Below, piece after piece: positions 1 through 64,000 of a DNA stretch of 64,000 nt. The position numbers were made by a program, and so were the translations under genes. Position 1 is the first letter of the stretch; the number at the start of each line of letters is the position of its first letter. The DNA is taken from the NCBI GenBank assembly GCA_964572155.1, contig CAZNDZ010000001.1, positions 518,518 through 582,517 on the forward strand, written 5' to 3'. The DNA comes from an uncultured Planctomycetales bacterium. Its GTDB lineage: Bacteria > Omnitrophota > Gorgyraeia > Zapsychrales > Fredricksoniimonadaceae. The notes under the pieces were generated by a model that worked only from the letters and a program-made list of their open reading frames with translations, was not told the origin of the DNA and searched no databases.

Positions 1-1
1 T

Positions 2-394
2 TATCCCAACAATATCATGGTCAATGTGCATGTGTCGTGGGCAGATCCTAAGAAGGTGCGCCAGATCACGGTTGTTGGGGATAAGAAAATGTTGGCGTGG
101 GATGATCTGGATCCCGACGGTCCCATCAAGCTCTACGATAAACACGTTGAGAAAACCAATGTGTATTATGAAACCTATGGCGAGTTTCAATTGCTCTCGC
201 GCGAAGGCAGCATCACGATTCCAAAGATTGGTTTTAATGAACCATTAAAAGCGCAGGCGCAATATTTTGCCGATTGCATTGAGAAAAACGCAGATCCTGT
301 TTTATCAAATGCCCGTCGAGCCTATGATGTGGTTAATACCTTATGTGCGATCAGTGAATCGATGAATCAAAAGGGGGCGATGGTAAAGCTATGA
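2..394 (+). CDS. Gfo/Idh/MocA-family sugar-nucleotide oxidoreductase (WbpB-like), C-terminal part; the 5' end lies upstream of the window
   Basis: The reading frame is open from the window edge. The translation matches the C-terminal alpha/beta domain of Gfo/Idh/MocA dehydrogenases. It is followed by an acetyltransferase and a GT2, typical of a sugar-modification cluster. Confidence 0.55.
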
Positions 395-849
395 GTTTTA
401 AAGCCCATGAAAAAGCCTTAGTATCTCCCAATGCCACAATAGGTGATCGCACCCGTGTTTGGGCTTTTGCCAATATTTTAGAGGGCGCTGTCATTGGCCA
501 AGATTGCAATATTTGTGATGGTTGCTTTATCGAAAAAGGTGCTGTGATAGGCAATCATGTGACCTTGAAAAACCACGTCTGTGTTTGGGATGGGGTGACC
601 TTAGAAGATAATGTCTTCGTCGGTGCAGGGGCTACATTTATCAATGACCGCAACCCTAAGAGCGGTCGCACAGATGCATGGGTTTTAGAGAAAACCTTAG
701 TTAAAAAGGGTGCATCGATCGGTGCTAATGCCACCATCATGTGTGGCATTACGATTGGCGAAGGCGCTGTTGTTGGCGCAGGTAGTGTCGTCACCAAAAA
801 TGTGGCAGCCCATACGACGGTGGTTGGAAATCCTGCCAAAAAGATATGA
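391..849 (+). CDS. Hexapeptide-repeat (left-handed beta-helix) N-acetyltransferase, WbpD/WxcM-like
   Basis: Repeated [LIV]-G-x-x-x-x hexapeptide pattern throughout (for example '[23 protein letters not shown]' and '[13 protein letters not shown]'). The start overlaps the upstream stop by 4 nt. Confidence 0.7.
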
Positions 850-1583
850 ACCCCAAAATTTTAGTCTGTCCCATTGCGTATAACGAGAAAATAAAGATTA
901 AGAATGTCATTGAGCGATTTTTAGATTGTCGCGCTTATGGGAAGGTTGATTATTTGGTCATGGATGATGGTTCCGACGATGGAACTAGTGATGTCATCGC
1001 ATCTTACGCATCCAAAGGGGTGATGACCAAACGCCACGCACAACGTAGCGGTGTTGGCGCGGCCATTCGCACCGCGATCTTTTATGCGCGGGACAATGGC
1101 TATGATATCATCGTGATCATGGCGGGCAATGATAAGGATAATCCTCAAGAAATCCCCGCCTTGCTTGAACCGATCGTCGATCAGGGTTTTGATATTATCC
1201 AAGGGTCGCGTTATTTGAATAAAGATGGTTCCGGCGGAGATATGCCTTTTTACCGCAAGCTCGCAACGCGCATGCATCCATATGTTTTTACGCTGTTGAC
1301 AGGAACTAAGGTGACAGACACGACCAATGGTTTTCGTGCTATGCGTTTGACGATGTTTAGTGATGCCCGCATTAATTTGGCACAAGAATGGCTCAATACC
1401 TACGAACTTGAACCATATATTTTATGGAAAGCAGCGACGTTAAAATTAAAGTTTAAAGAAGTTGGCGTCACAAAGATTTATCCGCCCAAGAAATTAGGCG
1501 GCTATACCAAGATGATCCCCATCCTTAGTTGGTGGAGCATCCTTAAACCGTTGTTTTATTTAAAGCTAGGAATAAAAAAATGA
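846..1583 (+). CDS. Family-2 glycosyltransferase (dolichyl-phosphate mannose/glucose synthase-like)
   Basis: '[12 protein letters not shown]' DxD-type motif and a GT-A fold signature. A C-terminal hydrophobic segment is present. Confidence 0.7.
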
Positions 1584-2293
1584 AATTATCAGGGAAGAAT
1601 CCTGTCTTAGAGCGCATCAAGAGTAATCCTAAATCCATCCGTCGATTATTCATCGAAGAGGGGCATGCCGAATACGAGTATGTGCAAAAGAAATGTCATC
1701 AACATGGCATTCCCATCATGATTGTGCCGTATACCAAGATTCAGAAGATGGCTAATAGCACCAGCACTCAAGGAATTTTGGCGGAGATTGAAGATTTTGT
1801 GTATGCAGACTTTAACGATCTTTTGCAGGTTGCCTTAACAAAGAATCGCATTCTAATTTTCTTAGACAATATCACCGATCCACAAAACTTAGGCGGCATT
1901 GTCCGTTCTGCAGGCGCGCTTGGTGTTTTTGATTTGGTTATCCCGACGACCGAGGCTGTTGGTGTGACCGAGGCGGTGTTGCGTGTTGCCTGTGGCGGTG
2001 AGAATTTCTTAAGCATTGCCAAGGTTTCTAATTTAGCCAATGCGATTACAAAGGCCAAGGATGCAGGTTTTTGGATTGCAGGCACGTCGATTGTGGATGC
2101 AAAGTCTTTATATGATGTAAAATTTGAAAGTCCTTTGGGCTTAGTTTTTGGTTCAGAAGCAAAAGGTATCCGTGATGTGGTTCGCAAGAAACTTGATTGT
2201 GAAGTTATGATTCCCATGAAAGAAAGGATGTCACTCAATGTCTCGCACGCGCTTGCGATCTTCTGCGTTGAAGCCCTCCGTCAACGCGCTTAA
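1580..2293 (+). CDS. SpoU/TrmH-family RNA 2'-O-methyltransferase, RlmB-like with an N-terminal substrate-binding domain
   Basis: Motifs 'LDNITDPQNLGGIVRSAGALG', 'LVFGSEAKGI' and 'IPMKERMSLNVSHALAIF' are canonical SPOUT motifs I-III. Confidence 0.75.
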   Translation: MKLSGKNPVLERIKSNPKSIRRLFIEEGHAEYEYVQKKCHQHGIPIMIVPYTKIQKMANSTSTQGILAEIEDFVYADFNDLLQVALTKNRILIFLDNITDPQNLGGIVRSAGALGVFDLVIPTTEAVGVTEAVLRVACGGENFLSIAKVSNLANAITKAKDAGFWIAGTSIVDAKSLYDVKFESPLGLVFGSEAKGIRDVVRKKLDCEVMIPMKERMSLNVSHALAIFCVEALRQRA

Positions 2294-2846
2294 TTTCTTT
2301 GCTGAAGCTGGCTTGCTAAAACGCGTTAAACGCAGCGGCTGGTGGGTGGCGGGCATTGAAAACCCAGAATCCGTCGCTGAACATTGTTTTCGTTGCGCGG
2401 TCATTGCTTTTTATATTGCTATCAAAGAAGATGTGGATCCTTACAAAGCGGTTGTGATGGCTTTGTTTAATGACATTCACGAAGCACGCATCAATGATTT
2501 GCACAAAATGGGGCATTACTACATTGAATTTCGTGATGCTGAGAAAAAAGTATTCGAAGATCAGATCAAATTGCTTGATGAAAAAGTAACGCGTGAACTT
2601 AGATCGTTGCGTAAGAACTATGATGATCAAAAGACCAAAGAGAGCATTGTCACGCGTGATGCGGACATCTTAGAATGTTTGCTTCAAGCCAAAGAATATG
2701 TGGATAACGGGTATCCTGTTGCTAAAACATTTTTTAATCGCGCACCGTCGTATTTAAAAACTAAAACCGCTAAGGTATTATGGGCTCAGGTTAAAACATG
2801 GGACAGTCACACGTGGTGGCAGCATGTGGTCAAATTCGAACGTTAA
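2238..2846 (+). CDS. HD-domain phosphohydrolase (YfbR-like 5'-deoxynucleotidase family)
   Basis: The 'AEHCFRCAVIA ... H ... D' HD motif aligns with YfbR-type proteins. The real start is probably downstream of 2238, for example TTG 2268, because the ORF-track start overlaps the previous gene by 55 nt. Confidence 0.65.
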   Translation: MSRTRLRSSALKPSVNALNFFAEAGLLKRVKRSGWWVAGIENPESVAEHCFRCAVIAFYIAIKEDVDPYKAVVMALFNDIHEARINDLHKMGHYYIEFRDAEKKVFEDQIKLLDEKVTRELRSLRKNYDDQKTKESIVTRDADILECLLQAKEYVDNGYPVAKTFFNRAPSYLKTKTAKVLWAQVKTWDSHTWWQHVVKFER

Positions 2847-3598
2847 TCCCTAAGGCATTATTTGCGCTGCTGCTGATATCCTGCCTTGGTGGTTGTGTTA
2901 CCTACAATGCAGCGACTGGCCGTAATGAAATGATCTTTGTGTCCACCTCAACCGAGGTGAACATGGGCAATCAACTAGATCGAGAACTCTCCTCTAAAAA
3001 TAAAATTTTAAAAGACACCCCTGCCTCAAAACGCTTAGAGCGCATTGGCCAACGTGTTGCGCGCATTTCCGACCGTCAAGATTATGCTTATCATTTTCAT
3101 TTGGTTGAATCCAAAGATGTCAATGCCTTTACAACCCCCGGCGGGCACATTTATTTTTATACGGGATTATTCGATAAGTTAACAACAGATGATCAAATTG
3201 CAGCGGTCATTGCTCACGAGATTGGGCATTGCTCTGCTAAGCATACCATTAAAAAATTTCAGGCAGCGATGGGGTATGGGGTTGTGCGCAATGTGGCGTT
3301 GCAAGTATTGTCTATGAAAGTTCCTGGCGCAACCAATATTGCTTCTCTTGGATCGGATGGCATTATGCAATTGGCCATGACCTCGTATGGCCGTCAAGAT
3401 GAGTACGAAGCAGACCGGTTAGGAATTAAATATCTATATTTGTCCGGTTACGATTTAAATGCTATGATACAAGTGTTTCATGTGCTTGAAGCAAGTGATA
3501 AGTCTAAGGTGCCATTGATTTTACGGACGCACCCGTTTGTCAAAGACCGCATCGCGGCATTGGGTAAAGCAATCGAGGATGTTAAATCTAAATATTAG
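2798..3598 (+). CDS. M48-family zinc metalloprotease lipoprotein (LoiP/YcaL/BepA-like)
   Basis: 'HEIGH' zincin motif. A signal peptide with a lipobox-like 'CLGGC'. The true start is probably GTG 2813/2816, since the track start overlaps the HD gene. Confidence 0.75.
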   Translation: MGQSHVVAACGQIRTLIPKALFALLLISCLGGCVTYNAATGRNEMIFVSTSTEVNMGNQLDRELSSKNKILKDTPASKRLERIGQRVARISDRQDYAYHFHLVESKDVNAFTTPGGHIYFYTGLFDKLTTDDQIAAVIAHEIGHCSAKHTIKKFQAAMGYGVVRNVALQVLSMKVPGATNIASLGSDGIMQLAMTSYGRQDEYEADRLGIKYLYLSGYDLNAMIQVFHVLEASDKSKVPLILRTHPFVKDRIAALGKAIEDVKSKY

Positions 3599-3601
3599 CG
3601 T

Positions 3602-5194
3602 ATGAAGAAAAAATTAGATTACTTAGAGCAAGCACTCACCGAATCCAAAGAGATCTTCAAGATCGTCTTCGAAAATTCCCCTGAAGCAATCACTGTAACT
3701 GATAAAGAAGAACGCATTGTCGCTTGGAATCCCATGGCGGAAAAGCTCCTTGGGATGGACAAGACCGATTTATTTAATAAGAGCGTCAAAGAATTATACC
3801 CTATCGACGAGTGGCAGCGCATGCGGGGTCTTAATATCCGCAAGACCGGTTGGTTGTCTGACATTCAAACCAAGGTTATTCGCAAAGATGGTTCCCTGCT
3901 TGATGTCAGCGCGTCGATCACGGTGCTCAAAGATACCCGTGGCCAAATCATGGGCGCGATTGGTATTTTAAGAGACCTTTCCCGTCAGAAAGTTTTTGAA
4001 GAACAATTATTAGCCGCCAAGTTAGCGGCGGAAGAAGCTAATCAAGCCAAGAGTGTTTTCCTTGCCAAAATGTCTCATGAGGTGCGCACCCCTATGAATG
4101 CGATCATTGGGATGATGGATTTAACACTCGATACACCGTTGACCGAAGAACAAAAAGATAATATCCGCGTTGCCAAAGATGCGGCGGATAATTTGTTAAG
4201 TTTGATTAATGATATTTTGGATCTTTCACGTGCACAGGCAGGTAAGGTTGTCATCGAAGAAATTGAGATCAACGTTACGGATATTGTTAAAAATGTATGT
4301 AAAGCGTTGTCGGTCATTGCCCGCAATAAGAACATTGATTTAGTTTGGGAGATTGATCCAAAATTACCGCGTTTGATGATGGGCGATCCAGTGCGCTTGC
4401 GTCAGGTGCTCGTTAATATCATCAGCAATGCTGTGAAATTTACTAATAAGGGCAGGGTCACGGTCAATGTGAAGGTTGAGTCATTGCGTGAAAAAGATTG
4501 CATGGTATGTTTTGAGATCATCGATCAAGGGATTGGTATCCCAGCTAAGAATTTGCCCAATATTTTTGATGTGTTTACCGAAGCGCATAATACAACCGCC
4601 CGTCGCTATGGTGGGACAGGTTTAGGGTTGGCCATTTGTAAGAAGTTGGTTGAAATGATGCGCGGTTCTATCGTTGTTGAAAGTGCTGAGGGTGCTGGCA
4701 GTACATTTCGATTTAAGATCATTTTCTTGGTTAATCCAGAGATGCTGCGCAAGCATGCACATAATATTCGCAATGAACTCGAAAATATTGGTGTCTTACC
4801 TGAGACATTACGCAACTTACGCATCTTATTAGCAGAAGATGATCCTGTAAATCAACGCATTGCCATGAAGACATTAGAAAAGTTTGGCTGGAAAGCCACC
4901 GCCGTAGGTGATGGGCAGGAAGTGTTGGATTTGTTAGCCAAACAAGCCTTTGATGTGATTTTGATGGATGATTCTATGCCCAAATTAAGCGGGATCGAAA
5001 CAACCCATGTTATCCGTCGGGAAGAAAAGCAAACGGGCATGCACATTCCCATCATTGCCATGACAGCAAACGCGATGGCCGGTGATAGGGAACGTTATAT
5101 TGCCGAAGGCATGGACGGGTATGTATCAAAACCATTTGATCGGAGTGTGCTGTATAACGAGATTGTGAATTTAGTCGCGCAACAACAAAGTTAA
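3602..5194 (+). CDS. Hybrid sensor histidine kinase (PAS, HisKA, HATPase, C-terminal receiver)
   Basis: PAS-like N-terminus. H-box 'MSHEVRTPMNAI'. N/G boxes 'ISNAVKFT' and 'GGTGLGLAICKKLVE'. Receiver with 'LLAEDD' and 'DSMPKLSG'. Confidence 0.85.
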   Translation: MKKKLDYLEQALTESKEIFKIVFENSPEAITVTDKEERIVAWNPMAEKLLGMDKTDLFNKSVKELYPIDEWQRMRGLNIRKTGWLSDIQTKVIRKDGSLLDVSASITVLKDTRGQIMGAIGILRDLSRQKVFEEQLLAAKLAAEEANQAKSVFLAKMSHEVRTPMNAIIGMMDLTLDTPLTEEQKDNIRVAKDAADNLLSLINDILDLSRAQAGKVVIEEIEINVTDIVKNVCKALSVIARNKNIDLVWEIDPKLPRLMMGDPVRLRQVLVNIISNAVKFTNKGRVTVNVKVESLREKDCMVCFEIIDQGIGIPAKNLPNIFDVFTEAHNTTARRYGGTGLGLAICKKLVEMMRGSIVVESAEGAGSTFRFKIIFLVNPEMLRKHAHNIRNELENIGVLPETLRNLRILLAEDDPVNQRIAMKTLEKFGWKATAVGDGQEVLDLLAKQAFDVILMDDSMPKLSGIETTHVIRREEKQTGMHIPIIAMTANAMAGDRERYIAEGMDGYVSKPFDRSVLYNEIVNLVAQQQS

Positions 5195-5210
5195 TTTAAC
5201 ATGTAAGGGA

Positions 5211-5573
5211 GTGGTAATGGAAACAGAAATCATTGATTTGCCAGAAGTTTTAGAACGCGTACAAGACGATAAAGAGCTCTTAGTTGAGCTGTTTGATATT
5301 TATCAAAATGACTTTGTGAAGAAACGTCAGTCGTTGGGTGATGCCATTGCCGCCAATGACATTGTTAAAATCAAAGAAGTGGCGCATTCCATGAAGGGCG
5401 CGTCGGGTAATATTTCCGCAAAGAAAATCTATGGTTCTTGTTTGGCATTGGAACAATTAGCTAAGTCTAATACTACGACGGGAATGATGGATTTGGTTAA
5501 AGAAATTGATGCCCAATTTGAACAAGTCAAAGTTAGAACAGCCCAATTAGCCAAGGAGTGGGGCGGGGGATGA
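5211..5573 (+). CDS. Hpt (histidine phosphotransfer) domain protein
   Basis: 'HSMKGASGNISAKKI' is the conserved Hpt phospho-histidine helix. It lies directly downstream of the hybrid kinase. Confidence 0.7.
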   Translation: MVMETEIIDLPEVLERVQDDKELLVELFDIYQNDFVKKRQSLGDAIAANDIVKIKEVAHSMKGASGNISAKKIYGSCLALEQLAKSNTTTGMMDLVKEIDAQFEQVKVRTAQLAKEWGGG

Positions 5574-7108
5574 TCGCCTACCTTGGATTTATCCTAATTG
5601 CTTTATGTGCATATTTTAATGCGTTAAGCCTGCCGTTTGTTCATGATGAAATTGTTTTAATCCTCAAGAATCCAAACATCGCTCATTTTAGCGATATGTT
5701 CCGTGTATTTTTTGCTCCCTCAGGTTTGCCCTTTGAGGGAAATACTTATTATCGCCCCGTCTTAGAATTACTTTACCGCATTGAATATTTCTTCTATGGG
5801 TTTAATCCGTTGGGTTGGCATGCTTTTAATATTGTGCTGCATGGCATCAACGGGGCATTGGTCATGCGTTTGATACAAGCGTTGGGATTCAACCGTGGTG
5901 TTGCATTAGCTGTTGCCATTTTATTTGTTGTGCATCCCATACAGACAGAATCGGTGGCATGTGTCGCGGGCGTATCCAATGTGCTCATGGCGTTCTTTGT
6001 ATTGTTAAGTTTAATTGCTTATTTAAAAGATCGTACGATATCGTCGGTGTTCTATCTGGTTGTTGCATTGATGACCAAGGAGCAAGCGATCATGATAGTG
6101 CCGCTTTTTCTATTAATGGATTGGTATCGCGGCAAGAAACACGCTGTTCGTTTGGGTGTTTTTGCTAGTGTTGTGGTGATTTTTCTGATCATTCGTCAAA
6201 ATTTGACCGGATCACATGTCTTGGCAGATATCTTTGCCTCTCCCGGTGAGCTAAAATTGCGGGTATTGTCCATTGCTAAAGTTTTGTTAACCAATATTCG
6301 ATTGCTGATCTTACCCTATGATTTGCATTATTACCGTTCAACCGACATTTTAGCGACGTATTGGTCATGGTGGGCAGGCCTAGGCATTGCCCTCTTAGTT
6401 CTAATCCGTTTTAATTTGCGTTTTGTTTGGTTTGGGGTAGCATTCTTTTTCTTAGCGTTATTACCGGTGTTAAACATTGTCCCCATGGTGAATGAATATG
6501 CGCTCATCTTAAGCATGGAGCACTTTTTATATGTGCCGATGATAGGTATTATGTTGGTTTTAGTGTGCACCATTGCCCACTTTTGTCGCAAACATACGGA
6601 ACAAATTTTCTTAATCTTCGTTACATGTTTCTTCTTTATCACGTTGACACAAAATGAGTTTTGGCGCAGTGAAATCATTTTGTTTGAACGCACGGTTGCA
6701 TATGAGCCAGAGTTTGGCAGGGGGCATTATCTTTTAGCGCGGGCCTACTATTTTGATAATCACTACGTGGATGCAAATGAGCATTTTGCGAAATCTTATG
6801 CTATTATGGATGGGTATTCTCGTAAGGCCGTCGGCGCTCAAGCTAAGGCATTTTATGATCGTTACAAAAAAGACATTTTGTTTGATTGGGCGCATAGTTA
6901 TGAGGCCATGGGCTATTGGAATTTAGCAGAACGTAAATATCGCCAAGCCATTGATATTGATCCCAACGATCCTCGATTATGGGATAACTTAGGCGTTGTT
7001 TATGTGCAGACAGGGAAATCAAATGAATCCATCGAATATTTTGAAAAAGCATTGATGGTTGACCCAAATTTCAAGCTTGCCCAAGAACATTTAAAACAAA
7101 TAAAGTAA
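5558..7108 (+). CDS. Polytopic membrane protein with C-terminal TPR repeats (DUF1736/TMTC- or PMT-like putative glycosyltransferase)
   Basis: Contains 'YYRPVLELLYRIEYFFYGFNPLGWHAFNIVLHGINGALV' (YRP ... H-x-x-N-x-x-LH signature) and about 10 transmembrane segments. A TPR-like helical C-terminus carries 'WNLAERKYRQAIDIDPNDPRLWDNLGVVYVQTG'. Confidence 0.65.
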   Translation: MGRGMIAYLGFILIALCAYFNALSLPFVHDEIVLILKNPNIAHFSDMFRVFFAPSGLPFEGNTYYRPVLELLYRIEYFFYGFNPLGWHAFNIVLHGINGALVMRLIQALGFNRGVALAVAILFVVHPIQTESVACVAGVSNVLMAFFVLLSLIAYLKDRTISSVFYLVVALMTKEQAIMIVPLFLLMDWYRGKKHAVRLGVFASVVVIFLIIRQNLTGSHVLADIFASPGELKLRVLSIAKVLLTNIRLLILPYDLHYYRSTDILATYWSWWAGLGIALLVLIRFNLRFVWFGVAFFFLALLPVLNIVPMVNEYALILSMEHFLYVPMIGIMLVLVCTIAHFCRKHTEQIFLIFVTCFFFITLTQNEFWRSEIILFERTVAYEPEFGRGHYLLARAYYFDNHYVDANEHFAKSYAIMDGYSRKAVGAQAKAFYDRYKKDILFDWAHSYEAMGYWNLAERKYRQAIDIDPNDPRLWDNLGVVYVQTGKSNESIEYFEKALMVDPNFKLAQEHLKQIK

Positions 7109-7118
7109 GGAAACGCGT

Positions 7119-7763
7119 ATGTTGTGGATGATTGGGGCCATTGTGGCCGTTTTATTATTGATTGCGTTTATGATTTATAAGTTACCCGCAGACCAAGCGG
7201 CGAAACGCAAAAAGGAAAAGAAAGTCGCGCTACCAACCGACCCTGATGCCAAAGATTGGAAAGAAATTGCCATTCGCTGGGAGAAGAAAAATAATGCCTT
7301 GTTGGGTGATGTTGAGAAAATGGCGATGAATGAAAAGAAGTTGCTTAAAGACATTGAAGCACAGAAAGAACATGTAAGTGCGATGATCGATAAGATGGCT
7401 TTGGAAAAGAGTTGGCGTGAAAAAGAACAGGGTGGTTTAGAAAAAGCGCGTCATCATGAAAAAGAGTTAAGAGAGCAAATCATGCGCACCGAGAAAGATT
7501 TAGAGAAAGAACATTCGCTGCGTCTGCAATTTGAACGAGAATTACAAGAGCTAAGAATAAAGTTTGATCAAACTCAAGAAGAGAAGCGTCAAGCAACAGT
7601 TAATGCATCGTCGTTGTCAACAACGGTTAAGCAATTGCAGTCGCAAGTCAAAGATTTGACCAAGGTCAACGAAGAGTTGAAGCAGCGTCGTGAAGATGTC
7701 CAATGGGTCGCAAAATCAGAATACGATGAGTTGTTGCGCAAATATAAGGCTTTAGAGAAATAA
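7119..7763 (+). CDS. Membrane-anchored coiled-coil protein, function unknown
   Basis: One N-terminal TM helix followed by charged heptad-rich sequence (K/E/R/Q-rich). No recognisable catalytic motif. Confidence 0.45.
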   Translation: MLWMIGAIVAVLLLIAFMIYKLPADQAAKRKKEKKVALPTDPDAKDWKEIAIRWEKKNNALLGDVEKMAMNEKKLLKDIEAQKEHVSAMIDKMALEKSWREKEQGGLEKARHHEKELREQIMRTEKDLEKEHSLRLQFERELQELRIKFDQTQEEKRQATVNASSLSTTVKQLQSQVKDLTKVNEELKQRREDVQWVAKSEYDELLRKYKALEK

Positions 7764-8884
7764 TGTTTTCAAAGCGCACACAATGGGATCAAGCCTTAAA
7801 TGACCTGCATCAAACGCTAGAAGTGTTACGTAGCAGCGGCGCCGATGTGATTGATGCGACGGAATCAAATCCTACCCGTTGTGGTTTTGTTTATCCTACA
7901 CCGTGGCTGTCAGCGTTGGCATCCCCTGAAAATTTAACCTATGACCCGCAAGCTGCGGGTTTGGCCAGCACACGAGCGGCAGTTGGAAAATTTTGTGATT
8001 TTGATCCAACCAAGATTCTTTTAACAGCAAGCACCTCGGAATCATATTCGTTCTTATTTCGTTTATTGCTAGATCCCGACGATCATGTGTTAATCCCAGC
8101 GCCAAGTTATCCGCTATTTCAATTTTTATTAGAATTAAACGATGCTACCTATGATTATTACCCTCTTAAATATGACGGCACATGGACCATTGATTTTGAT
8201 GTTTTAGAAAACTTAGTTGGGCCGCGTACCAAGGCAATTGTGTTGGTCAATCCCAATAACCCTACGGGTTCTTATCTGAAAGAAGAAGAGCTGTTTTTGT
8301 TAAATATGTTTTGTAAGAAACATCATCTCGCCATTATTAGCGACGAAGTGTTTATGGATTACCGTTTGCAGGAAGGTAATTTTGTCTCGCTTAAAAATAA
8401 TGTGGATGTTTTAACATTTGTCTTAAGTGGTCTCTCTAAGACCTTGGCGTTGCCGCAAATGAAATTAGGCTGGATCTTAACCAGCGGCCCCGAGGCACAT
8501 GTGAAAGAAGCTTTGACGCGTCTTGAAATTATTGCCGATACCTATTTATCAGTCAATACACCCGTGCAACATGCAGCAGAAATGTGGCTGGGTCAAGCAG
8601 CTTTGATACAAGATCAGATCAAGGATAGGGTAAGGGTAAATTTAGCGACGATCAAGGCGTCAGGTTTAAATGTGTTAGATGTTGAGGGTGGGTGGTATGC
8701 GATCATTGCTATGCCAAATGTTCAAGAGGAAACCCTTGTTTTGGATCTGTTAAAACAGCATCAAATCCTCGTGCACCCAGGCTTCTTTTTTGATTTTCCA
8801 GAGAGCGGTTATGTGGTGGTAAGTTTATTGCCGAGTGTCGTGCATTTTGATAAGATGGTAAAAATCTTAAGGAGTTATTCATGA
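7763..8884 (+). CDS. PLP-dependent aminotransferase, class I/II
   Basis: 'LVNPNNPTGS' and 'SGLSKTLALPQMKLGW' (PLP-lysine region) are typical of fold-type I aspartate/alanine aminotransferases. Confidence 0.7.
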   Translation: MFSKRTQWDQALNDLHQTLEVLRSSGADVIDATESNPTRCGFVYPTPWLSALASPENLTYDPQAAGLASTRAAVGKFCDFDPTKILLTASTSESYSFLFRLLLDPDDHVLIPAPSYPLFQFLLELNDATYDYYPLKYDGTWTIDFDVLENLVGPRTKAIVLVNPNNPTGSYLKEEELFLLNMFCKKHHLAIISDEVFMDYRLQEGNFVSLKNNVDVLTFVLSGLSKTLALPQMKLGWILTSGPEAHVKEALTRLEIIADTYLSVNTPVQHAAEMWLGQAALIQDQIKDRVRVNLATIKASGLNVLDVEGGWYAIIAMPNVQEETLVLDLLKQHQILVHPGFFFDFPESGYVVVSLLPSVVHFDKMVKILRSYS

Positions 8885-9357
8885 AGCGACCAAATTGGGA
8901 TGAATATTTTTTGAAGTTAGCGATGTTGGCATCTGAACGTGCCACTTGCCCACGCATGCATTGCGGTTGTGTTCTCGTGAAGAACAAGAGTGTTATTTCA
9001 ACGGGATATAATGGTTCAATCCCAGGGGATGAACATTGTGAAGATGCAGGGTGTTTGATTGTTGATAATCATTGCGTGCGCACCGTACATGCTGAGATGA
9101 ATGCCTTGATCCAAGCTGCCCGTCGTGGCAATGCCGTTGAAGGGGCTAGTGCCTATATCACCAATATGCCTTGCACCACCTGTGCCAAGGCTTTGATCAC
9201 CGCTGGTGTTAAGCGTGTTATCATTTTCTCAGAATTTCATGACACCATGGCCGAAGATTTCTTCGCGAAAGCAAAAGTTGATATTGAGCGTATTGTGATG
9301 CCGCAAACCGCTATTCAGTACGATTTGAAAAACTATTCTTCTGCTAGGAAAGCATAA
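8881..9357 (+). CDS. Deoxycytidylate (dCMP) deaminase / ComEB-family cytidine-deoxycytidylate deaminase
   Basis: 'HAEMNAL' (H-A-E zinc motif) and 'PCTTCAKAL' (PC-x-x-C). Confidence 0.75.
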   Translation: MKRPNWDEYFLKLAMLASERATCPRMHCGCVLVKNKSVISTGYNGSIPGDEHCEDAGCLIVDNHCVRTVHAEMNALIQAARRGNAVEGASAYITNMPCTTCAKALITAGVKRVIIFSEFHDTMAEDFFAKAKVDIERIVMPQTAIQYDLKNYSSARKA

Positions 9358-9360
9358 ATC

Positions 9361-9753
9361 ATGTCCGCGATTAAAGTCTTATTAGCTGACGATGAACCAA
9401 GCATTTTAGAAATCATGGCACGCAAGATCGAAGATGCGGGCTATGGCGTGATTGCGGTTAATAATGGTAAAACAGCTTGGGAAAAGATTCAAAGCGAAGA
9501 GCCTGATGTCATCATCTTAGATGTGACCATGCCTGAGATGGATGGTTGGGAAGTGCTAAAACGCGTACGCAGTAATCCCGCACCGAAAAAATGGCAGCCT
9601 ATCATCATGGTGTCCGCTCTCGACGAGACGAATCATTTAAAACAAGGTTTTGATTTAAGCGCGGATCATTATATTGCTAAGCCTTGTCGCATTGAAGATG
9701 TGATCAAGGCCATTCGCTTGATGGTTTCCTTAATTCCGATGCGTTATGTTTAA
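9361..9753 (+). CDS. Single-domain response regulator (CheY-like receiver)
   Basis: 'VLLADDEPSIL ... DVIILDVTMPEMDGWEV ... MVSAL' carries the receiver acidic pocket and phospho-Asp. Confidence 0.8.
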   Translation: MSAIKVLLADDEPSILEIMARKIEDAGYGVIAVNNGKTAWEKIQSEEPDVIILDVTMPEMDGWEVLKRVRSNPAPKKWQPIIMVSALDETNHLKQGFDLSADHYIAKPCRIEDVIKAIRLMVSLIPMRYV

Positions 9754-10573
9754 AATTCAAAGCACCCACATCATGTTACTTGTTGCCTCACTCATCATTG
9801 TTGTTGCCCTGTGGAAGGTGATCCGCTATTTAGAGAGTGACGGCGTCTTTTTTCCTGTGAAGACCATCACCCAAACACCCGCCGCATTGAAGTTGGAATT
9901 TGAAGATGTGTATATCGATACGCCAGATGGCAAGCGCATCAATGCATGGTTTGTGCATGGTCAGACGGGTGGCGCAACCATCCTATATGCCCATGGCAAC
10001 GGTGGTAACATGAGCGATCGATTGATGAAGGTGAAGTTCTTTCATGACCTAGGTTTCTCAGTCATGCTTTTTGATTATCGAGGTTATGGCAATAGTACGG
10101 GTTTCCCTTCAGAAGAAGGTATTTATACCGACGGGTTAGCTGCTTACGATTATTTAGTCACCCGCAAAGTCATTGATAAAAATCGCATCATTCTCTATGG
10201 CGGTTCTTTAGGTGGCATTGTTGCTGTTGATACGGCCTCTAAACGCCCATGTGCTGCCTTGATTGTTGATTCGAGCATCACATCAGCGAAGGAAGTTGCC
10301 AAAGCCTATTATCCGTATTTGCCGGCGTTTATGACGCGCCTTAAATTTGATTCCATCACGAAGATCAAGGCCATTAAAGCACCAAAGTTGATTATCCATA
10401 GTCCCGCTGATCACACCATTCCATATGCGATGGGTGTAAAACTATTTGAGGCGGCCGGTGAGCCAAAGGTATTTATTAAAGCCACCGGCGATCACGACGA
10501 GCTGCAAATGGCACGTAGTGAAAAAACCATGGCTGAATTTAGATTATTTTTAGAGAAGTTAAATTTATTATGA
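9746..10573 (+). CDS. Membrane-anchored alpha/beta-hydrolase (esterase/peptidase S9-like)
   Basis: N-terminal TM segment, 'HGNGGN' oxyanion region and 'GGSLGG' nucleophile elbow. It overlaps the response-regulator stop, which suggests co-transcription. Confidence 0.7.
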   Translation: MFKIQSTHIMLLVASLIIVVALWKVIRYLESDGVFFPVKTITQTPAALKLEFEDVYIDTPDGKRINAWFVHGQTGGATILYAHGNGGNMSDRLMKVKFFHDLGFSVMLFDYRGYGNSTGFPSEEGIYTDGLAAYDYLVTRKVIDKNRIILYGGSLGGIVAVDTASKRPCAALIVDSSITSAKEVAKAYYPYLPAFMTRLKFDSITKIKAIKAPKLIIHSPADHTIPYAMGVKLFEAAGEPKVFIKATGDHDELQMARSEKTMAEFRLFLEKLNLL

Positions 10574-11340
10574 TGATCCTAAGTTTTCAAAACCCCTTTG
10601 TTAAAAAACTTGTTGCCTTGCGTGATGCCAAACATCGTCGGGAAGAGCAATTGACCATCATTGATGGCTTGCGCGAAGTCACACGTGCCATCGATGCAGG
10701 TGTAACAATTGAGCACATGGTGTATTGCCCAGATTTGTTGAAAGAGAAACTAGATTTTAAAACCAGGTATGATTTAGTCGAAGTGTCTCAAGGAGTTTTT
10801 GAGAAGGTTAGTTTTGGTGATCGCAAAGATGGTGTGCTTGCGGTCGCCCGTTATCCGTCTAAGACATTGGCTGATCTAAAATTACCTAAGAATCCTTTGG
10901 TCGTCATTTTAGAAGCAGTTGAAAAACCAGGTAATTTAGGCGCCATCATGCGTACGTGCGATAGTGCAGGCGTTGATGCGCTGTTGATTGCCGATCTAAA
11001 GACCGACATTTATAATCCCAATGTCATTCGCGCTAGTGTATCGACGGTGTTTAGTTTGCCTGTTGTGGGCGCGAGCAATGACGATATTGCCACATTTTTA
11101 AAGGCCCACCAGATTAAAACAATTGGCGCTGTGGTTGGGGCAAAGACAACCTATACCCAAGCCAATTTAAAAGGCCCGCTTGGGATCGTGCTTGGCAGTG
11201 AAGATGAAGGCTTAAGTGATTTTTGGCAAAAGCATTGTGATGTCAATGTCAAGATTCCCATGCGTGGTTTAGCAGATTCACTCAATGTCTCTGTAACCGC
11301 TGCCGTCTTGATTTTCGAAGCCATAAGGCAGCGACAATAA
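10570..11340 (+). CDS. SpoU/TrmH-family RNA 2'-O-methyltransferase (second copy in the window)
   Basis: 'LEAVEKPGNLGAIMRTCDSAG', 'IVLGSEDEGL' and 'IPMRGLADSLNVSVTAAVLIF' are SPOUT motifs. Confidence 0.75.
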   Translation: MMILSFQNPFVKKLVALRDAKHRREEQLTIIDGLREVTRAIDAGVTIEHMVYCPDLLKEKLDFKTRYDLVEVSQGVFEKVSFGDRKDGVLAVARYPSKTLADLKLPKNPLVVILEAVEKPGNLGAIMRTCDSAGVDALLIADLKTDIYNPNVIRASVSTVFSLPVVGASNDDIATFLKAHQIKTIGAVVGAKTTYTQANLKGPLGIVLGSEDEGLSDFWQKHCDVNVKIPMRGLADSLNVSVTAAVLIFEAIRQRQ

Positions 11341-11341
11341 T

Positions 11342-12055
11342 ATGCGCCTGCAAGTATTTCTCTCCCACAATGGGGTTTGTTCCCGTCGAGATGCCATGGA
11401 TTTAATTAAGGATGGCCGTGTTAAACTCAATGGTAAAACTATTTTAGAGCCATCTGTCGATGTCACAGGCCAAGAGAAGATTACGGTCGACGGTCAGCTT
11501 ATTGTATCTAAACAATACACCTATGTGATGCTCCATAAGCCGGAAGGCTACACGACAACCAAGGACGATCCTTATGCGAAGAAGACTGTTATGGAATTGT
11601 TGCCCTCCAGCATGCGTCACTTGTCGCCGGTAGGACGTTTGGACCGTGACACCGAAGGATTATTGTTGTTTACCAATGACGGCGCATGGGCTCAAGCGTT
11701 AACACATCCTAAATTTCATTTAGATAAAACCTATGTCGCGCGCCTTAAAGGTGAATTAAAGGCAGAGAACAAGAAAATATTAGAGGCCGGCATAATCATG
11801 GAGGGCCGCAAAACCGCTCCTTGCCGAATCGCTGATGTTCGCTATAATAACGGGGAAACAACACTTAGCATCACCATCCACGAAGGTCGCAAACGCCAAG
11901 TTAGGACCATGTTTTATTTAGTCGGTCACAAGGTCTTATATTTAAAACGCGTGGCGGTTGGTAAGTTGGGATTAAATGATTTAGCTCTAGGTAAATGGCG
12001 CGAATTAACATTAGCAGAAGTAAAACAATTAAAACGGGAGAATAAAATCCAATGA
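11342..12055 (+). CDS. Pseudouridine synthase, RsuA/RluB family, with N-terminal S4 domain
   Basis: S4-like 'RLQVFLSHNGVCSRRDAMDLIKDGRVKLNGK' and the catalytic 'VGRLDRDTEGLLLFTNDG'. Confidence 0.8.
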   Translation: MRLQVFLSHNGVCSRRDAMDLIKDGRVKLNGKTILEPSVDVTGQEKITVDGQLIVSKQYTYVMLHKPEGYTTTKDDPYAKKTVMELLPSSMRHLSPVGRLDRDTEGLLLFTNDGAWAQALTHPKFHLDKTYVARLKGELKAENKKILEAGIIMEGRKTAPCRIADVRYNNGETTLSITIHEGRKRQVRTMFYLVGHKVLYLKRVAVGKLGLNDLALGKWRELTLAEVKQLKRENKIQ

Positions 12056-13170
12056 AACAAGTTTCATATGTCATCGTTGCTATTGTTGCTTGTCTGGTGT
12101 GTACACCTCTATTTGCAGGTGGGAAAGTCACTGTTTCTAGTTGGGATGCCATCAAACAACAACAGAAGCCAAATAACAATCTTCCATCAGCGTATGATGC
12201 GCCATATCGTCAGCCGCTTTCAACGTTAGCATGGGAAGATGGTGCGTGTATTACCCGCGACGGGTTGACGCTTTATACACAATATATCCCGATGGATTTA
12301 TTTAAAGGTACCGTTGAAGATAGAAAAGCTAATCCCAATCTTTTTCGTTACAAACGAGGACCAAGCATAGGACAAGATTTATCTGCACCTGCTGGTAGCG
12401 GTATTAAAACCGATTGGATGCATTCCGATATTGCATATAGTACGCGCACGAGTGTCAATGATGCCTTTGGGTCATGGACATTAAGCAATGCACGAAAACA
12501 ATTATTTAACGATGCCGCGCCGCAAGGAATCTTAAATCAGCAAGACCCAACCAAGTTTGATATTTTTGTGTATACCGACGAGGACACAGATCGTGTTTAT
12601 TATGCACCTAAGATAAGGATCTTGCGCAATGTTGGGCGAGAGTTAGCCGCTGGCAGTGAACACGTATTATCTTTTGCCATTAGTCCTGCACAATATTTTG
12701 ATGAGAATCCACATGTTGAGCGTTATGACGACAACGATCCTAACAAATTGGTTTTATTCTTTGATAGCAAGAATCGAAGTGCTTCACTAGATATATTTTT
12801 TACAACCAGTACAGACAACGGTAAAACATGGGCCATGATTGCACCCGTAGCAAGTGTTAATACGCCTACAACAGAGCATCAGCCGCATTTATATTTTGAT
12901 GGAACCAAGTGGTGGTTGTATTTATCCGCATTGAATCCTGCGGACGGTAAACTGGCCATCTATCGTTATGCCCAAGGAGAATCAGGAGACTGGGATTCAT
13001 GGATAAATAAAGAATTGGTCATCAGCGCCGGTACATCTTTAGGGGTAGGTGAGCCTACTTTAACACATCATGGCGATATTTCTTTTGTCGTCATTACAAG
13101 AAACACGATCAAACCCACGGGAGTCGATAAATATGATGCAGATCCGTGGTATATGAGAAAGAAAGACTAA
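12052..13170 (+). CDS. Secreted protein with BNR/Asp-box-like motif (sialidase/GH-like beta-propeller), function unknown
   Basis: N-terminal signal peptide. 'TSTDNGKTW' matches the S-x-D-x-G-x-T-W Asp-box. The call as a beta-propeller is tentative. Confidence 0.4.
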   Translation: MKQVSYVIVAIVACLVCTPLFAGGKVTVSSWDAIKQQQKPNNNLPSAYDAPYRQPLSTLAWEDGACITRDGLTLYTQYIPMDLFKGTVEDRKANPNLFRYKRGPSIGQDLSAPAGSGIKTDWMHSDIAYSTRTSVNDAFGSWTLSNARKQLFNDAAPQGILNQQDPTKFDIFVYTDEDTDRVYYAPKIRILRNVGRELAAGSEHVLSFAISPAQYFDENPHVERYDDNDPNKLVLFFDSKNRSASLDIFFTTSTDNGKTWAMIAPVASVNTPTTEHQPHLYFDGTKWWLYLSALNPADGKLAIYRYAQGESGDWDSWINKELVISAGTSLGVGEPTLTHHGDISFVVITRNTIKPTGVDKYDADPWYMRKKD

Positions 13171-13171
13171 C

Positions 13172-15109
13172 ATGATCACGGTAACAAATTTATGTAAAAA
13201 CTTCGACGAGCGCATGTTGCTCGATAATGTGTCTTTGAGTATTTTTCCCAATGAACGCATTGGTTTGACGGGGCCTAATGGGGCGGGGAAGTCGACGTTG
13301 TTTGGGATTATTTTAAAAACGATCGAGCCAACTTCTGGCCAAGTACAAATTCAAAAGGGCATTAAGATTGGGTATATGGCGCAGGAAGCAAAATATGCCT
13401 CCGACCGCACGGTGTTGGAAGAAGTGTCCTCGGGTGATGATGAGATTCGTGCATTATTGACGGAGAAACACAAGCTAGAAGATGACAATAAAGCAGATAG
13501 CCCACGTTATGGGGATTTGCTGGAACTCTTAGAACAAAAAGGTATTTATGATTTAGAGCATAAGGCTGAAAAGATTTTAAGTGGTCTTGGGTTTAAGGAA
13601 AAAGAATTCCATAAGCCCATCAATCAGTTATCCGGCGGTTGGCAAATGCGTACGCAATTAGCTAAGCTCTTGACCTATCAATATGACTTGATTTTACTCG
13701 ACGAGCCAACCAACTACCTTGATTTGGAAGCAACCATTTGGCTCAAAGGGTATTTGGCAGAATATAATGGCACGTTCATCATTATTTCCCACGATAAAAC
13801 TTTCTTAAATGATGTTACCAATTACACAATCATCTTAGAAGATGCCAAGATGACCAAGATCAAAGGTAATTACGAGGAATATGAAGAAGCCAAAGAAATT
13901 CGTAATCGCACGATGGAAAAACAACAAAAAGTGATCGACGCAAAACGTCAGCAATTAGAGCGTTTTACCGAACGTTTTCATGCTCAGCCCAATCGTGCAG
14001 CGGCTGTACGTAATAAACGCAAAATGTTAGATAAGCTCGAAGACTTTGATATCCGTCAGGAAAAACATTCCATCCGTGACTTTGATTTTCCTGCCACCAT
14101 TGAGAGTGGTTATACCGTCTTAACCATGAGCAAGATTTGCAAATCATATCCCGATAAGAAAATTTATGACAACTTAGATTTTGAAATCACCAAGGGGCAG
14201 AAACTATGTCTGGTTGGGCCAAATGGTGCAGGTAAATCAACTTTATTGAAAATGATCGCAGGTGTTTTGCCATTTGATAGCGGCACACGCAAATTAGGCC
14301 ATCAGGTGGAACTAGGGTATTTCTCTCAAACACGTTTAGATGTTTTAAATCCTAATCGCACCGCGTTAGAAGAATTGTTGTCGGCAACCACCCGCAGTGT
14401 GCCTCAAGCACAAGCGCGTACGTTGCTTGGCGTTTTTAACTTTCGAGGCGACGATGTTTTTAAACCCGTCAATGTTTTATCTGGGGGCGAGAAAAGCCGT
14501 TTGATCTTGGCTAAATTGTTAATCAATCCGCCTAACTTTATTTGCTTAGACGAACCAACAACACATTTGGACATCGATGGGGTTGAAGCCTTGACGTCAT
14601 GTTTTAAAAATTATCAAGGTACGTTGTGTTTTATCAGCCACGATCTATTCTTTGTAAACCAAATTGCCGATCATATTGTGGAAGTCAATGACGGGCAGTT
14701 AAAGAATTATCATGGTAACTTGGATTATTATTTAGAAAAGAAGGCAGGTATCACCGCCGCGCATGCAAGCAATGAAGCCGCCGCTAAGGCCATGGCTGCA
14801 TCAAACATGCAAAAAGCTAAACAAAAAGATGATTTGCCTGCGCATTTAAAAGAAGCCCAAGAAAAACATAAAGCGGCTATGCGTCGTCTCGAAGACATTA
14901 AAAAAGAAACCAAGGCTCTGGAAAAAGAGCAACAAGACTTGGAAACCGAGAGCTATGTGAAGTCTCGTTATTTAAGTGATACGTTTGGTCGCGATCAACA
15001 GATGATGAAAGAATATGGTGTGCGTTTAAAAGAAATTCAATCACGCCAGCGGGACATTGCCGTTACCATTGATCGTTTACAAGAAGAAAAACAAAGGATC
15101 AGCAAATGA
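13172..15109 (+). CDS. ABC-F family ATPase (tandem ABC domains, no TMD) with long charged C-terminal coiled-coil tail
   Basis: Two Walker A motifs ('GPNGAGKST' twice) and two signature motifs ('LSGGWQMR', 'LSGGEKSR'). The inter-domain linker is typical of Uup/EttA/YheS-like proteins. Confidence 0.85.
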   Translation: MITVTNLCKNFDERMLLDNVSLSIFPNERIGLTGPNGAGKSTLFGIILKTIEPTSGQVQIQKGIKIGYMAQEAKYASDRTVLEEVSSGDDEIRALLTEKHKLEDDNKADSPRYGDLLELLEQKGIYDLEHKAEKILSGLGFKEKEFHKPINQLSGGWQMRTQLAKLLTYQYDLILLDEPTNYLDLEATIWLKGYLAEYNGTFIIISHDKTFLNDVTNYTIILEDAKMTKIKGNYEEYEEAKEIRNRTMEKQQKVIDAKRQQLERFTERFHAQPNRAAAVRNKRKMLDKLEDFDIRQEKHSIRDFDFPATIESGYTVLTMSKICKSYPDKKIYDNLDFEITKGQKLCLVGPNGAGKSTLLKMIAGVLPFDSGTRKLGHQVELGYFSQTRLDVLNPNRTALEELLSATTRSVPQAQARTLLGVFNFRGDDVFKPVNVLSGGEKSRLILAKLLINPPNFICLDEPTTHLDIDGVEALTSCFKNYQGTLCFISHDLFFVNQIADHIVEVNDGQLKNYHGNLDYYLEKKAGITAAHASNEAAAKAMAASNMQKAKQKDDLPAHLKEAQEKHKAAMRRLEDIKKETKALEKEQQDLETESYVKSRYLSDTFGRDQQMMKEYGVRLKEIQSRQRDIAVTIDRLQEEKQRISK

Positions 15110-15486
15110 GATGGTTGATATTTGTGTTATTGCTTTTTTGCAATGGTTGCACAAAAATTCAAATGTTGCCTTATTTAGATCAAGTGATGGTGCTTCAAGA
15201 TTTTGGTCAAGATAAGAAAGCGCAAGAAGACTTGGTTAAAAAAGTCAACGCAGGTTTTGACCGCATGAAACAAGCCATTGCCGACGGAAAAATGGGACAA
15301 TATAAGACACAAAACGACATTCAAAAAGCCTTTGGCCCGCCGATCATCTTAGAACATGTGGTCGAAGAAGGTAAGATTTACGTGCAAGCCTTATACCGCT
15401 ATGCCATTCAAAAAAACAGCCCAGGCAAGGTGCATATTTATTATGATGCCCGAGGCAATGTGGTTAAATGGGAGAGCCTACCATGA
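15106..15486 (+). CDS. Small lipoprotein, unknown function
   Basis: Signal peptide with lipobox 'LLLFCNGC'. No other motif. Confidence 0.4.
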   Translation: MRWLIFVLLLFCNGCTKIQMLPYLDQVMVLQDFGQDKKAQEDLVKKVNAGFDRMKQAIADGKMGQYKTQNDIQKAFGPPIILEHVVEEGKIYVQALYRYAIQKNSPGKVHIYYDARGNVVKWESLP

Positions 15487-16493
15487 TTTGGATCCTTTCT
15501 GCGCTGATGGTGGTTATTACAATCGGGGTTGTGGCGTATATGAAGGTCATGCAGTATAAAGCCATTGCTCAGATGGATGTGCGCAAAAAGGAAATTGATG
15601 AAACAGTAAAATCATTGAGCTTGCAACTAGAGAAGTACCAGCAATTGTTGCGTCAAATCGAAGAAGACCGCAACCGCAAATACGGTAATTTAGAAACAGA
15701 GTTAAAGAACACCTCCGCCGCCACACTGCGTCTTCAAGAAAGCACCAATCACTTAAATAATATTTTGGGTAATGTAAAGTTGCGCGGTCAATGGGGCGAA
15801 CGCATGGCCGAAGACATTATCCAATACGCTGGTTTGATTGAGAATATCAATTACACCAAGCAATTAGCTAACACATCGTCGACAAAGCCAGACTTTACGT
15901 TTCTTCTGCCAAGCCAGCATAAGATCAATATGGATGTGAAATTTCCATTGGATAATTATTTGCACATGGTCAATGCTGCGGTGATAGAACAAAAAGAAAT
16001 GTATCAAAAGGAATTTATCCGAAATGTTAAAGAGCGCATCAAGGAAATACAGAACCGCGATTATATCAATGCTTCGGAGAAGACCTTAGATTTCGTTCTG
16101 CTGTTTATCCCCAATGAACAAGTGTTTGGTTTCATCCAAGAAAAAATGCCTGAGCTTATGGATTTGGCCTTAAAGCAAAAAGTGGTCTTATGTTCGCCCT
16201 TTACCTTGTATGCGATGTTAAGCGTGATCCGTCAGGCGCATGAGAATTTTCGATATGAAAAAGATTTAAAAGAGATCATTGGTTTGATTGAACAATTCTC
16301 TAAATATTATGCCGCCTTTAAAGTCCGTTTTGAAACCATGGGTGATGCGATCACCAAGCTCAACACCCAATACCAAGACATCTTAGATAAGAATTTTAAG
16401 CAGTTAGACGGCAAGATTAAAAGCATTGATGAATATAAAAAAGGCCAACTTCCTCTAGTAGAGAATAAGGCGCTCGATGTTCCATCAGCATAA
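15468..16493 (+). CDS. rmuC: DNA recombination protein RmuC
   Basis: N-terminal TM segment, long coiled-coil and the conserved C-terminal RmuC region ('FVLLFIPNEQVF', 'CSPFTLYAML'). Confidence 0.7.
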   Translation: MGEPTMIWILSALMVVITIGVVAYMKVMQYKAIAQMDVRKKEIDETVKSLSLQLEKYQQLLRQIEEDRNRKYGNLETELKNTSAATLRLQESTNHLNNILGNVKLRGQWGERMAEDIIQYAGLIENINYTKQLANTSSTKPDFTFLLPSQHKINMDVKFPLDNYLHMVNAAVIEQKEMYQKEFIRNVKERIKEIQNRDYINASEKTLDFVLLFIPNEQVFGFIQEKMPELMDLALKQKVVLCSPFTLYAMLSVIRQAHENFRYEKDLKEIIGLIEQFSKYYAAFKVRFETMGDAITKLNTQYQDILDKNFKQLDGKIKSIDEYKKGQLPLVENKALDVPSA

Positions 16494-17166
16494 GGGCTTA
16501 GTTAGTTTTATTTCAGATGCGTCGATGGATTTTACCCCGACGGACTTTGATGCCCCTTTATCTATTTCCCAACAAATATATTTAAAAGAACAAACCGGAC
16601 ATAACATTCCCCACGTATTTTGGCGCAAACAAGTTCATGGTGATGGCATTCTGATTGTCAAAGGCGATGCGACGTCCTGCCGCGATCAAAATGATGCCGA
16701 TGCGTATATTACCAACAGAAAGCATGTTCCTATCGCGATACGCACGGCGGATTGTGTGCCGGTCTTTATTTATGATGCAGCCAAGAAAGTCATTGGCCTC
16801 GCTCATGCTGGATGGAAAGGGACGCATCAAGAAATCGCCAAGAAGACCATCCTTGCCATGCAAGAACACTATGATTGCAGGTGGCATGACCTATGGGTTT
16901 ATTTAGGGCCTGCGATCCATGCATGTTGCTACAAAGTCGGGCATGAATTCAAAGCGTATTTTCCACAAGATGTCATTGATAATGACGACGGAACAATTAG
17001 CGTTGATATCATTCAAGCGAATCTCCGTCAAATTAGGCAACTTGGTTTAAACCCATTGCAAATTTCGGACAGCGGTGAATGCACGTGTTGCAACCGCAAC
17101 TATTTTTCTTTTAGACGAGATAAAGAGAAAGCAGGGCGCATGATTTCCCTGATGATGCTTCTATGA
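16477..17166 (+). CDS. pgeF: Peptidoglycan editing factor PgeF / YfiH (DUF152 laccase-domain protein)
   Basis: 'QVHGDGILIV ... DADAYIT ... IRTADCVPVFIYD ... GLAHAGWKGT' is the characteristic His/Cys/His catalytic arrangement. Confidence 0.8.
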   Translation: MFHQHKGLVSFISDASMDFTPTDFDAPLSISQQIYLKEQTGHNIPHVFWRKQVHGDGILIVKGDATSCRDQNDADAYITNRKHVPIAIRTADCVPVFIYDAAKKVIGLAHAGWKGTHQEIAKKTILAMQEHYDCRWHDLWVYLGPAIHACCYKVGHEFKAYFPQDVIDNDDGTISVDIIQANLRQIRQLGLNPLQISDSGECTCCNRNYFSFRRDKEKAGRMISLMMLL

Positions 17167-17483
17167 AAAATGAATACATTGTTATTTATGTTACCGCCAA
17201 AGACAAGCGTCAAGCAACAACGATCGCAACAGCCTTATTGAAAGACCGCCTCATTGCCTGCGCGAATGTTGTGCCACAAATTACATCGATCTATACATGG
17301 AAAGGCAAGATCGAGCAATCCAAAGAAGTACTACTCATATTAAAAACTAAAAAAACTTCGTTTCATGCTGTTGCCAAGAAGGTAAAATCAATGCATAGCT
17401 ATGAAGTTCCAGAGATCATTGCGCTGCCTATTGTTGCTGGTGAGAAATTTTACTTAAGTTGGTTAAAGGAGAGTGTATGTTAA
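17163..17483 (+). CDS. cutA: Divalent-cation tolerance protein CutA
   Basis: About 105 aa. 'IACANVVPQITSIYTWKGKIEQSKEVLLILKT' matches the CutA1 core. Confidence 0.7.
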   Translation: MKNEYIVIYVTAKDKRQATTIATALLKDRLIACANVVPQITSIYTWKGKIEQSKEVLLILKTKKTSFHAVAKKVKSMHSYEVPEIIALPIVAGEKFYLSWLKESVC

Positions 17484-17980
17484 AGTTTTTGGTTGTGATG
17501 ATGGTAGCAATGATGCCTGTATCCGCGTTTGCCATGGCTGAACGTCAGCCTAAACAGGATCCTATGATCGGTACCGTAGCACCGGAATTTGTCCTAGATA
17601 CAATTTATAATGGTACAAAGAAACTGTCTGAGGCGCGTGCGGGTAAGAAGGCGGTTTTGTTCTTCTGGGCCACGTGGTGTCCACATTGTCATGAACAAAT
17701 AACACGTTTAAATAATAGTGTTGAATCTTTAAAGCGTCGTGGATACTCCGTCATCTTGGTTGATTTGGGAGAATCTATTGGGCAGGTGAAAGCTTTCTTG
17801 CAGTTTAACACGATCTTCTTAGATTCTTTTGTCGATCCAGACAATAGCTTGCAGGATCTATATCAAATCCAAGGTGTCCCAACCATCTTTTATCTAGATG
17901 AAAAGGGCGTTGTTGTTTCTGTTGATCATGAATTTGGTGGCAATGTCGACAGCATTTATAACGTCGAGAGAAAGAATTAA
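17459..17980 (+). CDS. TlpA/ResA-like periplasmic thiol-disulfide oxidoreductase (thioredoxin fold)
   Basis: Signal peptide and 'FWATWCPHC' CxxC active site. The likely start is ATG 17477. Confidence 0.75.
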   Translation: MVKGECMLKFLVVMMVAMMPVSAFAMAERQPKQDPMIGTVAPEFVLDTIYNGTKKLSEARAGKKAVLFFWATWCPHCHEQITRLNNSVESLKRRGYSVILVDLGESIGQVKAFLQFNTIFLDSFVDPDNSLQDLYQIQGVPTIFYLDEKGVVVSVDHEFGGNVDSIYNVERKN

Positions 17981-19446
17981 CGGTAAACGATCTTATTCTT
18001 TAAATCGGGTTGTACGTTAGCTTCCAGTTTTAACTTGTTAACGAACATCCCGATTTTTTCATTACGCTTTTGAGCGCTCACCATTTGTTTGAAGTCTTCA
18101 CGGTCAATATCAAATTTCTTTTCATCAATGGCTTCCTTGCTGCTTAAATAGGCAATGGCAGGCCCTTGTGAGGTTTCAATCACACCGCTTAATTTATTCG
18201 CATCATTTAACGCATAGCTATCTTGTTGGAATTCAGCAATTAAGCCCGGTGCATTGATGTATTCGCCACGGCTAAACGCGGTTGTTTCATCCAATTTCAA
18301 GTTAAGCTCTGTTGCAATGCTCTTGAAATCTTTGCTCTTGATGCGTTCTTTGATCGTCGACAAACTAGCAGCAGCTTTGGCTTTGGCTAATTCATACGCT
18401 TTGGCATTGGTAGCAACAGTTTTAACTTTTGCGATGATGGTTGTAAATTCTGGGGTCGCGCTGGCGCGTTTTTCTTTGATGCGAATGACCTGCCAGCCAT
18501 CGGGTGCTTCCATTGGGGAGCTTGATTCATTTTGTTTCATGGCAAAGATTTTATCGACAAATTCAGGTGACCAAGCAAAGGTCAATAGGGGTTGTTCTTG
18601 CGAAAAGAATCCGCTTGTTTGAAGTGTTTGACCATGTTTGGTTGCGATGGTAGCAAAATCAGCCTTAGGTGTTAGTTCATGACTGATGGCTGCGGCAGCA
18701 TCCTTGATGGCTTGCTTTTTCTTATCATCGGCTTTTTCTGGGTATAACAAATGGACATATTCAACATTAACCATGGGTGGTTCACGGAATGATTCTTTGT
18801 TGGCATCATAGTATTTTTTTGCATCGTCGTCAGAAATCGTGATCGAGCTTAAGAAATCCGTCGGTGAGATGAGGGCATAACTTAACTTGATCTTTTCGTT
18901 ACGCTTGATGTATTCGGCTTTAAGTTCGGCATCGGTAAATGTCACATTTCCGCCAACATTGTCGAGCAATTTACGGATGATCAAAGAACGTCTTGCGCCT
19001 GCTTCAAACTCTTTGACCTTACGATCAAAAATCCCAGCATTTTCAACAATGCGTTCATAAACATTTTGATCAAATTTGCCGTTGGTTTGGAAGAAAGGCA
19101 TAGTAGCAATGTATTCGACTACTTCCTTGTCGCTAACGGTGATATTTTGACGTTTGGCTTCACGTGACAAAATGATGCGGGTCCAAGCTTCGCGTTCAAA
19201 ATCAATGGATTGTCCCATCTTAAAGAAGCGATCTCCGTAGGAAATGATGGCTTGGTCACGGCTATCAAGATAAGCACGTTCAAATTCACGCAAGTTAACG
19301 GACTTGCCGTACACTTTGCCTGCGGTATTGATATTGTTATCTAAACGGTAGGCGGTACCAAAAACACCAAATGACAGGATGATGATGACCGCGACAACCC
19401 ATAAAATTTTTCGTGAAACACCTTTGTGGCGTAAAATGCTTAGCAT
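17977..19446 (-). CDS. Periplasmic chaperone / peptidyl-prolyl isomerase, PpiD-like (SurA-N domain, membrane-anchored)
   Basis: N-terminal TM anchor followed by SurA-N-like chaperone region and a parvulin-like segment. One of only two minus-strand genes. Confidence 0.6.
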   Translation of the reverse strand: MLSILRHKGVSRKILWVVAVIIILSFGVFGTAYRLDNNINTAGKVYGKSVNLREFERAYLDSRDQAIISYGDRFFKMGQSIDFEREAWTRIILSREAKRQNITVSDKEVVEYIATMPFFQTNGKFDQNVYERIVENAGIFDRKVKEFEAGARRSLIIRKLLDNVGGNVTFTDAELKAEYIKRNEKIKLSYALISPTDFLSSITISDDDAKKYYDANKESFREPPMVNVEYVHLLYPEKADDKKKQAIKDAAAAISHELTPKADFATIATKHGQTLQTSGFFSQEQPLLTFAWSPEFVDKIFAMKQNESSSPMEAPDGWQVIRIKEKRASATPEFTTIIAKVKTVATNAKAYELAKAKAAASLSTIKERIKSKDFKSIATELNLKLDETTAFSRGEYINAPGLIAEFQQDSYALNDANKLSGVIETSQGPAIAYLSSKEAIDEKKFDIDREDFKQMVSAQKRNEKIGMFVNKLKLEANVQPDLKNKIVYR

Positions 19447-19574
19447 AAAAGTTCCTTCAGTTTAAGTTGCATGTTAAAGAATTGTGCAATTATAAGGGAA
19501 GCGGGCCGCTTTGACAAGGGCTTGTTTGAAAAATGCCCATTTGCCTATATTTATATAATGTGGTATCTTTTGGG

Positions 19575-22500
19575 ATGGTTCGAAAGCTGTTTTCCCTAAT
19601 ACTATGTGTGCTTTTAATGCAAAGTCCGCAACTCCATGCAGATCAGCTGGTCCTTCCTGCCGGTCAGGCAGGTTTACCGCTGCCTGGAACCATGGTGCAT
19701 TTAAGTCCTTCGGTCAATCCTCCAATCCTTAAAGGTATGAAGGTTTTTAAGGATAATCCGTTCCGTTTTGATTTTATTATGGAACATGGCCAAGACAATG
19801 TTCAAGCCAATACCTTGGTTAAATATTTCTTAGCTGCTTTAACCACACCCGAACAAGACATGTGGGTTAATTTAAGTCCCTATGAAAAAGATCGCATTGT
19901 GCCAGACGGTTTTGGTCAAACTCAAATGGGTCGCGACCTTTTGGCGCAAGATTACATCTTAAAACAAATCACCGCGTCGCTGATTTATCCTGAAGATGCT
20001 GTAGGTAAAGAATTCTGGCGCCGTGTATATGCCACAAGCGCGAATAAGAATATCCCAATCAATACATTTAATAAAGTTTGGATTGTCCCCAATAAGGCTG
20101 TAGTTTACGAGAATGCTAAAGCAGGTACAGCCTATGTTGTTGAATCCTCGCTTAAAGTTTTAACAGAACAAGATTACTTAGCCAATCAACGTAATAAGTC
20201 TGAAGAAAACAATAATCAAATCATCAAAGATGTGGTCATTCCACAATTAACCAAAGAAATCAACGAAGGCGCCAATTTTGCCCAATTGCGTCAAGTCTAC
20301 AATGCCTTGATCTTAGCAACATGGTATAAGAAGAAAATCAAAAACAGCATCCTATCCAAAGTTTATGCTGATCAAAATCGGATAGCCGGCGTCAATATAG
20401 ATGATCCAGAAGAAAAACAAAAGATCTACGCACGTTACTTAGAAGCATTTAAAAAAGGCGCGTATAACTATATTAAAGAAGACACAGACACGCTTGGCGT
20501 GTCTGGACCTAGAAAGTATTTTTCTGGCGGTATGAAGATGGATATGACGATGATGCAAGTTGTTAATAATGCTCAAGTTAAACCCCTCGATCAAGCCATG
20601 GTAATTAAGGTAAAGCTAGAAGTGGCTTCTTTATTGATGAGAGTTGCTTTGGGTTTAAGTGAACAAGAGATGAGTTTTGTTAATTATATCAAATCGCTAG
20701 ATCTAAAAAATGGCAGTGACATCTTGGCTATTGGGGCAACACCAGAAAAAGAATTTCGATATGGCAAGCAACAGGTGCGTGTCGAGTTATTATTTGCTGC
20801 GCTCGATCATCATGTGACGTTATTTCAGCCATATTGGAATGCATGGGATACGGTGCTGGATCAATCTCCTTGGAAGAAGGTTAGAAAGATCGATTATTTC
20901 AAAGAAAAGTTTACCAGCGAGAGCAAAATCGCAAAACGTTCTCAAGATGTTGTTGTCATGATGGCGGTAATGTCGGCATTTACAACAAGCATTCCTTATG
21001 AGAAAAAGCTCGACCTGATGCAAGCCGCGTTGGATGCGTTAAAAGACGATGGTTATTTGATGTTGGGTTGGTACAACTGGGGTACATATCAAAATGGTGA
21101 TATTTCAGGAGAACGAGAAGAGTTTGATAGAACAAATCGAGTGATTGAGGCATTTAAACAAAAAGGCTATGTTTTTAATTTAGATAAAGAAGGTAGCAAT
21201 ACGGCGCATCGATGGCATGTGTATAAAGTAACAAAACCCGATTCAGCCATGGCAACACCTGCAGAAGAGGCGGCTAAGAAGCGTCAGCAGGAAATGGAAG
21301 AGATGGCGGTGAAGGTAGCGACAGAGATGCGAGATGAATGGGGCGCATATCTGCGTAAGAAGAATGATTCCAATTTGAACTATCGCATTGAGAAAGCCTT
21401 GATTGATCCTGTCAAAGGCATCGTTTCGAATTATCTATTAAAGAAAATAGGGCGTCCTCAAGCGATCAGAGAATTGTATGATTTAGGTATTAATAGGCGA
21501 TTATCAAATTCTATGTTGGATTGGGCTGGGAATTTATTTTATCGTGCCATTGATGTTCAAAATAAAACGCTAACGTTACAGGAACAGGTTGTACCATTCA
21601 CATTTGATCAAATGGGTTTAGGGATTAATAAAACAGAGGCAAGGGCTATAACGGCCGTTTATACCGAATATTTAAATTTAAGTGAAGGTCAAAGTGTTGA
21701 GGTGGAGCGATATTTAGTAGGTGATAGGGATTGGCCTTATTATGATTTAAATGAACAGAAGTTATTAGATTCCATATGGATGGATGTGAAGTATAAAATG
21801 TCTGACGATGCATTTGGAGAATTCTATAAAAAAGAAATGATAACAGATATCAAAAAGCCAGAGACCGTGGCTTTTCTTAAGGCACAAGGATATTCTGATA
21901 AACAAATTAACGAGATGGCCAAAGATGCAGGCGTCTTATGGAAGCGTTGGGAATTAATTGCGGCGGAAAGTAAAGAAAAGGATAGAGCGCAAGTGGCGCA
22001 AGATTGGTTAAAACGTTTAGATGGCATGGTGTTTGAGGGGAAGAATGGCAAAAAGTATCAGATGATTAATAGTCATTCGGCCTTATACCCCGAGGAGTAT
22101 TTTATTTTGAATGAAATGGATGCGGATAACAACATCGTCCAACATAATGCAGGGTATTTTAATATCACCATCAAGGATCAGCTGATTATCCTTCATGGTT
22201 TTGCGATGCACCGCATTGAAGATCGTAAGCAATCTATTTTAAGTCAGATATTACAAATATTCCCCCAAGGGTATGACATTGAGTTTGAAGATATGACCAA
22301 TCTTCCGACGTTGAGAGATATGTTGCAGGGGATGTTGAATCAAAATTTTGAAGGCAAATTGAAGCAACGTTTAGAATTGTATGCATCGCAAAGTCCTTTG
22401 CTTTCTGAGAAATCGCTCGATGACGTCGTGATGTCCAAAGAAGAACATCAGGCATTGATGAAATTGTTGGTTGATTATCGCGATTTATCAAAACAGCCAA

Positions 22501-22889
22501 AAGCAAACTTGAAAAGCCTTGAAACAATTGCCATGGAAGGTTTCTCTGGAAAAATTCTCGGTGGTGGAGGCATAAATAGCCCAGTTCGCATAGAATTCAA
22601 AAAAATCAATGACCTTGATGTTGTAAGCCTTTATGTGAAACGTACTAAAGATTCAGCCCAACAGGTTGAAACGCCACTACAACGCGGGGGTATTGATTTT
22701 AATGCGGATAAGATGCAATTAGAGGCGCAGCATGATGATGGGGGCATTGATTTTCAACTGGATCCGGCTCAAATAAAGCAATTTCAGGATGTTGAAGGGT
22801 TTACACCCAATATTTTAAGCATGCAACCCATTCCTGCTGGCCAAGATGGCATCAATGTGGTTAAGACGTTCTTAGGGATGACCCTTTAA
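19575..22889 (+). CDS. Giant secreted protein, paralog 1 (unrecognised family)
   Basis: Signal peptide 'MVRKLFSLILCVLLMQSPQLHA'. The N-terminal module from about nt 19650 to 20520 is paralogous to the N-terminus of the 40556 gene. The C-terminal roughly 65 aa, with 'GGIDF' twice and 'DPAQIKQFQDVEGFTPNIL', is paralogous to that gene's C-terminus. Start chosen at ATG 19575 because the conserved upstream element ends there. Confidence 0.8.
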   Translation: MVRKLFSLILCVLLMQSPQLHADQLVLPAGQAGLPLPGTMVHLSPSVNPPILKGMKVFKDNPFRFDFIMEHGQDNVQANTLVKYFLAALTTPEQDMWVNLSPYEKDRIVPDGFGQTQMGRDLLAQDYILKQITASLIYPEDAVGKEFWRRVYATSANKNIPINTFNKVWIVPNKAVVYENAKAGTAYVVESSLKVLTEQDYLANQRNKSEENNNQIIKDVVIPQLTKEINEGANFAQLRQVYNALILATWYKKKIKNSILSKVYADQNRIAGVNIDDPEEKQKIYARYLEAFKKGAYNYIKEDTDTLGVSGPRKYFSGGMKMDMTMMQVVNNAQVKPLDQAMVIKVKLEVASLLMRVALGLSEQEMSFVNYIKSLDLKNGSDILAIGATPEKEFRYGKQQVRVELLFAALDHHVTLFQPYWNAWDTVLDQSPWKKVRKIDYFKEKFTSESKIAKRSQDVVVMMAVMSAFTTSIPYEKKLDLMQAALDALKDDGYLMLGWYNWGTYQNGDISGEREEFDRTNRVIEAFKQKGYVFNLDKEGSNTAHRWHVYKVTKPDSAMATPAEEAAKKRQQEMEEMAVKVATEMRDEWGAYLRKKNDSNLNYRIEKALIDPVKGIVSNYLLKKIGRPQAIRELYDLGINRRLSNSMLDWAGNLFYRAIDVQNKTLTLQEQVVPFTFDQMGLGINKTEARAITAVYTEYLNLSEGQSVEVERYLVGDRDWPYYDLNEQKLLDSIWMDVKYKMSDDAFGEFYKKEMITDIKKPETVAFLKAQGYSDKQINEMAKDAGVLWKRWELIAAESKEKDRAQVAQDWLKRLDGMVFEGKNGKKYQMINSHSALYPEEYFILNEMDADNNIVQHNAGYFNITIKDQLIILHGFAMHRIEDRKQSILSQILQIFPQGYDIEFEDMTNLPTLRDMLQGMLNQNFEGKLKQRLELYASQSPLLSEKSLDDVVMSKEEHQALMKLLVDYRDLSKQPKANLKSLETIAMEGFSGKILGGGGINSPVRIEFKKINDLDVVSLYVKRTKDSAQQVETPLQRGGIDFNADKMQLEAQHDDGGIDFQLDPAQIKQFQDVEGFTPNILSMQPIPAGQDGINVVKTFLGMTL

Positions 22890-22921
22890 GAATATGCCTT
22901 TACAATTCAAGCCTTAATATA

Positions 22922-22927
22922 TATAAT
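22922..22927 (+). promoter_or_regulatory. Candidate -10 element (TATAAT) upstream of hisG
   Basis: Exact TATAAT 56 nt upstream of the hisG ATG. No convincing -35 box. Confidence 0.3.
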
Positions 22928-22954
22928 GCGCGCTACTAAAAACTTTGATTGGGA

Positions 22955-22974
22955 CCTGCCTGCCGGCAGGCAGG
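22955..22974. repeat. Perfect 20-bp palindrome CCTGCCTGCCGGCAGGCAGG in the hisG 5' region
   Basis: Read directly from the sequence; it is its own reverse complement. It lies 10 nt upstream of the hisG ATG. Related 17-mers, CCTGCCGGTCAGGCAGG, occur at 19656-19672 and 40643-40659. Confidence 0.9.
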
Positions 22975-22983
22975 ATAAAGAAT

Positions 22984-23871
22984 ATGTCTAACACGAAAAC
23001 AAAATTAAAATTAGGTTTACCAAAGGGAAGCTTGCAAGATGCCACCGTAGCCCTGTTTGAAAAAGCAGGTTTTAAAGTGGTTGTTTCTTCCCGTTCATAC
23101 TTTCCACAAATTGATGACGTGGAAATCGAACCTGTATTGTTACGCGCCCAAGAAATGTCTCGCTACGTCGAGGATGAGACTTTGGACTGCGGTATTACAG
23201 GCAATGATTGGATCCTAGAAAATCATTCTGATGTTGTGCGTTTAAGTGAACTCATGTATTCAAAGGCCACAACCAATAAAGTCCGTTGGGTCTTGGCTGT
23301 TCCTGAAAGCTCTTCGATCAAATCTGTCAAAGATTTGCAAGGCAAGAAAATAGCGACGGAAGTTGTCAATGTTGCCAAACAATATTTAGCCAAACATAAA
23401 GTGAAAGCAGATGTGGAATTCTCTTGGGGTGCAACTGAAGCGAAAGTTGCTTCTGGTTTGGTTGATGCGATTGTGGAATTAACCGAAACAGGATCGTCGC
23501 TGCGTGCCAATAAATTGCGCATCGTAGACACCTTGTGTGAATCAACCACCCAATTTATCGCCAATAAAAAAGCGGCGAAAGATCCTTGGAAAGCCAAGAA
23601 GATGGAACAAGTGATCATGTTGTTACATGGTGCGTTGGCTGCGAACAATATGGTTGGTTTGAAGATGAATGTCGCCGAGAAGAATTTAAACAGTGTTTTA
23701 AAGACGCTGACAGCATTACGCAATCCAACCATTGCTCCTTTAACCAAAGAAGGTTGGGTGGCGTTGGAAACTGTGATTGATGAAGGTACGGTGCGTCAGA
23801 TTATCCCTGCATTGAAAGACGCTGGGGCTGAAGGCATCATTGAATATTCACTAAATAAGTTAATTTACTAA
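22984..23871 (+). CDS. hisG: ATP phosphoribosyltransferase, long form (HisG)
   Basis: '[11 protein letters not shown]', '[31 protein letters not shown]' and the C-terminal regulatory domain. Start set at ATG 22984 ('[17 protein letters not shown]'). Confidence 0.85.
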
Positions 23872-23884
23872 AGAAAGGGTTCAA

Positions 23885-23986
23885 ATGCCTTGCGGTAAGA
23901 AAAGAAAGCGCATTAAGATCCGTACGCACAAGCGTAAGAAATTACGTAAAGCGTTACGCCATCTCAAGAAACGCGCCACACGCTAA
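23885..23986 (+). CDS. Tiny highly basic protein (33 aa: MPCGKKRKRIKIRTHKRKKLRKALRHLKKRATR), possibly a bS22-like small ribosomal protein
   Basis: An ATG preceded by AAGGG. Twenty of 33 residues are K/R. The pattern 'KKRKR ... HKRKKLRK' resembles tiny ribosomal proteins of the bS22/mS38 type. A terminator-like hairpin follows. Confidence 0.35.
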   Translation: MPCGKKRKRIKIRTHKRKKLRKALRHLKKRATR

Positions 23987-23997
23987 AATCTAGCTTA

Positions 23998-24040
23998 GTC
24001 CGTCGTGGTTTTAGGATAATGTCCTTTGATCACGACGGAC
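23998..24040 (+). terminator. Stem-loop (10-bp stem GTCCGTCGTG/CACGACGGAC, 23-nt loop), putative terminator of the hisG-small-ORF transcript
   Basis: Perfect inverted repeat read from the sequence, followed by a T-rich stretch 'CCCGTTTATTTA'. Confidence 0.4.
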
Positions 24041-24064
24041 AACCCGTTTATTTAAGGGATAAAG

Positions 24065-25045
24065 ATGTTTAAAATTGTTGTTTCAGTCATGGCTTTTGCA
24101 TATGCCTGTGCGCTTAGCTTGTATGCGGGTGATGAATACAAGGAAACGCAATCCAAGGCATTGGCGCATTTTATCATGGCTGAGATTCATGATTTTAATG
24201 GCAATAGCTCCCAAGCTATCGCGGAATATGAACGTTCTGCGTCCATTGATAAGAATCAACCCCTGCCACATTTACGTTTGGCATCCTATTATGCCCGTCT
24301 AGGATTGCTTGAAAAAGCCCAAGAACAATTAAGAGCAGTCACAAGTGTTGATCCCAATAACCCCCAAGCCCATTATTTATTAGCCTTGGTTTATTCGACA
24401 CAAAAAAAGTTTGATCTAGCCGCTAAAGAATATGAAAAGATTCTAAGCCAAAAGATAGACAATTCCCCTGAGAATTTAGAAATCCACACCAATTTAGCGC
24501 AGTTGTATTTCTCACAGAATAAATTTGCCAAAGCCATTGAGGAGTTTCAACAAATTGTTTTGCAAGAACCTGAAAACATTTCCGCGTTGTATTTGATGGG
24601 CTCATCGTATTTAGAAATCAATGATCCTGCGAATGCCAAAGAGCAATTTAGAAAAGTGTTGAAGTTAGAACCGAATAATGATCAAGCGCTTAATTCTTTG
24701 GCGTATGTGTATGCATTATTAGGTGAAAATTTAGATGATGCTTTGGCTATGGCTAAAAAAGCCATTGATATCGATGGGAGCAATGGCGCTTATTATGATA
24801 CGCTAGGTTGGGTCTTGCATAAAAAGGGCATGCATGCCGATAGTTTGATCGCATTACAAAAAGCTGAAGTTTACATTCAAGATCCTGAATTATATGACCA
24901 CATGGGCGATGTTTATAAAACAGTTGCGCAATATCCATTGGCTAGAAAATATTGGCGAAAATCATTAGATTTAGATCCGCAACAACCTCATGTGCAAGAA
25001 AAGCTAAACGGTTTAGAAAAAATCCAAGCGCTCAAAGAGCAATAA
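24065..25045 (+). CDS. Secreted TPR-repeat protein
   Basis: Signal peptide followed by several 34-aa TPR units ('AHYLLALVYSTQKKFDLAAKEYEKIL', 'ALNSLAYVYALLGENLDDALAMAKKAIDID'). Confidence 0.7.
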   Translation: MFKIVVSVMAFAYACALSLYAGDEYKETQSKALAHFIMAEIHDFNGNSSQAIAEYERSASIDKNQPLPHLRLASYYARLGLLEKAQEQLRAVTSVDPNNPQAHYLLALVYSTQKKFDLAAKEYEKILSQKIDNSPENLEIHTNLAQLYFSQNKFAKAIEEFQQIVLQEPENISALYLMGSSYLEINDPANAKEQFRKVLKLEPNNDQALNSLAYVYALLGENLDDALAMAKKAIDIDGSNGAYYDTLGWVLHKKGMHADSLIALQKAEVYIQDPELYDHMGDVYKTVAQYPLARKYWRKSLDLDPQQPHVQEKLNGLEKIQALKEQ

Positions 25046-25049
25046 TCCC

Positions 25050-25910
25050 ATGATGCGTTTGACGTTAAAATCCCCAGCCAAATTAAATTTAGTCCTTGAT
25101 GTTTTAGGTAAACGCCCAGATGGCTTTCATGAATTGCGCACCATCTTTGAACGCATTGATTTATCTGACACTATCATTTTAACCAAGCGCACTGATGCAA
25201 AGATTAAAGTTATCTGCACGCACCCGCATGTACCCAAAAGCCCAAAGAATCTGGTTGTAAAAGTTGCACAAAAGTTACAGTCAGATTTTGGGATTAAAAC
25301 AGGGGTAACGATTGAAATCAAGAAGCATATACCTGTGGCCGCAGGTTTAGCTGGAGGTTCAAGCAACGGGGCAACGGTTTTGATGGGCCTAAACCGCTTG
25401 TGGGATTTGAAGTTATCGCAAAAACAATTGCTAGATTATGCGGCCGCCATTGGCTCGGATGTGTCATTTTTTATCTACAATACACCCTATGCCCTAGGCA
25501 CAGGGCGCGGTGAGCAAATCAAGGTGCTTCCCATACGTACAAAATTATGGCATGTACTTGTTACCCCTAAGGTTAAGATGCTAACCCGCGATGTCTTTGG
25601 GGTAGGTAAAAACAGTTTGACATCAATTAAGGATAATGTTAATATTTTGCTTCCCTTTTTGAGGGTAAATAAGCTTGACCAGATTGGGCCTGCTTTGTCC
25701 AATAGTCTGGAGCCGGCCATTTTGTCTTTGAGGCCAGATTTTGCAGTTTTAAAAGCGAAATTATCAAACACCGGTGCTGTTGGTGTCTGTTTTTCAGGAA
25801 GCGGTCCGTCGGTGTATGCCCTTGCGCGCTCACGTCAGCATGCAGCGCAAATCAAGGCAAAGTTTGACCGTCGTTTCGCTCAAGTATATGTGGTTGCAAC
25901 ATTGATGTAA
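25050..25910 (+). CDS. ispE: 4-diphosphocytidyl-2-C-methyl-D-erythritol kinase (IspE)
   Basis: 'PAKLNLVLDVLGKRPDGFHEL' and the GHMP ATP-binding motif 'PVAAGLAGGSSNGA'. Confidence 0.8.
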   Translation: MMRLTLKSPAKLNLVLDVLGKRPDGFHELRTIFERIDLSDTIILTKRTDAKIKVICTHPHVPKSPKNLVVKVAQKLQSDFGIKTGVTIEIKKHIPVAAGLAGGSSNGATVLMGLNRLWDLKLSQKQLLDYAAAIGSDVSFFIYNTPYALGTGRGEQIKVLPIRTKLWHVLVTPKVKMLTRDVFGVGKNSLTSIKDNVNILLPFLRVNKLDQIGPALSNSLEPAILSLRPDFAVLKAKLSNTGAVGVCFSGSGPSVYALARSRQHAAQIKAKFDRRFAQVYVVATLM

Positions 25911-25915
25911 TTTAC

Positions 25916-25986
25916 TGCCCGGTGGTGTAAAGGTAGCACCCGAGAATTTGGATCTCGTTGTCAAGGTTCGAATCCTTGCTGGGCAA
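25916..25986 (+). tRNA. tRNA-Gln (anticodon TTG)
   Basis: Acceptor stem TGCCCGG/CTGGGCA. Anticodon stem CGAGA/TCTCG with loop ATTTGGA, so the anticodon is UUG. T-arm AAGGTTCGAATCCTT (GTTCGAATC). Confidence 0.8.
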
Positions 25987-26018
25987 TTTTAATTGCACAA
26001 TTTATTTGATAAGGGGTT

Positions 26019-27260
26019 ATGCCAGAAACGCGTGCCATCATTTTAGCAGCAGGCAAGGGAACAAGGCTTAAAAGCGAGCTCCCAAAAGTGTTGCATCACG
26101 TGTGCGGTAAACCAGTTTTAAGTTACATTGTTGATCTAGTCCGTTCTTTGAAAACATATGTTGTGGTTGGGTATGGCGCCCCTCAAGTGAAGGACACCAT
26201 TGGCTCAAGCGTTACCTACGTAACCCAAGACAAGTTGTTGGGTACAGGTGACGCTGTCCGTCGGGTGGAAGGGTTGCTAAAAGGGTTTTCTGGTAATGTG
26301 ATCGTCTTGTGTGGCGACACCCCGTTGCTCGAAAAATCTGTTGTATCACGTGTGATGGCGGTGCATCAAAAGAGCAATGCGAGCGCAACCATTTTGAGTG
26401 CGCGCGTCGACAATCCCCATGGCTATGGCCGCATGATGCGTGACCATAACGGCGATGTCGTCGGGATTAAAGAACAAAAAGATTTGGAAGCAGATGAGCA
26501 AAAGATCAATGAAATCAATGTCGGGGTTTATGGATTTAAAGCGAAAGATTTATTTGAAGCATTGCGTGGGATCAAGTTAAATGCGAAGAAAAAAGAATAT
26601 TACTTAACCGATGTGATTGCGATCTTGATTGCGAAGGGAAAAAAGATTTCATCCGTAGTGAGCGATGATCAGAATGTTGCCTTTGGTATCAATACGCGTC
26701 AAGATGTGGCGCAGGCAGAAGGGATCATGCGCGCAAGAATTTTAGATCAATTGATGACCGCGGGTGTTGGCATCGTTGATCCGTTAACCACGTATGTGGA
26801 TGCGGGAGCCAAGATTGGTGCAGATACGATCATTTACCCGTGCAGTTTTATCGGCGCTGATGTGGTGATCGGAAGTCATTGTAAGATTGGCCCGTGTGCA
26901 AGGATTCGCCCAGGCACACGTATTGCGGATCATAGTGAGATTGGAAATTTTGCGGAAGTATCACGCTCGACCATTGGTCGTCGCGTCATGCAAAAACATT
27001 TTTCGTTTGTTGGTGATACAACAATCGGTGATGATAGCAATATTGGCGCAGGTGTAGTGACAGCTAATTATGATGGTAAGCATAAGAATAAGACCGTCAT
27101 TGGCTCGAGCGCATTTATCGGTTCCGATGCCATCATCGTTGCACCGGTTAAGATTGGGAAGAAAGCCATTGTGGGAGCAGGTAGTGTGGTACGCAAAGAT
27201 GTTAAAGAACGTAGCGTGGTCGTCGGGGTTCCGGCGCGTATGATTAAGGAAAACGCATGA
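26019..27260 (+). CDS. glmU: Bifunctional UDP-GlcNAc pyrophosphorylase / GlcN-1-P acetyltransferase (GlmU)
   Basis: 'AIILAAGKGTRLKS' nucleotidyltransferase motif plus C-terminal hexapeptide repeats. Confidence 0.85.
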   Translation: MPETRAIILAAGKGTRLKSELPKVLHHVCGKPVLSYIVDLVRSLKTYVVVGYGAPQVKDTIGSSVTYVTQDKLLGTGDAVRRVEGLLKGFSGNVIVLCGDTPLLEKSVVSRVMAVHQKSNASATILSARVDNPHGYGRMMRDHNGDVVGIKEQKDLEADEQKINEINVGVYGFKAKDLFEALRGIKLNAKKKEYYLTDVIAILIAKGKKISSVVSDDQNVAFGINTRQDVAQAEGIMRARILDQLMTAGVGIVDPLTTYVDAGAKIGADTIIYPCSFIGADVVIGSHCKIGPCARIRPGTRIADHSEIGNFAEVSRSTIGRRVMQKHFSFVGDTTIGDDSNIGAGVVTANYDGKHKNKTVIGSSAFIGSDAIIVAPVKIGKKAIVGAGSVVRKDVKERSVVVGVPARMIKENA

Positions 27261-28210
27261 ACAAACATATTGCCGTTTTAGGTGGTAACGCGAATCCCGC
27301 GTTGACAAAAGAAATTTGTGATTGTCTAAAGATCAAGCAAACCGAAGTCTTGGTTGGCCAGTTTAGCGAAGGCGAAATTCGCGTGCATGTGAAGGAAAAT
27401 ATCCGTGGTAAAGACGTGTTCATCGTCCAACCAACATGCCCGCCTGTTAATGACAATTTGATGGAGCTGTTGATTATGATTGACGCGGTGCGCCGTGCAT
27501 CAGCAGATCGTATCACGGCGGTATTGCCATATTATGGTTATGCCAGACAAGATCGTAAAGATCAACCACGCGTACCGATCACCGCGAAATTAGTCGCGAA
27601 TTTGATTGTTGCCGCTGGTGCAAATCGCGTGTTAACCATGGATTTGCATGCGAATCAGGTTCAAGGGTTTTTTGATATTCCCGTTGACCATTTATACGCA
27701 ATCAATGTTCTTTCTGAATATATTAAAGAGAAGCAACTTAAAGATATTGTCATTGTCTCTCCTGATGTGGGCGGTATTAAGATGGCACGTGCTTATGCCA
27801 AGCGTTTAGGCGCAGCGCTCGCCATCGTCGATAAGCGCCGCATGTCAGCAGAAAAGACAGAAGTCATGCACATCTTAGGTGATGTGAAAGATAAAAATGT
27901 TGTCATGATTGACGACATCATCGCAACCGCAAGTTCGCTCGTTGAAGCGGCCAATGCACTTAAAGGTTTTGGTGCTAAGGGCATTTATGCGGCAGCGTCG
28001 CATGGTGTTTTATCCGGACCTGCGAAAGAACGCATTGCCAATTGCAAAGATTTATTAGAAGTGATCGTAACAAATAGTATACCGTTGGCCAATCCACAAG
28101 ATTGTCCAAAAATTAAACAGTTGTCCGTCGCACCGCTGTTAGCTGAAGCGATCGCGCGTACGCACAATGAAGAATCAATCAGCAGTTTGTTTGAAGAGAT
28201 TCGAAATTAA
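27257..28210 (+). CDS. prs: Ribose-phosphate pyrophosphokinase (Prs)
   Basis: 'VVSPDVGG', 'DKRR' and 'MIDDIIATASSL' PRPP-binding loop. Confidence 0.9.
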   Translation: MNKHIAVLGGNANPALTKEICDCLKIKQTEVLVGQFSEGEIRVHVKENIRGKDVFIVQPTCPPVNDNLMELLIMIDAVRRASADRITAVLPYYGYARQDRKDQPRVPITAKLVANLIVAAGANRVLTMDLHANQVQGFFDIPVDHLYAINVLSEYIKEKQLKDIVIVSPDVGGIKMARAYAKRLGAALAIVDKRRMSAEKTEVMHILGDVKDKNVVMIDDIIATASSLVEAANALKGFGAKGIYAAASHGVLSGPAKERIANCKDLLEVIVTNSIPLANPQDCPKIKQLSVAPLLAEAIARTHNEESISSLFEEIRN

Positions 28211-28230
28211 ACAAAAAGGGTGGTAATCGT

Positions 28231-28935
28231 ATGGAACAAATTAACTTCGACGTACAATTAAGAAAACAATCTGGGTCAGCTGCTGTTCGCAAATTGCGCC
28301 GCACAAATTTGATCCCTGCCATCATTTATGGTGGACAAGATAAACCAACCATGATTCAAGCAGACCGCAAGGCGTATGATCGTATTGCGCGTCAACATGC
28401 CGGTGAAAGTTTGATTTATCATTTAAACGTCATTGATGGTGATAAAAAAGTCGCAGATTTCCCTGCGATCATCAAAGATGTTCAATGGCATCCAGTTTCA
28501 GATCAAGTTTCCCATTTAGATTTCAACCGCATTTCCTTAGATAAGGAAATCGAAATCAAAGTTAAAATCGTTGTCCGTGGTGAATCCATCGGTGTTAAGA
28601 AAGACGGCGGTACCTTGGATCACTCGATCTGGGATTTGGACATTATCTGTTTACCAACTAATATTCCTCATCACATTGAAGTTGATATTTCAAATTTAGG
28701 CATTCATGACGCTATCCACGTTAAGGATTTAGTGTTGCCTAAGGGTGTTACAACCAAACACGACCCTGATTCTGTCGTCGTGTCTGTTGTTGGTTCTATG
28801 CGCGAAGAAGTTGCAACAGCCGAAGCTGAAGCTGGTGCTGCAGAACCAGAAGTTTTGAAGGAAAAGAAGAAGGAAGAAACAGCAGCGTCTGGTGATGCGA
28901 AAAAGGATGCTGGTAAGAAAGACGAAAAGAAATAA
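28231..28935 (+). CDS. rplY: Ribosomal protein bL25 / general stress protein Ctc, with K/E/A-rich C-terminal extension
   Basis: 'GSAAVRKLRRTNLIPAIIYG' matches the L25 N-terminus. Sits in the conserved prs-ctc-pth order. Confidence 0.8.
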   Translation: MEQINFDVQLRKQSGSAAVRKLRRTNLIPAIIYGGQDKPTMIQADRKAYDRIARQHAGESLIYHLNVIDGDKKVADFPAIIKDVQWHPVSDQVSHLDFNRISLDKEIEIKVKIVVRGESIGVKKDGGTLDHSIWDLDIICLPTNIPHHIEVDISNLGIHDAIHVKDLVLPKGVTTKHDPDSVVVSVVGSMREEVATAEAEAGAAEPEVLKEKKKEETAASGDAKKDAGKKDEKK

Positions 28936-28943
28936 GATAAATC

Positions 28944-29525
28944 ATGAAATTAATCGTTGGTCTAGGAAACCCCGGGAAAACGTATACGTATACCCGTCAC
29001 AATATCGGGTTTCTGGTGATCGAACGATTAGCAGAAATATATGGTGGTCGTTTTCAAAAAGCCTGTGATGGTTTAATCGCACGGGTCAATATCGAAGACC
29101 AACCGTGTTCTTTGTTAATGCCGCAAACGATGATGAATAATTCCGGAATATCGGTGAAATCCGCGATGGTAAAATTAGGCGTAGATATGAAGGATGTCTT
29201 AATCGTCTATGACGATATGAGCATCCATTTTGACACCTTAAGGATAAAACCCAGTGGTTCCGCCGGTGGTCATAACGGGATTAAATCGATCATCACACAC
29301 TTAGGTAGTAATGATTTTGCCCGTTTGCGTTTGGGGGTTGGTAAAAAACCTTTGAAAGCCGATGCGGCAGATTATGTTTTAGCAAATTTTACGTCAAGCG
29401 AGAAGAAATCTTTGCCTGACTTTATTAACAAAGCCTCCTTGGGCGCACTTAGCTGGGTGACGCGAGGGGTGGATGCAACCATGAATGAGTTTAACAGTAA
29501 CAGTAAACCAAAGGATCCTGCATGA
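28944..29525 (+). CDS. pth: Peptidyl-tRNA hydrolase (Pth)
   Basis: 'MKLIVGLGNPGKTYTYTRHNIGF' and 'GHNG' motifs. Confidence 0.85.
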   Translation: MKLIVGLGNPGKTYTYTRHNIGFLVIERLAEIYGGRFQKACDGLIARVNIEDQPCSLLMPQTMMNNSGISVKSAMVKLGVDMKDVLIVYDDMSIHFDTLRIKPSGSAGGHNGIKSIITHLGSNDFARLRLGVGKKPLKADAADYVLANFTSSEKKSLPDFINKASLGALSWVTRGVDATMNEFNSNSKPKDPA

Positions 29526-29827
29526 ATAAGTACGAATTCGTTTATATCGTCGACGCACACGCATCACAAAGCGTCAAAGATGACATTGCCAAACAAGTCA
29601 ATGAAGCGCTGGTAAAATCTGGCGTTAAAGTTGTTAATACACAAGTTTGGTTTGAACGTCAAAAAATGAGCTTCTCGATCAATAAAATCTGGGAAGGCAC
29701 ATATTACATGTTGAATTTAGAAGCGCCAGCCTCAGCGTTAACGAAATTGCATGGCTTGCTTCGCATCAATGAGCAAATTTTGCGCTTTTTGACCATCAAG
29801 GTGGAAAAAACAGTCGCATCAGTGTAG
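29522..29827 (+). CDS. rpsF: Ribosomal protein bS6
   Basis: 'YEFVYIV' start. Position upstream of ssb-rpsR-rplI. Confidence 0.75.
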   Translation: MNKYEFVYIVDAHASQSVKDDIAKQVNEALVKSGVKVVNTQVWFERQKMSFSINKIWEGTYYMLNLEAPASALTKLHGLLRINEQILRFLTIKVEKTVASV

Positions 29828-29841
29828 TAAAGGAGTAGAGT

Positions 29842-30273
29842 ATGGCAAGTTTGAACAAAGTTCTTTTGATAGGTAATTTGACCAAAGATCCAGAATTGCG
29901 CTACACACCAAATGGTACAGCAGTAACGAATTTACGTTTGGCGGTTAATCGCAAGTTTAAGGATCGCAGCGGTGAATTAAAAGAAGATACCTGTTTTGTG
30001 ACGGTGACCGCCTGGGATAAGCAAGCAGAAATTTGCAATCAGTATTTGCAAAAGGGACGCGCGGTTTTTGTCGAAGGTATTTTACAAAGCCGTTCTTGGG
30101 AAACAAAAGAAGGTGAAAAACGCAGCACGATCGATGTGCGCGCTGAACGCATACAGTTTTTAAATGGCACAGGTAAAGCAGATGGTGCAAATAATGCCGG
30201 TGCAGATAATAATAAAGATGTTGAACCTCAGGATGAAGTTATCACGCCTGAAGACATTGCTTGGGAGGAATAA
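29842..30273 (+). CDS. ssb: Single-stranded DNA-binding protein (Ssb)
   Basis: '[34 protein letters not shown]' OB fold. Acidic C-terminal tail. Confidence 0.85.
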
Positions 30274-30275
30274 AA

Positions 30276-30584
30276 ATGGAAGAACGTAGAGGTGGAAGAT
30301 TTGACAAGGGTGAACGTAAGCATGGTACTAAACGTGATGCCGAAGGCGGATTCCGTCGTGGTGGCAACAGTGCTCATCGCACACCACGTGTGAGTATCCC
30401 TAAAGGTACTGAAATTAGCTACAAGAATTTACCATTGTTACAAAAATGTTTAACAGAACGCGGTAAGTTATTATCTCGCCGTTTAACCAGTAGCTCTGCC
30501 AAACAACAACGTTTGCTTAGCATGGCGGTCAAGCGTGCAAGATTCTTAGGTTTATTACCGTCTGGTTCATCAACACACAAATAA
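30276..30584 (+). CDS. rpsR: Ribosomal protein bS18
   Basis: '[49 protein letters not shown]'. Start moved to ATG 30276, which has a GGAGG RBS; this is 15 nt inside the track call. Confidence 0.8.
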
Positions 30585-30602
30585 GCATCAGGGGAGTTTA
30601 TC

Positions 30603-31046
30603 ATGCAAGTTATTTTAATGGAAAATGTTGAAAATTTAGGCAAAGTCGGCGAAGTTGTAAAAGTCAAAGACGGTTATGCCCGTAATTTCTTGTTCCCTCG
30701 TGAAAAAGCGATGGAAGCAACTGCAGGTAACGTCAAACGCATTGAAAAAGAAAAAGTAAAACGTTTGGCGCAATACGAAGAAGATCGTAAAGCTGCTCAA
30801 AAACAAGCCGATGTATTAAGCAAGTTGTCTTTAACCATTGCCGTTGAAGTCAACGACCAAGAAAAGCTTTATGGTGCGATCTCTGAAGCTGAAATCGTCA
30901 AGGCGTTTGATGCTGAAGGTAAGAAAGTTGAAAAGAAAACATTGGTGATTGAAAAAGCCATTGAGGAATTAGGCATTTTTGAAGTTGGTGTAAAACTACA
31001 TCCAGAAGTGATTGCCAAAGTCCGTTTATGGGTAACCAAGAAGTAA
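30603..31046 (+). CDS. rplI: Ribosomal protein bL9
   Basis: 'MQVILMENVENLGKVGEVVKVKDGYARNFL'. Confidence 0.85.
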   Translation: MQVILMENVENLGKVGEVVKVKDGYARNFLFPREKAMEATAGNVKRIEKEKVKRLAQYEEDRKAAQKQADVLSKLSLTIAVEVNDQEKLYGAISEAEIVKAFDAEGKKVEKKTLVIEKAIEELGIFEVGVKLHPEVIAKVRLWVTKK

Positions 31047-32365
31047 GAATACCGCCCCAAAACATTGAAGCTGAAAAAGCGGTTTTGGGAGCAATGATGT
31101 TAAGCGATGAAGCTATCGGGACTGCCCTCGAGCACCTCGATAGCTTTTATTTTTATGAGACGCGCCATCAGAAATTATATGATGGTATCCGCGACTTATA
31201 CGCCGAACGCCGCCAAGTCGATTTAATCACCTTAACCGATTATTTAAAAAACAAAGGCATTTTTGAAGCCATTGGCGGCAAGAGTTACTTGATGGAAATC
31301 GCGGACTTTGTACCCACCGCCGCGAACGCCAAATATTACATTGATATCATCAAAGAAAAAGGCATTCAACGCCAATTGATCAAAAACTCGACGGAAATTA
31401 TTTCCAAGAGCTATGGTGTGGATGTCAATATTGATGAGTTGGTTGATACCGCCGAACAATTGATTTTTGAGATTGCAACTGCCAAACAAAAGCAACAAGC
31501 TGTGCCGGTTAAAGATTTAGTCAAAGCCGCCATTGAAAATATTGATAGTTTATACCAACGCAAGCAAGCCATCACCGGTGTTCCGACGGGATTTGTTGAT
31601 TTTGATAAGATGACCTCAGGGTTACAACGTTCTGATTTAATCATCATCGCTGGTCGTCCGTCGATGGGTAAAAGTGCGTTTGCCGTCACCATCGGGGAAA
31701 ATGCTGCGGTTGATCATAAAATCCCTGTCGCTATTTTTTCACTGGAAATGTCAAAAGAGCAGTTGGTCCAGCGTATGCTGTGTTCTCAAGCGATGGTGGA
31801 TGCCAATAAAGTGCGCACAGGCATGTTATCACCCTCCGATTGGCCACATTTGACCAAGGCTGCTGGTAAGTTGTCTAGTGTGCCCATCTTTATCGATGAT
31901 ACACCCGCCATCTCAGTTTTGGAGTTGCGTGCTAAAGCCCGACGTTTAAAAGCACAGCACAATATTGGCCTGATCATTGTCGACTACTTGCAGCTCATGA
32001 ATAGTTCCGCTAAGGGGGAAAGTCGCCAACAAGAAATCTCCGAAATCTCTAGAAGTTTAAAGGCTTTAGCGCGTGAACTCCGAGTTCCATTGATTGCGAT
32101 CAGTCAGTTGTCCCGTGCCGTTGAAAGTCGCCAAGATCATCGCCCGCAATTGTCTGATTTGCGTGAATCTGGGGCCATTGAACAGGATGCGGACGTGGTT
32201 GTTTTGCTCATGCGCGAAGAGTATTACGTACCAACAGAAGAAAACCGCGGCATTGCCGAGGCCATCATCGCCAAACAACGTAACGGCCCGACGGGATCGG
32301 TCAAAATGAAATTCTTTAAAGAATATATCAAATTTGTTAATTTAGAGTTATCGCACGCGCAATAA
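31028..32365 (+). CDS. dnaB: Replicative DNA helicase DnaB
   Basis: 'PQNIEAEKAVLGAMML', Walker A 'GRPSMGKSAF' and the RecA-like C-terminal domain. No intein is apparent. Confidence 0.9.
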   Translation: MGNQEVRIPPQNIEAEKAVLGAMMLSDEAIGTALEHLDSFYFYETRHQKLYDGIRDLYAERRQVDLITLTDYLKNKGIFEAIGGKSYLMEIADFVPTAANAKYYIDIIKEKGIQRQLIKNSTEIISKSYGVDVNIDELVDTAEQLIFEIATAKQKQQAVPVKDLVKAAIENIDSLYQRKQAITGVPTGFVDFDKMTSGLQRSDLIIIAGRPSMGKSAFAVTIGENAAVDHKIPVAIFSLEMSKEQLVQRMLCSQAMVDANKVRTGMLSPSDWPHLTKAAGKLSSVPIFIDDTPAISVLELRAKARRLKAQHNIGLIIVDYLQLMNSSAKGESRQQEISEISRSLKALARELRVPLIAISQLSRAVESRQDHRPQLSDLRESGAIEQDADVVVLLMREEYYVPTEENRGIAEAIIAKQRNGPTGSVKMKFFKEYIKFVNLELSHAQ

Positions 32366-32379
32366 TTTTTGTTTCTTAA

Positions 32380-32408
32380 TTGACAGGATAAACCCCAACA
32401 CATATAAT
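32380..32408 (+). promoter_or_regulatory. Consensus sigma70 promoter (TTGACA-17 nt-TATAAT) immediately upstream of bamA
   Basis: Exact TTGACA at 32380-32385, a 17-nt spacer and TATAAT at 32403-32408. The ATG lies at 32415, so the predicted TSS is at or within a few nt of the start codon. Confidence 0.55.
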
Positions 32409-32414
32409 CACACC

Positions 32415-34820
32415 ATGCCTAAAAAATCACTCACATCCCTATTCTTTTTATTGTCCATTCTCATTTTAGCAGACGTTAAAACCACGTTGGCCCAAGAAGT
32501 TGCAGCAGATGCAACTGTTGAAGCGCCCTCGATGGAATTGAAGCAAGAAAGTCCAGCAGCGGCGGTCACCATGCCCTCCGAAGCGGCCCCAACCGCAAAG
32601 ATGGTTAAGTCAATTGATATCGTTGGCAATAAGTCTATTGGTATCACCCAAATTTTAGCGAAGATCAAGACCCGCGTTGGTCAAGAATATGTTGAAAATA
32701 TCGTTAGTGATGATTTAAAGCGTTTATATAATACTGGCCATTTTTCTGATGTTCAAATTGACCATCAAGATTTAGATGGTGGTTACAAAGTGATTGTTAA
32801 GCTCAAAGAAAAGCCCATCATCGAAGAAGTCACTTTCTCAAAATTGCGTTACTACAATAAGAAATTTATCGAAAGCAAAATCAAGACCAAGAAAGATAAA
32901 TTCTTAGATAACAAAACCCTTAAAGATGACATCAACATCATCGAAGATTTGTACAAGAAGAAGGGTTTGACCCAAGTTAAAGTGGATGTGGAAACATTCA
33001 TGGATGAAACAACCAACAAGGCAACGTTGCATTTTATCATCCGCGAAGGTTTTCGCATGAAGATAAAGCGCATCAATGTCTATGGCAACACCGCTTACCG
33101 TGATGAAAAGATCATCAAGGCCATGAAATCCCGTCCAGCTTGGTTATTTAATTCTGGGTTCCTCAAAGAAGAAGATTTAGAAGAAGATATGAACAAGGTT
33201 CAAGCCTTTTACGAACAAAACGGATACATTGACGCTAAAGCTTCATATAAAGTAGATCCGTTGTATAAGGGATTGGTGAATGTCGATGTTAGCGTTGAAG
33301 AAGGCAAACGTTATTACGTAGGTGATTTGGCCCTCGATGGTAATGCCGTCTTGTCTGAGCTTGATATCAAGACTAAGATCAAGAATATGCGCGAAGGCAA
33401 TGTCTTTAGCCGTGAGAAATTACAAGATGACGTGGCTGCAGTACGAGATGCTTATTTTGATCGTGGGTATATTTCTGCAACGGTTGTTGATGCAACATCA
33501 TTTAATTCTGAATCTGGTCGCGTTGACGTGAAATTATCTGTCAAAGAAGGCAAGTTGGCCTACATTGATAAAATTAAGATTCAAGGTAATGCCACCACAC
33601 GTGACATTGTTATCCGTCGTGAGTTGCGCATGTATCCAGGGGATCAATTCGATGGTGCCAAATTACGTAAATCAAAAGATCGTTTGCGCAATTTAGGTTA
33701 TTTCGAAGATGTGGGTTATGACATCGAAGATACAACCCAAGAAGACCAAAAGGATTTAGTTGTCCAAGTTAAAGAAGCCAAAACAGGCAGCTTCTCGTTT
33801 GGTGGTGGGTATAGTACCGTTGACAAATTGGTCGGCTTTATCGAATTGGAACAAAAGAATTTCGATATTGCGAACTGGCCTTCCTTTACAGGTGGTGGTC
33901 AAGACTTACGTATCCGTGGTGAAGTTGGGTCTTCACGTCAAAATGCAGAGTTAAGCTTTACCGAACCATGGGTGTTTGATTATCCTGTATCTGCTGGCTT
34001 TGACTTGTTTGTCACCAGCTTAAAGAAAGACAGTTCCACAGGGTATGCCTATGACGAACGTCGTACGGGTGGTGATTTACGTTTAGGTAAAAGCTTTAAC
34101 GATAATTTTAATATTGGTGGTTATTATCGTTTAGAACAAATCAAAATCAACAACCTTGATTCCAATGTGTCTGCAGATTTAGCGGCGGAAGAAGGTACAA
34201 ATGTGGTCAGTTCTGTTGGTGTGTCGAGCACCAATGATTATCGCGACAGTCCAATTATACCAACAACAGGTTTCACATGGCGCAATAGTGCTGACTTAGC
34301 GGGTGGTGCATTTGGTGGCGATAAAGATTTCTATCGCTTACAAACACAAGGAAATTATTACGCACCATTTAGATTCGATGAATTGTTAACAGTTTTAGAA
34401 GTTAGCGGTAAGACAGGTATTGTAAAAGCGTATGATAGTACGGCGCGCGTGCCTATCTTTGAACGTTACTTCGCTGGTGGTGCTAATACCATCCGTGGTT
34501 ACAACGAACGTAAAGTAGGTCCTTTGGATTCAAATACAAATGATCCTATCGGTGGTGAAACCATCTTGGTGGGTAGTGCAGAATACACCGTGCCGATCAT
34601 AGAAGTCATCAAAGCTGCTGTATTCTTCGACGTGGGTAATGTTTGGTCGAAGGCAAGTGATTGGGGCAGTGGCGGGATGAAGTCTGGTACAGGTTTAGGC
34701 TTACGCGTTAAGACGCCGATTGGTCCGCTAAAATTAGATTATGGCGTGCCATTGAGTAAAGAAGAAGGCGAAGAAAAGAAGAGCGGCAAGTTCTATTTCA
34801 GTGTCAGTCGAGGATTTTAA
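32415..34820 (+). CDS. bamA: Outer membrane protein assembly factor BamA
   Basis: Signal peptide, low-complexity linker and POTRA repeats. C-terminal Omp85 beta-barrel ending in an aromatic residue ('SVSRGF'). Confidence 0.85.
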   Translation: MPKKSLTSLFFLLSILILADVKTTLAQEVAADATVEAPSMELKQESPAAAVTMPSEAAPTAKMVKSIDIVGNKSIGITQILAKIKTRVGQEYVENIVSDDLKRLYNTGHFSDVQIDHQDLDGGYKVIVKLKEKPIIEEVTFSKLRYYNKKFIESKIKTKKDKFLDNKTLKDDINIIEDLYKKKGLTQVKVDVETFMDETTNKATLHFIIREGFRMKIKRINVYGNTAYRDEKIIKAMKSRPAWLFNSGFLKEEDLEEDMNKVQAFYEQNGYIDAKASYKVDPLYKGLVNVDVSVEEGKRYYVGDLALDGNAVLSELDIKTKIKNMREGNVFSREKLQDDVAAVRDAYFDRGYISATVVDATSFNSESGRVDVKLSVKEGKLAYIDKIKIQGNATTRDIVIRRELRMYPGDQFDGAKLRKSKDRLRNLGYFEDVGYDIEDTTQEDQKDLVVQVKEAKTGSFSFGGGYSTVDKLVGFIELEQKNFDIANWPSFTGGGQDLRIRGEVGSSRQNAELSFTEPWVFDYPVSAGFDLFVTSLKKDSSTGYAYDERRTGGDLRLGKSFNDNFNIGGYYRLEQIKINNLDSNVSADLAAEEGTNVVSSVGVSSTNDYRDSPIIPTTGFTWRNSADLAGGAFGGDKDFYRLQTQGNYYAPFRFDELLTVLEVSGKTGIVKAYDSTARVPIFERYFAGGANTIRGYNERKVGPLDSNTNDPIGGETILVGSAEYTVPIIEVIKAAVFFDVGNVWSKASDWGSGGMKSGTGLGLRVKTPIGPLKLDYGVPLSKEEGEEKKSGKFYFSVSRGF

Positions 34821-34835
34821 ACATAGGAGGATAGT

Positions 34836-35339
34836 ATGAAAGTCGCACGTATTTTAAGTATCATGGTTGTAGGTTTAATGATCACCAGTGCAGCATTTGC
34901 TAAAGATATGAAAATCGGCTACGTTGATTTAAGCCGCTTATTTGATAATTACCAAAAGACAAAAGAATTCGATGCGCAATTGCAACGCCAAGGTGAATCA
35001 TTCACCAAGGATCGCGACGGCATGATTGCAAAGATCCGCGATGCCCAAGGCAAGTTGGCGTTACTCAAAGAAGATGAAAAGAACAAGTTAAACGATAGCA
35101 TTGAAAAACAAAAAGCCGATTTGATCGAATATGATAAACAAAAACGCACAGAATTGGCCAAGCAACGTGATGAAAAAGTCCGCGAGATCTTGCTTGAGAT
35201 TGAAAAGATCGTCAGCGACATGGCTAAAAGAGAAGGTTATGATTATATCTTAAATGACCGTGTTTTAGTGTATGGCGATCAAACACAAAATATTACTGAT
35301 AAAGTGTTAAAGATTTTAAACGATAGTTACAAAAAATAA
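34836..35339 (+). CDS. skp: Periplasmic chaperone Skp/OmpH
   Basis: Signal peptide plus coiled-coil. Position between bamA and lpxD. Confidence 0.75.
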   Translation: MKVARILSIMVVGLMITSAAFAKDMKIGYVDLSRLFDNYQKTKEFDAQLQRQGESFTKDRDGMIAKIRDAQGKLALLKEDEKNKLNDSIEKQKADLIEYDKQKRTELAKQRDEKVREILLEIEKIVSDMAKREGYDYILNDRVLVYGDQTQNITDKVLKILNDSYKK

Positions 35340-35344
35340 TATTT

Positions 35345-36373
35345 ATGCATACAACCGTTGCCGAAATTGCCAATCTTATAGGCGGCCAGATCGTCGGTGA
35401 TGGTAATGTGAAGATCCAAGCATGCGCAGGTATTCACGAAGCAAAAAACGGGCATTTGACGTTTATTATCAGTGAAAAATATTTGCCGCAAGCTTTAAAG
35501 ACAGAAGCTTCAGCAGTCATTATTCCCCGACAGATGTCCTTGCCGGGGAAAACTGTTATTAGGGTCGACAATCCATCACTAGCTTTTACGTTGGTCCTAA
35601 AAGATTTCCTTAAAGATATTCCAAGCTCTCATCCTGTAGGCATTCATCCAACAGCGGTGATTGATCCAAGCGCGCGCATTGGTCGTGATGTTGCCATGGG
35701 GCCTTATGTTGTCATTGACAAAGGGGCTGTCATCGGTGATCGGACGATTCTTTATGCCCATAGTTATATTGGCCCTCGAACACATGTTGGTGCGGATTGT
35801 TTATTTTACGCACATGTAAACATTCGTGAAGATATTCACATAGGTAATCGCGTCATCATCCAACAAGGCGCTGTTATCGGCAGCGATGGTTATGGCTATG
35901 TGATGATGGATGGTCGTCATGAAAAGATCCCGCAAATTGGAACAGTTGTTATTGAAGATGATGTGGAGATAGGTGCGAATGCGGCCATTGATCGTGCGCG
36001 TTTTGAGAAAACCATTATTGGTGAAGGCACTAAAATCGATAACTTGGTACATATTGCCCATAACGTCATTACAGGCAAGCATTGTTTAATCATTGCCCAA
36101 GCTGGTGTTTCTGGCAGCGCTCGCTTAGGAAATTATGTTATACTTGCAGGTCAAGTAGGGGTGGTTGGCCATTTGACCATTGGCGATGGTGCTATTGTGA
36201 CGGCACAATCGGGGGTAAGTAAATCAATTAAGGCGGGTGAACAAGTGTTTGGTTCACCGGCACAGCCTATAAAACAAGCATTTATCACCAACGCGCATAT
36301 CCAACGTCTGGATCATTATGCCAAGACGATCAAAGAATTAAAACAGCGTGTGGATGCCTTAGAAAAGCGGTAA
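35345..36373 (+). CDS. lpxD: UDP-3-O-acylglucosamine N-acyltransferase (LpxD)
   Basis: Hexapeptide repeats. N-terminal LpxD domain 'IAELIGGQIVGDGNVKI'. Confidence 0.85.
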   Translation: MHTTVAEIANLIGGQIVGDGNVKIQACAGIHEAKNGHLTFIISEKYLPQALKTEASAVIIPRQMSLPGKTVIRVDNPSLAFTLVLKDFLKDIPSSHPVGIHPTAVIDPSARIGRDVAMGPYVVIDKGAVIGDRTILYAHSYIGPRTHVGADCLFYAHVNIREDIHIGNRVIIQQGAVIGSDGYGYVMMDGRHEKIPQIGTVVIEDDVEIGANAAIDRARFEKTIIGEGTKIDNLVHIAHNVITGKHCLIIAQAGVSGSARLGNYVILAGQVGVVGHLTIGDGAIVTAQSGVSKSIKAGEQVFGSPAQPIKQAFITNAHIQRLDHYAKTIKELKQRVDALEKR

Positions 36374-37659
36374 TGAAACAAAAATCAATTAAGTCAGATG
36401 TAAAGCTTTCAGGAGTTGGTTTGCATTCTGGAAAGAATGCCACCGTCACCATAAAGCCCGCGGCACAAGATCAAGGCATTGTTTTTAAGCGCACGGATTT
36501 GGTTAAGGTTGTGTCGATCCCGTTGGTGCCCTCAAGTGTTTTGCGGGATGAGAATGTTACCCGCTGTACGGCCATTTGTGCTAATGGTGCCAGTGTTTAT
36601 ACGATCGAACATTTGTTGGCGGCGTTGCATGCGTTGGGCATTGATAATGTGACGGTTGAGATTGACGCCGAAGAAATGCCAGGGATGGACGGCAGTTCTT
36701 TAGAATTTGTTAAAGCCTTACAACGTGCAGGGATTGTTGAGCAAGATGCGCCAAAGCAATACATTACCGTCACGGTGCCAATCACCGTCAGCAAAGGTGA
36801 TGCATCAGTTACCATTTTACCCGCGGATGATTTTAAGGTATCATATACCTTAGATTACAATCATCCGGCTTTACCGTTACAAACATTTGAGATGCCTGTT
36901 AATGCGGCGTCATTTGAAAAAGATATAGCACCGGCGCGGACATTTTGTTTAAAAGAAGAGATCGATGTTATCCGCAGCAAAGGTTTGGGCAAAGGGGCCA
37001 ATGAGCAAAACACCTTGGTCATGACCACAGATGGGCCGGTGGGCAATACCTTGCGGTTTAAAGATGAGTGCGCGCGCCATAAAGCCTTGGATATCGTCGG
37101 AGATATATTTTTGTTGGGTTGCCCAGTACGTGGCCATGTGATTGGCAATAAAAGTGGGCATGCGTTAAATCGAAAGTTAGTTGAGAAAATCATGGAGCAG
37201 AATATGAGTACAAAAGTTTACGATATTAATGAGATCATGAAAATTTTGCCGCACCGTTATCCGTTTTTATTGGTTGATCGTGTGACAATCACCGAGCCGG
37301 GTAAAAAAGGTGTTGGGCTAAAGAATGTAACGATTAATGATGGTTTCTTCGCTGGTCATTTCCCTCAACGTCCGGTCATGCCAGGCGTTTTGATGGTGGA
37401 AGCTTTAGCACAAACCGCAGGTGTTGTTGTATTAACCAGCGGCGCGCACCCTGATAAAGTCGCATTGTTCATGTCGATCGAAGGTGTTAAATTTCGTAAA
37501 GTTGTATCCCCCGGTGATCAGCTAATGTTGGAAGTTGAAATCATCCGCGATCGTGAACGCACCTCTCAAGTTAAGGGTATAGGTAAGGTTGATGGGGAAG
37601 TTGTTGTTGAAGCAGAAATGTTATTCTCATACACCGATGTGGAGTATTTAAATAAATAA
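36373..37659 (+). CDS. lpxC-fabZ: Bifunctional LpxC (UDP-3-O-acyl-GlcNAc deacetylase) / FabZ fusion
   Basis: N-terminal 'VKLSGVGLHSGK' LpxC start. C-terminal 'ILPHRYPFLLVDRV ... DGFFAGHFPQRPVMPGVLMVEALAQ' FabZ hot-dog fold. Confidence 0.85.
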   Translation: MKQKSIKSDVKLSGVGLHSGKNATVTIKPAAQDQGIVFKRTDLVKVVSIPLVPSSVLRDENVTRCTAICANGASVYTIEHLLAALHALGIDNVTVEIDAEEMPGMDGSSLEFVKALQRAGIVEQDAPKQYITVTVPITVSKGDASVTILPADDFKVSYTLDYNHPALPLQTFEMPVNAASFEKDIAPARTFCLKEEIDVIRSKGLGKGANEQNTLVMTTDGPVGNTLRFKDECARHKALDIVGDIFLLGCPVRGHVIGNKSGHALNRKLVEKIMEQNMSTKVYDINEIMKILPHRYPFLLVDRVTITEPGKKGVGLKNVTINDGFFAGHFPQRPVMPGVLMVEALAQTAGVVVLTSGAHPDKVALFMSIEGVKFRKVVSPGDQLMLEVEIIRDRERTSQVKGIGKVDGEVVVEAEMLFSYTDVEYLNK

Positions 37660-37663
37660 TTTT

Positions 37664-38464
37664 ATGTCGAGCCAAACGCAATATATGCCAAATCAAATTC
37701 ATCCGACGGCGATTGTAAGTAAAGACGCTGTGTTGGGCAATAATGTTACGATCGGTCCCTATGCGGTCATCAATGGCCCAGTTGTTTTAGGGGACAATGT
37801 TGTTGTAGGCGCACATTGCGTGGTTGAAGGTTGGACCACGATTGGGCGTAATTCCCAGCTTTTTACCGGCGCTGTCATCGGTAGTCCGCCGCAAGATAAA
37901 AAGCATGACATGAATCATAAGGTGTATTTGAAGATCGGTGAGAATAATATCTTCCGTGAGTATGTGACGGTCAATCCAGGGACCATCGACGGTGGTGGAG
38001 AGACCATCATCGGGGATGGGAATTTATTCATGGCCTGTTGCCATGTGGCGCATGATTGTCATGTGGGTAGTCATTGCATTTTAGCAAACTATGTTGGTTT
38101 ATCAGGGCACGTGACGATCGAAGATCGTGCGGTCATCGGCGGGTTGTCTGGTATTCATCAACATGCACGCGTCGGCTTCTTGTCGATCATTGGCGGTTGT
38201 TCTAAAGTCAATCAAGATGTGCCGCCCTATTGCATGGTCGATGGTAATCCTGCGACGCTGCGTACTTTAAACGTGGTCGGATTAAAGCGTGCGGGTATTT
38301 CTTCGCAAACAAGTTTGGCGCTACGTCGGGCGATTAAGATTTTATTTACGTCGGGCTTAGCACGCACCAATGCGTTAGCTCAAGTAAAAGAACAAATGGC
38401 GGACATTCCAGAAGTTCAACGTTTAATCGGCTTTGTCGAAAACTCTAAACGTGGCATCTCCTAA
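37664..38464 (+). CDS. lpxA: UDP-GlcNAc acyltransferase (LpxA)
   Basis: 'IHPTAIVSKDAVLGNNVTIGPYAVI' hexapeptides plus the C-terminal alpha-helical domain. Confidence 0.85.
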   Translation: MSSQTQYMPNQIHPTAIVSKDAVLGNNVTIGPYAVINGPVVLGDNVVVGAHCVVEGWTTIGRNSQLFTGAVIGSPPQDKKHDMNHKVYLKIGENNIFREYVTVNPGTIDGGGETIIGDGNLFMACCHVAHDCHVGSHCILANYVGLSGHVTIEDRAVIGGLSGIHQHARVGFLSIIGGCSKVNQDVPPYCMVDGNPATLRTLNVVGLKRAGISSQTSLALRRAIKILFTSGLARTNALAQVKEQMADIPEVQRLIGFVENSKRGIS

Positions 38465-39266
38465 AAAAATAATTGGCTTAATTGCAGGGAACAATCAATT
38501 TCCTTTCCTCTTTGCCCGTGCTGCTAAAGATCAAGGCTATTGTGTGATTGCTGCAGGTGTTATTGGTGACACATCGCCGCTTCTCTTTTTCTTCGTCGAT
38601 AAATTAAAATATTTTAAAGTGGGCGAGTTAACCAAGCTTTTTGCTTATTTTCGCCAATTTGGCGTGAGTGAAGTGATCATGGCTGGCCAAGTTAATCCAG
38701 ATAATTTGTTTAACCCCAATGTTAAGTTGGATCCTGAGTTTCAAAGCCTTGCCGATGCCCTGCGTGATCGTAAGACCGACACCATCTTTGGTGCTGTGGC
38801 AGATCGTTTGGGAAAAGAAGGTATGACCTTGCTTGATTCGACGATGTTGCTAAAAAAATATTTGTCACCAAAAGGCACATTGACCAAACGGGGCCCAACA
38901 AAGTCAGAATTAGATGACATTGAATTTGGGTTTGGTCTAGCAAAATCCATGGGTGGGATCGATGTGGGTCAGACGGTGGTTGTTAAAGAAAAAGCCATTG
39001 TTGCCATTGAAGCCATGGAAGGCACCGATAAAGCCATTCTACGTGGTGGCGCCATCGCACATAGTGGTGCTGTGATTGTCAAAACATCTAAGCCCAAACA
39101 AGATAGTCGTTTTGATGTGCCAGTCATTGGCCCGCGCACCATTGACAATATGATCAAGATTCAAGCCGCATGCCTTTGCATTGAAGCCGGCAAAACCCTC
39201 ATCATAGACATCGATCAAGTCCTCAAGAAAGCCAACGATAACAACATCTGCATCGTCGCTGCTTAA
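38433..39266 (+). CDS. lpxI: UDP-2,3-diacylglucosamine hydrolase LpxI (DUF1009)
   Basis: 'IGLIAGNNQFPFLFARAAKDQG' and the C-terminal 'DVGQTVVVKEKAIVAIEAMEGTD' are LpxI-like. Sits directly after lpxA. Confidence 0.6.
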   Translation: MSKTLNVASPKKIIGLIAGNNQFPFLFARAAKDQGYCVIAAGVIGDTSPLLFFFVDKLKYFKVGELTKLFAYFRQFGVSEVIMAGQVNPDNLFNPNVKLDPEFQSLADALRDRKTDTIFGAVADRLGKEGMTLLDSTMLLKKYLSPKGTLTKRGPTKSELDDIEFGFGLAKSMGGIDVGQTVVVKEKAIVAIEAMEGTDKAILRGGAIAHSGAVIVKTSKPKQDSRFDVPVIGPRTIDNMIKIQAACLCIEAGKTLIIDIDQVLKKANDNNICIVAA

Positions 39267-40477
39267 GGCCGCAAATCCAAAAATGGTTTTTCAATTAAGG
39301 TGTATAAGAGTACGGAAAGCGCCATTGTCATTAAACCACTGATGAGACCAACATAAACAATGTCTGTGGCTTGGATGTGTTGACCATGATACCAGCGTTG
39401 TAGTGTGATAAAGATAACAATGGGTTGAATCAAGTAAGCCGCATATGAAATTTTGGCAATAGGGTACCAGATTTTTAAGTTTAAGAATTGCTGGATGTTT
39501 CTTCCAATCAAAGTTTTGGAGAATGAGAGCATAAATAGTGCGCATGCCCCCAAAGCAAACCAATATCGATAAGTGGCCATATAAAAATTTCCAAGCGGGA
39601 TTTCCCAGTCACCATAATTTATTCTTCCTAAGATCCAGCCTAGCGTCAATATGGATGCGAACAATAAAGTGTATGCCCATCGTTTTAAATTGATGAATTT
39701 AAAAAAGGATTCGTGTTGAACCAAATAAGCAACACAAACACCGAGAAGCAATGGGCCATAACGCGTGTGTAGTTTGTCGTAGAGCAAGTCATAGTATCTT
39801 AGGAAATGCGTTGTATCCGTCGGGTGAAGCGCTGGATGTATCATAAAATAAAATGTGTAACCGTTTTTGTATGTTAAAAATATGTTGATGAAGAAACCAA
39901 TAATCAGAAGAGTTGAAATGATTAGGTGAGGTTTAAGTTTTTTGCGATAGATGAATAAGATTAGAAAAGGACAGATGATGTAAAATTGCTCTTCAACAGC
40001 TAGAGACCAGCCCCATGGCATAAATTGATTTAAATCTGAAATGAAATTATTGATGAAAATGAGATTTGCCCATGCATTGTGGATATTCTGGGATGTGTTT
40101 TTTGTAAAAAAAGCCAAGGCGCAAAATATTACTATGATCACATAATATAAAGGAGCAATGCGCATGAAGCGGCGCAGCAAGAAACGTAGCACATTTAATG
40201 TTTGGGTGTGGTGTATTTCTTGAAGCAATAAATTGCCTATTAAGAATCCACTGATGAGAAAAAAGATGTCCACACCAAAATGTCCATGCAGAAACCAACG
40301 TAGATATGGAGCATTAAAGAGTTCTTTGGTTTCGTTTGGTGGGAGAAACTCAGCAAAGAGTAAAATAACGTGAAAGGCAAAGCTCCAGATAATGGCTAAT
40401 GCGCGCATGCCATCAATGTGGTTATAGCGCCCTTCATTGCGGATAAAGATGGATCTAATATTTGCTTGGATATTCAT
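39263..40477 (-). CDS. Acyltransferase family 3 (OafA/OatA-like integral membrane O-acyltransferase)
   Basis: 'IDGMRALAIIWSFAFHV' AT3 motif. Ten or more TM segments. Confidence 0.7.
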   Translation of the reverse strand: MNIQANIRSIFIRNEGRYNHIDGMRALAIIWSFAFHVILLFAEFLPPNETKELFNAPYLRWFLHGHFGVDIFFLISGFLIGNLLLQEIHHTQTLNVLRFLLRRFMRIAPLYYVIIVIFCALAFFTKNTSQNIHNAWANLIFINNFISDLNQFMPWGWSLAVEEQFYIICPFLILFIYRKKLKPHLIISTLLIIGFFINIFLTYKNGYTFYFMIHPALHPTDTTHFLRYYDLLYDKLHTRYGPLLLGVCVAYLVQHESFFKFINLKRWAYTLLFASILTLGWILGRINYGDWEIPLGNFYMATYRYWFALGACALFMLSFSKTLIGRNIQQFLNLKIWYPIAKISYAAYLIQPIVIFITLQRWYHGQHIQATDIVYVGLISGLMTMALSVLLYTLIEKPFLDLRP

Positions 40478-40555
40478 AATATTATTAAGTTTCGTCCTTG
40501 ATCCTCATTCTATCAAAAACTAGCGTTTATATAGATAATATGGTATCTTTTGTTC

Positions 40556-43500
40556 ATGCCTCAGAAGTTTTGGTCTTTAATTTTGATGATATGTTTATTG
40601 CCCATGCCGCAAGTCCATGCAGGAGAAAGTGTTATAAGCCTGCCTGCCGGTCAGGCAGGCCTGCCTGTGCCTGGGACCATGGTTCATTTAAGTGCGCCAA
40701 CTAACCCTGTTTTGCTTAAAGGGATAAAAGTTCATCAGGATAATCCATTCAAATTTGAATTCGTAATAGATAAAGGCACCGTAGAGACGCCATTGATGGC
40801 GTCTAATACAACGATCGAAAATGAATCTAAAAAATTAATCAAATATTTTCTTGCCGCGCTAACCATCCCTGAAAAAGATCTATGGGTTAACTTAAGTCCC
40901 TACGAAAAAGACCGCATTGTGCCTGAAAGTTTTGGCCAAACCCAAATGGGCCGCGACTTACTCGCCCAAGACTATATTTTAAAACAAATCACCGCAAGTT
41001 TGATTTATCCAGAAGACACGATTGGCAAAGAATTCTGGCGACGCGTCTATGAAGCCTCCGCAGACAAAAATACTTCGATCAACACCTTTAATAAAGTCTG
41101 GATTGTTCCTAATAAAGCCAAAGTGTATGAGAATGCAAACGCAGGCACAGCCTATGTTGTTGAATCTTCCCTAAAAGTTTTAACAGAACAAGATTACGTC
41201 GCCACAAACAAAAATACCGTACAGACGCGATTTATCGCGTCTCAATCAACCCAAAATATCATCAAAGACATTGTCATCCCGCAATTAACCAAAGAAGTCA
41301 ACGAAGGCGCCAATTTCGCGCAGCTGCGACAAGTCTACAATGCCTTAATCCTAGCAACGTGGTACAAGAAAAAAATCAAAGACAGCATTCTGGCACAAGC
41401 CTACGCCGACAAAAACAAAATCGCAGGCACCCAATATCAAGACAATTTAAACCCAGAACAAATTTATGCGCGTTATCTCGAAGCGTTTAAAAAAGGCGCG
41501 TTTAATTACATTAAAGAAACTGACATGTCAAATGGCATAACCGTTCCAAGAAAATATTTCTCCGGCGGGGCCAACCTTCAAGTTTCGCAGGCGATGACAG
41601 CATCAGACAAAGAGCCAGTAACGACGGGTCATGAGTTTGTGGTTGAAGCAAAGCTTGAATCACCATCCATGAAAGATTATCGTGAAAGGTTAAAAAATGA
41701 ATACTATCATGCGCTCTCCACAGGGCAAAAAGTTATTGATATCACCGCATATTTAGGGTCTGCGGCAGTAAAAGGATTATTTAATGATGGATTTGTGTTT
41801 GAGTTGGATGGTTTTAAGCCAGGAAATATCTCAAATGGGCTTGGTCATGGAAAAGTAGAAGATCGGATTATTATGGAAGATCAAGGAGATCAGCGTATTT
41901 TTAAGCGAATTCGTAAGAATGCTAAATATCCTGATGGAAATATTGTTGTCTATTCTATTTGGCATAAGACACAAAAGAAGGATGAGCACTCGAATGGCAT
42001 GGTATGGGAAAGAGATTATGCACCTTTTGAAGATCGGAGCATAGATATTGAAAATAAATCCCCGTTTAATTCAAAACAGCGTTTTTATGAAGATATTGAG
42101 CGGGAATATAAAGATTTTCCTGGGACTATTGGCATTGCTAAGTTAATTTTTGAAGTTAATAAATTGGAATACAATAAATCAAGAATTGGATCGCTTGTTG
42201 GAAAACGATTACGTCCAACAAATTCTGATGGAAGCAGCACGTTTTCATTGATTAAAGGAAAGATTAAGATACCTGTTTTAGGTACAACTGATGATCTGCA
42301 TACATGGGATCCGGTCATTGTTAGTGAACGCATGGATGAGAATAGCTACGAATTTACTGTCCAGTCAACAACGGATGGCATGGAGCCTATAGAGCGTACA
42401 TTTCGTATAGGGAAAAAGACAAAACAGATAATGTGGAGGGGGCGCGGTAAAACTATTTATGTCATTGAACCTGTTGATCGGGTACCTGTGCAAGTGATGC
42501 AACGTTTGATTGACGCAAGAAAGCCTTTTAATGTTACACGAACTCTTGAAGCATTGAAAGCTATTGAAGGGCAAAATATTGATGTTACTGAAGACACAGG
42601 ACAAATTAAAGTATTCTTTGGAAATGGTGAGTTTTATCGGTGGGCTGTGTTAGGCATGCGGCAAGCTGGTTGGAAGGTTAAGGTGCTGGGAGCTAAGCCT
42701 TCTAGGACAGGTGATTCAATTATTCTTTCAATGATATTAAATAAGCTTAGTGGGCAACATGTTATCAAAGTTTTTGAGTTTGGTAAGAAGGTTGCGATTT
42801 CAAAGCGTGGTTTTAAACATTTTGTGATGGAGCCTGTTAAGTTTAAAGACCTTAGACAGGCGATGAGTGTGAGCGGTTCATATTTGAAAAACGATCTAAA
42901 GTTATTGAGTTTTGATATGACAAATACGATAAGAATCGTTTTTGCCGATGGTAATATTCGATCGAATAAGTATTTAGTATCTTATTCAATTAAACGTTAT
43001 CAGGAAAGATTTGGAAAGAAGGTTGCAGTGGGCGCTGGGCGTGTATTTCATCATGTTCAATTTGATAAAGACGAAGTTGATGATGAAGAAAATAATGCAA
43101 TGTTAGCAGAAGATTTCCCTCATCCAGGAAATAAAACCAGAGTAAATGAATTGAAAGTTGAAGCGCATGATTGGCTTGTTAAATTGCTTCGACGAGAATA
43201 TGGTAATTCGGTTGCTTTTGAGACGTTGGTTGATTCGGCAAAAGATAAGAGTTTTTATTTGGGGAAATTGGGTGCAGGGAAAATTGTTTTGCCGATTTAT
43301 GCGGACAAAGATTATACGCGGCAATTGTTAGATTCTTCTTTCTCGAAGAAGGCTGATGAGCGGTCTGGTTGGGAAACATGGTTGACGAATGTGCGTATGC
43401 TTCATGGTAGCGTCTGGTTTAATTTTGTTTTGATTAAACGAGAGATGGTTGATGGGGTTGAGCAGAAAAGAAAGATTGTGCAGGAGTATGTTGTTAATCC

Positions 43501-46500
43501 GTATATCACAAGGGATGTTCTTTTAATCGATGGAAAGGATATTGATGTTTTAGAAATTGTTAAAGCTGAAAATTTTCCGTCGCGCATGTTAAGTGCGTTT
43601 ATGTTGCGCCCTAATGACTTTGAGAAATTAAAGCCAATGATGTTGGCGTTACAGGGAAGCTTTTTTGGTTTGACACATACAGCAGGTGAAGTTCTTTTTG
43701 CTGTACCTAATAAGTTATATCCTGAAAAGAATTTATTCCTGATTGATAAGTCTGCAGGGGTTGAAGATAAAACACAATGGCATGCGGTTATGAAGAAAGT
43801 TAATTTTCACGATCAAGTGGTAGATTTTACGTTTGGTGTTAGTAAAGATGATACGGTATTGCCAGATGTGAATTTTCAAGCAAGCCCTGCGCTTCAAGAG
43901 CTTTCTGTTAATATTCATGATAAGCAAAAGACCCTAGATGTCATGACCTTAGACAAACGATTGGCTGTTAGAGGATTAGAAAAATTTGCATTATTCGGCG
44001 GCAGTGCGCAGGATTTGATTAAAAGTGGGTTCACCCTTAAAGGGACATCTTTTGGGGAAGTGAATGCCGCTGGTGCCGTGAGCATAACCCCTTGGTCGGG
44101 CCATTCTTATGCAGTGCCAATATCTGGTTTAAAAGATAATGGTGGTCGCGTAGCGATCATTGATGAATATATCTATACGTACTCGCAAGGGAATAAAATC
44201 CGTTATGAATTTACAGCATCAACAATAAAAGATGGAGAAATGCCGTTTCTTCGAAAGTTTATAGCTAGTAAAAATGTTGGCGATAGTTCGTTTGAATCTT
44301 TTGATATTCAGCCAGATGAATCATTTGATGCGCAACAGGCATTAGAAGCAACGTTAAAGCATATTCAGCGTTTGAATGGCGTGAAAATTAAAGTTACGAG
44401 TGGTGAGAATCCACGTCTAAGGGTTATTAATAGAAAATTCGGATTATATTTTCATTCCATATATTTTCAAGGTTTGCAGCCAGGAACCTATGATATGAAA
44501 GTTCAACAAAAAGGAAGAACTGGGGAGTTTAAAGTAACAATGAAAGGAATGAGAGAAACATTGATATATAGGATCAATGCTGATGAACAGCTAAATTTAG
44601 AGACAAATATCAGACCATCTGGCGACGATATTGGTCAAAACGAGTTTGATAAGTTTATATTAGATTTTCGCTCAAAACATCCGAATGATTGGGTTCAAGC
44701 AATACGACAGGATGATCAAAAGCTGAGGGTATATTGGAAAAGCAGTGATGGGAATATTTATCGCACCATTGTAACGGAAGATTTTCTAAAGAGCCTTGGA
44801 TATAGGAATGTTAAATTCAAATTACTTGAAGAAGACAGCAAAGAATATGCTTTGGTTAAGGATGCGATAGACACGAAAACCATGTATGCAACAAAGCATT
44901 TTTTGAAAGTTCAAGCGCAAGATGAATTCCCGCAAGAATATCTACGAAATAAAGAAGGTCTGAAGCGAATTTATGCCGCAACACCTGCGGTTGTTGGGCT
45001 TTCTCAATTGATGTTCGAAGGAATAAAAGGCAAGGAAAGCAAAGAGGTCTTAAAATCTTTAGTTGGTCAAACATTGCCCATTACAGATAAACAAGGAAGA
45101 AGTATATTTGCGATCTTTCCTAATTTTAGCATCAATTTATCGGTCATAGGAACAATGGAAGCAGGTTGGCAGCCTACGGTTTCAAAAGTTGGGATTAATG
45201 AATTAGGATATTTTGAATTTACCATAAGGTCGACGAAGGAAGGCAAAGTGCCAGTAGAGAGAACATTTGAAATAGGACGATTCAAGAAGAAATTCACATG
45301 GAATAATCTCGACGTATTTGTCTATAACTTAATTTCTGTTGAACGTATTCGTCTCATCATTTTAAAGAGGGTCGTTAAGAAGAAGGGGCGATTCAATGCG
45401 CCCAAAGTGAGTGTTTTGTTAAATCAATTAAGGGGTGTTGATTTAGGTCCTTCTTTACCGGGGGGGCAATTAAACATTTATCTATCAACAAATAAACGGA
45501 TGGCATGGTATTTTGCATCAGAAGCGGGTCGGACGATGCGTATATTAGATGCGCGTGTTAGTGACGCTAATGATTCAGTGCTTATTACGACATTGATTGA
45601 GCATACGGTGGGATCGTATTCAATACGAGTGTATGAACTAGGCAAAGAATATGTAGTGGTCAAGAAAGGCTTAGAACACTACACATTTAATCCTGTTTCT
45701 TTTAATAATCAAAATCAAGCAATACGGTTTATTAAGCCTGCCATCATTGGTTTAGATAAGCCTTTAGCGCGCGATCCATTTCTTTCGAATGTTGTTCTTG
45801 AGTTTCCGGATGTCTTAGAAAAAGAGAAGGTAGTGGTGATCCACAATGGAGAATATTATTCACTATTTCCAAAAGAAGAAAAAATGTATGTAGATCGAAC
45901 ATTCTCAGAGGTCAGAAGGGTTTTACAAGAAAGGGCTGTTCGTGATTTTATACAAGGTGATGCGTATAACGCATTGCCACTTAATCGAAGGCTAGGTGCT
46001 TTTATTAAGTTTATTCGCTCAAATGAATACTTTCATGGTGTTGGAAATATGGGAAAGATTTGGAATGCTTTACAGAAACTTGAGGATGAAGAACTTGAAA
46101 ATGAATTAGATTGGGGAAAGATTGGTGGATATAGCATTTTGTATAAAGATTATGAGCGGTTGGTTTCTATTTTAGAGCAAAAAGAAGTTTCTGGGTTCAT
46201 CGAAGAAAAGATAGTCAAGGGTCATATAATCCCTAAGTTAAGCATCAAGTTTTTGCGACGACATTTATTACAAGAACATGCTACTTTTATGTCCCGCATT
46301 CCATTGATGGATTTATACTTAGCCATCCCAATGCAATACCGCAGTCATTTTGCAAGACCAGACGCCGCCATGCTCACAACGTCTGAATCGAATACCGGTG
46401 GGATCGATCTAACAGCCGATCAAATGAATCTCCAAACCAAATCCCAAGATCAACAATCCATGGCCTTTCATATGGATCCAGCTCAGTTGGCTCAGGTGCA

Positions 46501-46576
46501 AAATGCAGAAGGGTTTGAGCCGGTGATTGTTAGTGTTTTGCCGTTGACTGATCTGCATGCGTTTTTGACGCGTTAG
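40556..46576 (+). CDS. Giant secreted protein, paralog 2 (about 2000 aa) with internal about 170-aa repeats (unrecognised family)
   Basis: Signal peptide 'MPQKFWSLILMICLLPMPQVHA'. N-terminal about 300 aa and C-terminal about 65 aa are paralogous to the 19575 gene. At least three internal repeat copies are anchored by 'YEFT-x-x-ST-x-[DE]G-x-x-P-x-x-R-x-F'. Confidence 0.8.
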   Translation: MPQKFWSLILMICLLPMPQVHAGESVISLPAGQAGLPVPGTMVHLSAPTNPVLLKGIKVHQDNPFKFEFVIDKGTVETPLMASNTTIENESKKLIKYFLAALTIPEKDLWVNLSPYEKDRIVPESFGQTQMGRDLLAQDYILKQITASLIYPEDTIGKEFWRRVYEASADKNTSINTFNKVWIVPNKAKVYENANAGTAYVVESSLKVLTEQDYVATNKNTVQTRFIASQSTQNIIKDIVIPQLTKEVNEGANFAQLRQVYNALILATWYKKKIKDSILAQAYADKNKIAGTQYQDNLNPEQIYARYLEAFKKGAFNYIKETDMSNGITVPRKYFSGGANLQVSQAMTASDKEPVTTGHEFVVEAKLESPSMKDYRERLKNEYYHALSTGQKVIDITAYLGSAAVKGLFNDGFVFELDGFKPGNISNGLGHGKVEDRIIMEDQGDQRIFKRIRKNAKYPDGNIVVYSIWHKTQKKDEHSNGMVWERDYAPFEDRSIDIENKSPFNSKQRFYEDIEREYKDFPGTIGIAKLIFEVNKLEYNKSRIGSLVGKRLRPTNSDGSSTFSLIKGKIKIPVLGTTDDLHTWDPVIVSERMDENSYEFTVQSTTDGMEPIERTFRIGKKTKQIMWRGRGKTIYVIEPVDRVPVQVMQRLIDARKPFNVTRTLEALKAIEGQNIDVTEDTGQIKVFFGNGEFYRWAVLGMRQAGWKVKVLGAKPSRTGDSIILSMILNKLSGQHVIKVFEFGKKVAISKRGFKHFVMEPVKFKDLRQAMSVSGSYLKNDLKLLSFDMTNTIRIVFADGNIRSNKYLVSYSIKRYQERFGKKVAVGAGRVFHHVQFDKDEVDDEENNAMLAEDFPHPGNKTRVNELKVEAHDWLVKLLRREYGNSVAFETLVDSAKDKSFYLGKLGAGKIVLPIYADKDYTRQLLDSSFSKKADERSGWETWLTNVRMLHGSVWFNFVLIKREMVDGVEQKRKIVQEYVVNPYITRDVLLIDGKDIDVLEIVKAENFPSRMLSAFMLRPNDFEKLKPMMLALQGSFFGLTHTAGEVLFAVPNKLYPEKNLFLIDKSAGVEDKTQWHAVMKKVNFHDQVVDFTFGVSKDDTVLPDVNFQASPALQELSVNIHDKQKTLDVMTLDKRLAVRGLEKFALFGGSAQDLIKSGFTLKGTSFGEVNAAGAVSITPWSGHSYAVPISGLKDNGGRVAIIDEYIYTYSQGNKIRYEFTASTIKDGEMPFLRKFIASKNVGDSSFESFDIQPDESFDAQQALEATLKHIQRLNGVKIKVTSGENPRLRVINRKFGLYFHSIYFQGLQPGTYDMKVQQKGRTGEFKVTMKGMRETLIYRINADEQLNLETNIRPSGDDIGQNEFDKFILDFRSKHPNDWVQAIRQDDQKLRVYWKSSDGNIYRTIVTEDFLKSLGYRNVKFKLLEEDSKEYALVKDAIDTKTMYATKHFLKVQAQDEFPQEYLRNKEGLKRIYAATPAVVGLSQLMFEGIKGKESKEVLKSLVGQTLPITDKQGRSIFAIFPNFSINLSVIGTMEAGWQPTVSKVGINELGYFEFTIRSTKEGKVPVERTFEIGRFKKKFTWNNLDVFVYNLISVERIRLIILKRVVKKKGRFNAPKVSVLLNQLRGVDLGPSLPGGQLNIYLSTNKRMAWYFASEAGRTMRILDARVSDANDSVLITTLIEHTVGSYSIRVYELGKEYVVVKKGLEHYTFNPVSFNNQNQAIRFIKPAIIGLDKPLARDPFLSNVVLEFPDVLEKEKVVVIHNGEYYSLFPKEEKMYVDRTFSEVRRVLQERAVRDFIQGDAYNALPLNRRLGAFIKFIRSNEYFHGVGNMGKIWNALQKLEDEELENELDWGKIGGYSILYKDYERLVSILEQKEVSGFIEEKIVKGHIIPKLSIKFLRRHLLQEHATFMSRIPLMDLYLAIPMQYRSHFARPDAAMLTTSESNTGGIDLTADQMNLQTKSQDQQSMAFHMDPAQLAQVQNAEGFEPVIVSVLPLTDLHAFLTR

Positions 46577-46640
46577 CCTGCGTATACTTGACGAATACAA
46601 ATGAATATTGTATATTCATATTAAGTACAAGGGGGTTTTT

Positions 46641-46883
46641 ATGTCAAAGACGGTGACCATTCGTTTAAATGATGATGATTACAAACAAATTGCAAGTGCG
46701 GCACAGCAAGAACGTCGACCGATTTCAAATTTTATTACGCATACGGTGTTAGATGTTTTAGCTAGCATTAATGTGGTCGATGATGTTGAAATGCAGGAAA
46801 TTTTATCGGATGCGAGTTTGGTTAAGAAACTAAAACGTGGTCATGCGCAAGTAGCGACTAGAAAAGGAAAATTTGTTGAATAG
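46641..46883 (+). CDS. Ribbon-helix-helix (CopG/ParD-like) antitoxin
   Basis: 'MSKTVTIRLNDDDYKQIASAAQQERRPISNFITHTVL' is a beta-strand then helix-helix RHH signature. The ATG at 46641 follows an AAGGGGG RBS. It overlaps the toxin start. Confidence 0.6.
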   Translation: MSKTVTIRLNDDDYKQIASAAQQERRPISNFITHTVLDVLASINVVDDVEMQEILSDASLVKKLKRGHAQVATRKGKFVE

Positions 46884-47160
46884 TTTCCGTATATTTGAAA
46901 CGGAAGGTTTTCAAGAGGATTTAGACCAAATCTTGGGTAGTAAATTTGAAAAGGTTTATGAAAAGCTCAAATTATTTGTTTATCCGCAGTTGATGTCCCA
47001 ACCGTACTTTGGAAAAAATATTAAGAAATTAAAGAATTATAAACCAGACACATGGCGCTATCGCATTGCGGATATTAGGCTTTTCTATCAAATTGATGGG
47101 AAAGGAAAAGTTGTGCTTATGGCCGCAGCTGATTTACGAAAAGATGCATATAAGCATTAA
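46873..47160 (+). CDS. RelE/ParE-family type II toxin
   Basis: 'WRYRIADIRLFYQIDGKGKVVLMAAADLRKDAY' matches the RelE/ParE C-terminal core. A TTG start overlaps the antitoxin stop by 11 nt. Confidence 0.6.
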   Translation: MLNSFRIFETEGFQEDLDQILGSKFEKVYEKLKLFVYPQLMSQPYFGKNIKKLKNYKPDTWRYRIADIRLFYQIDGKGKVVLMAAADLRKDAYKH

Positions 47161-47181
47161 GATGGCTCCTGTCTTGAGCTG

Positions 47182-47210
47182 TTGACACCCGCCCTTTGTT
47201 TCCTTATAAT
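47182..47210 (+). promoter_or_regulatory. Consensus sigma70 promoter (TTGACA-17 nt-TATAAT) upstream of lysS
   Basis: Exact hexamers with a 17-nt spacer, read from the sequence. Confidence 0.5.
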
Positions 47211-47231
47211 ATTATATTCTAGATAATATAG

Positions 47232-47260
47232 CCCTAAACCACGTTGGGTTTAGGGTTTTT
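47232..47260 (+). terminator. Terminator-like hairpin (9-bp stem CCCTAAACC/GGTTTAGGG, 6-nt loop, then TTTTT) within the lysS leader
   Basis: Perfect inverted repeat followed by a T5 tract. It lies between the consensus promoter and the lysS RBS (AGGAAGG). Confidence 0.5.
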
Positions 47261-47287
47261 AACGGGTAATACTTAGGAAGGTTATGT

Positions 47288-48730
47288 ATGGAAACTAATG
47301 AAACTAAAGAAGTTAGGATAAAAAAATTAGACCGACTGCGTGCTAGTGGGATTGAGAGTTATGGGCATCAGTTTGTGACCACCCATGGGATTGGGGATAT
47401 ATTAAAGGATTTTAAAGAGGGTTTGCAAGTTGTGGTGGCTGGGCGTTTGATGGCGGATCGTGATCAGGGTAAGGTGCATTTTATGGATCTTATGGATCAA
47501 AGTGGGCGCATGCAGTTGTTTGCGAAACTCGATAATATGGGTGAAGCAGCTTTCAAGTTAATTGATGCATTGGATATTGGTGATATTTTAGGGATTGAAG
47601 GCGAAACATTTACAACCAAAACAGGTCAGCCATGTATTCGCATTAATAAATACCATGTGTTGGCTAAGTCCTTGCAAACATTGCCAGAAAAATGGCATGG
47701 CCTTAAAGACGTGGACATTCGTTACCGCCAACGTTATGTGGATATGATTGCTAATCCCGATGTTCGAGAAGTCTTTATTAAACGCAGCAAAATCATTTCA
47801 TTTATCCGTAAGTTTTTGGATTCACGTGGATTCTTAGAAGTTGAAACACCCATGCTTCAGCCGTTGGCGGGTGGTGCGCGTGGTAAACCTTTTGCCTCAA
47901 AGCATAATGCGCTAGATATGAATGTGTTTTTGCGCATTGCGCCAGAACTTTATTTGAAACGTTTACTCGTCGGTGGTTTGGAGAAGGTGTATGAGATGAA
48001 CCGTAATTTTAGAAATGAAGGTATCTCAACGCGCCATAATCCTGAGTTTACCATGCTCGAAGTCTACCAAGCTTACGGCAACTTTGAAGACATGATGAAA
48101 TTAACCGAAGATGTTGTTTCAGAAGCGGTTAAATCTGTGCATGGAAGCTATAAGATCACCTATCAAGGCAAAGACATTGATTTTACACCACCTTGGGAAC
48201 GTCGTTCTTTTGCAAAGGTGGTCAAAGAACATTTTGACATTAACCCTGAAGATACAGCGCAAGATATGTTAGAAAAAGTTAAAGCGCGTCGTAAGGGTGT
48301 AAAGGTTGATCGTTTGACAAAGTCAGCGATTATGAATATTGTCGAAGATGCCTTGGATGAAAATCCAACCGCTAATCCTGTTTTCATGTTGGATTATTTT
48401 ACATTCTTGTCGCCATTAGCCAAAGCTTCACCAAGCAATCCTGCCATTGCCGAGCGTTTTGAGTTTTTCATCGCAGGCATGGAAGTGGGCAATGCCTATT
48501 CTGAGTTAAATGATCCTCAAGAACAATTCAAACGTTTAACCGCGGATTTAGAAGATGATGTGGAAACAGGCAATCGCACCATTGACGAGGATTTCGTGAC
48601 AGCCTTGGAATACGGCATGCCACCAGCCGGTGGTTTGGGCATTGGGATTGATCGTTTGGTGATGCTCTTGACCGATTCACCGTCGATCCGTGATGTTATC
48701 TTATTTCCTCTTATGAAACCGGAGCAATAA
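47288..48730 (+). CDS. lysS: Lysyl-tRNA synthetase, class II (LysS)
   Basis: Anticodon-binding OB domain followed by class II motifs ('FRNEGISTRHNPEFTMLEVY' motif 2, 'GGLGIGIDRLVMLL' motif 3). Confidence 0.9.
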   Translation: METNETKEVRIKKLDRLRASGIESYGHQFVTTHGIGDILKDFKEGLQVVVAGRLMADRDQGKVHFMDLMDQSGRMQLFAKLDNMGEAAFKLIDALDIGDILGIEGETFTTKTGQPCIRINKYHVLAKSLQTLPEKWHGLKDVDIRYRQRYVDMIANPDVREVFIKRSKIISFIRKFLDSRGFLEVETPMLQPLAGGARGKPFASKHNALDMNVFLRIAPELYLKRLLVGGLEKVYEMNRNFRNEGISTRHNPEFTMLEVYQAYGNFEDMMKLTEDVVSEAVKSVHGSYKITYQGKDIDFTPPWERRSFAKVVKEHFDINPEDTAQDMLEKVKARRKGVKVDRLTKSAIMNIVEDALDENPTANPVFMLDYFTFLSPLAKASPSNPAIAERFEFFIAGMEVGNAYSELNDPQEQFKRLTADLEDDVETGNRTIDEDFVTALEYGMPPAGGLGIGIDRLVMLLTDSPSIRDVILFPLMKPEQ

Positions 48731-49929
48731 TGAATTTCTCCTTTTGGATGGCTTTGCGCTATTTAAATGCCAAGAAAGATAAGTTTTTAACCGTGATCAA
48801 TTTCATTGCCGTGGCAGGCATCGCCATTGGTGTGGCGGCGCTCATCATCGTCATTGGGGTCATGAGTGGTTTTGATCATGACTTGCGTGAAAAGATCGTT
48901 GGTGCTAATGCCCATGTCTTGGTTGAAAAAGAGACGGGTTTGAAGAATTATACTGATTTGTTTGGCCGCTTGAAAAAAATTGCAGGTGTGACAGGCGCAT
49001 CGCCCTATATTCATGCGAATGTTTTCTTGGAAGTCCCAGGCCGAGCAGAGAATCTGATTTTGCGTGGCGTTAGCCCCGCCACAGAAGCAGGTGTTACCCG
49101 CATTGATCAATATTTGTCTAAGGCTAAGGTTGCTGATTTAAAAGAAGATGAGGTGATCATCGGCAGTCAATTGGCCGCGTTTTATGGTTATAAGCCAGGT
49201 GATGAGTTGGTGGTCATTGCGCCAGCGTCGGGGGTTGCTGGTAAAGATTGGCGGTTTAAATTGAAAGTTGCGCAAGTGTTTAATTCTGGCATGTATGATT
49301 ATGACCGTAATTTAATCTTGGTGCATTTAGATAAAGCTCAAGAAATTGTACATATCAGCAAAGACATGGTGAGCGGCATTGGGTTAAAGTTAAAGAATCC
49401 AGATAATGCCCAAGCAGTCAAGAAAGCCATTTATGAAGCAGAGGGTTTTAGTTTTGTCGTGCGTACGTGGATGGAAAGCAGTGCAACGTTCTTTGCGGCC
49501 TTAGCCCTAGAGAAAGTTGCTATGTTTATCATTTTAACGCTCATTGTCTTGGTTGCATCGTTTAATATTGTAAGCACTTTAATTGTCACGGTAACAAGTA
49601 AGGTTAGGGACATAGGTATCTTAATGGCAATAGGCGCGTCTCGTGGAACAATTCAAATGATTTTTACGATTCAGGGACTGATTATTGGTTTCATGGGGGT
49701 ATTTTGGGGTTTCATTTTAGGTGTCGGTTTAAGCGTATTGCTTAAGAAATATCATTTTATCGAATTACCGCAGGATATTTATTACATTAAGCACATTCCT
49801 GTGTTAATCCAAGCCACTGATGTTGGATACATCGTCGGTGCTGCCATGATGATTGCGTATTTTGCAACCATTTATCCTGCATTTAAAGCCAGCCGTTTAG
49901 AGCCGGTAGAAGCGTTGAGGTACCAATGA
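48730..49929 (+). CDS. Lipoprotein-release ABC permease (LolC/LolE family, FtsX-like)
   Basis: N-terminal TM, large periplasmic domain and three C-terminal TM segments. Followed by a LolD-like ATPase. Confidence 0.8.
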   Translation: MNFSFWMALRYLNAKKDKFLTVINFIAVAGIAIGVAALIIVIGVMSGFDHDLREKIVGANAHVLVEKETGLKNYTDLFGRLKKIAGVTGASPYIHANVFLEVPGRAENLILRGVSPATEAGVTRIDQYLSKAKVADLKEDEVIIGSQLAAFYGYKPGDELVVIAPASGVAGKDWRFKLKVAQVFNSGMYDYDRNLILVHLDKAQEIVHISKDMVSGIGLKLKNPDNAQAVKKAIYEAEGFSFVVRTWMESSATFFAALALEKVAMFIILTLIVLVASFNIVSTLIVTVTSKVRDIGILMAIGASRGTIQMIFTIQGLIIGFMGVFWGFILGVGLSVLLKKYHFIELPQDIYYIKHIPVLIQATDVGYIVGAAMMIAYFATIYPAFKASRLEPVEALRYQ

Positions 49930-50600
49930 TAAAGGCTCAAAATGTTTCCAAAGCATATCGCCAAGCCGGTAATGTGCTGCGCGTATTAAAAGACGTGTCG
50001 ATCGATATTAACAGTGGCGAAATGATGGCGATTGTAGGCCCATCAGGTGCAGGTAAGTCCACATTGTTGCATATCTTAGGTGGTCTTGATAAACCCAACG
50101 AAGGCGTGGTTACCTTTGAGGGCCAAGATATTTACACCATGACGGATGAAAAGCGTTCTGCGTGGCGTAATGTGAAGGTTGGTTTTGTGTTTCAATCGTA
50201 TTATTTGATCCCAGAATTGACGGCGCTCGAGAATGTGATTTTGCCTGTCATGGTTAAAAATAATTCAAGAAAAACAAGCCAGATCGAAGATATGGGAGTA
50301 AAATTATTGGAAAGCGTTGGTTTATCCGCGCGCGTGACCCATCGTCCAAGCCAGCTATCTGGCGGGGAACAGCAACGGGTGGCTATAGCGCGTAGCTTGA
50401 TTAATCAACCTGCGGTCCTGTTTTGTGACGAGCCAACAGGTAATTTAGATTCTGCCTCTGGCCAAAAGGTTATGGATATTTTATTGAGTTTAAATGCGAC
50501 GCACCATCAAAGTGTGGTGATTGTGACGCATGATCAAAAAATAGCATCGCGTGTATCTCGCGTTGTGTACATTAAAGACGGGCAAATAATCAAGGAGTAA
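49926..50600 (+). CDS. lolD: Lipoprotein-release ABC ATPase LolD
   Basis: Walker A 'GPSGAGKST', signature 'LSGGEQQRVAIAR' and Walker B 'LFCDEPTGNLD'. Confidence 0.8.
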   Translation: MIKAQNVSKAYRQAGNVLRVLKDVSIDINSGEMMAIVGPSGAGKSTLLHILGGLDKPNEGVVTFEGQDIYTMTDEKRSAWRNVKVGFVFQSYYLIPELTALENVILPVMVKNNSRKTSQIEDMGVKLLESVGLSARVTHRPSQLSGGEQQRVAIARSLINQPAVLFCDEPTGNLDSASGQKVMDILLSLNATHHQSVVIVTHDQKIASRVSRVVYIKDGQIIKE

Positions 50601-50604
50601 ACCT

Positions 50605-51474
50605 GTGAAGATTTATTTTAATGGAAAATTAGTCGGTAAAAATGACGCCAAGGTGTCTGTGTTTGATCATGGGTTCCTTTATGGCGACGGTGGTTTTGAA
50701 GGCATTCGTGCGTATGACGGTGTTGTGTTTCGTTTAAAAGAACACATCGACCGCTTGTATGAAACACTGCACACGTTGTTAATCAATCCGCAAATGACCA
50801 AGAAGGAAATGATTGATGCGGTGGTGATGACACTCAAAGCCAATAAGATTAAGAACGGATATATCCGTTTGATTGTTAGCCGTGGCGACGGGGATTTAGG
50901 ACTAGATCCACGCAAATGCTTTGGTAAACCAAACGTGATCATCATTGCGGATAATATCACCCTGTACCCTGCGGCGTTGTATGAAAAGGGCATGGAGATC
51001 ATCACGGTTGCGACGACAAAAAATAATGTCAATGCGCTTAATCCACAATTAAAGTCGCTGAATTATTTGAATAATATTTTAGCCAAGATTGAAGCCACAC
51101 ATTGTGGGTATAACGAAGCGATCATGCTCGATCAAAACGGCTATATTGGTGAATGCACGGGTGACAATGTGTTTATCATCAAGAATGGTTTGTTGTCAAC
51201 GCCACATTTAGCAAGGCTCGAGGGGATTACTGCCCAAGCCATCTTGGATTTAGCAGAAGGCATGAAGGTTAAAACGCATAAAGGTTTTATCACACGCCAT
51301 GAATTGTATAACGCGCAAGAATGTTTCTTAACAGGGACAGCGGCGGAGTTAATACCAATTGTTAAGGTTGATGGTCGTACCATTGGCACAGGTAAACCTG
51401 GTGTTTTGACGGCCAAGCTACTCAAAGCATTTCGTGCTTTAGCAAAAAAAGATGGGGTTAAGTATGCAGTGTGA
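50605..51474 (+). CDS. Class IV (fold-type IV) aminotransferase, branched-chain or D-amino-acid aminotransferase
   Basis: 'FDHGFLYGDGGFEGIRAY' and 'ECFLTGTAAELIPIVKVDGRTIG'. GTG start. Confidence 0.75.
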   Translation: MKIYFNGKLVGKNDAKVSVFDHGFLYGDGGFEGIRAYDGVVFRLKEHIDRLYETLHTLLINPQMTKKEMIDAVVMTLKANKIKNGYIRLIVSRGDGDLGLDPRKCFGKPNVIIIADNITLYPAALYEKGMEIITVATTKNNVNALNPQLKSLNYLNNILAKIEATHCGYNEAIMLDQNGYIGECTGDNVFIIKNGLLSTPHLARLEGITAQAILDLAEGMKVKTHKGFITRHELYNAQECFLTGTAAELIPIVKVDGRTIGTGKPGVLTAKLLKAFRALAKKDGVKYAV

Positions 51475-52015
51475 TATTTGCAGCAAAAAGAAAGCTACCG
51501 TGCATTTAACCGAAATTGTCGACGAACAAATGTCGGAGATGCATTTGTGTGAAGAATGCGCACGCAATAAGAGCGCCCAAATGGAACAGCAATTTGGTTT
51601 GGGTGATTTATTAGCAGGTTTGTCAGCCGACGTGGGCAAAGGACCAGTGAAGGCCGATGATAAAACAGCGCTTAAGTGTTCAAGTTGCGGACTTAATTAT
51701 GAAGATTTCCGTAAATTTGGGAGATTGGGTTGTGGTCAATGTTACAGCTCATTTAAGGAACATTTATCGGGGCTGTTGCGCAAAATCCATGGCTCAAATC
51801 GTCATTTAGGTAAGACGCCCTTTGGCATTCAAGCAAACAACGAGAAGGAAGCGCCGGTGGTGTCTGCCAGTTTACCAGCGCCAGAACCTGTGACTTTGCT
51901 TGCTTCTGAAAACATTGATGATTTAAAAAAACAATTGCACGCGGCAATCGTTGCGGAAGATTTCGAGAAGGCAGCAAAATTGCGCGATAAGATACGTCGG
52001 ATGGAGAAGTCATGA
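51464..52015 (+). CDS. mcsA: Protein-arginine kinase activator McsA (zinc-ribbon plus UVR domain)
   Basis: Two CxxC pairs ('CDICSKKK ... CEECAR', 'CSSCGLNY ... CGQCY'). C-terminal UVR motif 'LKKQLHAAIVAEDFEKAAKLRDKIRRME'. Confidence 0.7.
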   Translation: MQCDICSKKKATVHLTEIVDEQMSEMHLCEECARNKSAQMEQQFGLGDLLAGLSADVGKGPVKADDKTALKCSSCGLNYEDFRKFGRLGCGQCYSSFKEHLSGLLRKIHGSNRHLGKTPFGIQANNEKEAPVVSASLPAPEPVTLLASENIDDLKKQLHAAIVAEDFEKAAKLRDKIRRMEKS

Positions 52016-53070
52016 AAATTGAAGAATTATTAAATCATACAGGCGAATGGTTGCGGGGCACAGGTCCTTCGGCGCATATCGTCATGAGCTCACGCATCCG
52101 CTTGGCACGTAATCTAGCTCAAGCGAATTTCACGAATAAAGCAGGCAAGAAGGATCTGGAAGCAGTCTTTACGACCGTCGAGAAAGCAGTCAATAAGATT
52201 GGGTTATTTAAAGGTGCGACATTGTTTCGCATGGGAGATTTAGATCAGGTGGATCGTCAGATGCTTGTTGAGCGTCATTTGATGAGCCATGAGCATGCAT
52301 CAAATCCCGACGGTAAAGGTTTGTTGATTTCGGGTGAAGAAGTCATATCGATCATGGTCAATGAAGAAGATCATCTGCGTATCCAAGTCATGCGTTCGGG
52401 ATTAAATTTGACCGAAGGTTGGGACATGATCAATGCCATGGATGATGCCTTATCAAAGGAATTAGAATTTGCATTTACCCCAGCATGGGGCTATTTAACC
52501 GCTTGTCCGACGAACACAGGCACAGCGATGCGCGGCAGCGTCATGGTGCATTTACCAGCACTTGTTATGACCAAGCAAATCAATAAGGTATTATCAGCCA
52601 TTTCAAAATTGTCGTTTGCCAGCCGTGGTTTTTATGGTGAAGGCACGCAAGCGTCGGGAAATTTTTATCAAATATCTAATCAAGTGGCGTTAGGGCACAG
52701 TGAAGAAGATATCATTCAAAACATTAATGGCTTGATCCGTCAGGTCATTGAGCAAGAAGAGCAAGCGCGACAAGCGTTGTTGGTTCAAAATAAACCCATG
52801 CTCGAAGATAAAATTTGTCGTTCTTGGGGTGTGCTAAAAACAGCACGCATCATTTCGAGTCAGGAAGCCATCGAATTATTCTCGATGGTGCGCTTGGGCG
52901 TCGATATGGGGATTCTAAAAGATGTTGCCCATAAAGCCATCAATGAAATGTTTATCATGATACAACCTGCCCACTTACAAAAAGTGGAAGGAAAAAAACT
53001 CAATGCGTTCGAGCGTGATACCAAGCGCGCTGCTGTTATTCGTCAAAAGTTAGGTCAGTCGCTTATCTAG
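52012..53070 (+). CDS. mcsB: Protein-arginine kinase McsB (ATP:guanido phosphotransferase)
   Basis: 'LTACPTNTGTAMRGSVMVHLPAL' is the phosphagen-kinase active-site loop (CPTN-GTG-R). Confidence 0.85.
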   Translation: MKIEELLNHTGEWLRGTGPSAHIVMSSRIRLARNLAQANFTNKAGKKDLEAVFTTVEKAVNKIGLFKGATLFRMGDLDQVDRQMLVERHLMSHEHASNPDGKGLLISGEEVISIMVNEEDHLRIQVMRSGLNLTEGWDMINAMDDALSKELEFAFTPAWGYLTACPTNTGTAMRGSVMVHLPALVMTKQINKVLSAISKLSFASRGFYGEGTQASGNFYQISNQVALGHSEEDIIQNINGLIRQVIEQEEQARQALLVQNKPMLEDKICRSWGVLKTARIISSQEAIELFSMVRLGVDMGILKDVAHKAINEMFIMIQPAHLQKVEGKKLNAFERDTKRAAVIRQKLGQSLI

Positions 53071-53118
53071 GGTCTGACACGGTATTGTATTTATAATAGT
53101 TTAACCAGGAGGCAGAAA

Positions 53119-55578
53119 ATGTTTAATCGATTCACTGAGCGAGCACGTAAGGTGATTGTATATGCCAAAGAAGAAGCCCGTCGTTTTAATCATGATTATA
53201 TTGGCACTGAACATTTACTGTTAGGTTTGATCCGCGAAGGCGAAGGTGTTGCTGCCGCTGTTTTGCAAAAGTTAGGCTTAGATTTAGAAACCATTCGTTT
53301 GGAAGTTGAAAAGCTAGTGCAGCCAGGCCCACAAACGCAAGTGATGGGCGATATCCCATTTACCCCACGTTCTAAGAAAGCTTTAGAATTGTCAGCGGAA
53401 GAAGCGCGTGCCTTGGGTCATAATTATATTGGCACCGAGCATTTGCTGTTAGGTTTAGTTAAAGAAGGCGAAGGCATGGCCTATCGCGTTTTACTAAACT
53501 TAGGTTTAGATTTAGGAAAGTTGCGTAACGAAGTCATGGAATTATTAGGTTCAGGTATTCCAGGCTATGGCCAACAACAGCAGCAGCAACAACAAGAAGC
53601 ACAAAAGTCTGGTAAAACACCGGCGATAGATGCGTATGGCCGTAATTTAAATAAACTCGCGCGCGACGGAAAATTAGATCCAGTGATTGGCCGTAAAACA
53701 GAAATTGAACGCGTGGTGCAAATCTTATCACGTCGTACAAAAAATAATCCTGTGTTACTTGGTGAAGCGGGTATTGGTAAGACCGCAATCGTCGAAGGTT
53801 TAGCCCAACAAATTGTTTCCGGTGATGTTCCTGAAATTTTGCGTGAAAAAATCATCGTGGTTCTTGATCTTGCCATGATGATTGCAGGTACTAAATACCG
53901 TGGTCAATTTGAAGAACGTATCAAGGCTGTCATGGATGAACTTAAGCGTTCTGGTAAAATCGTGTTATTTATCGACGAGATTCATACACTTGTTGGTGCA
54001 GGTGCTGCTGAAGGTGCAATTGATGCGGCTAATATCTTAAAGCCAGCACTCGCCCGTGGTGAAATCCAATGCATCGGTGCAACAACGCTCGATGAATACC
54101 GCAAGAACATTGAAAAAGATGCGGCATTAGAGCGTCGTTTCCAAACAATCTTGGTTGAACCGCCATCCGTTGATGAAACCATTCAGATCCTCAAAGGTTT
54201 GCGCGATAAATATGAAGCTCATCACCGTGTGAAGTTTTCGGATGAATCGTTAGAAGCTGCGGCAAAATTATCAGATCGATATATTTCCAACCGGTTTTTA
54301 CCAGATAAGGCTGTTGATATCTTAGACGAAGCAGGTGCCCGTGCGCGCTTACAAGCCATGGTCGTGCCGGATAATATCAAAGAGCTCGAGGCAAACATTG
54401 AGAATTTACGCAAAGAAAAAGAATCATTCATTAAGATTCAAGATTTTGAACGTGCTGCAAAGATGCGCGATCAAGAGCGTGATGTGCGTGATGAATTAGA
54501 ACGCAAACGCAGTGAATGGTTGCAAAAGCGCGATGATGTGTCTTTGACCATCACCGATGATGATATTGCTCGCGTTATTTCCCAATGGACAAAAATTCCA
54601 CTCATTCGCTTAGAGCAAAAAGAAAGCGAACGTCTTTTGAAGATGGAAGCCAAGATGAAAGAAAATGTCATTGGCCAAGACGAAGCCGTGTCGGCGATTT
54701 CCCGCGCAGTGCGTCGTTCCCGCGCAGGGATCAAGAATCCTCGTCGACCAATTGGTTCATTTATTTTCTTAGGACCTACCGGCGTTGGTAAGACATTGTT
54801 GGCGCGCATCTTGTCTGAATTCATGTTTGGTGATGAGAATGCCTTGATCCAAATTGATATGTCAGAGTATATGGACAAATTCAATGTATCCCGTTTGATT
54901 GGTGCGCCTCCAGGTTATGTGGGTTATGAAGAAGGTGGGCAATTAACCGAGAAAGTCCGTCGTCGTCCATATTCCGTCATCTTGCTTGATGAAATTGAAA
55001 AAGCACATCCAGATGTGTTTAATTTGCTGTTGCAAGTCTTTGAAGATGGTCAATTAACCGACAGTCTCGGTCGTCGCGTTGATTTTCGTAACACGATCAT
55101 CATCATGACCTCTAATGTGGGTGCTGAGACAGTGCGTAATAGCGGCACGTTGGGATTTGTGGCGCAAAAAGAAGATGGCACATATAACGGCATGCGCGAT
55201 CGCTTGCTTGGTGAAGTCAAGAAAGCATTCAAACCTGAATTCATCAACCGCATCGATGACATCATTGTCTTTAGACCATTGTCGAAGGAACATTTGCAAG
55301 AAATCGTTAAATTAGAAGTGCAAAAAGTTGTAACGCGTTTGAAAGATCGCGGCATCGATATCACCTTAACACCAGAAGCCTTAAACTTCTTAATTGATAA
55401 AGGCTATGATCCATTGTTTGGTGCCAGACCTTTACGTCGGGTGATTCAACGTTACATCGAAGATACGTTGTCCGAAGAAATCATTGCTGGGCGTTTTAAA
55501 GAAGGTACCAAGTTAAACGTTGTGCGCAAGGGTGATGAAACCTTGTCATTTGAACCGATGGAACCTGTAGTAGGTTAA
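53119..55578 (+). CDS. clpC: ATP-dependent Clp protease ATPase subunit ClpC (Clp-N repeats, two AAA+ modules, UVR linker)
   Basis: Duplicated Clp-N ('[10 protein letters not shown]' twice). Walker A motifs 'GEAGIGKT' and 'GPTGVGKT'. UVR motif '[12 protein letters not shown]'. A poly-Q linker lies after the N-domain. Confidence 0.9.
53572..53595 (+). repeat. (CAA/CAG)8 trinucleotide microsatellite encoding Q8 in the ClpC N-domain/D1 linker
   Basis: caacaacagcagcagcaacaacaa read in the clpC frame. Confidence 0.9.
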
Positions 55579-55587
55579 TCGAGGGAC

Positions 55588-56373
55588 ATGTTCACATACG
55601 TTTTTAAAACTGGCCAGTTGGCTTTGGGGTGGGTGCGCTATGTTGGGCAGCTGAGCATTTTATGGGCTCAGGTGTGGGCATGCATGTTCACCCCTCCATT
55701 TAAAGGTGTGCGTTCGCTAACGCAATCCCACCGCATTGGCTTGGGAAGTTTTGTGATTTCTGGTTTGGTGGCTTTTTTTGTTGGCATGATCATCGCGCTC
55801 CAAATGGCCTATCAAATGATGCAGCTCTCCGCTGAGATGTACATCCCCAATATCATCGCTGTTTCCCTAACACGTGAATTAGTGCCTGTTCTAACGGCGC
55901 TCATTGTTGCTGGTCGCGTCGGTGCAGGTATAGCCGCTGAAATAGGTTCTATGACAGTGACGGAACAGGTCGATGCGATGCGTGCCTTTGCTGTTAATCC
56001 TGTACGCTATCTGGTTGTGCCGCGATTCTTAGGTTTAGTTGCCATGTTGCCGATCTTAACCGTGATCTCTGACTTAATTGGGATTTGTGGCGGTTATATC
56101 ATTTGTGTTTTTAAACTACATATTGGCCATGCCATGTTCTGGAAGATGACATTCTTGTCATTGACCCAAAAAGATATTGTCACAGGTTTGATTAAAACAT
56201 TGTTCTTTGGCATGATCATTGCCATCGTCGGTTGTCATCAAGGATTGAATGTAAAAGGCGGAGCAGAAGGTGTGGGCAAAGCAACCACGACAGCGGTTGT
56301 GAGGTCATTTATATTTATTATCATGATGGATTGTTTTATTACCTTTGTTTTTTATTTTCTTTTAAATACTTAA
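55588..56373 (+). CDS. mlaE: Mla phospholipid-transport ABC permease MlaE
   Basis: Polytopic permease with the EQ-x-D-A motif region ('TEQVDAMRAFAVNP'). Confidence 0.8.
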   Translation: MFTYVFKTGQLALGWVRYVGQLSILWAQVWACMFTPPFKGVRSLTQSHRIGLGSFVISGLVAFFVGMIIALQMAYQMMQLSAEMYIPNIIAVSLTRELVPVLTALIVAGRVGAGIAAEIGSMTVTEQVDAMRAFAVNPVRYLVVPRFLGLVAMLPILTVISDLIGICGGYIICVFKLHIGHAMFWKMTFLSLTQKDIVTGLIKTLFFGMIIAIVGCHQGLNVKGGAEGVGKATTTAVVRSFIFIIMMDCFITFVFYFLLNT

Positions 56374-56374
56374 T

Positions 56375-57160
56375 ATGATCGAAATTCATAATTTATATAA
56401 GTCTTTTGGTCCACAGATGATTTTAAACAATTTGAATCTCACGGTGCGTCGAGGTGAGACCAAGGTTGTGATCGGTCGCTCTGGTGTTGGTAAAAGCGTT
56501 TTACTTAAAAGCATTGTGGGTTTGATGCGCCCTGAAAGCGGTTCGATTAAGATCAATGGAGTTGAGGTAACAGATTTGAATGAACGTGAATATAACAAAT
56601 TGCGCATGGAAATCGGCATGGTTTTTCAAGGTGGCGCCCTATTTGATTCCTTATCCGTCGGTGAGAATGTGGCTTTTGTGTTAGATGAGTTTATGAACCT
56701 TGAAGCAAAAACAGTGAAAGAACGAGTGCGCGATGCGTTGGGGATGGTGGGTTTGAAGGACGTGGAGCATTTGATGCCATCTCAACTATCTGGTGGGATG
56801 AAAAAGCGGGTGAGTTTAGCGCGTGTCTTGTGCATGGAGCCCCAAATCATTTTGTATGATGAACCAACCTCCGAGGTTGATCCCATCACGGCGGTTGCGA
56901 TCAATAATTTGATCCGTGAATTGCGCGACAAGTTAAAAGTCACGTCAATTGTTGTGACGCACGATATGAATTCCGCATATCAGATTGCAGATTCAATTGC
57001 CATGTTTTATAAGGGTGCGGTTATTGCCGACGGAACACCAGATGAAATACGTAACAGCAAGAATCCAGTGGTGCACCAGTTTATCAATGGGTTGCACGAA
57101 GGTCCTATTACAGACGATGAACAATTAGTTTTTGGTCATATCAAACAGGAGAGCTTATGA
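56375..57160 (+). CDS. mlaF: Mla ABC ATPase MlaF
   Basis: Walker A 'GRSGVGKS', signature 'LSGGMKKRVSLAR' and Walker B 'ILYDEPTS'. Confidence 0.85.
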   Translation: MIEIHNLYKSFGPQMILNNLNLTVRRGETKVVIGRSGVGKSVLLKSIVGLMRPESGSIKINGVEVTDLNEREYNKLRMEIGMVFQGGALFDSLSVGENVAFVLDEFMNLEAKTVKERVRDALGMVGLKDVEHLMPSQLSGGMKKRVSLARVLCMEPQIILYDEPTSEVDPITAVAINNLIRELRDKLKVTSIVVTHDMNSAYQIADSIAMFYKGAVIADGTPDEIRNSKNPVVHQFINGLHEGPITDDEQLVFGHIKQESL

Positions 57161-57846
57161 CCCGTGAAAGTCATTTGGAGTTAAAGGTCGGGAGTTTTGT
57201 ATTGGCAGGTGTTTTGGTGCTGTCGTTTTTTGTCAGCTCGATCAGTAATTTTTCATTTGTCGATAAGGGATGGCCCATGCAAGCCGTGTTTACGTTTGCC
57301 AATGGGATCAAAGACGCGGCGCCTGTCCGTCTTGCGGGGATTGAGGTTGGCATTGTCAAAGGCATCAAGGTGTATACCGATGAACAAGACAAGCGCATCA
57401 AGGTTCGGATTAATCTTTGGATCAAAGAAGGTATAAATATCCCTGTTGACTCAAAAGTCATTATCAATCAATTAGGGTTGTTGGGTGAAAAGTATGTCGA
57501 GATTTTCCCTGGAGTATCGACGGAATATGTCAAAGTTAACACAGACATTTTGGGAAAAGATCCCGTGCCTGTTGAACGTGTGACCGAACAAGTCAATGAA
57601 TTGGCAGATAAGATTTCTCTGACAATTGACAAGGTTAATAGTGATCTATTGTCCCCAGCCAATCGCGATGCGGTTGCAGGGGCGCTTAAGGGTATTAATG
57701 AGTTGATTGCAAAAGTAAATCGTGGGGAAGGGACTGTTGGTCGTTTATTTAATGATGATTCGATTTATCGCAATTTGGAAGAATTAACAGCAGATTTGAA
57801 ACTTAATCCATGGAAATTATTGTATCGACCAAGGAATATAAAGTAG
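57157..57846 (+). CDS. mlaD: MCE-domain protein MlaD
   Basis: N-terminal TM followed by an MCE domain ('VRLAGIEVGIVKGIKV'). Confidence 0.75.
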   Translation: MTRESHLELKVGSFVLAGVLVLSFFVSSISNFSFVDKGWPMQAVFTFANGIKDAAPVRLAGIEVGIVKGIKVYTDEQDKRIKVRINLWIKEGINIPVDSKVIINQLGLLGEKYVEIFPGVSTEYVKVNTDILGKDPVPVERVTEQVNELADKISLTIDKVNSDLLSPANRDAVAGALKGINELIAKVNRGEGTVGRLFNDDSIYRNLEELTADLKLNPWKLLYRPRNIK

Positions 57847-57849
57847 CAC

Positions 57850-59220
57850 ATGAAAGCAAAAACAATTTTTGTCTGTCAAGAATGTGGTAGTCAGTCTCCT
57901 CGTTGGGTTGGAAAATGTCCGGCCTGTGAGAGTTGGAATACCTATGCCGAGGAGCAAACCGTAGAGCGACCTGCCGCAAAATCAACGCGTGGTCAGATTG
58001 CACAAAATGCGTCGAGTGAAGTGATGCTCTTGGAAAATGTGAGCACGGTTGATCATACGCGTTCGGTCACAGGCATTGTTGAGTTTGATCGTGTCATGGG
58101 CGGGGGCATTGTGCCTGCCAGTGTCACCTTGATTGGCGGCGATCCAGGTATTGGAAAGTCAACCATTGTCATGCAAGCCGGATGTGCCTTGGCTTTGTCA
58201 GGTTTGAAGGTCTTATATGTTAGCGGCGAGGAATCGATACAACAGGCAAAGATTAGGGCCGATCGTGTCTCTAAGGCGGTTAAAGGAAACTTTTTTATCG
58301 TAAGCGCCATTGATGTCGGCGAGATTGCTGTGCGTATTCATGAATTAAAGCCGCAGGTGGTTATCATTGATTCGATTCAGGTGATGAGTTTGGCAGAAAT
58401 CACGTCGAGCCCAGGCAGTGTATCGCAAGTAAGAGAATCAGCGGCGGTGTTGACGCATTTGGCCAAACAAAATGGCTTTGCTTTATTTTTGATTGGGCAT
58501 GTGACCAAAGAGGGCATGCTTGCAGGACCAAGGGTTTTAGAGCACATGGTTGATACAGTTTTATATTTTGAAGGTGAGCGTTACTCAACATATCGCATTT
58601 TACGGGCTACCAAGAATCGTTTTGGTTCAACCAATGAGATTGGCGTTTTTGAAATGACGGCAGGTGGTTTGCAGGAAGTATCAAATCCGTCCGAGATTTT
58701 CTTAGCAGAGCGGCCATTGGATGCGTCAGGTTCTGTGGTTGTACCAATCCTCGAGGGGACACGGCCATTTTTAGTTGAGGTGCAAGGGTTGGTGTCGCGC
58801 AGTGCTTTTGGCATGGTACGTCAGAAAGCTCAAGGGTTTGATGCGAATCGTTTGGCCTTGCTGGTTGCGGTATTAGAAAAACGATTGGGCATGAATTTGG
58901 GTGATAAAGATATCTTCGTCAATGTCGTCGGTGGTATGCGCATAGCTGATCCTGCGGCGGATTTATCGGTGTGTTTAGCAGTTGCATCAGCATTATTAGA
59001 TAAAGCTGTTAGCCCTGATATTGTGGTGTTGGGCGAAGTTGGATTGTCGGCGGAAGTGCGTAGCGTTTCACAAATCATCACACGCATCAATGAAGCAGAA
59101 AAGTTAGGATTCAAGCGTTGCATTGTTCCTAAAAATAATTTAAGCAAAGCAGATATTAAACCAAAGCATATCAAATTGATCCCTGTGACGTCAGTGCGAG
59201 AAGCGTTGGATAAACTGTAA
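57850..59220 (+). CDS. radA: DNA repair protein RadA/Sms
   Basis: N-terminal C4 zinc finger 'CQECGSQSPRWVGKCPAC', Walker A 'GDPGIGKST', 'KNRFG' motif and a Lon-like C-terminal domain. Confidence 0.9.
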   Translation: MKAKTIFVCQECGSQSPRWVGKCPACESWNTYAEEQTVERPAAKSTRGQIAQNASSEVMLLENVSTVDHTRSVTGIVEFDRVMGGGIVPASVTLIGGDPGIGKSTIVMQAGCALALSGLKVLYVSGEESIQQAKIRADRVSKAVKGNFFIVSAIDVGEIAVRIHELKPQVVIIDSIQVMSLAEITSSPGSVSQVRESAAVLTHLAKQNGFALFLIGHVTKEGMLAGPRVLEHMVDTVLYFEGERYSTYRILRATKNRFGSTNEIGVFEMTAGGLQEVSNPSEIFLAERPLDASGSVVVPILEGTRPFLVEVQGLVSRSAFGMVRQKAQGFDANRLALLVAVLEKRLGMNLGDKDIFVNVVGGMRIADPAADLSVCLAVASALLDKAVSPDIVVLGEVGLSAEVRSVSQIITRINEAEKLGFKRCIVPKNNLSKADIKPKHIKLIPVTSVREALDKL

Positions 59221-59284
59221 GGCCTGCCGCTCTCTGCGGCATGCACGGTATCATATTTGTAATAGAATAACCAGGAGCTAATAA

Positions 59285-60280
59285 ATGACATTATCATTCA
59301 TTCGGATTTTCTTTGTGTTGATCAGTGGGGTTGTTGGTTTTCAGGTAGCATCGATTGTTAACGTTGATTCCACCATGGGTTTTGGAGGCGGGATGATTGG
59401 GGCAGGTTTATTGATTGCCATGGAAATGACCTTAAAGCAGGTTTCTGTACGTGGTTTATCGAGCATGGTTTTTGGGCTTGTTTTAGGGATAGGGATGGCA
59501 AAGTTGATTGCGGATATTTTATCCTTATTGCCAATCGACGAAGTGCTAAAACCCATCTTGCGCGTCATCTTAACCTTGATCTTTGCGTATTTAGGTGCGG
59601 TCATGGCCATGCGCGGTAAAGACGAATTTAATTTGATCATTCCTTATGTGCGCTTTAAACGCCAAGATTTAAAAGAAGGGGTTGTGTTGTTAGATACAAG
59701 TGCCATCATCGACGGACGTATTGCGGATATCTTTAAGACGGGATTTTTAGATGGTAGATTGGTTGTGCCCCGTTTTGTTTTACATGAAATGCAAGCGTTG
59801 GCTGATTCTGCCGATGACACCAAGCGTCAACGGGGCCGTCGTGGTTTAGAATTACTTAAAAATATGCAAAAAGATTCTGCCGCGGATATCCGTATTCATG
59901 AAGATGATTTAAACGGCTCAGAACCTGTTGATTTAAAACTTGTCAAGTTGTGCCGTTTGATGGAAGCACGCATTTGCACCACGGATTTTAATTTAAGCCG
60001 CATGGCATCCATTCAAGGCATTGAGATTTTAAATATCCATGATTTAGTCAATGCGGTCAAACCCATGGTGTTTGCAGGGGAAGAATTAGAAGTGCGTCTG
60101 CTTAAAGAAGGTAAAGATCCAACCCAAGCTGTTGGTTACTTAGAAGATGGAACCATGGTTGTTGTAACCGATGCGCGTAAGTTGATTGGTCAAAATGTGA
60201 AGGTTGCCATCACATCGGCGTTACAAACACAGGCAGGGCGCATGATTTTTGCCAAGTTAGCAGGATCTGTTGCCCCATGA
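59285..60280 (+). CDS. PIN/TRAM-domain protein, YacL-like (membrane-anchored)
   Basis: N-terminal TM helices. PIN domain 'VLLDTSAIIDGRI'. C-terminal TRAM-like beta domain. Position after radA matches Firmicute yacL. Confidence 0.65.
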   Translation: MTLSFIRIFFVLISGVVGFQVASIVNVDSTMGFGGGMIGAGLLIAMEMTLKQVSVRGLSSMVFGLVLGIGMAKLIADILSLLPIDEVLKPILRVILTLIFAYLGAVMAMRGKDEFNLIIPYVRFKRQDLKEGVVLLDTSAIIDGRIADIFKTGFLDGRLVVPRFVLHEMQALADSADDTKRQRGRRGLELLKNMQKDSAADIRIHEDDLNGSEPVDLKLVKLCRLMEARICTTDFNLSRMASIQGIEILNIHDLVNAVKPMVFAGEELEVRLLKEGKDPTQAVGYLEDGTMVVVTDARKLIGQNVKVAITSALQTQAGRMIFAKLAGSVAP

Positions 60281-60942
60281 AATGTGCAATGATCATTGTG
60301 GCCGCAGGTAGTGGCACGCGTTTTAAGTCCAAAACCCCTAAACCGTTTGTCCTTTTGCGAAAAAAGCCCCTCATCGTTCATAGCTTGACTGTTTTTGAAC
60401 GCTGCATTAATATTGATAGCATTGTTATCGTCGGTCATGGGGATTATTTAGCCAAATTTAAGGCCATAGCCAAAAGGTTTAAAAAAGTAACCGCTGTTGT
60501 CAAAGGCGGCGCTACCCGTGCTGATTCAGTAAAACAAGGTTTAAAAGCCATTGATCAGACCTGCGATATTGTTTGTGTTCATGATGCCGCAAGGCCTTTG
60601 GTTAATTTGGACATGATGGCGCGTATTTTTGATGCGCTAAAGAAATCACCGGCGGTGATCACAGCTGTACCTGCCAAAGCAACGATCAAGGAAGTGAGCC
60701 TTAAAACCATGAATGTGGTGCGTACCTTGCCACGAGCAACATTGTGGGAAGTGCAAACGCCCCAAGGGTTTTCGCGTGTGATGTTAGAAAAAGCACATGC
60801 GCGGGCGACGCGATTTGAAGCCACCGATGATGCCATGTTGCTTGAGCATTTAGGGGTGAAGGTCAAGGTTGTGATGGGTGATTATCGTAATATCAAAATC
60901 ACCACACCAGAAGATTTATTGATGGCAGATGTCTTAATTTAG
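60277..60942 (+). CDS. ispD: 2-C-methyl-D-erythritol 4-phosphate cytidylyltransferase (IspD)
   Basis: 'AMIIVAAGSGTRF' and 'VCVHDAARPL'. Confidence 0.85.
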   Translation: MKCAMIIVAAGSGTRFKSKTPKPFVLLRKKPLIVHSLTVFERCINIDSIVIVGHGDYLAKFKAIAKRFKKVTAVVKGGATRADSVKQGLKAIDQTCDIVCVHDAARPLVNLDMMARIFDALKKSPAVITAVPAKATIKEVSLKTMNVVRTLPRATLWEVQTPQGFSRVMLEKAHARATRFEATDDAMLLEHLGVKVKVVMGDYRNIKITTPEDLLMADVLI

Positions 60943-60954
60943 GAGATGTAACTT

Positions 60955-61434
60955 ATGCAGTATCGCAGCGGGATTGGTTATGATGTGCATCGATTAGTGA
61001 CGGGCCGCAAGCTCATGTTGGGTGGCATTGAAGTGCCTCATACGCATGGCCTTGAGGGGCATTCCGATGCGGATGTTGTGTTGCATGCGATCTGCGATGC
61101 GCTTTTAGGAGCCGCAGCCTTGGGCGACATTGGGGAGCATTATCCTAATACAGATCCTAAATATAAAAATATTTCATCATCGCTGTTGCTTAAGACAACA
61201 AATCAAAAAGTCAATGATTTAGGCTATAAGGTGTCTAATGTTGACGTGATGATCTTGGCGCAAGAGCCAAAATTACAAGAATATAAAGCGAAGATGCGTT
61301 TTCATATTGCTTTTGAATTAGCGGTTGATGAGACTCAGGTGAATATCAAAGCAACAACGAATGAAGGTTTAGGTTTTATTGGAGCTAAAGAAGGAATTGC
61401 CGCCTATGCGGTGGCAACGATCATTAAGGGGTAG
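60955..61434 (+). CDS. ispF: 2-C-methyl-D-erythritol 2,4-cyclodiphosphate synthase (IspF)
   Basis: 'IGYDVHRL' and '[17 protein letters not shown]'. Confidence 0.85.
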
Positions 61435-61438
61435 AAGC

Positions 61439-62086
61439 ATGTTTGATGCAATCAAGACAATTAAAGAACGCGATCCAGCCGCTAAGAGCATTCTGGAAGT
61501 GGTGTTGTTGTATCCAGGGTTTCACGCGCAAATCGTGTATCGCATTTCCAATAAATTATGGCAATGGAAAATTCCCATTGTTCCTCGCTGGTTGTCACAA
61601 TTGGGTCGTTTTTGGACGGGCATTGAGATTCACCCAGGAGCAACGATTGGTAAGAATTTATTCATCGACCATGGCATGGGCGTTGTCATCGGCGAGACAG
61701 CCATCATCGGTGACAATGTGCTGTTGTATCAAGGTGTGACCTTAGGCGGAACAGGTAAAGAATGCGGCAAACGCCACCCGACGGTGGGTAACAATGTGGT
61801 CATCGGGGCGGGTGCTAAGGTGCTTGGTAACATTACAGTAGGGGACAATTCTTACGTAGGTGCAAACGCCGTGGTCATTAAAAATGTGCCTGCCAATGCG
61901 ACGGTGGTTGGAATTCCAGCCCGCATCACCAAGCAAGAAGGCCGTAAGATTGACATGGAATTAGATCACGCGCATGTCAGCGACCCTGTTATGGACAATA
62001 TGAGCAAATTGCTTGAACGCATCAAGGCCATCGAACTTAAAAGCGGTGTTATCAATAAGAGCAACGACGACGATTTTGTCATATAA
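61439..62086 (+). CDS. cysE: Serine O-acetyltransferase (CysE)
   Basis: SATase N-terminal helices plus hexapeptide repeats ('[31 protein letters not shown]'). Start set at ATG 61439 rather than the overlapping track start. Confidence 0.8.
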
Positions 62087-62090
62087 CGTA

Positions 62091-62112
62091 GAGACGCGAT
62101 TCATCGCGTCTC
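62091..62112 (+). promoter_or_regulatory. Intergenic hairpin (8-bp stem GAGACGCG/CGCGTCTC, 6-nt loop) between cysE and cysS
   Basis: Perfect inverted repeat read from the sequence. It ends 3 nt before ATG 62116 and 18 nt before the alternative start ATG 62131. Confidence 0.35.
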
Positions 62113-62115
62113 CTA

Positions 62116-63537
62116 ATGAAAGATGTTTTAATGTCGATCAAGATTTATAATTCCTTGTCTCAGAAAAAAGAAGAGTTTGTACCGATCAATGGCAACACCG
62201 TCAACATGTACACCTGCGGGGTTACTGTCTATGATCAATGTCACATTGGTCATGCCCGCAGCCTTTACGTCTTTGATGTGATCCGTCGCTATTTAAAATT
62301 CCGCGGCTATGATGTGCATTTTGTGCGCAATATCACCGACGTTGATGACAAAATCATCAATAAAGCCATTGAAACAAAACGTGAATCCAAAGATGTCAGC
62401 GAAGAGCAAATTAAACTCTATTATGATGATATGAAAAGCCTAGGCGTTACCCCAGGCGATGTAGAACCCAAGGCGACCGACAATATCCCTGAAATGATTG
62501 CGCATATTCAAGGCTTGATAGCTAAGAAACATGCGTATCCGTCAACTGATGGGGATGTGTATTTTGATGTGCGTTCTTTTCCAACCTACGGCCAGTTGTC
62601 TGGTCAGAGCATTGATCAAATGCTCGAGGGTGTACGCATTGAAAAAGATTCTAAGAAAAAAGATCCTCTCGATTTTGCGTTATGGAAATCAGCCAAGCCA
62701 GGCGAGCCATATTGGGACAGCCCATGGGGCAAAGGTCGTCCGGGCTGGCATATTGAATGTTCCTGCATGAGCATGAAACATTTGCATACACAAACACTCG
62801 ACATTCATGCGGGAGGCCGTGATTTAATTTTCCCTCATCATGAGAATGAAGTGGCTCAGTCTGAAGCGCTCACGGGTAAGATATTTGCAAAATATTGGAT
62901 TCATCATGGATTGCTCACCATCAACAGTCAAAAGATGTCAAAATCCTTAGGCAATTTTATCACCATCAAAGATGCGTTGGCAAAATACAGCGTCGATGAG
63001 GTTAAGCTATTTTTCTTATTCTCGCATTATCGCAGCAGCATCGATTTTAGCGAAGCCAAAATGGTTGAAGCCAATAAAGCTTTAGCCAAGTTTGATGTGC
63101 TGTTTTACCGTGCAGCCCAAATCTTAGATGGCAAGCAAGTCGAGCCTGTGCAAGCAGGATTTATTTCAAAATATAAGCATGAATTTATCGAGGCGATGGA
63201 CGATGATTTTAATACACCAAAGGCTTTGGCAGCGTTGTTCTGTTTGATCAATGATACCAATACTTATATTGATCAAAATAGTACCGATCCCAATTACTTG
63301 GGTGTGATTTACCATGCGGTTGATATCCTCGAGAATTTTGGCCGTAACATTTTAGGTTTATTTGCTAACGAAAAAGAATTGGTGTTAACCCCAGATTTAC
63401 AAGTTTTACTCGACGAACGCGTTAGTGCACGGCAATTGAAGAATTTCAAACGTTCCGATGAATTGCGTGACCTATTAAAGACCAAGGGTGTTTTGGTGGA
63501 AGATTCCAAGAGTGGTCAAACCTGGAGATGGATTTGA
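62116..63537 (+). CDS. cysS: Cysteinyl-tRNA synthetase (CysS)
   Basis: Class I 'CGVTVYDQCHIGHARS' (HIGH) and 'KMSKS'. The start could be ATG 62131 ('MSIKIYNSL') by alignment with the usual CysS N-terminus. Confidence 0.88.
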   Translation: MKDVLMSIKIYNSLSQKKEEFVPINGNTVNMYTCGVTVYDQCHIGHARSLYVFDVIRRYLKFRGYDVHFVRNITDVDDKIINKAIETKRESKDVSEEQIKLYYDDMKSLGVTPGDVEPKATDNIPEMIAHIQGLIAKKHAYPSTDGDVYFDVRSFPTYGQLSGQSIDQMLEGVRIEKDSKKKDPLDFALWKSAKPGEPYWDSPWGKGRPGWHIECSCMSMKHLHTQTLDIHAGGRDLIFPHHENEVAQSEALTGKIFAKYWIHHGLLTINSQKMSKSLGNFITIKDALAKYSVDEVKLFFLFSHYRSSIDFSEAKMVEANKALAKFDVLFYRAAQILDGKQVEPVQAGFISKYKHEFIEAMDDDFNTPKALAALFCLINDTNTYIDQNSTDPNYLGVIYHAVDILENFGRNILGLFANEKELVLTPDLQVLLDERVSARQLKNFKRSDELRDLLKTKGVLVEDSKSGQTWRWI

Positions 63538-64000
63538 TGAGAGGCAAGTTTATCACCTTAGAAGGTGCGGAAGGTGCGGGTAAAAGTACGCAGTCGGCGT
63601 TGATCATGGATTATTTTAAGAAGCGCAAAATTCCAGCTGTTTTGTTGCGTGAACCTGGTGGCGTTAAGATTAGCGAAAAGATCCGCGCTTTGTTGCTCGA
63701 CGTCAATAATGCCAAAATGTCCGATGAATGTGAAACCTTGTTGTATATGGCCGCACGGGCACAGTTGGTCAAAGAAGTGTTGATGCCAACGTTGAAAAAG
63801 GGAACACATGTCATTTGTGATCGTTTCTTAGATTCGACCGTAGCATATCAAGGTGCTGGCAATGGCGTTGATACAAAGACCATTGAGAACATTGGATTGT
63901 TTGCAACAGAAGGGCTAAAGCCAGATTTGACCTTGCTTTTTGATATTGATGTGAGCAAAGGTTTGTCACGCACCAATGCACAAAAAGATCGGATTGAACA
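63537..64000 (+). CDS. tmk: Thymidylate kinase (Tmk), 3' end beyond the window
   Basis: 'FITLEGAEGAGKSTQ' P-loop and 'DRF ... DS' lid region. The start overlaps the cysS stop (TGATGA). Confidence 0.8.
   Translation, partial: MRGKFITLEGAEGAGKSTQSALIMDYFKKRKIPAVLLREPGGVKISEKIRALLLDVNNAKMSDECETLLYMAARAQLVKEVLMPTLKKGTHVICDRFLDSTVAYQGAGNGVDTKTIENIGLFATEGLKPDLTLLFDIDVSKGLSRTNAQKDRIE

Follow-up and report, generated by a model that had tools for sequence, protein, structure and literature searches.

The locus and the palindrome

The window, by which we mean the whole 64,000-nucleotide stretch of DNA that was analysed, has a GC content of about 42% and carries nearly all of its genes on the + strand. 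Two of them are giant paralogues: giant gene 1 (19533..22889, + strand, 1118 codons as listed), with a likely true start at ATG 19575 that would give the signal peptide MVRKLFSLILCVLLMQSPQLHA, and giant gene 2 (40550..46576, + strand, 2008 codons as listed), with a likely start at ATG 40556. Giant gene 1 is followed by hisG (22984..23871, + strand), which encodes the long form of ATP phosphoribosyltransferase as judged from the Pfam domains HisG and HisG_C and from its orthologues. In the hisG 5'UTR, beginning 66 nt past the stop codon of giant gene 1, lies the perfect 20-bp palindrome CCTGCCTGCCGGCAGGCAGG (22955..22974, no strand), and we use the name PAL for this exact 20-mer. An earlier note on this DNA had described the palindrome as its own reverse complement, placed between a TATAAT at 22922 and the hisG ATG at 22984, and the sequence bears this out. 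The TATAAT (22922-22927) belongs to a promoter-like TTTACA-17-TATAAT (22899..22927, + strand, TTTACA at 22899) that matches a sigma-70-like promoter at 11 of 12 positions. Since PAL lies downstream of this -10 box, it should be transcribed as hisG leader. The 5'UTR measures about 49 nt, with PAL about 20-40 nt from its start. The leader region 22950-22986 reads tgggaCCTGCCTGCCGGCAGGCAGGataaagaatATG and holds a putative Shine-Dalgarno-like AGGA (22972..22975, + strand) 8 nt 5' of the ATG; the last three bases of the PAL 3' arm are the AGG of this AGGA.

Dinucleotide shuffles of the window gave an expected number of matches of 0, both for the 20-mer and for the 17-mer CCTGCCGGTCAGGCAGG that recurs in the giant genes, and the three copies are related and lie far beyond chance. 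The heptamer TGGGACC fared differently. The earlier note had pointed to it as flanking both the hisG copy and the giant gene 2 copy, but it occurs 3 times in the window versus 3.75 expected, and we rejected it as a common flank of PAL copies on account of this chance-level frequency.

As RNA, PAL alone is predicted to form a hairpin of -13.9 kcal/mol, and the predicted fold of the hisG leader keeps this hairpin intact (z = -2.6). The proposal that such a hairpin masks the hisG ribosome binding site holds in part: the hairpin is stable, its 3' arm contains the AGG of AGGA, and a partial occlusion is physically plausible. A role specific to hisG, however, is not supported, since PAL is absent from the hisG leaders of the relatives examined. 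Any effect on hisG translation would be incidental, with the modelled hairpin pairing three of the four Shine-Dalgarno bases, although the hairpin may have been put to secondary use in hisG control. An Rfam scan at gathering thresholds returned only a tRNA and no curated leader, T-box or riboswitch match, and an E-value scan of 22800-23100 gave a single spurious lncRNA match. There is neither a run of His codons nor a His-rich leader peptide in the 49-nt hisG leader.

The hairpin might act on giant gene 1 transcripts, as a terminator or 3' stabiliser, instead of on hisG. Such a role would be compatible with the explanation that we favour below. The 66-nt distance from the giant gene 1 stop codon would suit it, the copies at two further Omnitrophota loci (L020 and L054) lie past genes, between convergent ones or ahead of a promoter, and REP hairpins such as those of E. 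coli are known to protect upstream mRNA (Di Nocera 2013, PMC3733652). However, the PAL stem is followed by ATAAAGAATATG and not by a T-run, in contrast to a hairpin at about 47232-47260 of the window that has one, and hence PAL is not an intrinsic terminator. It was not among the calls of an intrinsic-terminator scan of the window either, and its position downstream of the hisG -10 box places it in the hisG leader. We consider an RNA 3'-end function unlikely.

Comparison of hisG leaders

We compared 80 Omnitrophota hisG loci, which were picked without regard to the palindrome. A CTTTACA-N17-TATAAT promoter upstream of hisG is kept in many of these relatives, but the leader is not, and PAL was found at the hisG leader position in none of the 80 loci. 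The nearest relative, L002, with 91% HisG identity and a common MS(N/K)T N-terminus, lacks a palindrome in its hisG leader; its TATAAT-to-ATG spacer is 36 nt long versus 56 nt here and thus exactly 20 nt shorter. Within the source species, PAL is present in all four population contigs (98-100% identity) and is fixed. Since the L002 leader is exactly 20 nt shorter and without a palindrome, and since the contigs of the species all carry PAL, the copy in the hisG leader is best read as a lineage-specific 20-bp gain and not as a conserved hisG control site. In L004-L007, L010, L011, L013, L015 and L016 only 7-8 nt separate the TATAAT from the ATG, which suggests that their hisG mRNA is leaderless. 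The hisG leader of L009 has a hairpin that differs from PAL.

Identical copies in unrelated contexts

The exact 20-mer is not restricted to the window. Among the Omnitrophota hisG loci, exact PAL is found in L020, L054 and L056. At L020 it is located between convergent genes and nested within another palindromic element, and at L054 a variant with a single indel follows or precedes it in tandem; L040 and L065 have near-variants. Of the 53 GC-rich perfect hairpins with a stem of 9 or more in 1.29 Mb of Omnitrophota loci, PAL recurs most often. Its copy number amounts to about 5 exact copies in these 1.29 Mb, and to one exact and two derived copies in the 64-kb window.

Viral and metagenomic contigs extend this distribution considerably. 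A scan of IMG/VR with an N{0,1} pattern returned 65 stretches, with 39 distinct sites of the exact 20-mer. The viral contigs that bear PAL range in GC content from 0.38 to 0.68, and 3-6 copies are found on some phage or CPR contigs, viral contigs of the scan included. On two multi-copy contigs the ORFs assigned by Pfam were phage tail and adaptor proteins only. The scan of metagenome contigs gave at least 120 stretches that correspond to at least 127 distinct contexts, mostly on contigs of 30-50% GC, and viral and metagenome contigs together hold at least 166 distinct PAL contexts. Among the matches listed, 107 of the 166 distinct contexts are on contigs below 50% GC, and many names of the metagenome carriers listed indicate groundwater filtrate and sediment. 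No conserved flanking sequence surrounds the PAL contexts. The PAL-carrying contigs also hold many variants with one or two changes, as would be expected of a decaying repeat family. In cultured plasmid and phage collections, the best places listed, with 69 plasmid records of at least 99% identity left out, had either a longer query cover at 86-95% identity or about 20 nt with a mismatch. A full-text literature search returned no paper with the 20-mer or with the peptides LPAGRQ, PACRQAG or CLPAGR.

The motif is thus essentially in the state that the earlier note had named as refuting its reading, frequent and unassociated with the loci at which it was noticed, with the 20-mer in hundreds of unrelated contexts. 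Because identical copies occur in hundreds of unrelated places, even in frame in essential genes, PAL looks like a selfish repeat and not like a hisG switch. This bears directly on the idea that the palindrome is a hisG-specific cis-regulator, either the operator of a repressor that binds as a dimer or an RNA hairpin dedicated to covering the ribosome binding site and so tuning histidine biosynthesis, with the giant genes carrying the same binding site. Operators and translational hairpins classically lie where PAL does, between -10 box and ATG, the hairpin is stable and includes the AGG of AGGA, and PAL is fixed in all four population contigs. However, neither the nearest relative nor the other hisG loci, several of them apparently leaderless, have the palindrome in front of hisG, and this speaks against the proposed operator. 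A site shared by a regulatory protein is at odds with an identical 20-mer in hundreds of contexts unlinked to hisG or to the giant genes, including AtpA, SecA and phage contigs. The leader shows no Rfam family, His-rich leader peptide or U-tract, and the copies in the giant genes lie about 80 nt inside the coding sequence and are translated. We regard a hisG-specific regulator as quite improbable. It follows from the dispersal of the repeat and its recent gain at hisG that PAL is probably no hisG-specific operator, and annotation of the hisG palindrome as an operator or attenuator is unwarranted.

Copies inside protein genes and the anatomy of insertion

PAL is mainly intergenic, since only 14 of the 107 low-GC contexts among the matches listed lie inside ORFs of at least 200 codons, versus 49% of random 20-nt windows. 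The coding copies have a strong frame preference, with 11 of 14 in the LPAGRQ frame, which is the one Cys-free frame. Genes with an in-frame copy encode AtpA, SecA, PheS, PurH, UvrC, LigA, a P-type ATPase, a class II aaRS and a Y-family polymerase. A local BLAST of PAL-bearing ORFs for empty-site homologues among the collected loci was uninformative, and database searches with AtpA and SecA were used instead.

For AtpA, empty and filled alleles can be compared directly. The filled protein P0121 (508 aa) reads ...IINQKK[DLPAGRQG]NIKCVYVAIGQK, in short NQKK[DLPAGRQG]NIKC, and the empty form in relatives at 94% and 92% identity (501 aa) reads ...IINQKKENVKCVYVAIGQK, in short NQKKENVKC. At the DNA level the empty site is cagaaaaaaga|gaacgtaaaatgc (...aaaaaaga|gaac...) and the filled site is cagaaaaaaga[PAL]gaaacattaaatgc (...aaaaaaga[PAL]gaaac...). 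The 20 bp have been added cleanly and with no target duplication; an extra A in the neighbouring A-run adds to these 20 bp and hence restores the reading frame. A more distant AtpA, P0131 (84% identity), carries the same insert with one synonymous change, and intermediate sequences are without the insert. PAL-bearing genes are thus not monophyletic for AtpA, and the same appears to hold for the giant genes, a pattern that recurrent gain, precise loss or gene conversion could each produce. The SecA that bears PAL has 82-84% identity to its counterparts in Paceibacterota and Nomurabacteria, which places PAL in Patescibacteria besides Omnitrophota. One SecA loop, the empty form of which is KDRLVKGETLDDILPEAF, has LPAGRQ or the decayed forms LPAGKQ, LSAGRQ and LPAGSQ in several lineages and in two registers.

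Several features that might have pointed to an insertion mechanism were considered and rejected. A target-site duplication is not typical of PAL: a flanking direct repeat of at least 4 bp was seen in 3 of 43 contexts, all three in locally repetitive DNA, and none is present at the AtpA empty/filled pair. A preference for the loops of existing hairpins had seemed striking by eye at L163, L166, L169, L210 and in tRNA D-loops. The statistical signal is weak, however: stems of at least 7 surround 2.5% of PAL sites versus 0.8% of controls, and stems of at least 5 surround 9.2% versus 6.6%. The search for a longer element bounded by PAL arms as terminal repeats found decayed PAL variants only and no parent element. 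PAL also occurs within tRNA pseudo-copies. When PAL was removed from the tRNA-like contexts and these were examined with ARAGORN, only the tRNA-Met of L122 was complete, and the D-loop cases are 5' pseudo-copies.

The coding copies also bear on the question of a technical origin, in which the 20-mer would be a linker or an assembler error. An identical sequence across many independent assemblies could raise this suspicion, and some library protocols create perfect palindromes. However, reading frames are open across PAL with a strong bias to one frame and with compensating +1 changes, decayed and synonymous variants exist, and PAL is found in JGI, ENA, NCBI and Logan assemblies alike. Furthermore, control palindromes are essentially missing, as three with matched composition yielded 0, 0 and 1 stretch in the viral collection versus about 40 PAL sites. 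We find an artefact hardly credible.

Copies in the giant genes

Neither giant gene has a match to a Pfam domain. Their family is very large, with 4292 of 8000 scored candidates at E <=0.001, and every named member is from Omnitrophica/Omnitrophota. In its layout, a signal peptide and an N-domain of about 330 conserved residues are followed by a variable middle part and by a C-terminal motif that is again conserved, and the consensus past the signal peptide is xLPxPG(T/V)MVxLS. Just past its signal peptide, giant gene 1 contains the 21-mer CCTTCCTGCCGGTCAGGCAGG (19652..19672, + strand), which equals PAL plus a central T with one mismatch and is read in frame as LPAGQAG. Giant gene 2 contains the exact 21-mer CCTGCCTGCCGGTCAGGCAGG (40639..40659, + strand), equal to PAL plus a central T and likewise read as LPAGQAG. 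The copies hold the PAL sequence in frame because the frame starts as in the LPAGRQ copies (C CTG CCT GCC GG...) and the central T acts as a compensating +1. The earlier note had reported a 17-mer that is identical in both giant genes at 19656-19672 and 40643-40659 and codes for LPAGQAGLP. Both points are correct, with the refinement that the common unit is the longer 21-mer and that the 17-mer itself encodes PAGQAG within LPAGQAGLP.

Whether these copies are simply coding sequence has a divided answer: the motif is indeed frequent elsewhere, but in the giant genes it is a 21-nt in-frame insertion relative to the LPxPG of the family. Among 122 sequences (the two window genes and 120 retrieved homologues), LPAGQAG-LP(V/L)PGTMV is present only in giant gene 1, giant gene 2 and P0007, and the P0007 gene has the same exact 21-mer. 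Removal of the 21 nt from giant gene 2 leaves ATA AGC CTG CCT GTG CCT GGG ACC ATG, that is I-S-L-P-V-P-G-T-M. The LPAGQAG of the giant genes is an insertion scar and not a functional motif. The three carriers are mutually about 65-74% identical, and all five synonymous sites in the palindrome are invariant across them against a background of 37.6% (p about 0.0075 for this pre-specified site), which hints at DNA-level constraint or homogenisation. In a neighbour-joining tree, unbootstrapped and of genes whose 5' regions recombine, the three carriers stand apart, each with insert-free paralogues. The distribution of the insert may reflect gene conversion, recurrent gain or precise loss between flanking CCTGCCTG repeats.

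The native LP codons CCTGCCTG that adjoin the insert are identical to a PAL arm, and homology-assisted insertion or some local fold-back copying could account for this. In giant gene 2 a second perfect palindrome of 16 bp, CAGGCAGGCCTGCCTG (40652..40667, no strand), is made up of the native LP codons together with the 3' arm of the insert; it overlaps the 21-mer and gives a direct-inverted-direct arrangement of CCTGCCTG; the gene reads CCTGCCTG-CCGGT-CAGGCAGG-CCTGCCTG. Such an arrangement is the signature of an inverted triplication. One may therefore propose that PAL arose locally, by fold-back or template-switch replication of the LP codons in the giant genes, and was then recombined into the hisG leader as a scar of giant-gene rearrangement. 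The identity of the LP codons with a PAL arm, the position of giant gene 1 directly upstream of hisG and the recombination of the 5' parts of giant genes would all agree with this origin. However, AT-rich intergenic DNA, phage contigs and Patescibacteria genes with neither giant genes nor a flanking CCTGCCTG also contain the exact 20-mer, and the AtpA empty/filled pair amounts to a complete 20-mer put into unrelated sequence. The hisG flanks resemble the giant genes in the palindrome only, with TGGGACC at chance level, so that the related suggestion of a remnant from the duplication that dispersed the giant genes is not supported. We think a local origin improbable.

A closely related strain, L272 (98% identical), adds to the picture. 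Its giant gene 1 orthologue carries a further exact PAL in the N-domain, where VYEN[LPAGRQV]PNEATAY stands against VYENAKAGTAY, a net gain of 21 nt made up of the 20 nt and a C three bases downstream. The linker of the same gene has a GTAGAGACGCGATTTATCGCGTCT insert. Both inserts lie within a 5' tract that is 10-16% diverged, with the extra exact PAL at the end of this tract, and the rest of the locus differs by less than 1%. The sequences suggest that the L272 inserts probably came by recombination with another paralogue, and that the extra PAL there may not be a de novo insertion. Whichever way they came, the giant genes have received such palindromes repeatedly.

Comparison with known palindromic elements

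In several respects PAL is reminiscent of the REP elements and REPtrons of bacteria. Both PAL and REPs (20-40 bp) are short, GC-rich and hairpin-forming, are dispersed mainly in intergenic DNA, and are transcribed as RNA hairpins able to affect neighbouring genes. REPs also occur occasionally inside genes, such as those for ligase, Uvr proteins and tRNA synthetases (PMC3733652). [quoted passage not shown] As a perfect palindrome it has no orientation. Unlike classical REPs, PAL has an apparently low copy number per genome, and its 20-mer is common to different phyla, whereas each REP family is particular to a species. A phmmer search for a Y1/IS200-type transposase or RAYT found none in about 270 loci and the window; this is a weak test, as RAYTs are only distant relatives of the IS200 TnpA that served as query.

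The in-frame copies call to mind the Rickettsia palindromic elements (RPE), which are 100-150 bp long, confined to Rickettsia and tolerated in surface loops. These elements were reportedly described by Ogata et al. in 2000 as selfish palindromic DNA that lies in frame in essential protein genes and in RNA genes, and PMC3733652 mentions them. PAL, too, is found in frame in conserved protein genes of small-genome bacteria with the reading frame preserved. In contrast to RPE it is only 20 bp long and without conserved flanks, it needs a separate +1 change to keep the frame, and its range takes in Omnitrophota and Patescibacteria as well as phage contigs.

Another comparable case is that of the mobile G+C-rich clusters in yeast mitochondrial DNA. 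They measure 30-50 bp, often have short flanking duplications, and have invaded intergenic DNA, rRNA genes and var1; as with PAL, no enzyme dedicated to them is known. These yeast and other organellar clusters have in common with PAL that they are GC-rich palindromic islands in AT-rich genomes and show presence/absence polymorphism. They belong to another genetic system and are 30-50 bp long compared to the 20 bp of PAL. Finally, PAL resembles MITEs as a non-autonomous unit with inverted ends and can be read as two abutting 10-bp terminal inverted repeats. Unlike MITEs it lacks a target-site duplication, as seen in the context counts and at AtpA, and no parent IS with PAL ends was found. What is unusual in PAL is that one invariant 20-mer is common to different phyla and to phage contigs.

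A dispersed and probably selfish palindromic insert

We consider it likely that the hisG palindrome is one copy of a dispersed, sequence-invariant, selfish 20-bp palindromic insert of a REP- or RPE-like kind. This reading builds on the observed distribution of PAL, its insertion anatomy, its in-frame copies and its lack of conservation at hisG. That PAL is mobile or selfish is what we infer from this evidence, in which insertion is read from a comparison of empty and filled alleles that shows no target-site duplication. PAL would then be a very small selfish insertion that lands mostly in intergenic DNA and also in tRNA pseudo-copies, with about 13% of its copies in frame within protein genes. 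Its arrival in the hisG 5'UTR, by a clean insertion of 20 bp, would postdate the split from the nearest sequenced relative, and the copy would since have become fixed in the species. The giant genes would carry an older copy, which one additional base at its centre has made translatable (21 nt = 7 codons, LPAGQAG). It would lie past the signal peptide and ahead of the conserved LPxPG motif, in a stretch that putatively tolerates insertions, and be common to few paralogues via descent, gene conversion or both. At hisG the effect would be a by-product of a hairpin of about -14 kcal/mol, predicted some 20 nt into the mRNA and pairing the AGG of AGGA; the hairpin could lower translation or make the transcript more stable.

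A wider reading is more tentative, and we put it forward as a possibility that we ourselves hold to be rather doubtful. PAL might be the cis-acting unit or the footprint of an undescribed cross-phylum mobile system. Its targets, entered with no duplication of the site, would be intergenic DNA, tRNA pseudo-copies and even essential genes in uncultivated bacteria with small genomes (Patescibacteria and Omnitrophota) and in their phages. Phages could be its vehicle, and its handling could fall to small GIY-YIG nucleases, which are encoded 5-70 nt from PAL at six loci. In such a system the hisG copy would be recent, the giant genes would be one preferred landing ground, and PAL would be one of several 'universal' palindromes, since the GAGACGCGAT..ATCGCGTCTC palindrome family in the window behaves like PAL.

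The same 20-bp palindrome occurs letter for letter in Omnitrophota, Patescibacteria and phage contigs, and in frame in AtpA, SecA, PheS, LigA and UvrC. If PAL is mobile, it would be about the smallest insertion unit known, it would serve as a handy natural marker of recent gene flow among uncultivated lineages, and it would supply essential proteins of reduced genomes with loop insertions. For annotation PAL is a practical hazard as well, because it can yield spurious frameshifts, odd tRNA calls and 'LPAGRQ' peptides.

A literature search with the half-sites of the second palindrome returned only primer coincidences. The other palindrome of the window, at 62088-62112, starts with GTAG.

Small GIY-YIG nuclease ORFs and tRNAs at palindrome sites

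The neighborhoods of the 20-bp palindrome (PAL, 22955-22974 in the hisG leader) in other genomes include both small nuclease genes and tRNAs. At six loci PAL lies 5-70 nt from a small ORF for a GIY-YIG nuclease (L136:454-816, with a Pfam E-value of 2.8e-15; L219:786-1136; L240:359-598; L196:4410-4703; L190:857-1117; L236:4913-5245). Five of the six, L236 being the exception, share one layout, in which a pseudo-copy of a tRNA 5' part is followed by the GIY-YIG ORF and then by what seems to be the same tRNA 5' part copied a second time, and in these five PAL sits in or near the D-arm of the pseudo-copy. ARAGORN finds an intact tRNA after the nuclease ORF in L196, L240 and L190. This layout recalls SegB of phage T4, a GIY-YIG homing endonuclease that resides within a tRNA cluster (PMC2330249). 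The same layout recurs at a tRNA-Gln in the Omnitrophota locus L033 (8450-8930), there with palindromes other than PAL. On a viral contig, PAL is part of a tRNA itself: in the tRNA-Met at L122:2239-2330 it makes up an extra arm of 20 nt that follows position 45, and ARAGORN recognizes this tRNA with and without the insert.

Other palindromic repeats

PAL is repeatedly nested in or abuts another widespread palindromic repeat of the type GTCATTGCGAG.../GTCATCCTGAGCG... (L020:5860-6010, L165:683, L202:2046, L224:2548 and L236:5312), and different 'universal' palindromes thus form composite clusters. We also observed a second palindrome family of the form (GTAG)AGACGCGAT..ATCGCGTCT(C). A GTAG-tagged intergenic member at 62088-62112 takes up the greater part of the 29-nt spacer in front of the 62116 ORF, and two members lie in frame in giant 2, the longer of the two paralogous secreted-protein genes, where they encode VETPLMASN (40785-40804) and TVQTRFIASQ (41223-41242). 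One further copy is found in the giant 1 linker of L272, a 98%-identical strain of the same species, near window position 19790. Since the pattern GAGACGCGATNNATCGCGTCTC matched 33 stretches in an IMG/VR scan, this second family is also widespread.

Promoter and start codon of hisG

Across Omnitrophota the hisG promoters are strikingly conserved in an extended -35 box, CTTTACA, and a 17-nt spacer. Several relatives within L004-L016 have only 7-8 nt between TATAAT and the hisG ATG, and in these hisG looks leaderless. In the window hisG also has an in-frame TTG further upstream, at 22945, and 22945-22983 translates through PAL into a 13-letter peptide. The conserved MS(N/K)T start common to this hisG and that of L002, the nearest relative by HisG, argues that ATG 22984 is the real start, and the ORF finder's extended version of the gene is probably spurious.

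The giant-gene family

The family of the giants is very large in Omnitrophota (E <= 0.001 for 4292 of 8000 scored candidates), with at least eight paralogues on a single 1.34-Mb contig. Its members combine a signal peptide, an N-domain of ~330 aa that is conserved but matches no Pfam family, a hypervariable middle that holds unrelated enzyme domains in different members (methyltransferase, PRTase, kinase, HEAT repeats and others) and a C-terminal motif, GGID...GF.P. At the C-terminus of giant 1, PIPAGQDG is encoded at 22833-22849 by CCTGCTGGCCAAGATGG, and the distant member P0043 has PLPAGQAG at the equivalent position (residues ~1016-1022); these peptides may be the decayed form of a second insert that derives from PAL and lies at the C-terminal motif. 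The 5' ~500 nt of giant 1 are diverged by 10-16% between the two strains (window 19662-20130 against L272:1-500), whereas identity elsewhere exceeds 99%. This contrast indicates recombination or gene conversion among the 5' regions of paralogues, and the diverged tract terminates at a PAL copy.

The 711-nt 'gap' after giant 2 contains a small two-gene module (46641-47160). One product is ribbon-helix-helix-like, with weak Pfam matches to NikA-like and RHH_5, and the other resembles a ParE toxin, with an E-value of 4e-4 that falls short of the curated cut-off; the module is probably a toxin-antitoxin pair of type II. Further downstream, just before a class II aaRS gene at 47288, a terminator-like hairpin, CCCTAAACCACGTTGGGTTTAGGG, is followed by TTTTT (47232-47260), so that hairpins trailed by a T-run do occur in this genome.

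What the first reader, a model, noticed from the sequence alone, without database searches (positions are those of the whole stretch)
40556..46576. Giant paralog 2 (about 2000 aa) contains at least three copies of a novel about 170-aa internal repeat
Three copies were found by reading the translation. Copy A (about nt 42345-42865) runs 'YEFTVQSTTDGMEPIERTFRIGKK ... HVIKVFEFGKKVAISKRGFKHFVMEPVKFKDLRQA'. Copy B (about nt 45205-45721) runs 'FEFTIRSTKEGKVPVERTFEIGRFKK ... YSIRVYELGKEYVVVKKGLEHYTFNPVSFNNQNQA'. A third, shorter copy at about nt 44205 begins 'YEFTASTIKDGEMPFLRKF'. The repeats lie in the AT-rich central part, which is unrelated to the centre of paralog 1. Repeat modules inside a secreted giant suggest a binding or structural array, for example an adhesin stalk.
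Basis: seen in the sequence. Interest (0 to 1): 0.7.

Follow-up and report, generated by a model that had tools for sequence, protein, structure and literature searches.

The report
Novel repeat domain, Omnitrophota exported protein
A 2,006-residue exported protein of an uncultured Omnitrophota bacterium contains six copies, in three pairs, of an unannotated ~120-residue helix-plus-sheet domain that matches no known family or solved fold and most likely acts as a rigid scaffold in a very fast-evolving envelope or secreted protein.

Summary
Copies A (aa 512-770) and B (aa 1467-1723) align over about 260 aa, not 170 (28% identity, E 1e-32 to 1e-37, z = 61 against shuffles). Each copy is a tandem pair of a ~120-aa unit made of two helices and a six-strand antiparallel sheet. 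A unit profile built only from other proteins finds six units in this ORF. The homology lies upstream of that motif, and nothing downstream resembles a unit.

The host protein belongs to a very large Omnitrophota family: signal peptide, conserved ~350-aa N-domain, variable centre, conserved ~60-aa C-domain, almost no cysteine. The positional ortholog shares only 26-30% identity in the centre, while flanking genes share 74-95%. The best reading is a non-enzymatic rigid scaffold or spacer module. The 'adhesin stalk' idea is unproven.

The parts
40556..46576 (+). Whole ORF, 2006 aa plus stop. A member of the Omnitrophota family built as signal peptide, conserved N-domain, variable centre and conserved C-domain.
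   Evidence: identical to P0001. In one search, 119 of 119 top relatives have both end domains.
40556..40624 (+). Sec-type signal peptide, aa 1-23 (MPQKFWSLILMICLLPMPQVHA|GE).
   Evidence: Read directly from the sequence. It is the only hydrophobic segment and holds the only Cys. Paralogs have equivalent AxA motifs.
40625..41695 (+). Conserved N-terminal domain, about aa 24-380, shared with paralog 1 and with thousands of Omnitrophota proteins.
   Evidence: about 60% identity across the family; 586 loci. No PDB match by sequence or by fold.
41729..42016 (+). Separate ~95-aa module (aa 392-487). Single copy here, 2 to 5 copies in relatives P0002, P0003 and P0004.
   Evidence: E 1e-9 to 7e-17.
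42074..42874 (+). Repeat block A (aa 507-773): units 1 and 2 plus a capping strand and helix.
   Evidence: AF2 model of aa 506-775 with pLDDT 92.3.
42119..42451 (+). Unit 1 (aa 522-632).
   Evidence: Independent unit profile, E 9e-19, 54.6 bits.
42446..42796 (+). Unit 2 (aa 631-747).
   Evidence: Independent unit profile, E 1.3e-14, 41.1 bits.
43259..43447 (+). Possible degenerate partial unit (aa 902-964). Not counted among the six.
   Evidence: 2.8-7.6 bits only. Five domain hits among the 200 shuffled proteins reach 2.8 bits.
43532..43906 (+). Unit 3 (aa 993-1117), diverged.
   Evidence: Independent unit profile, E 1.3e-7, 18.5 bits. The shuffle maximum is 5.6 bits.
43922..44269 (+). Unit 4 (aa 1123-1238).
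   Evidence: searches (E 3.7e-11; E 3.5e-9), and via P0002. No unit follows it.
44939..45736 (+). Repeat block B (aa 1462-1727): units 5 and 6 plus a cap.
44996..45298 (+). Unit 5 (aa 1481-1581).
   Evidence: Independent unit profile, E 6.4e-24, 71.2 bits.
45353..45652 (+). Unit 6 (aa 1600-1699).
   Evidence: Independent unit profile, E 2.1e-9, 24.2 bits.
45740..46369 (+). ~210-aa 'tail' module (aa 1729-1938) that follows block B. It occurs twice in the ortholog P0002, each time directly after a unit pair, so pair plus tail behaves as one cassette.
   Evidence: Among the sequences examined it was found only in this protein and P0002.
46376..46573 (+). Conserved C-terminal domain (aa 1941-2006), which lies within 20 aa of the C-terminus in all relatives examined.

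Best explanation
What is shown. The ORF encodes a Sec-exported, cysteine-free member of a very large Omnitrophota-specific protein family. Members have a conserved ~350-aa N-domain, a hypervariable modular centre and a conserved ~60-aa C-terminal domain. The centre of this member contains six copies, arranged as three tandem pairs, of a previously unannotated ~120-aa domain made of two alpha-helices followed by a six-strand antiparallel sheet.

What is inferred. The unit is a non-catalytic structural module. The last strand of one unit and the first strand of the next form a long beta-hairpin, so tandem units stack into a rigid rod or superhelical scaffold rather than beads on a string. This scaffold would space or present the other modules of the protein in the cell envelope or outside the cell. 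The centre evolves, or is exchanged as cassettes, far faster than the two ends. That pattern fits a protein exposed to prey, hosts or phages.
For: Repeat reality and phase.

The unit is a family:
- 195 units in 52 proteins, with start-to-start spacing mostly 120-140 aa and up to 14 units per protein.
- 55 of 1.84e9 cluster representatives match the profile.
- All five taxon-labelled representatives that were looked up are Omnitrophota.

Fold and rigidity:
- The AF2 model has pLDDT 92.3 and pTM 0.73.
- Both halves show the same H-H-E-E-E-E-E-E pattern.
- Strands 107-122 and 125-134 bridge unit 1 to unit 2 through a 2-residue turn, with linker pLDDT 88-90.

Non-catalytic character:
- The well-conserved columns are Gly, Trp and hydrophobic residues, plus K100, R108 and Q111.
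- This protein itself replaces Q111 by R or E.

Scaffold context:
- Array-bearing proteins each carry different enzyme domains: GNAT, HATPase_c, PanB, iPGM, URO-D, RmlD, ECH and WD40.
- Only 5 of 119 family members examined have the unit. It is therefore an optional, shuffled building block.

Export:
- A signal peptide is present and there are no transmembrane segments.
- The mature protein has 0 Cys in 1,983 aa. The family median is 0.08% Cys, against 0.82% in neighbouring genes.

Fast evolution or cassette exchange:
- The positional ortholog P0002 lies in perfectly conserved synteny.
- Its flanking proteins are 74-95% identical, but the centre is only 26-30% identical, with 7 units instead of 6 and the pair-plus-tail cassette duplicated.
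- GC3 is 0.315 in the centre, against 0.42-0.44 in the ends.
Against: - No coordinates of the model could be inspected, so the hairpin junction and the rigidity are read from the DSSP string and pLDDT only.
- Only a two-unit model was made. The geometry of longer arrays is unknown.
- No localisation, expression or binding data exist.
- In this protein the pairs are separated by 220-245-aa segments of unknown nature, so a continuous rod is not demonstrated here.
- Conserved K, R and Q positions could instead form a binding site.
- The neighbouring enzyme-type domains in relatives are of cytoplasmic kinds. This is odd for an extracellular scaffold and remains unexplained.
Confidence: 0.55

Rival explanations
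1. The units are ligand- or surface-binding modules, lectin-like or protein-binding. Multiple copies would give avidity for a prey or host surface. This is the 'binding array' half of the reader's idea.
For: The protein is exported and cysteine-free. The centre diverges very fast between positional orthologs, as expected for interaction surfaces. Polar positions K100, R108, Q111 and T50 are conserved alongside aromatic residues. A few single members gave stray weak Pfam hits to CarboxypepD_reg, Big_3, He_PIG and CBM30, each in one member with E 0.007-0.28.
Against: No carbohydrate-binding or adhesin family is matched consistently: no Pfam family matched more than 1 of 29 sequences. There is no fold match to any lectin, CBM or Ig domain. 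The units in this protein have lost several family-conserved residues (W32, W68, Q111), which argues against a conserved binding site. Units co-occur with enzyme domains, not adhesin heads.
Confidence: 0.22
2. The unit is the building block of the 'antiparallel beta-helix with external paired alpha-helices', the ~1500-aa tubule-like structure predicted in giant Omnitrophota proteins by West-Roberts et al. 2023. Arrays would form a hollow conduit or spike used in predation or secretion.
For: The published description is antiparallel sheets with regularly interspaced exterior paired helices, in Omnitrophota proteins. It matches the unit's two helices plus antiparallel sheet, the hairpin joining successive units, and the tandem arrays of up to 14 units.
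Confidence: 0.1
3. The repeats are evolutionary debris, relics of cassette duplication in a rapidly turning-over centre, with no function of their own. Alternatively, they are a known fold or enzyme that the model and searches failed to recognise.
For: Units 3 and 6 are strongly diverged, and a seventh is barely detectable. The centre has low GC3 and low conservation. The AFDB library was unavailable, so only PDB was searched by fold.
Against: The open reading frame is intact over 6 kb. Unit pairs are retained in the positional ortholog despite about 70% sequence change. The family-wide pattern of conserved core residues, and a pLDDT-92 model from only 29 sequences, indicate a folded domain under selection.
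Confidence: 0.08

Closest known systems
Predicted 'antiparallel beta-helix with external paired alpha-helices' of giant Omnitrophota proteins (West-Roberts et al. 2023, bioRxiv 10.1101/2023.11.21.568195, Fig. 5)
   Same: Same phylum. Repeating antiparallel sheet with paired helices at regular intervals. Found in unannotated stretches of long, modular, predicted extracellular proteins that also carry HATPase, GNAT, NUDIX, HAD and HEAT modules.
   Different: That structure spans about 1500 aa in proteins over 30,000 aa. Here there are pairs of units in a 2-kaa protein, and at most 14 units in proteins of 7.8 kaa or less. No sequence or coordinate comparison was possible, and the profile found no very long protein. 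This is a resemblance from a text description only.
Tandem beta-sandwich stalk repeats of bacterial adhesins (Big/Ig-like, cadherin-like, He_PIG)
   Same: Repeats of ~100-120 aa in tandem within large exported proteins, with a presumed spacer or rod role.
MARTX toxins and other 'conserved ends, variable centre' secreted proteins (whole-protein analogy, from general knowledge)
   Same: Conserved N- and C-terminal regions flank a mosaic centre that differs between paralogs and strains. The proteins are exported and cysteine-poor, and each genome holds several paralogs.
   Different: No RTX or glycine-rich repeats, no CPD protease and no T1SS signal were detected by Pfam. This protein has an N-terminal Sec signal peptide, which T1SS substrates lack. 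The analogy concerns architecture only.
T9SS cargo proteins (Sec signal peptide plus C-terminal sorting domain)
   Same: An N-terminal signal peptide and a short conserved domain at the extreme C-terminus of otherwise unrelated proteins.
   Different: No match to the Pfam T9SS C-terminal-domain models in the whole-protein scan. The C-domain here is about 60 aa with its own motif (GGIDL...PVI..I.PL.DL..FL). There is an additional conserved N-domain that T9SS cargo lacks. No T9SS genes were seen in the parts of the window examined.

Membership tests
   Whole protein: 0 Pfam families at E <= 0.1. Among 29 unit-pair sequences, Big_3 and He_PIG each hit one member only (E 0.01 and 0.16), below the curated cut-offs.
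Omnitrophota 'N-domain / variable centre / C-domain' family (unnamed) | A ~350-aa conserved domain directly after a signal peptide. | tested here: met
   aa 21-375 is 48-67% identical to relatives. There are 586 or more loci in Omnitrophota MAGs.
Omnitrophota 'N-domain / variable centre / C-domain' family (unnamed) | A ~60-aa conserved domain at the extreme C-terminus. | tested here: met
   aa 1941-2006 matches the C-terminal domains of all 119 relatives examined, each ending within 20 aa of the C-terminus.
New ~120-aa alpha/beta repeat unit (this report) | Match to a unit profile built from other proteins only. Consensus: L.eL...P..fdW......lPdL.Gl.LG.Td..G.I.F.P..ny.y.W.vLGf.e.GW.a.I..s.v..G..eftVeltK.G..p..RtFQIGp. 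| tested here: met
   Six matches of 18.5-71 bits. The shuffle maximum is 5.6 bits.
West-Roberts antiparallel beta-helix 'tubule' | A continuous single-stranded helix of antiparallel sheets with a hollow interior over about 1500 aa. | not testable with these tools
Autotransporter, RTX (T1SS) or T9SS secretion substrates | A C-terminal beta-barrel translocator, RTX nonapeptide repeats, or a T9SS C-terminal sorting domain. | tested here: not met
   No Pfam or NCBIfam model of any kind matches the protein at E <= 0.1.

The most novel reading that the evidence does not exclude
The ~120-aa unit may be a genuinely new fold whose tandem copies assemble, through shared hairpins, into a new kind of rigid beta-superhelical rod or conduit. 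That could be the sequence-defined building block of the 'tubule' seen in giant Omnitrophota proteins. The host family (signal peptide, conserved N-domain, cassette-swapped cysteine-free centre, conserved C-domain; thousands of members and many per genome) may be a so far undescribed Omnitrophota-specific export, display or effector-delivery system used in epibiotic predation.
Probability: 0.15. Interest if true: 0.8.

Novelty: new variant of a known kind. Interest (0 to 1): 0.5.

Why it matters
Omnitrophota are ultra-small, probably predatory or host-dependent bacteria. Their long modular proteins are largely 'dark', with no annotation. This analysis gives three usable things.

1. It defines a repeat domain with boundaries, a consensus, a confident model and a distribution. 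That domain can be used to annotate unannotated stretches of 52 proteins, some up to 7.8 kaa.

2. It shows that the domain sits in a cysteine-free, signal-peptide-bearing family with conserved ends and a centre that changes about 70% of its residues between genomes whose housekeeping genes are about 85% identical. That pattern marks the family as a prime candidate for the cell-surface or secreted interface of these organisms.

3. It offers a concrete, testable link to the unusual beta-helical 'tubules' predicted in the giant proteins of the phylum.

If the unit is only a spacer, the result is a useful new domain definition and not a new principle.

Tried and rejected
- Word-index homolog searches. 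The search for homologous proteins with the 5-sequence repeat alignment and with a two-unit consensus both returned 'none scored'. The exhaustive HMM search did find relatives. The word-index candidate step evidently failed, so these two results carry no information.
- Fold search against AFDB (afdb50). The library was not available.
- The search for related loci with alignments A2 and A1.
- The search for related loci with aa 1461-1940 as a single protein. No close relative was found among GTDB species representatives, so the window's own genome is not a representative there.
- Defence, phage and other libraries (PADLOC, PHROGs, NCBIfam). No hits.
- Recent DNA duplication. No direct or tandem DNA repeats correspond to the protein repeats.
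- A unit downstream of the YEFTAS motif, and a degenerate 'tail' after block A. Neither is supported.
- Literature. Five searches and four papers consulted gave no description of this N/C-domain family or of the unit.
- Lipoprotein anchoring. I rejected this because the residues before the single Cys (L-M-I-C) do not fit a lipobox. This rests on the sequence and on general knowledge of the lipobox consensus.
Full report
1. THE ORF

Window 40556-46576 (+) is one open reading frame of 2006 aa from the ATG. A TTG two codons upstream is the mechanical ORF start. The translation is identical over its full length to a database protein, P0001, seen on a 1.34-Mb contig. Pfam, NCBIfam, PADLOC, PHROGs and PDB sequences give no hit for the whole protein.

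2. THE REPEAT IS REAL BUT LONGER AND DIFFERENTLY PHASED

Chunked self-BLAST aligns aa 512-750 with aa 1467-1703 (27.8% identity, E 3.5e-32) and aa 546-770 with aa 1501-1723 (E 2.6e-33). With the 270-aa blocks as queries the match is 28.4% over 261 columns, E 2e-37. The local alignment score is 350, against 35 +/- 5 for 300 shuffles, so z = 61.

The third copy is, pairwise, only a 19-23-aa motif match (E 0.07). The alignment scores of that region against A and B have z = 2.6-2.7, and 5 and 10 of 300 shuffles respectively reach them.

No repeat is visible at the DNA level, so the duplications are old.

3. THE 260-aa BLOCK IS A PAIR OF A ~120-aa UNIT

The closest relative, P0002 (2975 aa), has three full blocks.

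A profile of the five blocks was run exhaustively over 1.84 billion cluster representatives:
- 55 proteins scored E <= 1e-3, 38 scored <= 1e-10 and 16 scored <= 1e-30.
- Many are long, up to 7,822 aa, with many matched stretches.

Mapping these matches showed two things. The first half of the profile recurs alone in tandem. Overlapping hits align the second half of the profile onto the first.

The alignment of 29 blocks makes this plain. In most proteins the two halves carry the same motif string: L..L..P..F.W....LP.L.G..LG.T...G.I.F.P....Y.W..LG....GW...I.......G..EFTV...K.G.....R.FQIG.

I built a unit profile from the other proteins only, with no sequence from this ORF or P0002. It finds six units in this ORF:
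- aa 522-632, E 9e-19
- aa 631-747, E 1.3e-14
- aa 993-1117, E 1.3e-7
- aa 1123-1238, E 3.7e-11
- aa 1481-1581, E 6.4e-24
- aa 1600-1699, E 2.1e-9

A weak extra signal lies at aa 902-964. In 200 locally shuffled copies of the protein the best score was 5.6 bits, against 18.5-71 bits for the six units.

The 'YEFTAS...' motif forms the last strands of unit 4. Its homology runs upstream of the motif. This is also seen through P0002, with E 3e-6 and 4.6e-8. The 245 aa downstream score 1.2 bits against a profile of second-position units, while shuffles reach 8.3 bits.

So 'at least three copies' is right in spirit, since there are three pairs. The unit length, the phase and the description of the third copy are not right.

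Across all 55 relatives I count 195 units in 52 proteins, up to 14 per protein. Start-to-start spacing is mostly 120-140 aa.

4. STRUCTURE

AlphaFold2 on aa 506-775, using the 29-sequence alignment, gave mean pLDDT 92.3 and pTM 0.73.

Both halves show the same order of elements: two helices, then two short and four long antiparallel strands. In the model's own numbering (residue 1 = aa 506), a 16-residue strand at 107-122, which is the end of unit 1, is followed after a two-residue turn by strand 125-134, which is the start of unit 2. That strand leads into the helices of unit 2. The linker pLDDT is 88-90.

I read this as a shared hairpin that couples neighbouring units rigidly.

5. RESIDUE CONSERVATION

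In the 195-unit alignment the columns conserved at >= 50% are Gly, Trp, Leu/Ile/Val, Phe and Pro, plus T50, K100, R108 and Q111. There is no Asp/Glu/His/Ser/Cys set suggestive of catalysis. The units of this ORF have themselves lost W32 and W68 in most copies and Q111 in all copies. This argues for a structural role rather than a conserved active or binding site.

6. THE HOST PROTEIN AND ITS FAMILY

All of them matched through the first ~350 aa.

All 119 top hits have this N-domain at the N-terminus and a ~60-aa domain within 20 aa of the C-terminus. Their centres differ widely and carry many kinds of Pfam domains, including HATPase_c, GNAT, methyltransferases, HAD, REC, GGDEF and HEAT. Named members are Candidatus Omnitrophota.

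A scan of GTDB species representatives with the N-domain found 586 or more loci. The 80 loci listed are all in Omnitrophota MAGs, some of them deposited as 'uncultured Planctomycetales'. Many loci fall in the same genome. At least six family members lie on the window's own contig, and one of them is 'paralog 1' at 19533-22889.

Only 5 of the 119 family members examined contain the unit. Conversely, most unit-bearing proteins lack the N-domain in the sequence available. Fifteen long unit-bearing proteins carry, between them, GNAT, HATPase_c, PanB, iPGM, URO-D, RmlD, ECH, guanylate kinase and WD40 domains. The unit is thus an optional, shuffled building block of Omnitrophota mosaic proteins.

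7. EVIDENCE FOR EXPORT

The N-terminus (MPQK-FWSLILMICLLPMP-QVHA|GE) has the n-, h- and c-regions of a Sec signal peptide. Relatives have equivalent AxA sites. No other segment reaches transmembrane-like hydrophobicity.

The only cysteine is in the signal peptide. The mature 1,983 residues have none. Across 120 family members the median Cys content is 0.08%, with 34 having none, against 0.82% in 36 other ORFs of this window. From general knowledge, such depletion is typical of proteins that cross the outer membrane unfolded or that live outside the cell.

The gene lies between LpxI (plus an acyltransferase-3 gene on the minus strand) and the Asx-tRNA synthetase and LolE/LolD genes, downstream of BamA-Skp-LpxD-LpxC/FabZ-LpxA. 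Paralog 1 is next to a divergently oriented SurA/PpiD-like PPIase.

8. EVOLUTION

P0002 occupies exactly the same syntenic position in another MAG: BamA, Skp, LpxD, LpxC-FabZ, LpxA, LpxI, [gene], AsxRS, LolE, LolD, an aminotransferase, McsA-like, McsB and ClpC.

Identity between the two genomes (except where noted):
- the eleven flanking proteins: 74-95%
- the N-domain: 50-58%
- the C-domain: 59%
- the centre: 26-30%

The two centres also have different architectures:
- This ORF has six units, while P0002 has seven.
- The pair-plus-tail cassette is duplicated in P0002.
- P0002 has extra inserted segments, including what looks by eye like a NUDIX motif (not tested).

GC3 is 0.315 in the centre, against 0.424 in the N-domain and 0.439 in the C-domain. 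Either the centre evolves extremely fast or it is replaced by cassette exchange while the ends are kept.

9. INTERPRETATION

Shown:
- a real, ancient, six-fold repeat of a new domain family confined, as far as labelled sequences show, to Omnitrophota;
- a confident model without a known fold match;
- a host protein that is exported, cysteine-free and rapidly diversifying.

Inferred: the unit is a non-catalytic, rigidly concatenating scaffold or spacer (confidence about 0.55).

Rivals:
- Binding modules that provide avidity (about 0.22).
- The building block of the 'antiparallel beta-helix with external paired alpha-helices' predicted in giant Omnitrophota proteins by West-Roberts et al.. The description fits well. 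No comparison was possible, and the profile hit no protein over 7.8 kaa (about 0.10).
- Debris or a missed known fold (about 0.08).

Nothing adhesin-specific was found.

10. NOVELTY

Tandem repeat domains in large exported proteins are a familiar kind of thing. This particular domain is absent from Pfam (2025 copy) and NCBIfam (2026). It has no PDB relative by sequence or fold. It was not described in the literature I could search. I rate it a new variant of a known kind, with moderate interest.

The larger and less ordinary observation is the host family itself, recorded under 'noticed in passing'.

Noticed in passing
window 40556-41695 and 46376-46573; also 19533-20660 and 22686-22832 (paralog 1): A very large Omnitrophota-specific protein family. 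Members have a signal peptide, a ~350-aa N-domain about 60% identical across members, an unrelated variable centre often holding cytoplasmic-type enzyme domains, and a ~60-aa C-domain at the extreme C-terminus. More than 3,594 hits were found in the protein collection and 586 or more loci in GTDB representatives, with many paralogs per genome. There is no Pfam or NCBIfam model and no PDB relative, and I found no description in the searched literature.
   Followed up: partly
window 40625-46573 (mature protein); family proteins P0001-P0120: Near-total absence of cysteine. This protein has 0 Cys in 1,983 mature residues. The family median is 0.08% Cys, and 34 of 120 members have none, against 0.82% in 36 other ORFs of the window. 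This holds even though many centres contain enzyme domains of cytoplasmic type.
   Followed up: partly
window 40556-46576 versus locus L082 6001-14928: The positional ortholog P0002 lies in perfectly conserved synteny. Flanking proteins are 74-95% identical, but the centre is only 26-30% identical and has a rearranged module order. The N-domain of this ORF is at least as similar to paralogs on its own contig (59-66%) as to the positional ortholog (50-58%). This hints at concerted evolution of the ends, cassette exchange of the centres, or both.
   Followed up: partly
window 41696-46375: Third-codon-position GC drops to 0.315 in the variable centre, against 0.424 in the N-domain and 0.439 in the C-domain of the same gene. 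Paralog 1 does not show this contrast (0.37-0.39 throughout).
   Followed up: no
window 41729-42016 (aa 392-487): A second, unrelated repeat family of ~95 aa (motif ...DIT..LGS....G.FN..F.FE..G..PG....G.G.GK..D...M......I.F.R.R). It is single-copy here but occurs 2, 3 and 5 times in tandem in relatives P0002, P0003 and P0004 respectively.
   Followed up: partly
window 45740-46369 (aa 1729-1938): A ~210-aa 'tail' module follows block B. It occurs twice in P0002, each time directly after a unit pair, so pair plus tail is one duplicated cassette. It was found in no other protein among the 170 examined.
   Followed up: partly
window 39263-40477 (-): An acyltransferase-3 family gene on the minus strand sits between LpxI and the giant ORF. 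It is absent at the same position in the syntenic locus L082, where LpxI ends 66 nt before the ortholog starts. It is probably an insertion or a loss at this junction.
   Followed up: no
window 17977-19446 (-) and 19533-22889 (+): Paralog 1 is divergently adjacent to a SurA/PpiD-like periplasmic PPIase (SurA_N plus Rotamase_2). West-Roberts et al. note a conserved Rotamase_2 PPIase near giant Omnitrophota genes. A possible chaperone link was not examined.
   Followed up: no
window 36373-37659: LpxC and FabZ (FabA-like dehydratase) are fused in one 428-aa ORF. The same fusion is present in the syntenic MAG locus L082.
   Followed up: no
window 46641-47160: Two small ORFs (80 and 94 aa, no Pfam hit on record) are called between the giant ORF and the tRNA synthetase gene in the identical Logan contig L001. 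The syntenic locus L082 has only 107 nt there.
   Followed up: no
loci L003, L005-L008 and others: Several MAGs that carry this Omnitrophota-specific family and Omnitrophota-like synteny are deposited as 'uncultured Planctomycetales bacterium' (TPA assemblies). This is probably a labelling artefact.
   Followed up: no

Follow-up and report, generated by a model that had tools for sequence, protein, structure and literature searches.

A phylum-wide housekeeping gene array of Omnitrophota with an apparently complete, CtsR-free McsA-McsB-ClpC module

The 64-kb window (the whole stretch of DNA that was analysed) contains a gene array running from lysS to cysS on the + strand. A sequence-only reading had listed 13 genes, from a class IV aminotransferase gene to cysS, and an ORF listing combined with Pfam and NCBIfam scans recovered 13/13 of them at the positions and in the order proposed, all on a single strand; lysS, absent from that list, is an additional collinear member. 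The features are as follows:

32415-34820: BamA, on the same contig as the array
47182..47210, +: candidate promoter for the whole array, upstream of lysS; sigma-70 consensus TTGACA-17-TATAAT, 12/12 matches
47288..48730, +: lysS, class II lysine-tRNA ligase, first gene of the array; NF001756 617.6 bits (cutoff 468), TIGR00499 574 bits
48730..49929, +: LolC/E-like lipoprotein-release permease; MacB_PCD and FtsX domains; best hit TIGR02212 (lolCE) 336.6 bits, below the cutoff of 362
49926..50600, +: LolD-like ABC ATPase; best hit TIGR02211 271.8 bits, below the cutoff of 307.8
50605..51474, +: ilvE, class IV (branched-chain type) aminotransferase; Aminotran_4; NF006185 421.5 bits (cutoff 363)
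51464..52015, +: mcsA, protein arginine kinase activator; alignment to B. subtilis McsA (8wtb_B); NF053706 137.9 bits, below the cutoff of 210
52012..53070, +: mcsB, protein arginine kinase; NF002194 449 bits (cutoff 385); 310 bits against B. subtilis McsB
53078..53111, +: 34-nt intergenic repeat CACGGTATnnTATTTnTAATAGnnTAACCAGGAG, copy 1, just 5' of clpC; repeat search
53119..55578, +: clpC, AAA+ unfoldase; 1058 bits against B. subtilis ClpC
55588-56373, +: mlaE; TIGR00056 236 bits (cutoff 212)
56375-57160, +: mlaF-like ATPase; MlaF model is the best hit, below cutoff
57157-57846, +: mlaD (MCE protein); MlaD model is the best hit, below cutoff
57850..59220, +: radA (sms); TIGR00416 579 bits (cutoff 403)
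59244..59277, +: 34-nt intergenic repeat CACGGTATnnTATTTnTAATAGnnTAACCAGGAG, copy 2, just 5' of the yacL-like gene; repeat search
59285..60280, +: YacL-like membrane protein; PIN residues 134-241, TRAM residues 265-312
60277-60942, +: ispD; TIGR00453 233 bits
60955-61434, +: ispF; TIGR00151 206 bits
61439..62086, +: cysE, serine O-acetyltransferase; TIGR01172 246 bits
62116..63537, +: cysS, cysteine-tRNA ligase, last array gene within the window; TIGR00435 549 bits

The genes disA and gltX are absent from the array, where the intergenic gaps are too small to hold either. The true start of cysE is probably ATG 61439 rather than TTG 61379; in the long ORF, the TIGR01172 alignment starts at residue 24 and a methionine is found at codon 21. 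For mcsA, an ATG at 51452 is a second possible start. The N-terminal ~110 residues (first third) of the YacL-like protein are strongly hydrophobic, as judged by eye and not with a transmembrane predictor. The 34-nt repeat, found twice in the window where 0 matches were expected, is not conserved in the other fetched loci, except for a partial copy in the relative L001.

The host belongs to Candidatus Omnitrophota (PVC group) rather than to a diderm-Firmicute clade, in line with the sequence-only reading. Its 80 nearest McsB loci all come from Omnitrophota MAGs, with 68-96% identity to the window McsB. Some of these MAGs bear the placeholder label 'uncultured Planctomycetales'. The contig carrying the array also encodes the diderm markers BamA, Skp, LpxD, an LpxC-FabZ fusion, LpxA, LpxI and a SurA-like protein, along with the LolCE-like and LolD-like genes at 48730-50600. 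GC content is even over the whole block.

Within contig limits, the order lysS-lolC-lolD-ilvE-mcsA-mcsB-clpC-[slot]-radA-yacL-ispD-ispF-cysE-cysS is repeated in 80 species-level Omnitrophota loci. Upstream of lolC, lysS is present in 60/60 of the loci having both genes, and a divergent lineage (L087), whose McsB is only 49% identical, retains most of the array order. Clustering by chance is excluded because the odds for ten clustered genes in fixed order and orientation are 2/(10! x 2^10), or ~5e-10, and because 80 species-level genomes, each assembled independently, show the same order. The array is a real case of phylum-wide, deep gene-order conservation, but it is not a new kind of system, and NCBI annotation already calls the Omnitrophota McsB 'protein arginine kinase'. 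No other array protein is as well conserved over the phylum as McsB (mean identity 71-85%) and ClpC (80-89%), which rank ahead of LysS, RadA and CysS, in keeping with strong purifying selection on both.

As the sequence-only reading had described, mlaE-mlaF-mlaD (55588-57846) lies between clpC and radA; taking it as a recent insertion into a Firmicute-style block is not supported, since it is one of four states that an old, variable slot takes. Among 46 Omnitrophota loci, this slot contains mlaEFD alone in 15 (the clade of the window), a ~325-aa exported protein together with mlaEFD in 11, that protein alone in 17 and nothing in three, and mlaEFD is found in the slot of a deeply divergent Omnitrophota lineage as well. 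The Lol genes at the lysS/mcsA junction and the Mla genes or exported protein at the clpC/radA junction are old, lineage-variable occupants, apart from which the array order is Bacillus-like.

We compared the three proteins of the putative degradation module with their B. subtilis counterparts. In the alignment to 8wtb_B, McsA keeps both zinc sites, Z1 (C7, C10, C33, C36) and Z2 (C76, C79, C94, C97), as well as the HxGKxP loop (L3 loop) and the C-terminal UVR motif. Alignment of McsB showed intact catalytic residues, namely, the motif N117-E-E-D-H121 (NEEDH) and C165, the equivalent of the B. subtilis catalytic C167, along with the phospho-arginine receptor R335/D336 (equivalents of R337/D338); the roles of these residues are taken from PMC11046695 and PMC8370763. 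McsB scores 408 bits against the Bacillus-specific model, under the 500-bit cutoff. Moreover, lysines K188 and K192 stand where the octamer latch of B. subtilis has arginines R190 and R194, so that self-regulation of McsB may differ. ClpC contains two Clp_N repeats with GTEH, with E31 and E107 as equivalents of E32 and E106 in the two phospho-arginine pockets, a UVR M-domain and the ClpP-docking loop L678-G-F680 (pocket and loop residues interpreted per PMC12583610). Together, McsA, McsB and ClpC apparently constitute a complete phospho-arginine protein-degradation module; genes for ClpP, a YwlE-type arginine phosphatase and CtsR are all missing from the 64-kb window.

The class IV aminotransferase gene immediately upstream of mcsA, in the place of ctsR, was borne out, as was the reported lack of a CtsR box. 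No ORF of the window contains a CtsR domain, the CtsR box has no match at any upstream position in the window, a CIRCE element was not found in the window, and the array has no T-box. The putative promoter ahead of lysS is the sole perfect sigma-70 consensus match in 46400-64000. Between this site and lysS there is a hairpin with a T-run directly after it. The stop of the aminotransferase gene overlaps the mcsA start, and mcsB overlaps clpC in most relatives; the median gaps in the Omnitrophota loci are 2 nt for ilvE-mcsA, 10 nt for mcsA-mcsB and -5 nt for mcsB-clpC. Given these overlaps and the absence of CtsR and its operator, mcsA-mcsB-clpC is probably transcribed, constitutively, by read-through from the candidate promoter ahead of lysS.

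We consider it likely that the locus is a same-strand, phylum-wide housekeeping array with an apparently complete, CtsR-free phospho-arginine degradation module that is constitutive and serves general quality control. McsA, with its two zinc sites, would bind and activate McsB, which would phosphorylate arginines of misfolded or otherwise targeted proteins. The N-terminal domain of ClpC would capture the tagged proteins in its two phospho-arginine pockets; ClpC would unfold them and feed them to ClpP via the LGF loop. Lacking the CtsR repressor and operator, unlike in Bacillus, the module would be expressed constitutively with its neighbours, for general protein quality control and not as a heat-shock switch. 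We infer the kinase activity, ClpP partnership, co-transcription and constitutive expression from sequence. Several points weigh against this reading: the missing clpP, YwlE-type phosphatase and ctsR genes in the window, the below-cutoff scores of McsA and, with the Bacillus-specific model, of McsB, the lysines in place of the latch arginines, and the hairpin and T-run ahead of lysS.

The membership of the McsB catalytic domain in the ATP:guanido phosphotransferase family (PF00217) is what could suggest instead a small-molecule phosphagen (free arginine) kinase only incidentally linked to clpC. This is very improbable: McsB has no N-terminal specificity domain such as phosphagen kinases carry, retains the phospho-arginine receptor ERD, scores 310 bits against McsB and ~90 bits against single-domain arginine kinases, and is translationally coupled with McsA and ClpC in most relatives; precomputed annotation assigns the McsB_C domain (PF27454) to its close homologues. 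Still more remote is an assembly or binning artefact in which Firmicute DNA was fused to a diderm genome or sorted into its bin; nothing spoke for it except that the gene order of this metagenome-derived sequence looked Firmicute-like at first sight. One contig holds the array intermingled with BamA, Lpx, Lol and Mla genes, and the arrangement is repeated in 80 independent assemblies, among them contigs of 0.3 to 3.4 Mb, which effectively refutes such an artefact. Furthermore, the proteins of L001 are 85-95% identical to those of the window over the lysS-yacL stretch, and its IspD is 64% identical.

In B. subtilis, lysS, mcsA, mcsB, clpC, radA, yacL, ispD, ispF, cysE and cysS have the same order and orientation as in the window (operon composition per PMC8957991). 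The functional residues of its McsA, McsB and ClpC equal those of the window as well. The rest of the B. subtilis order is that of the strain 168 genome, and a Bacillota MAG (L088) shows the reference order ctsR-mcsA-mcsB-clpC-radA-...-carD-PIN/TRAM. In contrast to B. subtilis, the window lacks ctsR, the CtsR box, disA, gltX and the T-box, has lolCD and ilvE between lysS and mcsA and mlaEFD between clpC and radA, carries lysines for the latch arginines R190/R194, and comes from a PVC-group diderm. Mycobacteria have no McsA/McsB, and the genes do not form one contiguous array of the same order, unlike in the window; in M. tuberculosis, radA-disA and ispD-ispF-cysS presumably lie near lysS-clpC1. 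As in the window, lysS neighbours a ClpC-type unfoldase in the mycobacterial lysS-lsr2-clpC1 locus (PMC10066036, Extended Data Fig. 1).

The sequence-only reading had regarded a McsAB pair in an LPS-bearing organism as noteworthy, a view that the comparisons did not sustain: McsAB is not rare in diderms. NCBI-named McsB relatives are found in Gemmataceae, Pirellulales, other Planctomycetota and Dependentiae, and a case in Chlamydia has been published (PMC10128030); homologues in Gram-negative bacteria were already mentioned in PMC11046695. In the Planctomycetota loci (Gemmataceae L081, Pirellulales L082 and MAG L084; McsB 46-48% identical to that of the window), likewise of the PVC group, a UVR-motif McsA-like gene is located directly 5' of mcsB, and in Gemmataceae clpC directly follows it, as in the window. 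However, these loci have no lysS, radA, yacL, ispDF or cysES nearby, and in Gemmataceae a tandem pair of UVR proteins precedes mcsB and hsp20 follows clpC. Chlamydia, judged from its published description (PMC10128030), likewise combines McsA, McsB and ClpC in a diderm of the PVC group, with no CtsR-type context described; its mcsAB genes are apart from clpC and flanked by tRNA genes, whereas in the window the three genes are contiguous within a long housekeeping array. The C. trachomatis ClpC-ClpP2P1 complex degrades arginine-phosphorylated casein (PMC10128030).

The order of the array matches that of Bacillus, as claimed, but the label 'Firmicute-style' is too narrow. An ispE-glmU-prs-L25-pth block is located elsewhere in the window, and tmk-holB-PSP1-metS and thiL-tsaE-tsaB blocks lie directly beyond cysS in relatives. 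All three match the B. subtilis gene order, a pattern that points to ancestral clusters kept in many lineages and not to a single island of Firmicute origin. To vertical inheritance, whereby Omnitrophota and Bacillota (partly Actinomycetota) keep an ancestral run of housekeeping operons and McsAB-ClpC is ancestral in the PVC group, we assign roughly an even chance. Besides these blocks, it is favoured by the presence of the array across Omnitrophota, including the lineage at 49% McsB identity, the fact that its genes are essential and single-copy (two aminoacyl-tRNA ligases, ispDF, radA), the lysS-clpC1 linkage in mycobacteria (PMC10066036), the occurrence of mcsA-mcsB, with or without clpC, in Planctomycetota and the lack of any GC anomaly. 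However, the examined Planctomycetota and Dependentiae loci lack the radA-to-cysS extension, so that vertical descent needs many losses, and the McsB tree gives an Omnitrophota and Planctomycetota clade only 15-19% NJ bootstrap. Ancient horizontal transfer of the block, or at least of mcsA-mcsB-clpC, from a Bacillota-like donor to the Omnitrophota ancestor, with envelope genes interleaved later, appears rather unlikely. Horizontal acquisition has been proposed for the mcsAB operon of Chlamydia (PMC10128030), and the window McsB is about as far from Bacillota as from Planctomycetota and Dependentiae sequences (43-48% identity); yet Omnitrophota McsB forms its own long-stemmed clade outside the Bacillus group, essential single-copy genes would have had to be replaced in order, ctsR did not come along, base composition is uniform, and the array neighbours diverge in step with McsB over the phylum. 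Vertical inheritance bears only on where the array came from and does not conflict with the functional reading.

The Mla genes share with E. coli MlaFEDB a MlaE permease, an ABC ATPase and an MCE-domain MlaD-like protein as one unit. They differ in the order E-F-D, in the absence of MlaB, MlaC and MlaA nearby and in MlaF and MlaD scores under the NCBIfam cutoffs. The MlaD of a close relative has a weak 'Helical_needle' match, and thus the Mla-like assembly may be of the bridging MCE type rather than of the classic Mla type.

Ten genes of the window, lysS, mcsA, mcsB, clpC, radA, yacL, ispD, ispF, cysE and cysS, lie in Bacillus-type order and orientation. For some of these genes, the reference order of the array is the general Bacillus arrangement. 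For the others, it was drawn from PMC8957991 and from the locus of a Bacillota metagenome-assembled genome (MAG), L088. The gene order first noted holds up and lies well outside what chance would give. The array comprises the following features, called from the ORF map and profile scans unless another basis is given:

47288-48730, plus strand: lysS, heading the array (NF001756, 618 bits)
50605-51474, plus strand: class IV aminotransferase gene (ilvE)
51464-52015, plus strand: mcsA
52012-53070, plus strand: mcsB
53119-55578, plus strand: clpC
55588-57846, plus strand: mlaE, an mlaF-like gene and mlaD
57850-59220, plus strand: radA
59285-60280, plus strand: YacL-like gene (product hydrophobic over its N-terminal third, with PIN and TRAM domains after it)
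Ending at 63537, plus strand: ispD, ispF, cysE and cysS

LolCE-like and LolD-like genes separate lysS from ilvE, and cysE probably starts at ATG 61439 rather than at TTG 61379. The sequence-only reading had described a Firmicute-style run from mcsA to cysS in a diderm; every gene it named was recovered in place on the plus strand by the ORF map and profile scans, so that its list stood as far as it went but overlooked lysS at the head. The genes disA and gltX are missing from their Bacillus places, because the radA-yacL (64 nt) and ispF-cysE (at most 4 nt) gaps are too small. The contig carrying the array also encodes BamA, Skp, LpxD, an LpxC-FabZ fusion, LpxA, LpxI and a SurA-like protein. 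The diderm context thus shares a contig with the array, which rules out a binning artefact. The LpxC-FabZ fusion (428 aa, 36373-37659) lies inside a bamA-skp-lpxD-lpxC/fabZ-lpxA-lpxI cluster.

The window McsB (352 aa) contains PF00217 alone (residues 54-251) and lacks the N-terminal specificity domain that arginine and creatine kinases carry; its alignment to McsB structures spans the whole protein (310 bits and 43% identity against Bacillus subtilis McsB). It passes the equivalog model NF002194 (449.3 bits, cutoff 385) and falls below the Bacillus-centred model NF053707 (407.9 bits, cutoff 500); a 97%-identical homologue is annotated with PF27454 (McsB_C). The NEEDH motif and the catalytic cysteine C167 of B. 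subtilis McsB (PMC11046695) are both kept, as N117-E-E-D-H121 and as C165 within CPTN. Likewise, E334-R335-D336 aligns to the B. subtilis ERD, with R335/D336 corresponding to the phospho-arginine receptor R337/D338 of the C-terminal dimerisation domain (PMC8370763). At the octamer latch, a regulatory trait particular to B. subtilis (PMC8370763), arginines R190 and R194 are replaced by lysines K188 and K192; we counted this as a difference, the latch not being family-defining for McsB. Thus, the alignment, with NEEDH, C165 and R335/D336 intact, bears out the earlier assignment, and the window McsB is a predicted protein arginine kinase with apparently intact catalytic residues. Omnitrophota proteins already carry the name protein arginine kinase in the NCBI annotation.

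McsA retains both four-cysteine zinc modules of the reference protein, Z1 and Z2 (Z2 being C81/C84/C99/C102 in B. subtilis), as C7, C10, C33, C36 and C76, C79, C94, C97, numbered from a start at 51452. The L3 loop is kept (HLGKTP aligned to HAGKIP) and a UVR motif occupies C-terminal residues 153-186. Judged by its sole family match, NF053706, which it hits below the equivalog cutoff (137.9 bits, cutoff 210), the window McsA is divergent from the Bacillus-type model. ClpC combines AAA, AAA_lid_9, UVR (M-domain), AAA_2 and ClpB_D2-small domains and reaches 1058 bits with B. subtilis ClpC compared with about 760 with ClpB. Its N-terminal domain has GTEH in both phospho-arginine pockets, with E31 and E107 aligned to E32 and E106 of the two B. 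subtilis pockets (PMC12583610), and L678-G-F680 aligns to the ClpP-docking VGF of B. subtilis, the family pattern being (V/L/I)GF. The search for ClpP, YwlE and CtsR covered the 64-kb window and found no gene for any of them; for ClpP it took in the ORFs of 120 aa or more that were scanned with Pfam, those of the plus strand and two of the minus strand.

To place the host, we scanned one genome per GTDB species for McsB; 169 loci were confirmed in total, of which 80 (identity 68-96%) were returned. Each of the 80 belongs to a Candidatus Omnitrophota MAG, although the deposited name is in some cases the placeholder 'uncultured Planctomycetales'; this sets the host outside the known diderm-Firmicute clades; NCBI places Candidatus Omnitrophota in the PVC group. 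When 16 window proteins were compared by tblastn with the 80 fetched Omnitrophota loci, the order lysS to cysS was recovered in nearly every locus, up to the contig limits. McsB and ClpC were the two most conserved array proteins across the phylum, above LysS, RadA and CysS, which indicates that the McsAB-ClpC module is under purifying selection as a working system. A divergent Omnitrophota lineage (L087, McsB 49% identical) has the order lysS-lolC-lolD-aminotransferase-(173 aa)-mcsB-clpC-(641 aa)-mlaE-mlaF-mlaD-PIN/TRAM-ispDF-cysS. The array of this locus lacks radA and cysE and has ispD fused to ispF (19293-20495), and the 641-aa protein preceding mlaEFD (13615-15540) has no Pfam match.

The occupancy of the clpC-radA junction could be compared in 46 Omnitrophota loci:

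mlaEFD alone: 15 of 46 loci
A protein of ~325 aa followed by mlaEFD: 11 of 46 loci
The ~325-aa protein alone: 17 of 46 loci
Empty, radA directly after clpC: 3 of 46 loci

In a neighbour-joining tree of McsB and ClpC rooted on a Gemmataceae sequence, the loci with mlaEFD alone, the window among them, group in a single derived clade. Therefore, mlaEFD is an old occupant of the junction, and the clade of the window appears to have lost the ~325-aa protein. The interruption between clpC and radA that had been read from the sequence is thus real, but it is old and variable among the 46 loci rather than a recent insertion. The ~325-aa protein starts with a signal peptide and ends in Phe, and a Pfam scan of its copies from relatives gave no family; possibly it works with the Mla-like transporter as a partner in the envelope. 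It lies between clpC and mlaE or radA in two Omnitrophota relatives (L036, 11321-12288; L060, 13474-14451) and about 35 other loci, directly after clpC in most Omnitrophota outside the clade of the window, and has no homologue in the window. Of the Mla proteins themselves, MlaE passes its model (TIGR00056, 236.3 bits, cutoff 212.2; PF02405, 258 bits), and the best matches of the mlaF-like gene (NF008809, 202.5 bits, cutoff 441) and mlaD (TIGR04430, 87.9 bits, cutoff 135) fall below their cutoffs. No MlaB, MlaC or MlaA partner was adjacent or found among the scanned window ORFs; such partners may be encoded outside the window.

The earlier observation that neither ctsR nor a CtsR box precedes mcsA was confirmed: the genes upstream are ilvE, lolD, lolC and lysS, with no CtsR-domain ORF. 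Indeed, ilvE directly precedes mcsA in all 77 Omnitrophota loci with both genes, unlike the Bacillota locus L088, where that position is held by a CtsR gene (PF05848). The search for the CtsR operator (tandem heptad A/GGTCAAA) returned 17 loose matches against about 10 expected, all with at least two mismatches and none within the promoter-proximal gaps of the array. A search for the CIRCE element gave nothing at relevant positions, and the sole Rfam hit of the window was tRNA-Gln (25916-25986), with neither a T-box nor another leader RNA detected. The start of mcsA overlaps the stop of the aminotransferase gene by 11 nt, and median gaps across loci are 2 nt for ilvE-mcsA, 10 nt for mcsA-mcsB and -5 nt for mcsB-clpC. 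The candidate promoter is a perfect sigma-70 consensus before lysS (47182-47210), the only one in the region. Judging from the gene spacing, this consensus and the negative leader searches, the array would be read through and largely constitutively expressed; because CtsR is missing, the role of McsAB-ClpC would be general quality control.

The segment 47182-47260 carries, about 20 nt beyond the sigma-70 consensus and still before the lysS start, a 9-bp GC-rich hairpin with a T-run; this element may attenuate or stabilise the leader at its 5' end, or may terminate transcription of the upstream toxin gene. The intergenic sequence CACGGTATnnTATTTnTAATAGnnTAACCAGGAG (34 nt) is repeated at 53078-53111 and 59244-59277 (29/34 bases identical), its only sites in the window, which precede clpC and the YacL-like gene, respectively; it holds a TATAAT/TGTAAT stretch without a -35 element. 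We rejected this repeat as a CtsR-box substitute, since in most relatives mcsB and clpC are not separated by any gap and, of the other fetched Omnitrophota loci, only L001 has the motif, as a partial copy.

Outside Omnitrophota, gene contexts differ. The Bacillota MAG has ctsR-mcsA-mcsB-clpC-radA-...-carD-PIN/TRAM, whereas the Gemmataceae locus (L081) has two UVR proteins followed by mcsB-clpC-hsp20, a Pirellulales and another Planctomycetota MAG have mcsA-mcsB only, and a Dependentiae MAG has mcsB alone. The radA-to-cysS extension was found in none of these Gemmataceae, Pirellulales, other Planctomycetota and Dependentiae loci. In L081 (8929-14743), the two UVR-motif (McsA-like) genes are in tandem before mcsB, and hsp20 follows clpC; in the Dependentiae locus (L083, 6699-8643), mcsB directly follows an HDOD/HD-domain gene. 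In Chlamydia, ClpC degrades arginine-phosphorylated casein and mcsAB forms a separate operon (PMC10128030), and McsAB homologues in Gram-negative bacteria have already been noted (PMC11046695). Hence, what holds of the sequence-only interpretation is the Bacillus-like order with an intact McsAB-ClpC and no CtsR in a non-Firmicute diderm, but McsAB in diderms was already known and is common in the PVC group. Our literature search found no paper substantively connecting McsB or ClpC with Omnitrophota: ClpC and Omnitrophota appear together in one unrelated microbiome study, and the main Omnitrophota genomics paper mentions neither Clp nor arginine kinase.

An exhaustive profile search yielded 1788 clusters (50% identity) of McsB homologues at E <= 1e-30, the nearest non-self relatives (43-51% identical) belonging to Planctomycetota, divergent Omnitrophota, Bacillota and Dependentiae. 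Five of the 50%-identity representatives (P0132, P0170, P0253, P0263 and P0264) have lengths of 500-545 aa, the kinase occupying the last 350 residues, and are probably McsA-McsB fusions. Distance-based (neighbour-joining) McsB trees are star-like at deep nodes and support no deep grouping (15-19% bootstrap for Omnitrophota with Planctomycetota). A count of trees joining Omnitrophota to Firmicutes with Planctomycetota left out was discarded, since an unrooted tree satisfies it trivially. A long stem leads to the main Omnitrophota clade, which lies outside the Bacillus group, so that any transfer would predate the radiation of the phylum. An ancient horizontal transfer of the array we consider unlikely, whereas vertical descent with retention of old clusters has about an even chance of being correct. 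Vertical descent does not readily accommodate the Planctomycetota, which are without the radA-to-cysS extension, but is favoured by the essential single-copy genes that make up the array, by its even GC content and by other, independent blocks in Bacillus order. The block at 25050-29525 (ispE, tRNA-Gln(TTG), glmU, prs, L25/Ctc and pth, then ssb, L9 and dnaB) is, from ispE to pth, collinear with the origin-proximal region of B. subtilis. Past cysS, a region read from two close relatives (L085, 11392-19778; L086, 12457-20538), there follow on the same strand tmk, holB, PSP1 (YaaT-like), metS, an IF-2B-family gene, thiL, tsaE, tsaB and alr, of which tmk-holB-PSP1-metS and thiL-tsaE-tsaB match Bacillus order. 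Linkage of lysS with clpC1 in mycobacteria (PMC10066036) also speaks for vertical descent.

A broader joint reading is tentative and, as a whole, rather doubtful. The lysS-to-cysS run would be a relic predating the Terrabacteria/Gracilicutes split, near-intact in Omnitrophota and Bacillota, and McsAB-ClpC tagging would be ancestral to the PVC group including Chlamydia, not something that Gram-positives invented and passed on by transfer. Lol, Mla and ~325-aa exported-protein genes would then have colonised the two junctions of the array in the diderm line, and cytoplasmic protein quality control would thereby be co-expressed with envelope maintenance.

Accounts of arginine-phosphate tagging by McsAB-ClpC usually treat it as a trait of Gram-positives that goes with the heat-shock repressor CtsR. 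In Omnitrophota, uncultured diderm nanobacteria, the system is apparently intact as judged from sequence, phylum-wide, CtsR-free, embedded in an operon and constrained above its essential neighbours. Set beside the loci of Planctomycetota and Dependentiae and the Chlamydia literature, this argues for a general bacterial quality-control device and gives context to the origin of the chlamydial McsAB-ClpC. The collinear run of ten functionally unrelated housekeeping genes common to Omnitrophota and Bacillus offers a marker for ancestral gene order and a setting for studying the entry of envelope genes into old operons. The array reveals no new mechanism; its value is modest and lies in deep synteny and in the context for arginine phosphorylation outside Gram-positives.

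No Pfam family matches two giant ORFs of the window, 40550-46576 (2008 aa) and 19533-22889 (1118 aa); Omnitrophota are reported to carry giant genes (bioRxiv 10.1101/2023.11.21.568195). At 46642-47160, between the first of these and the lysS promoter, a ParE-like toxin ORF of 95 aa (PF05016, E = 4e-4) and a small ribbon-helix-helix-like ORF overlap and likely form a toxin-antitoxin pair.
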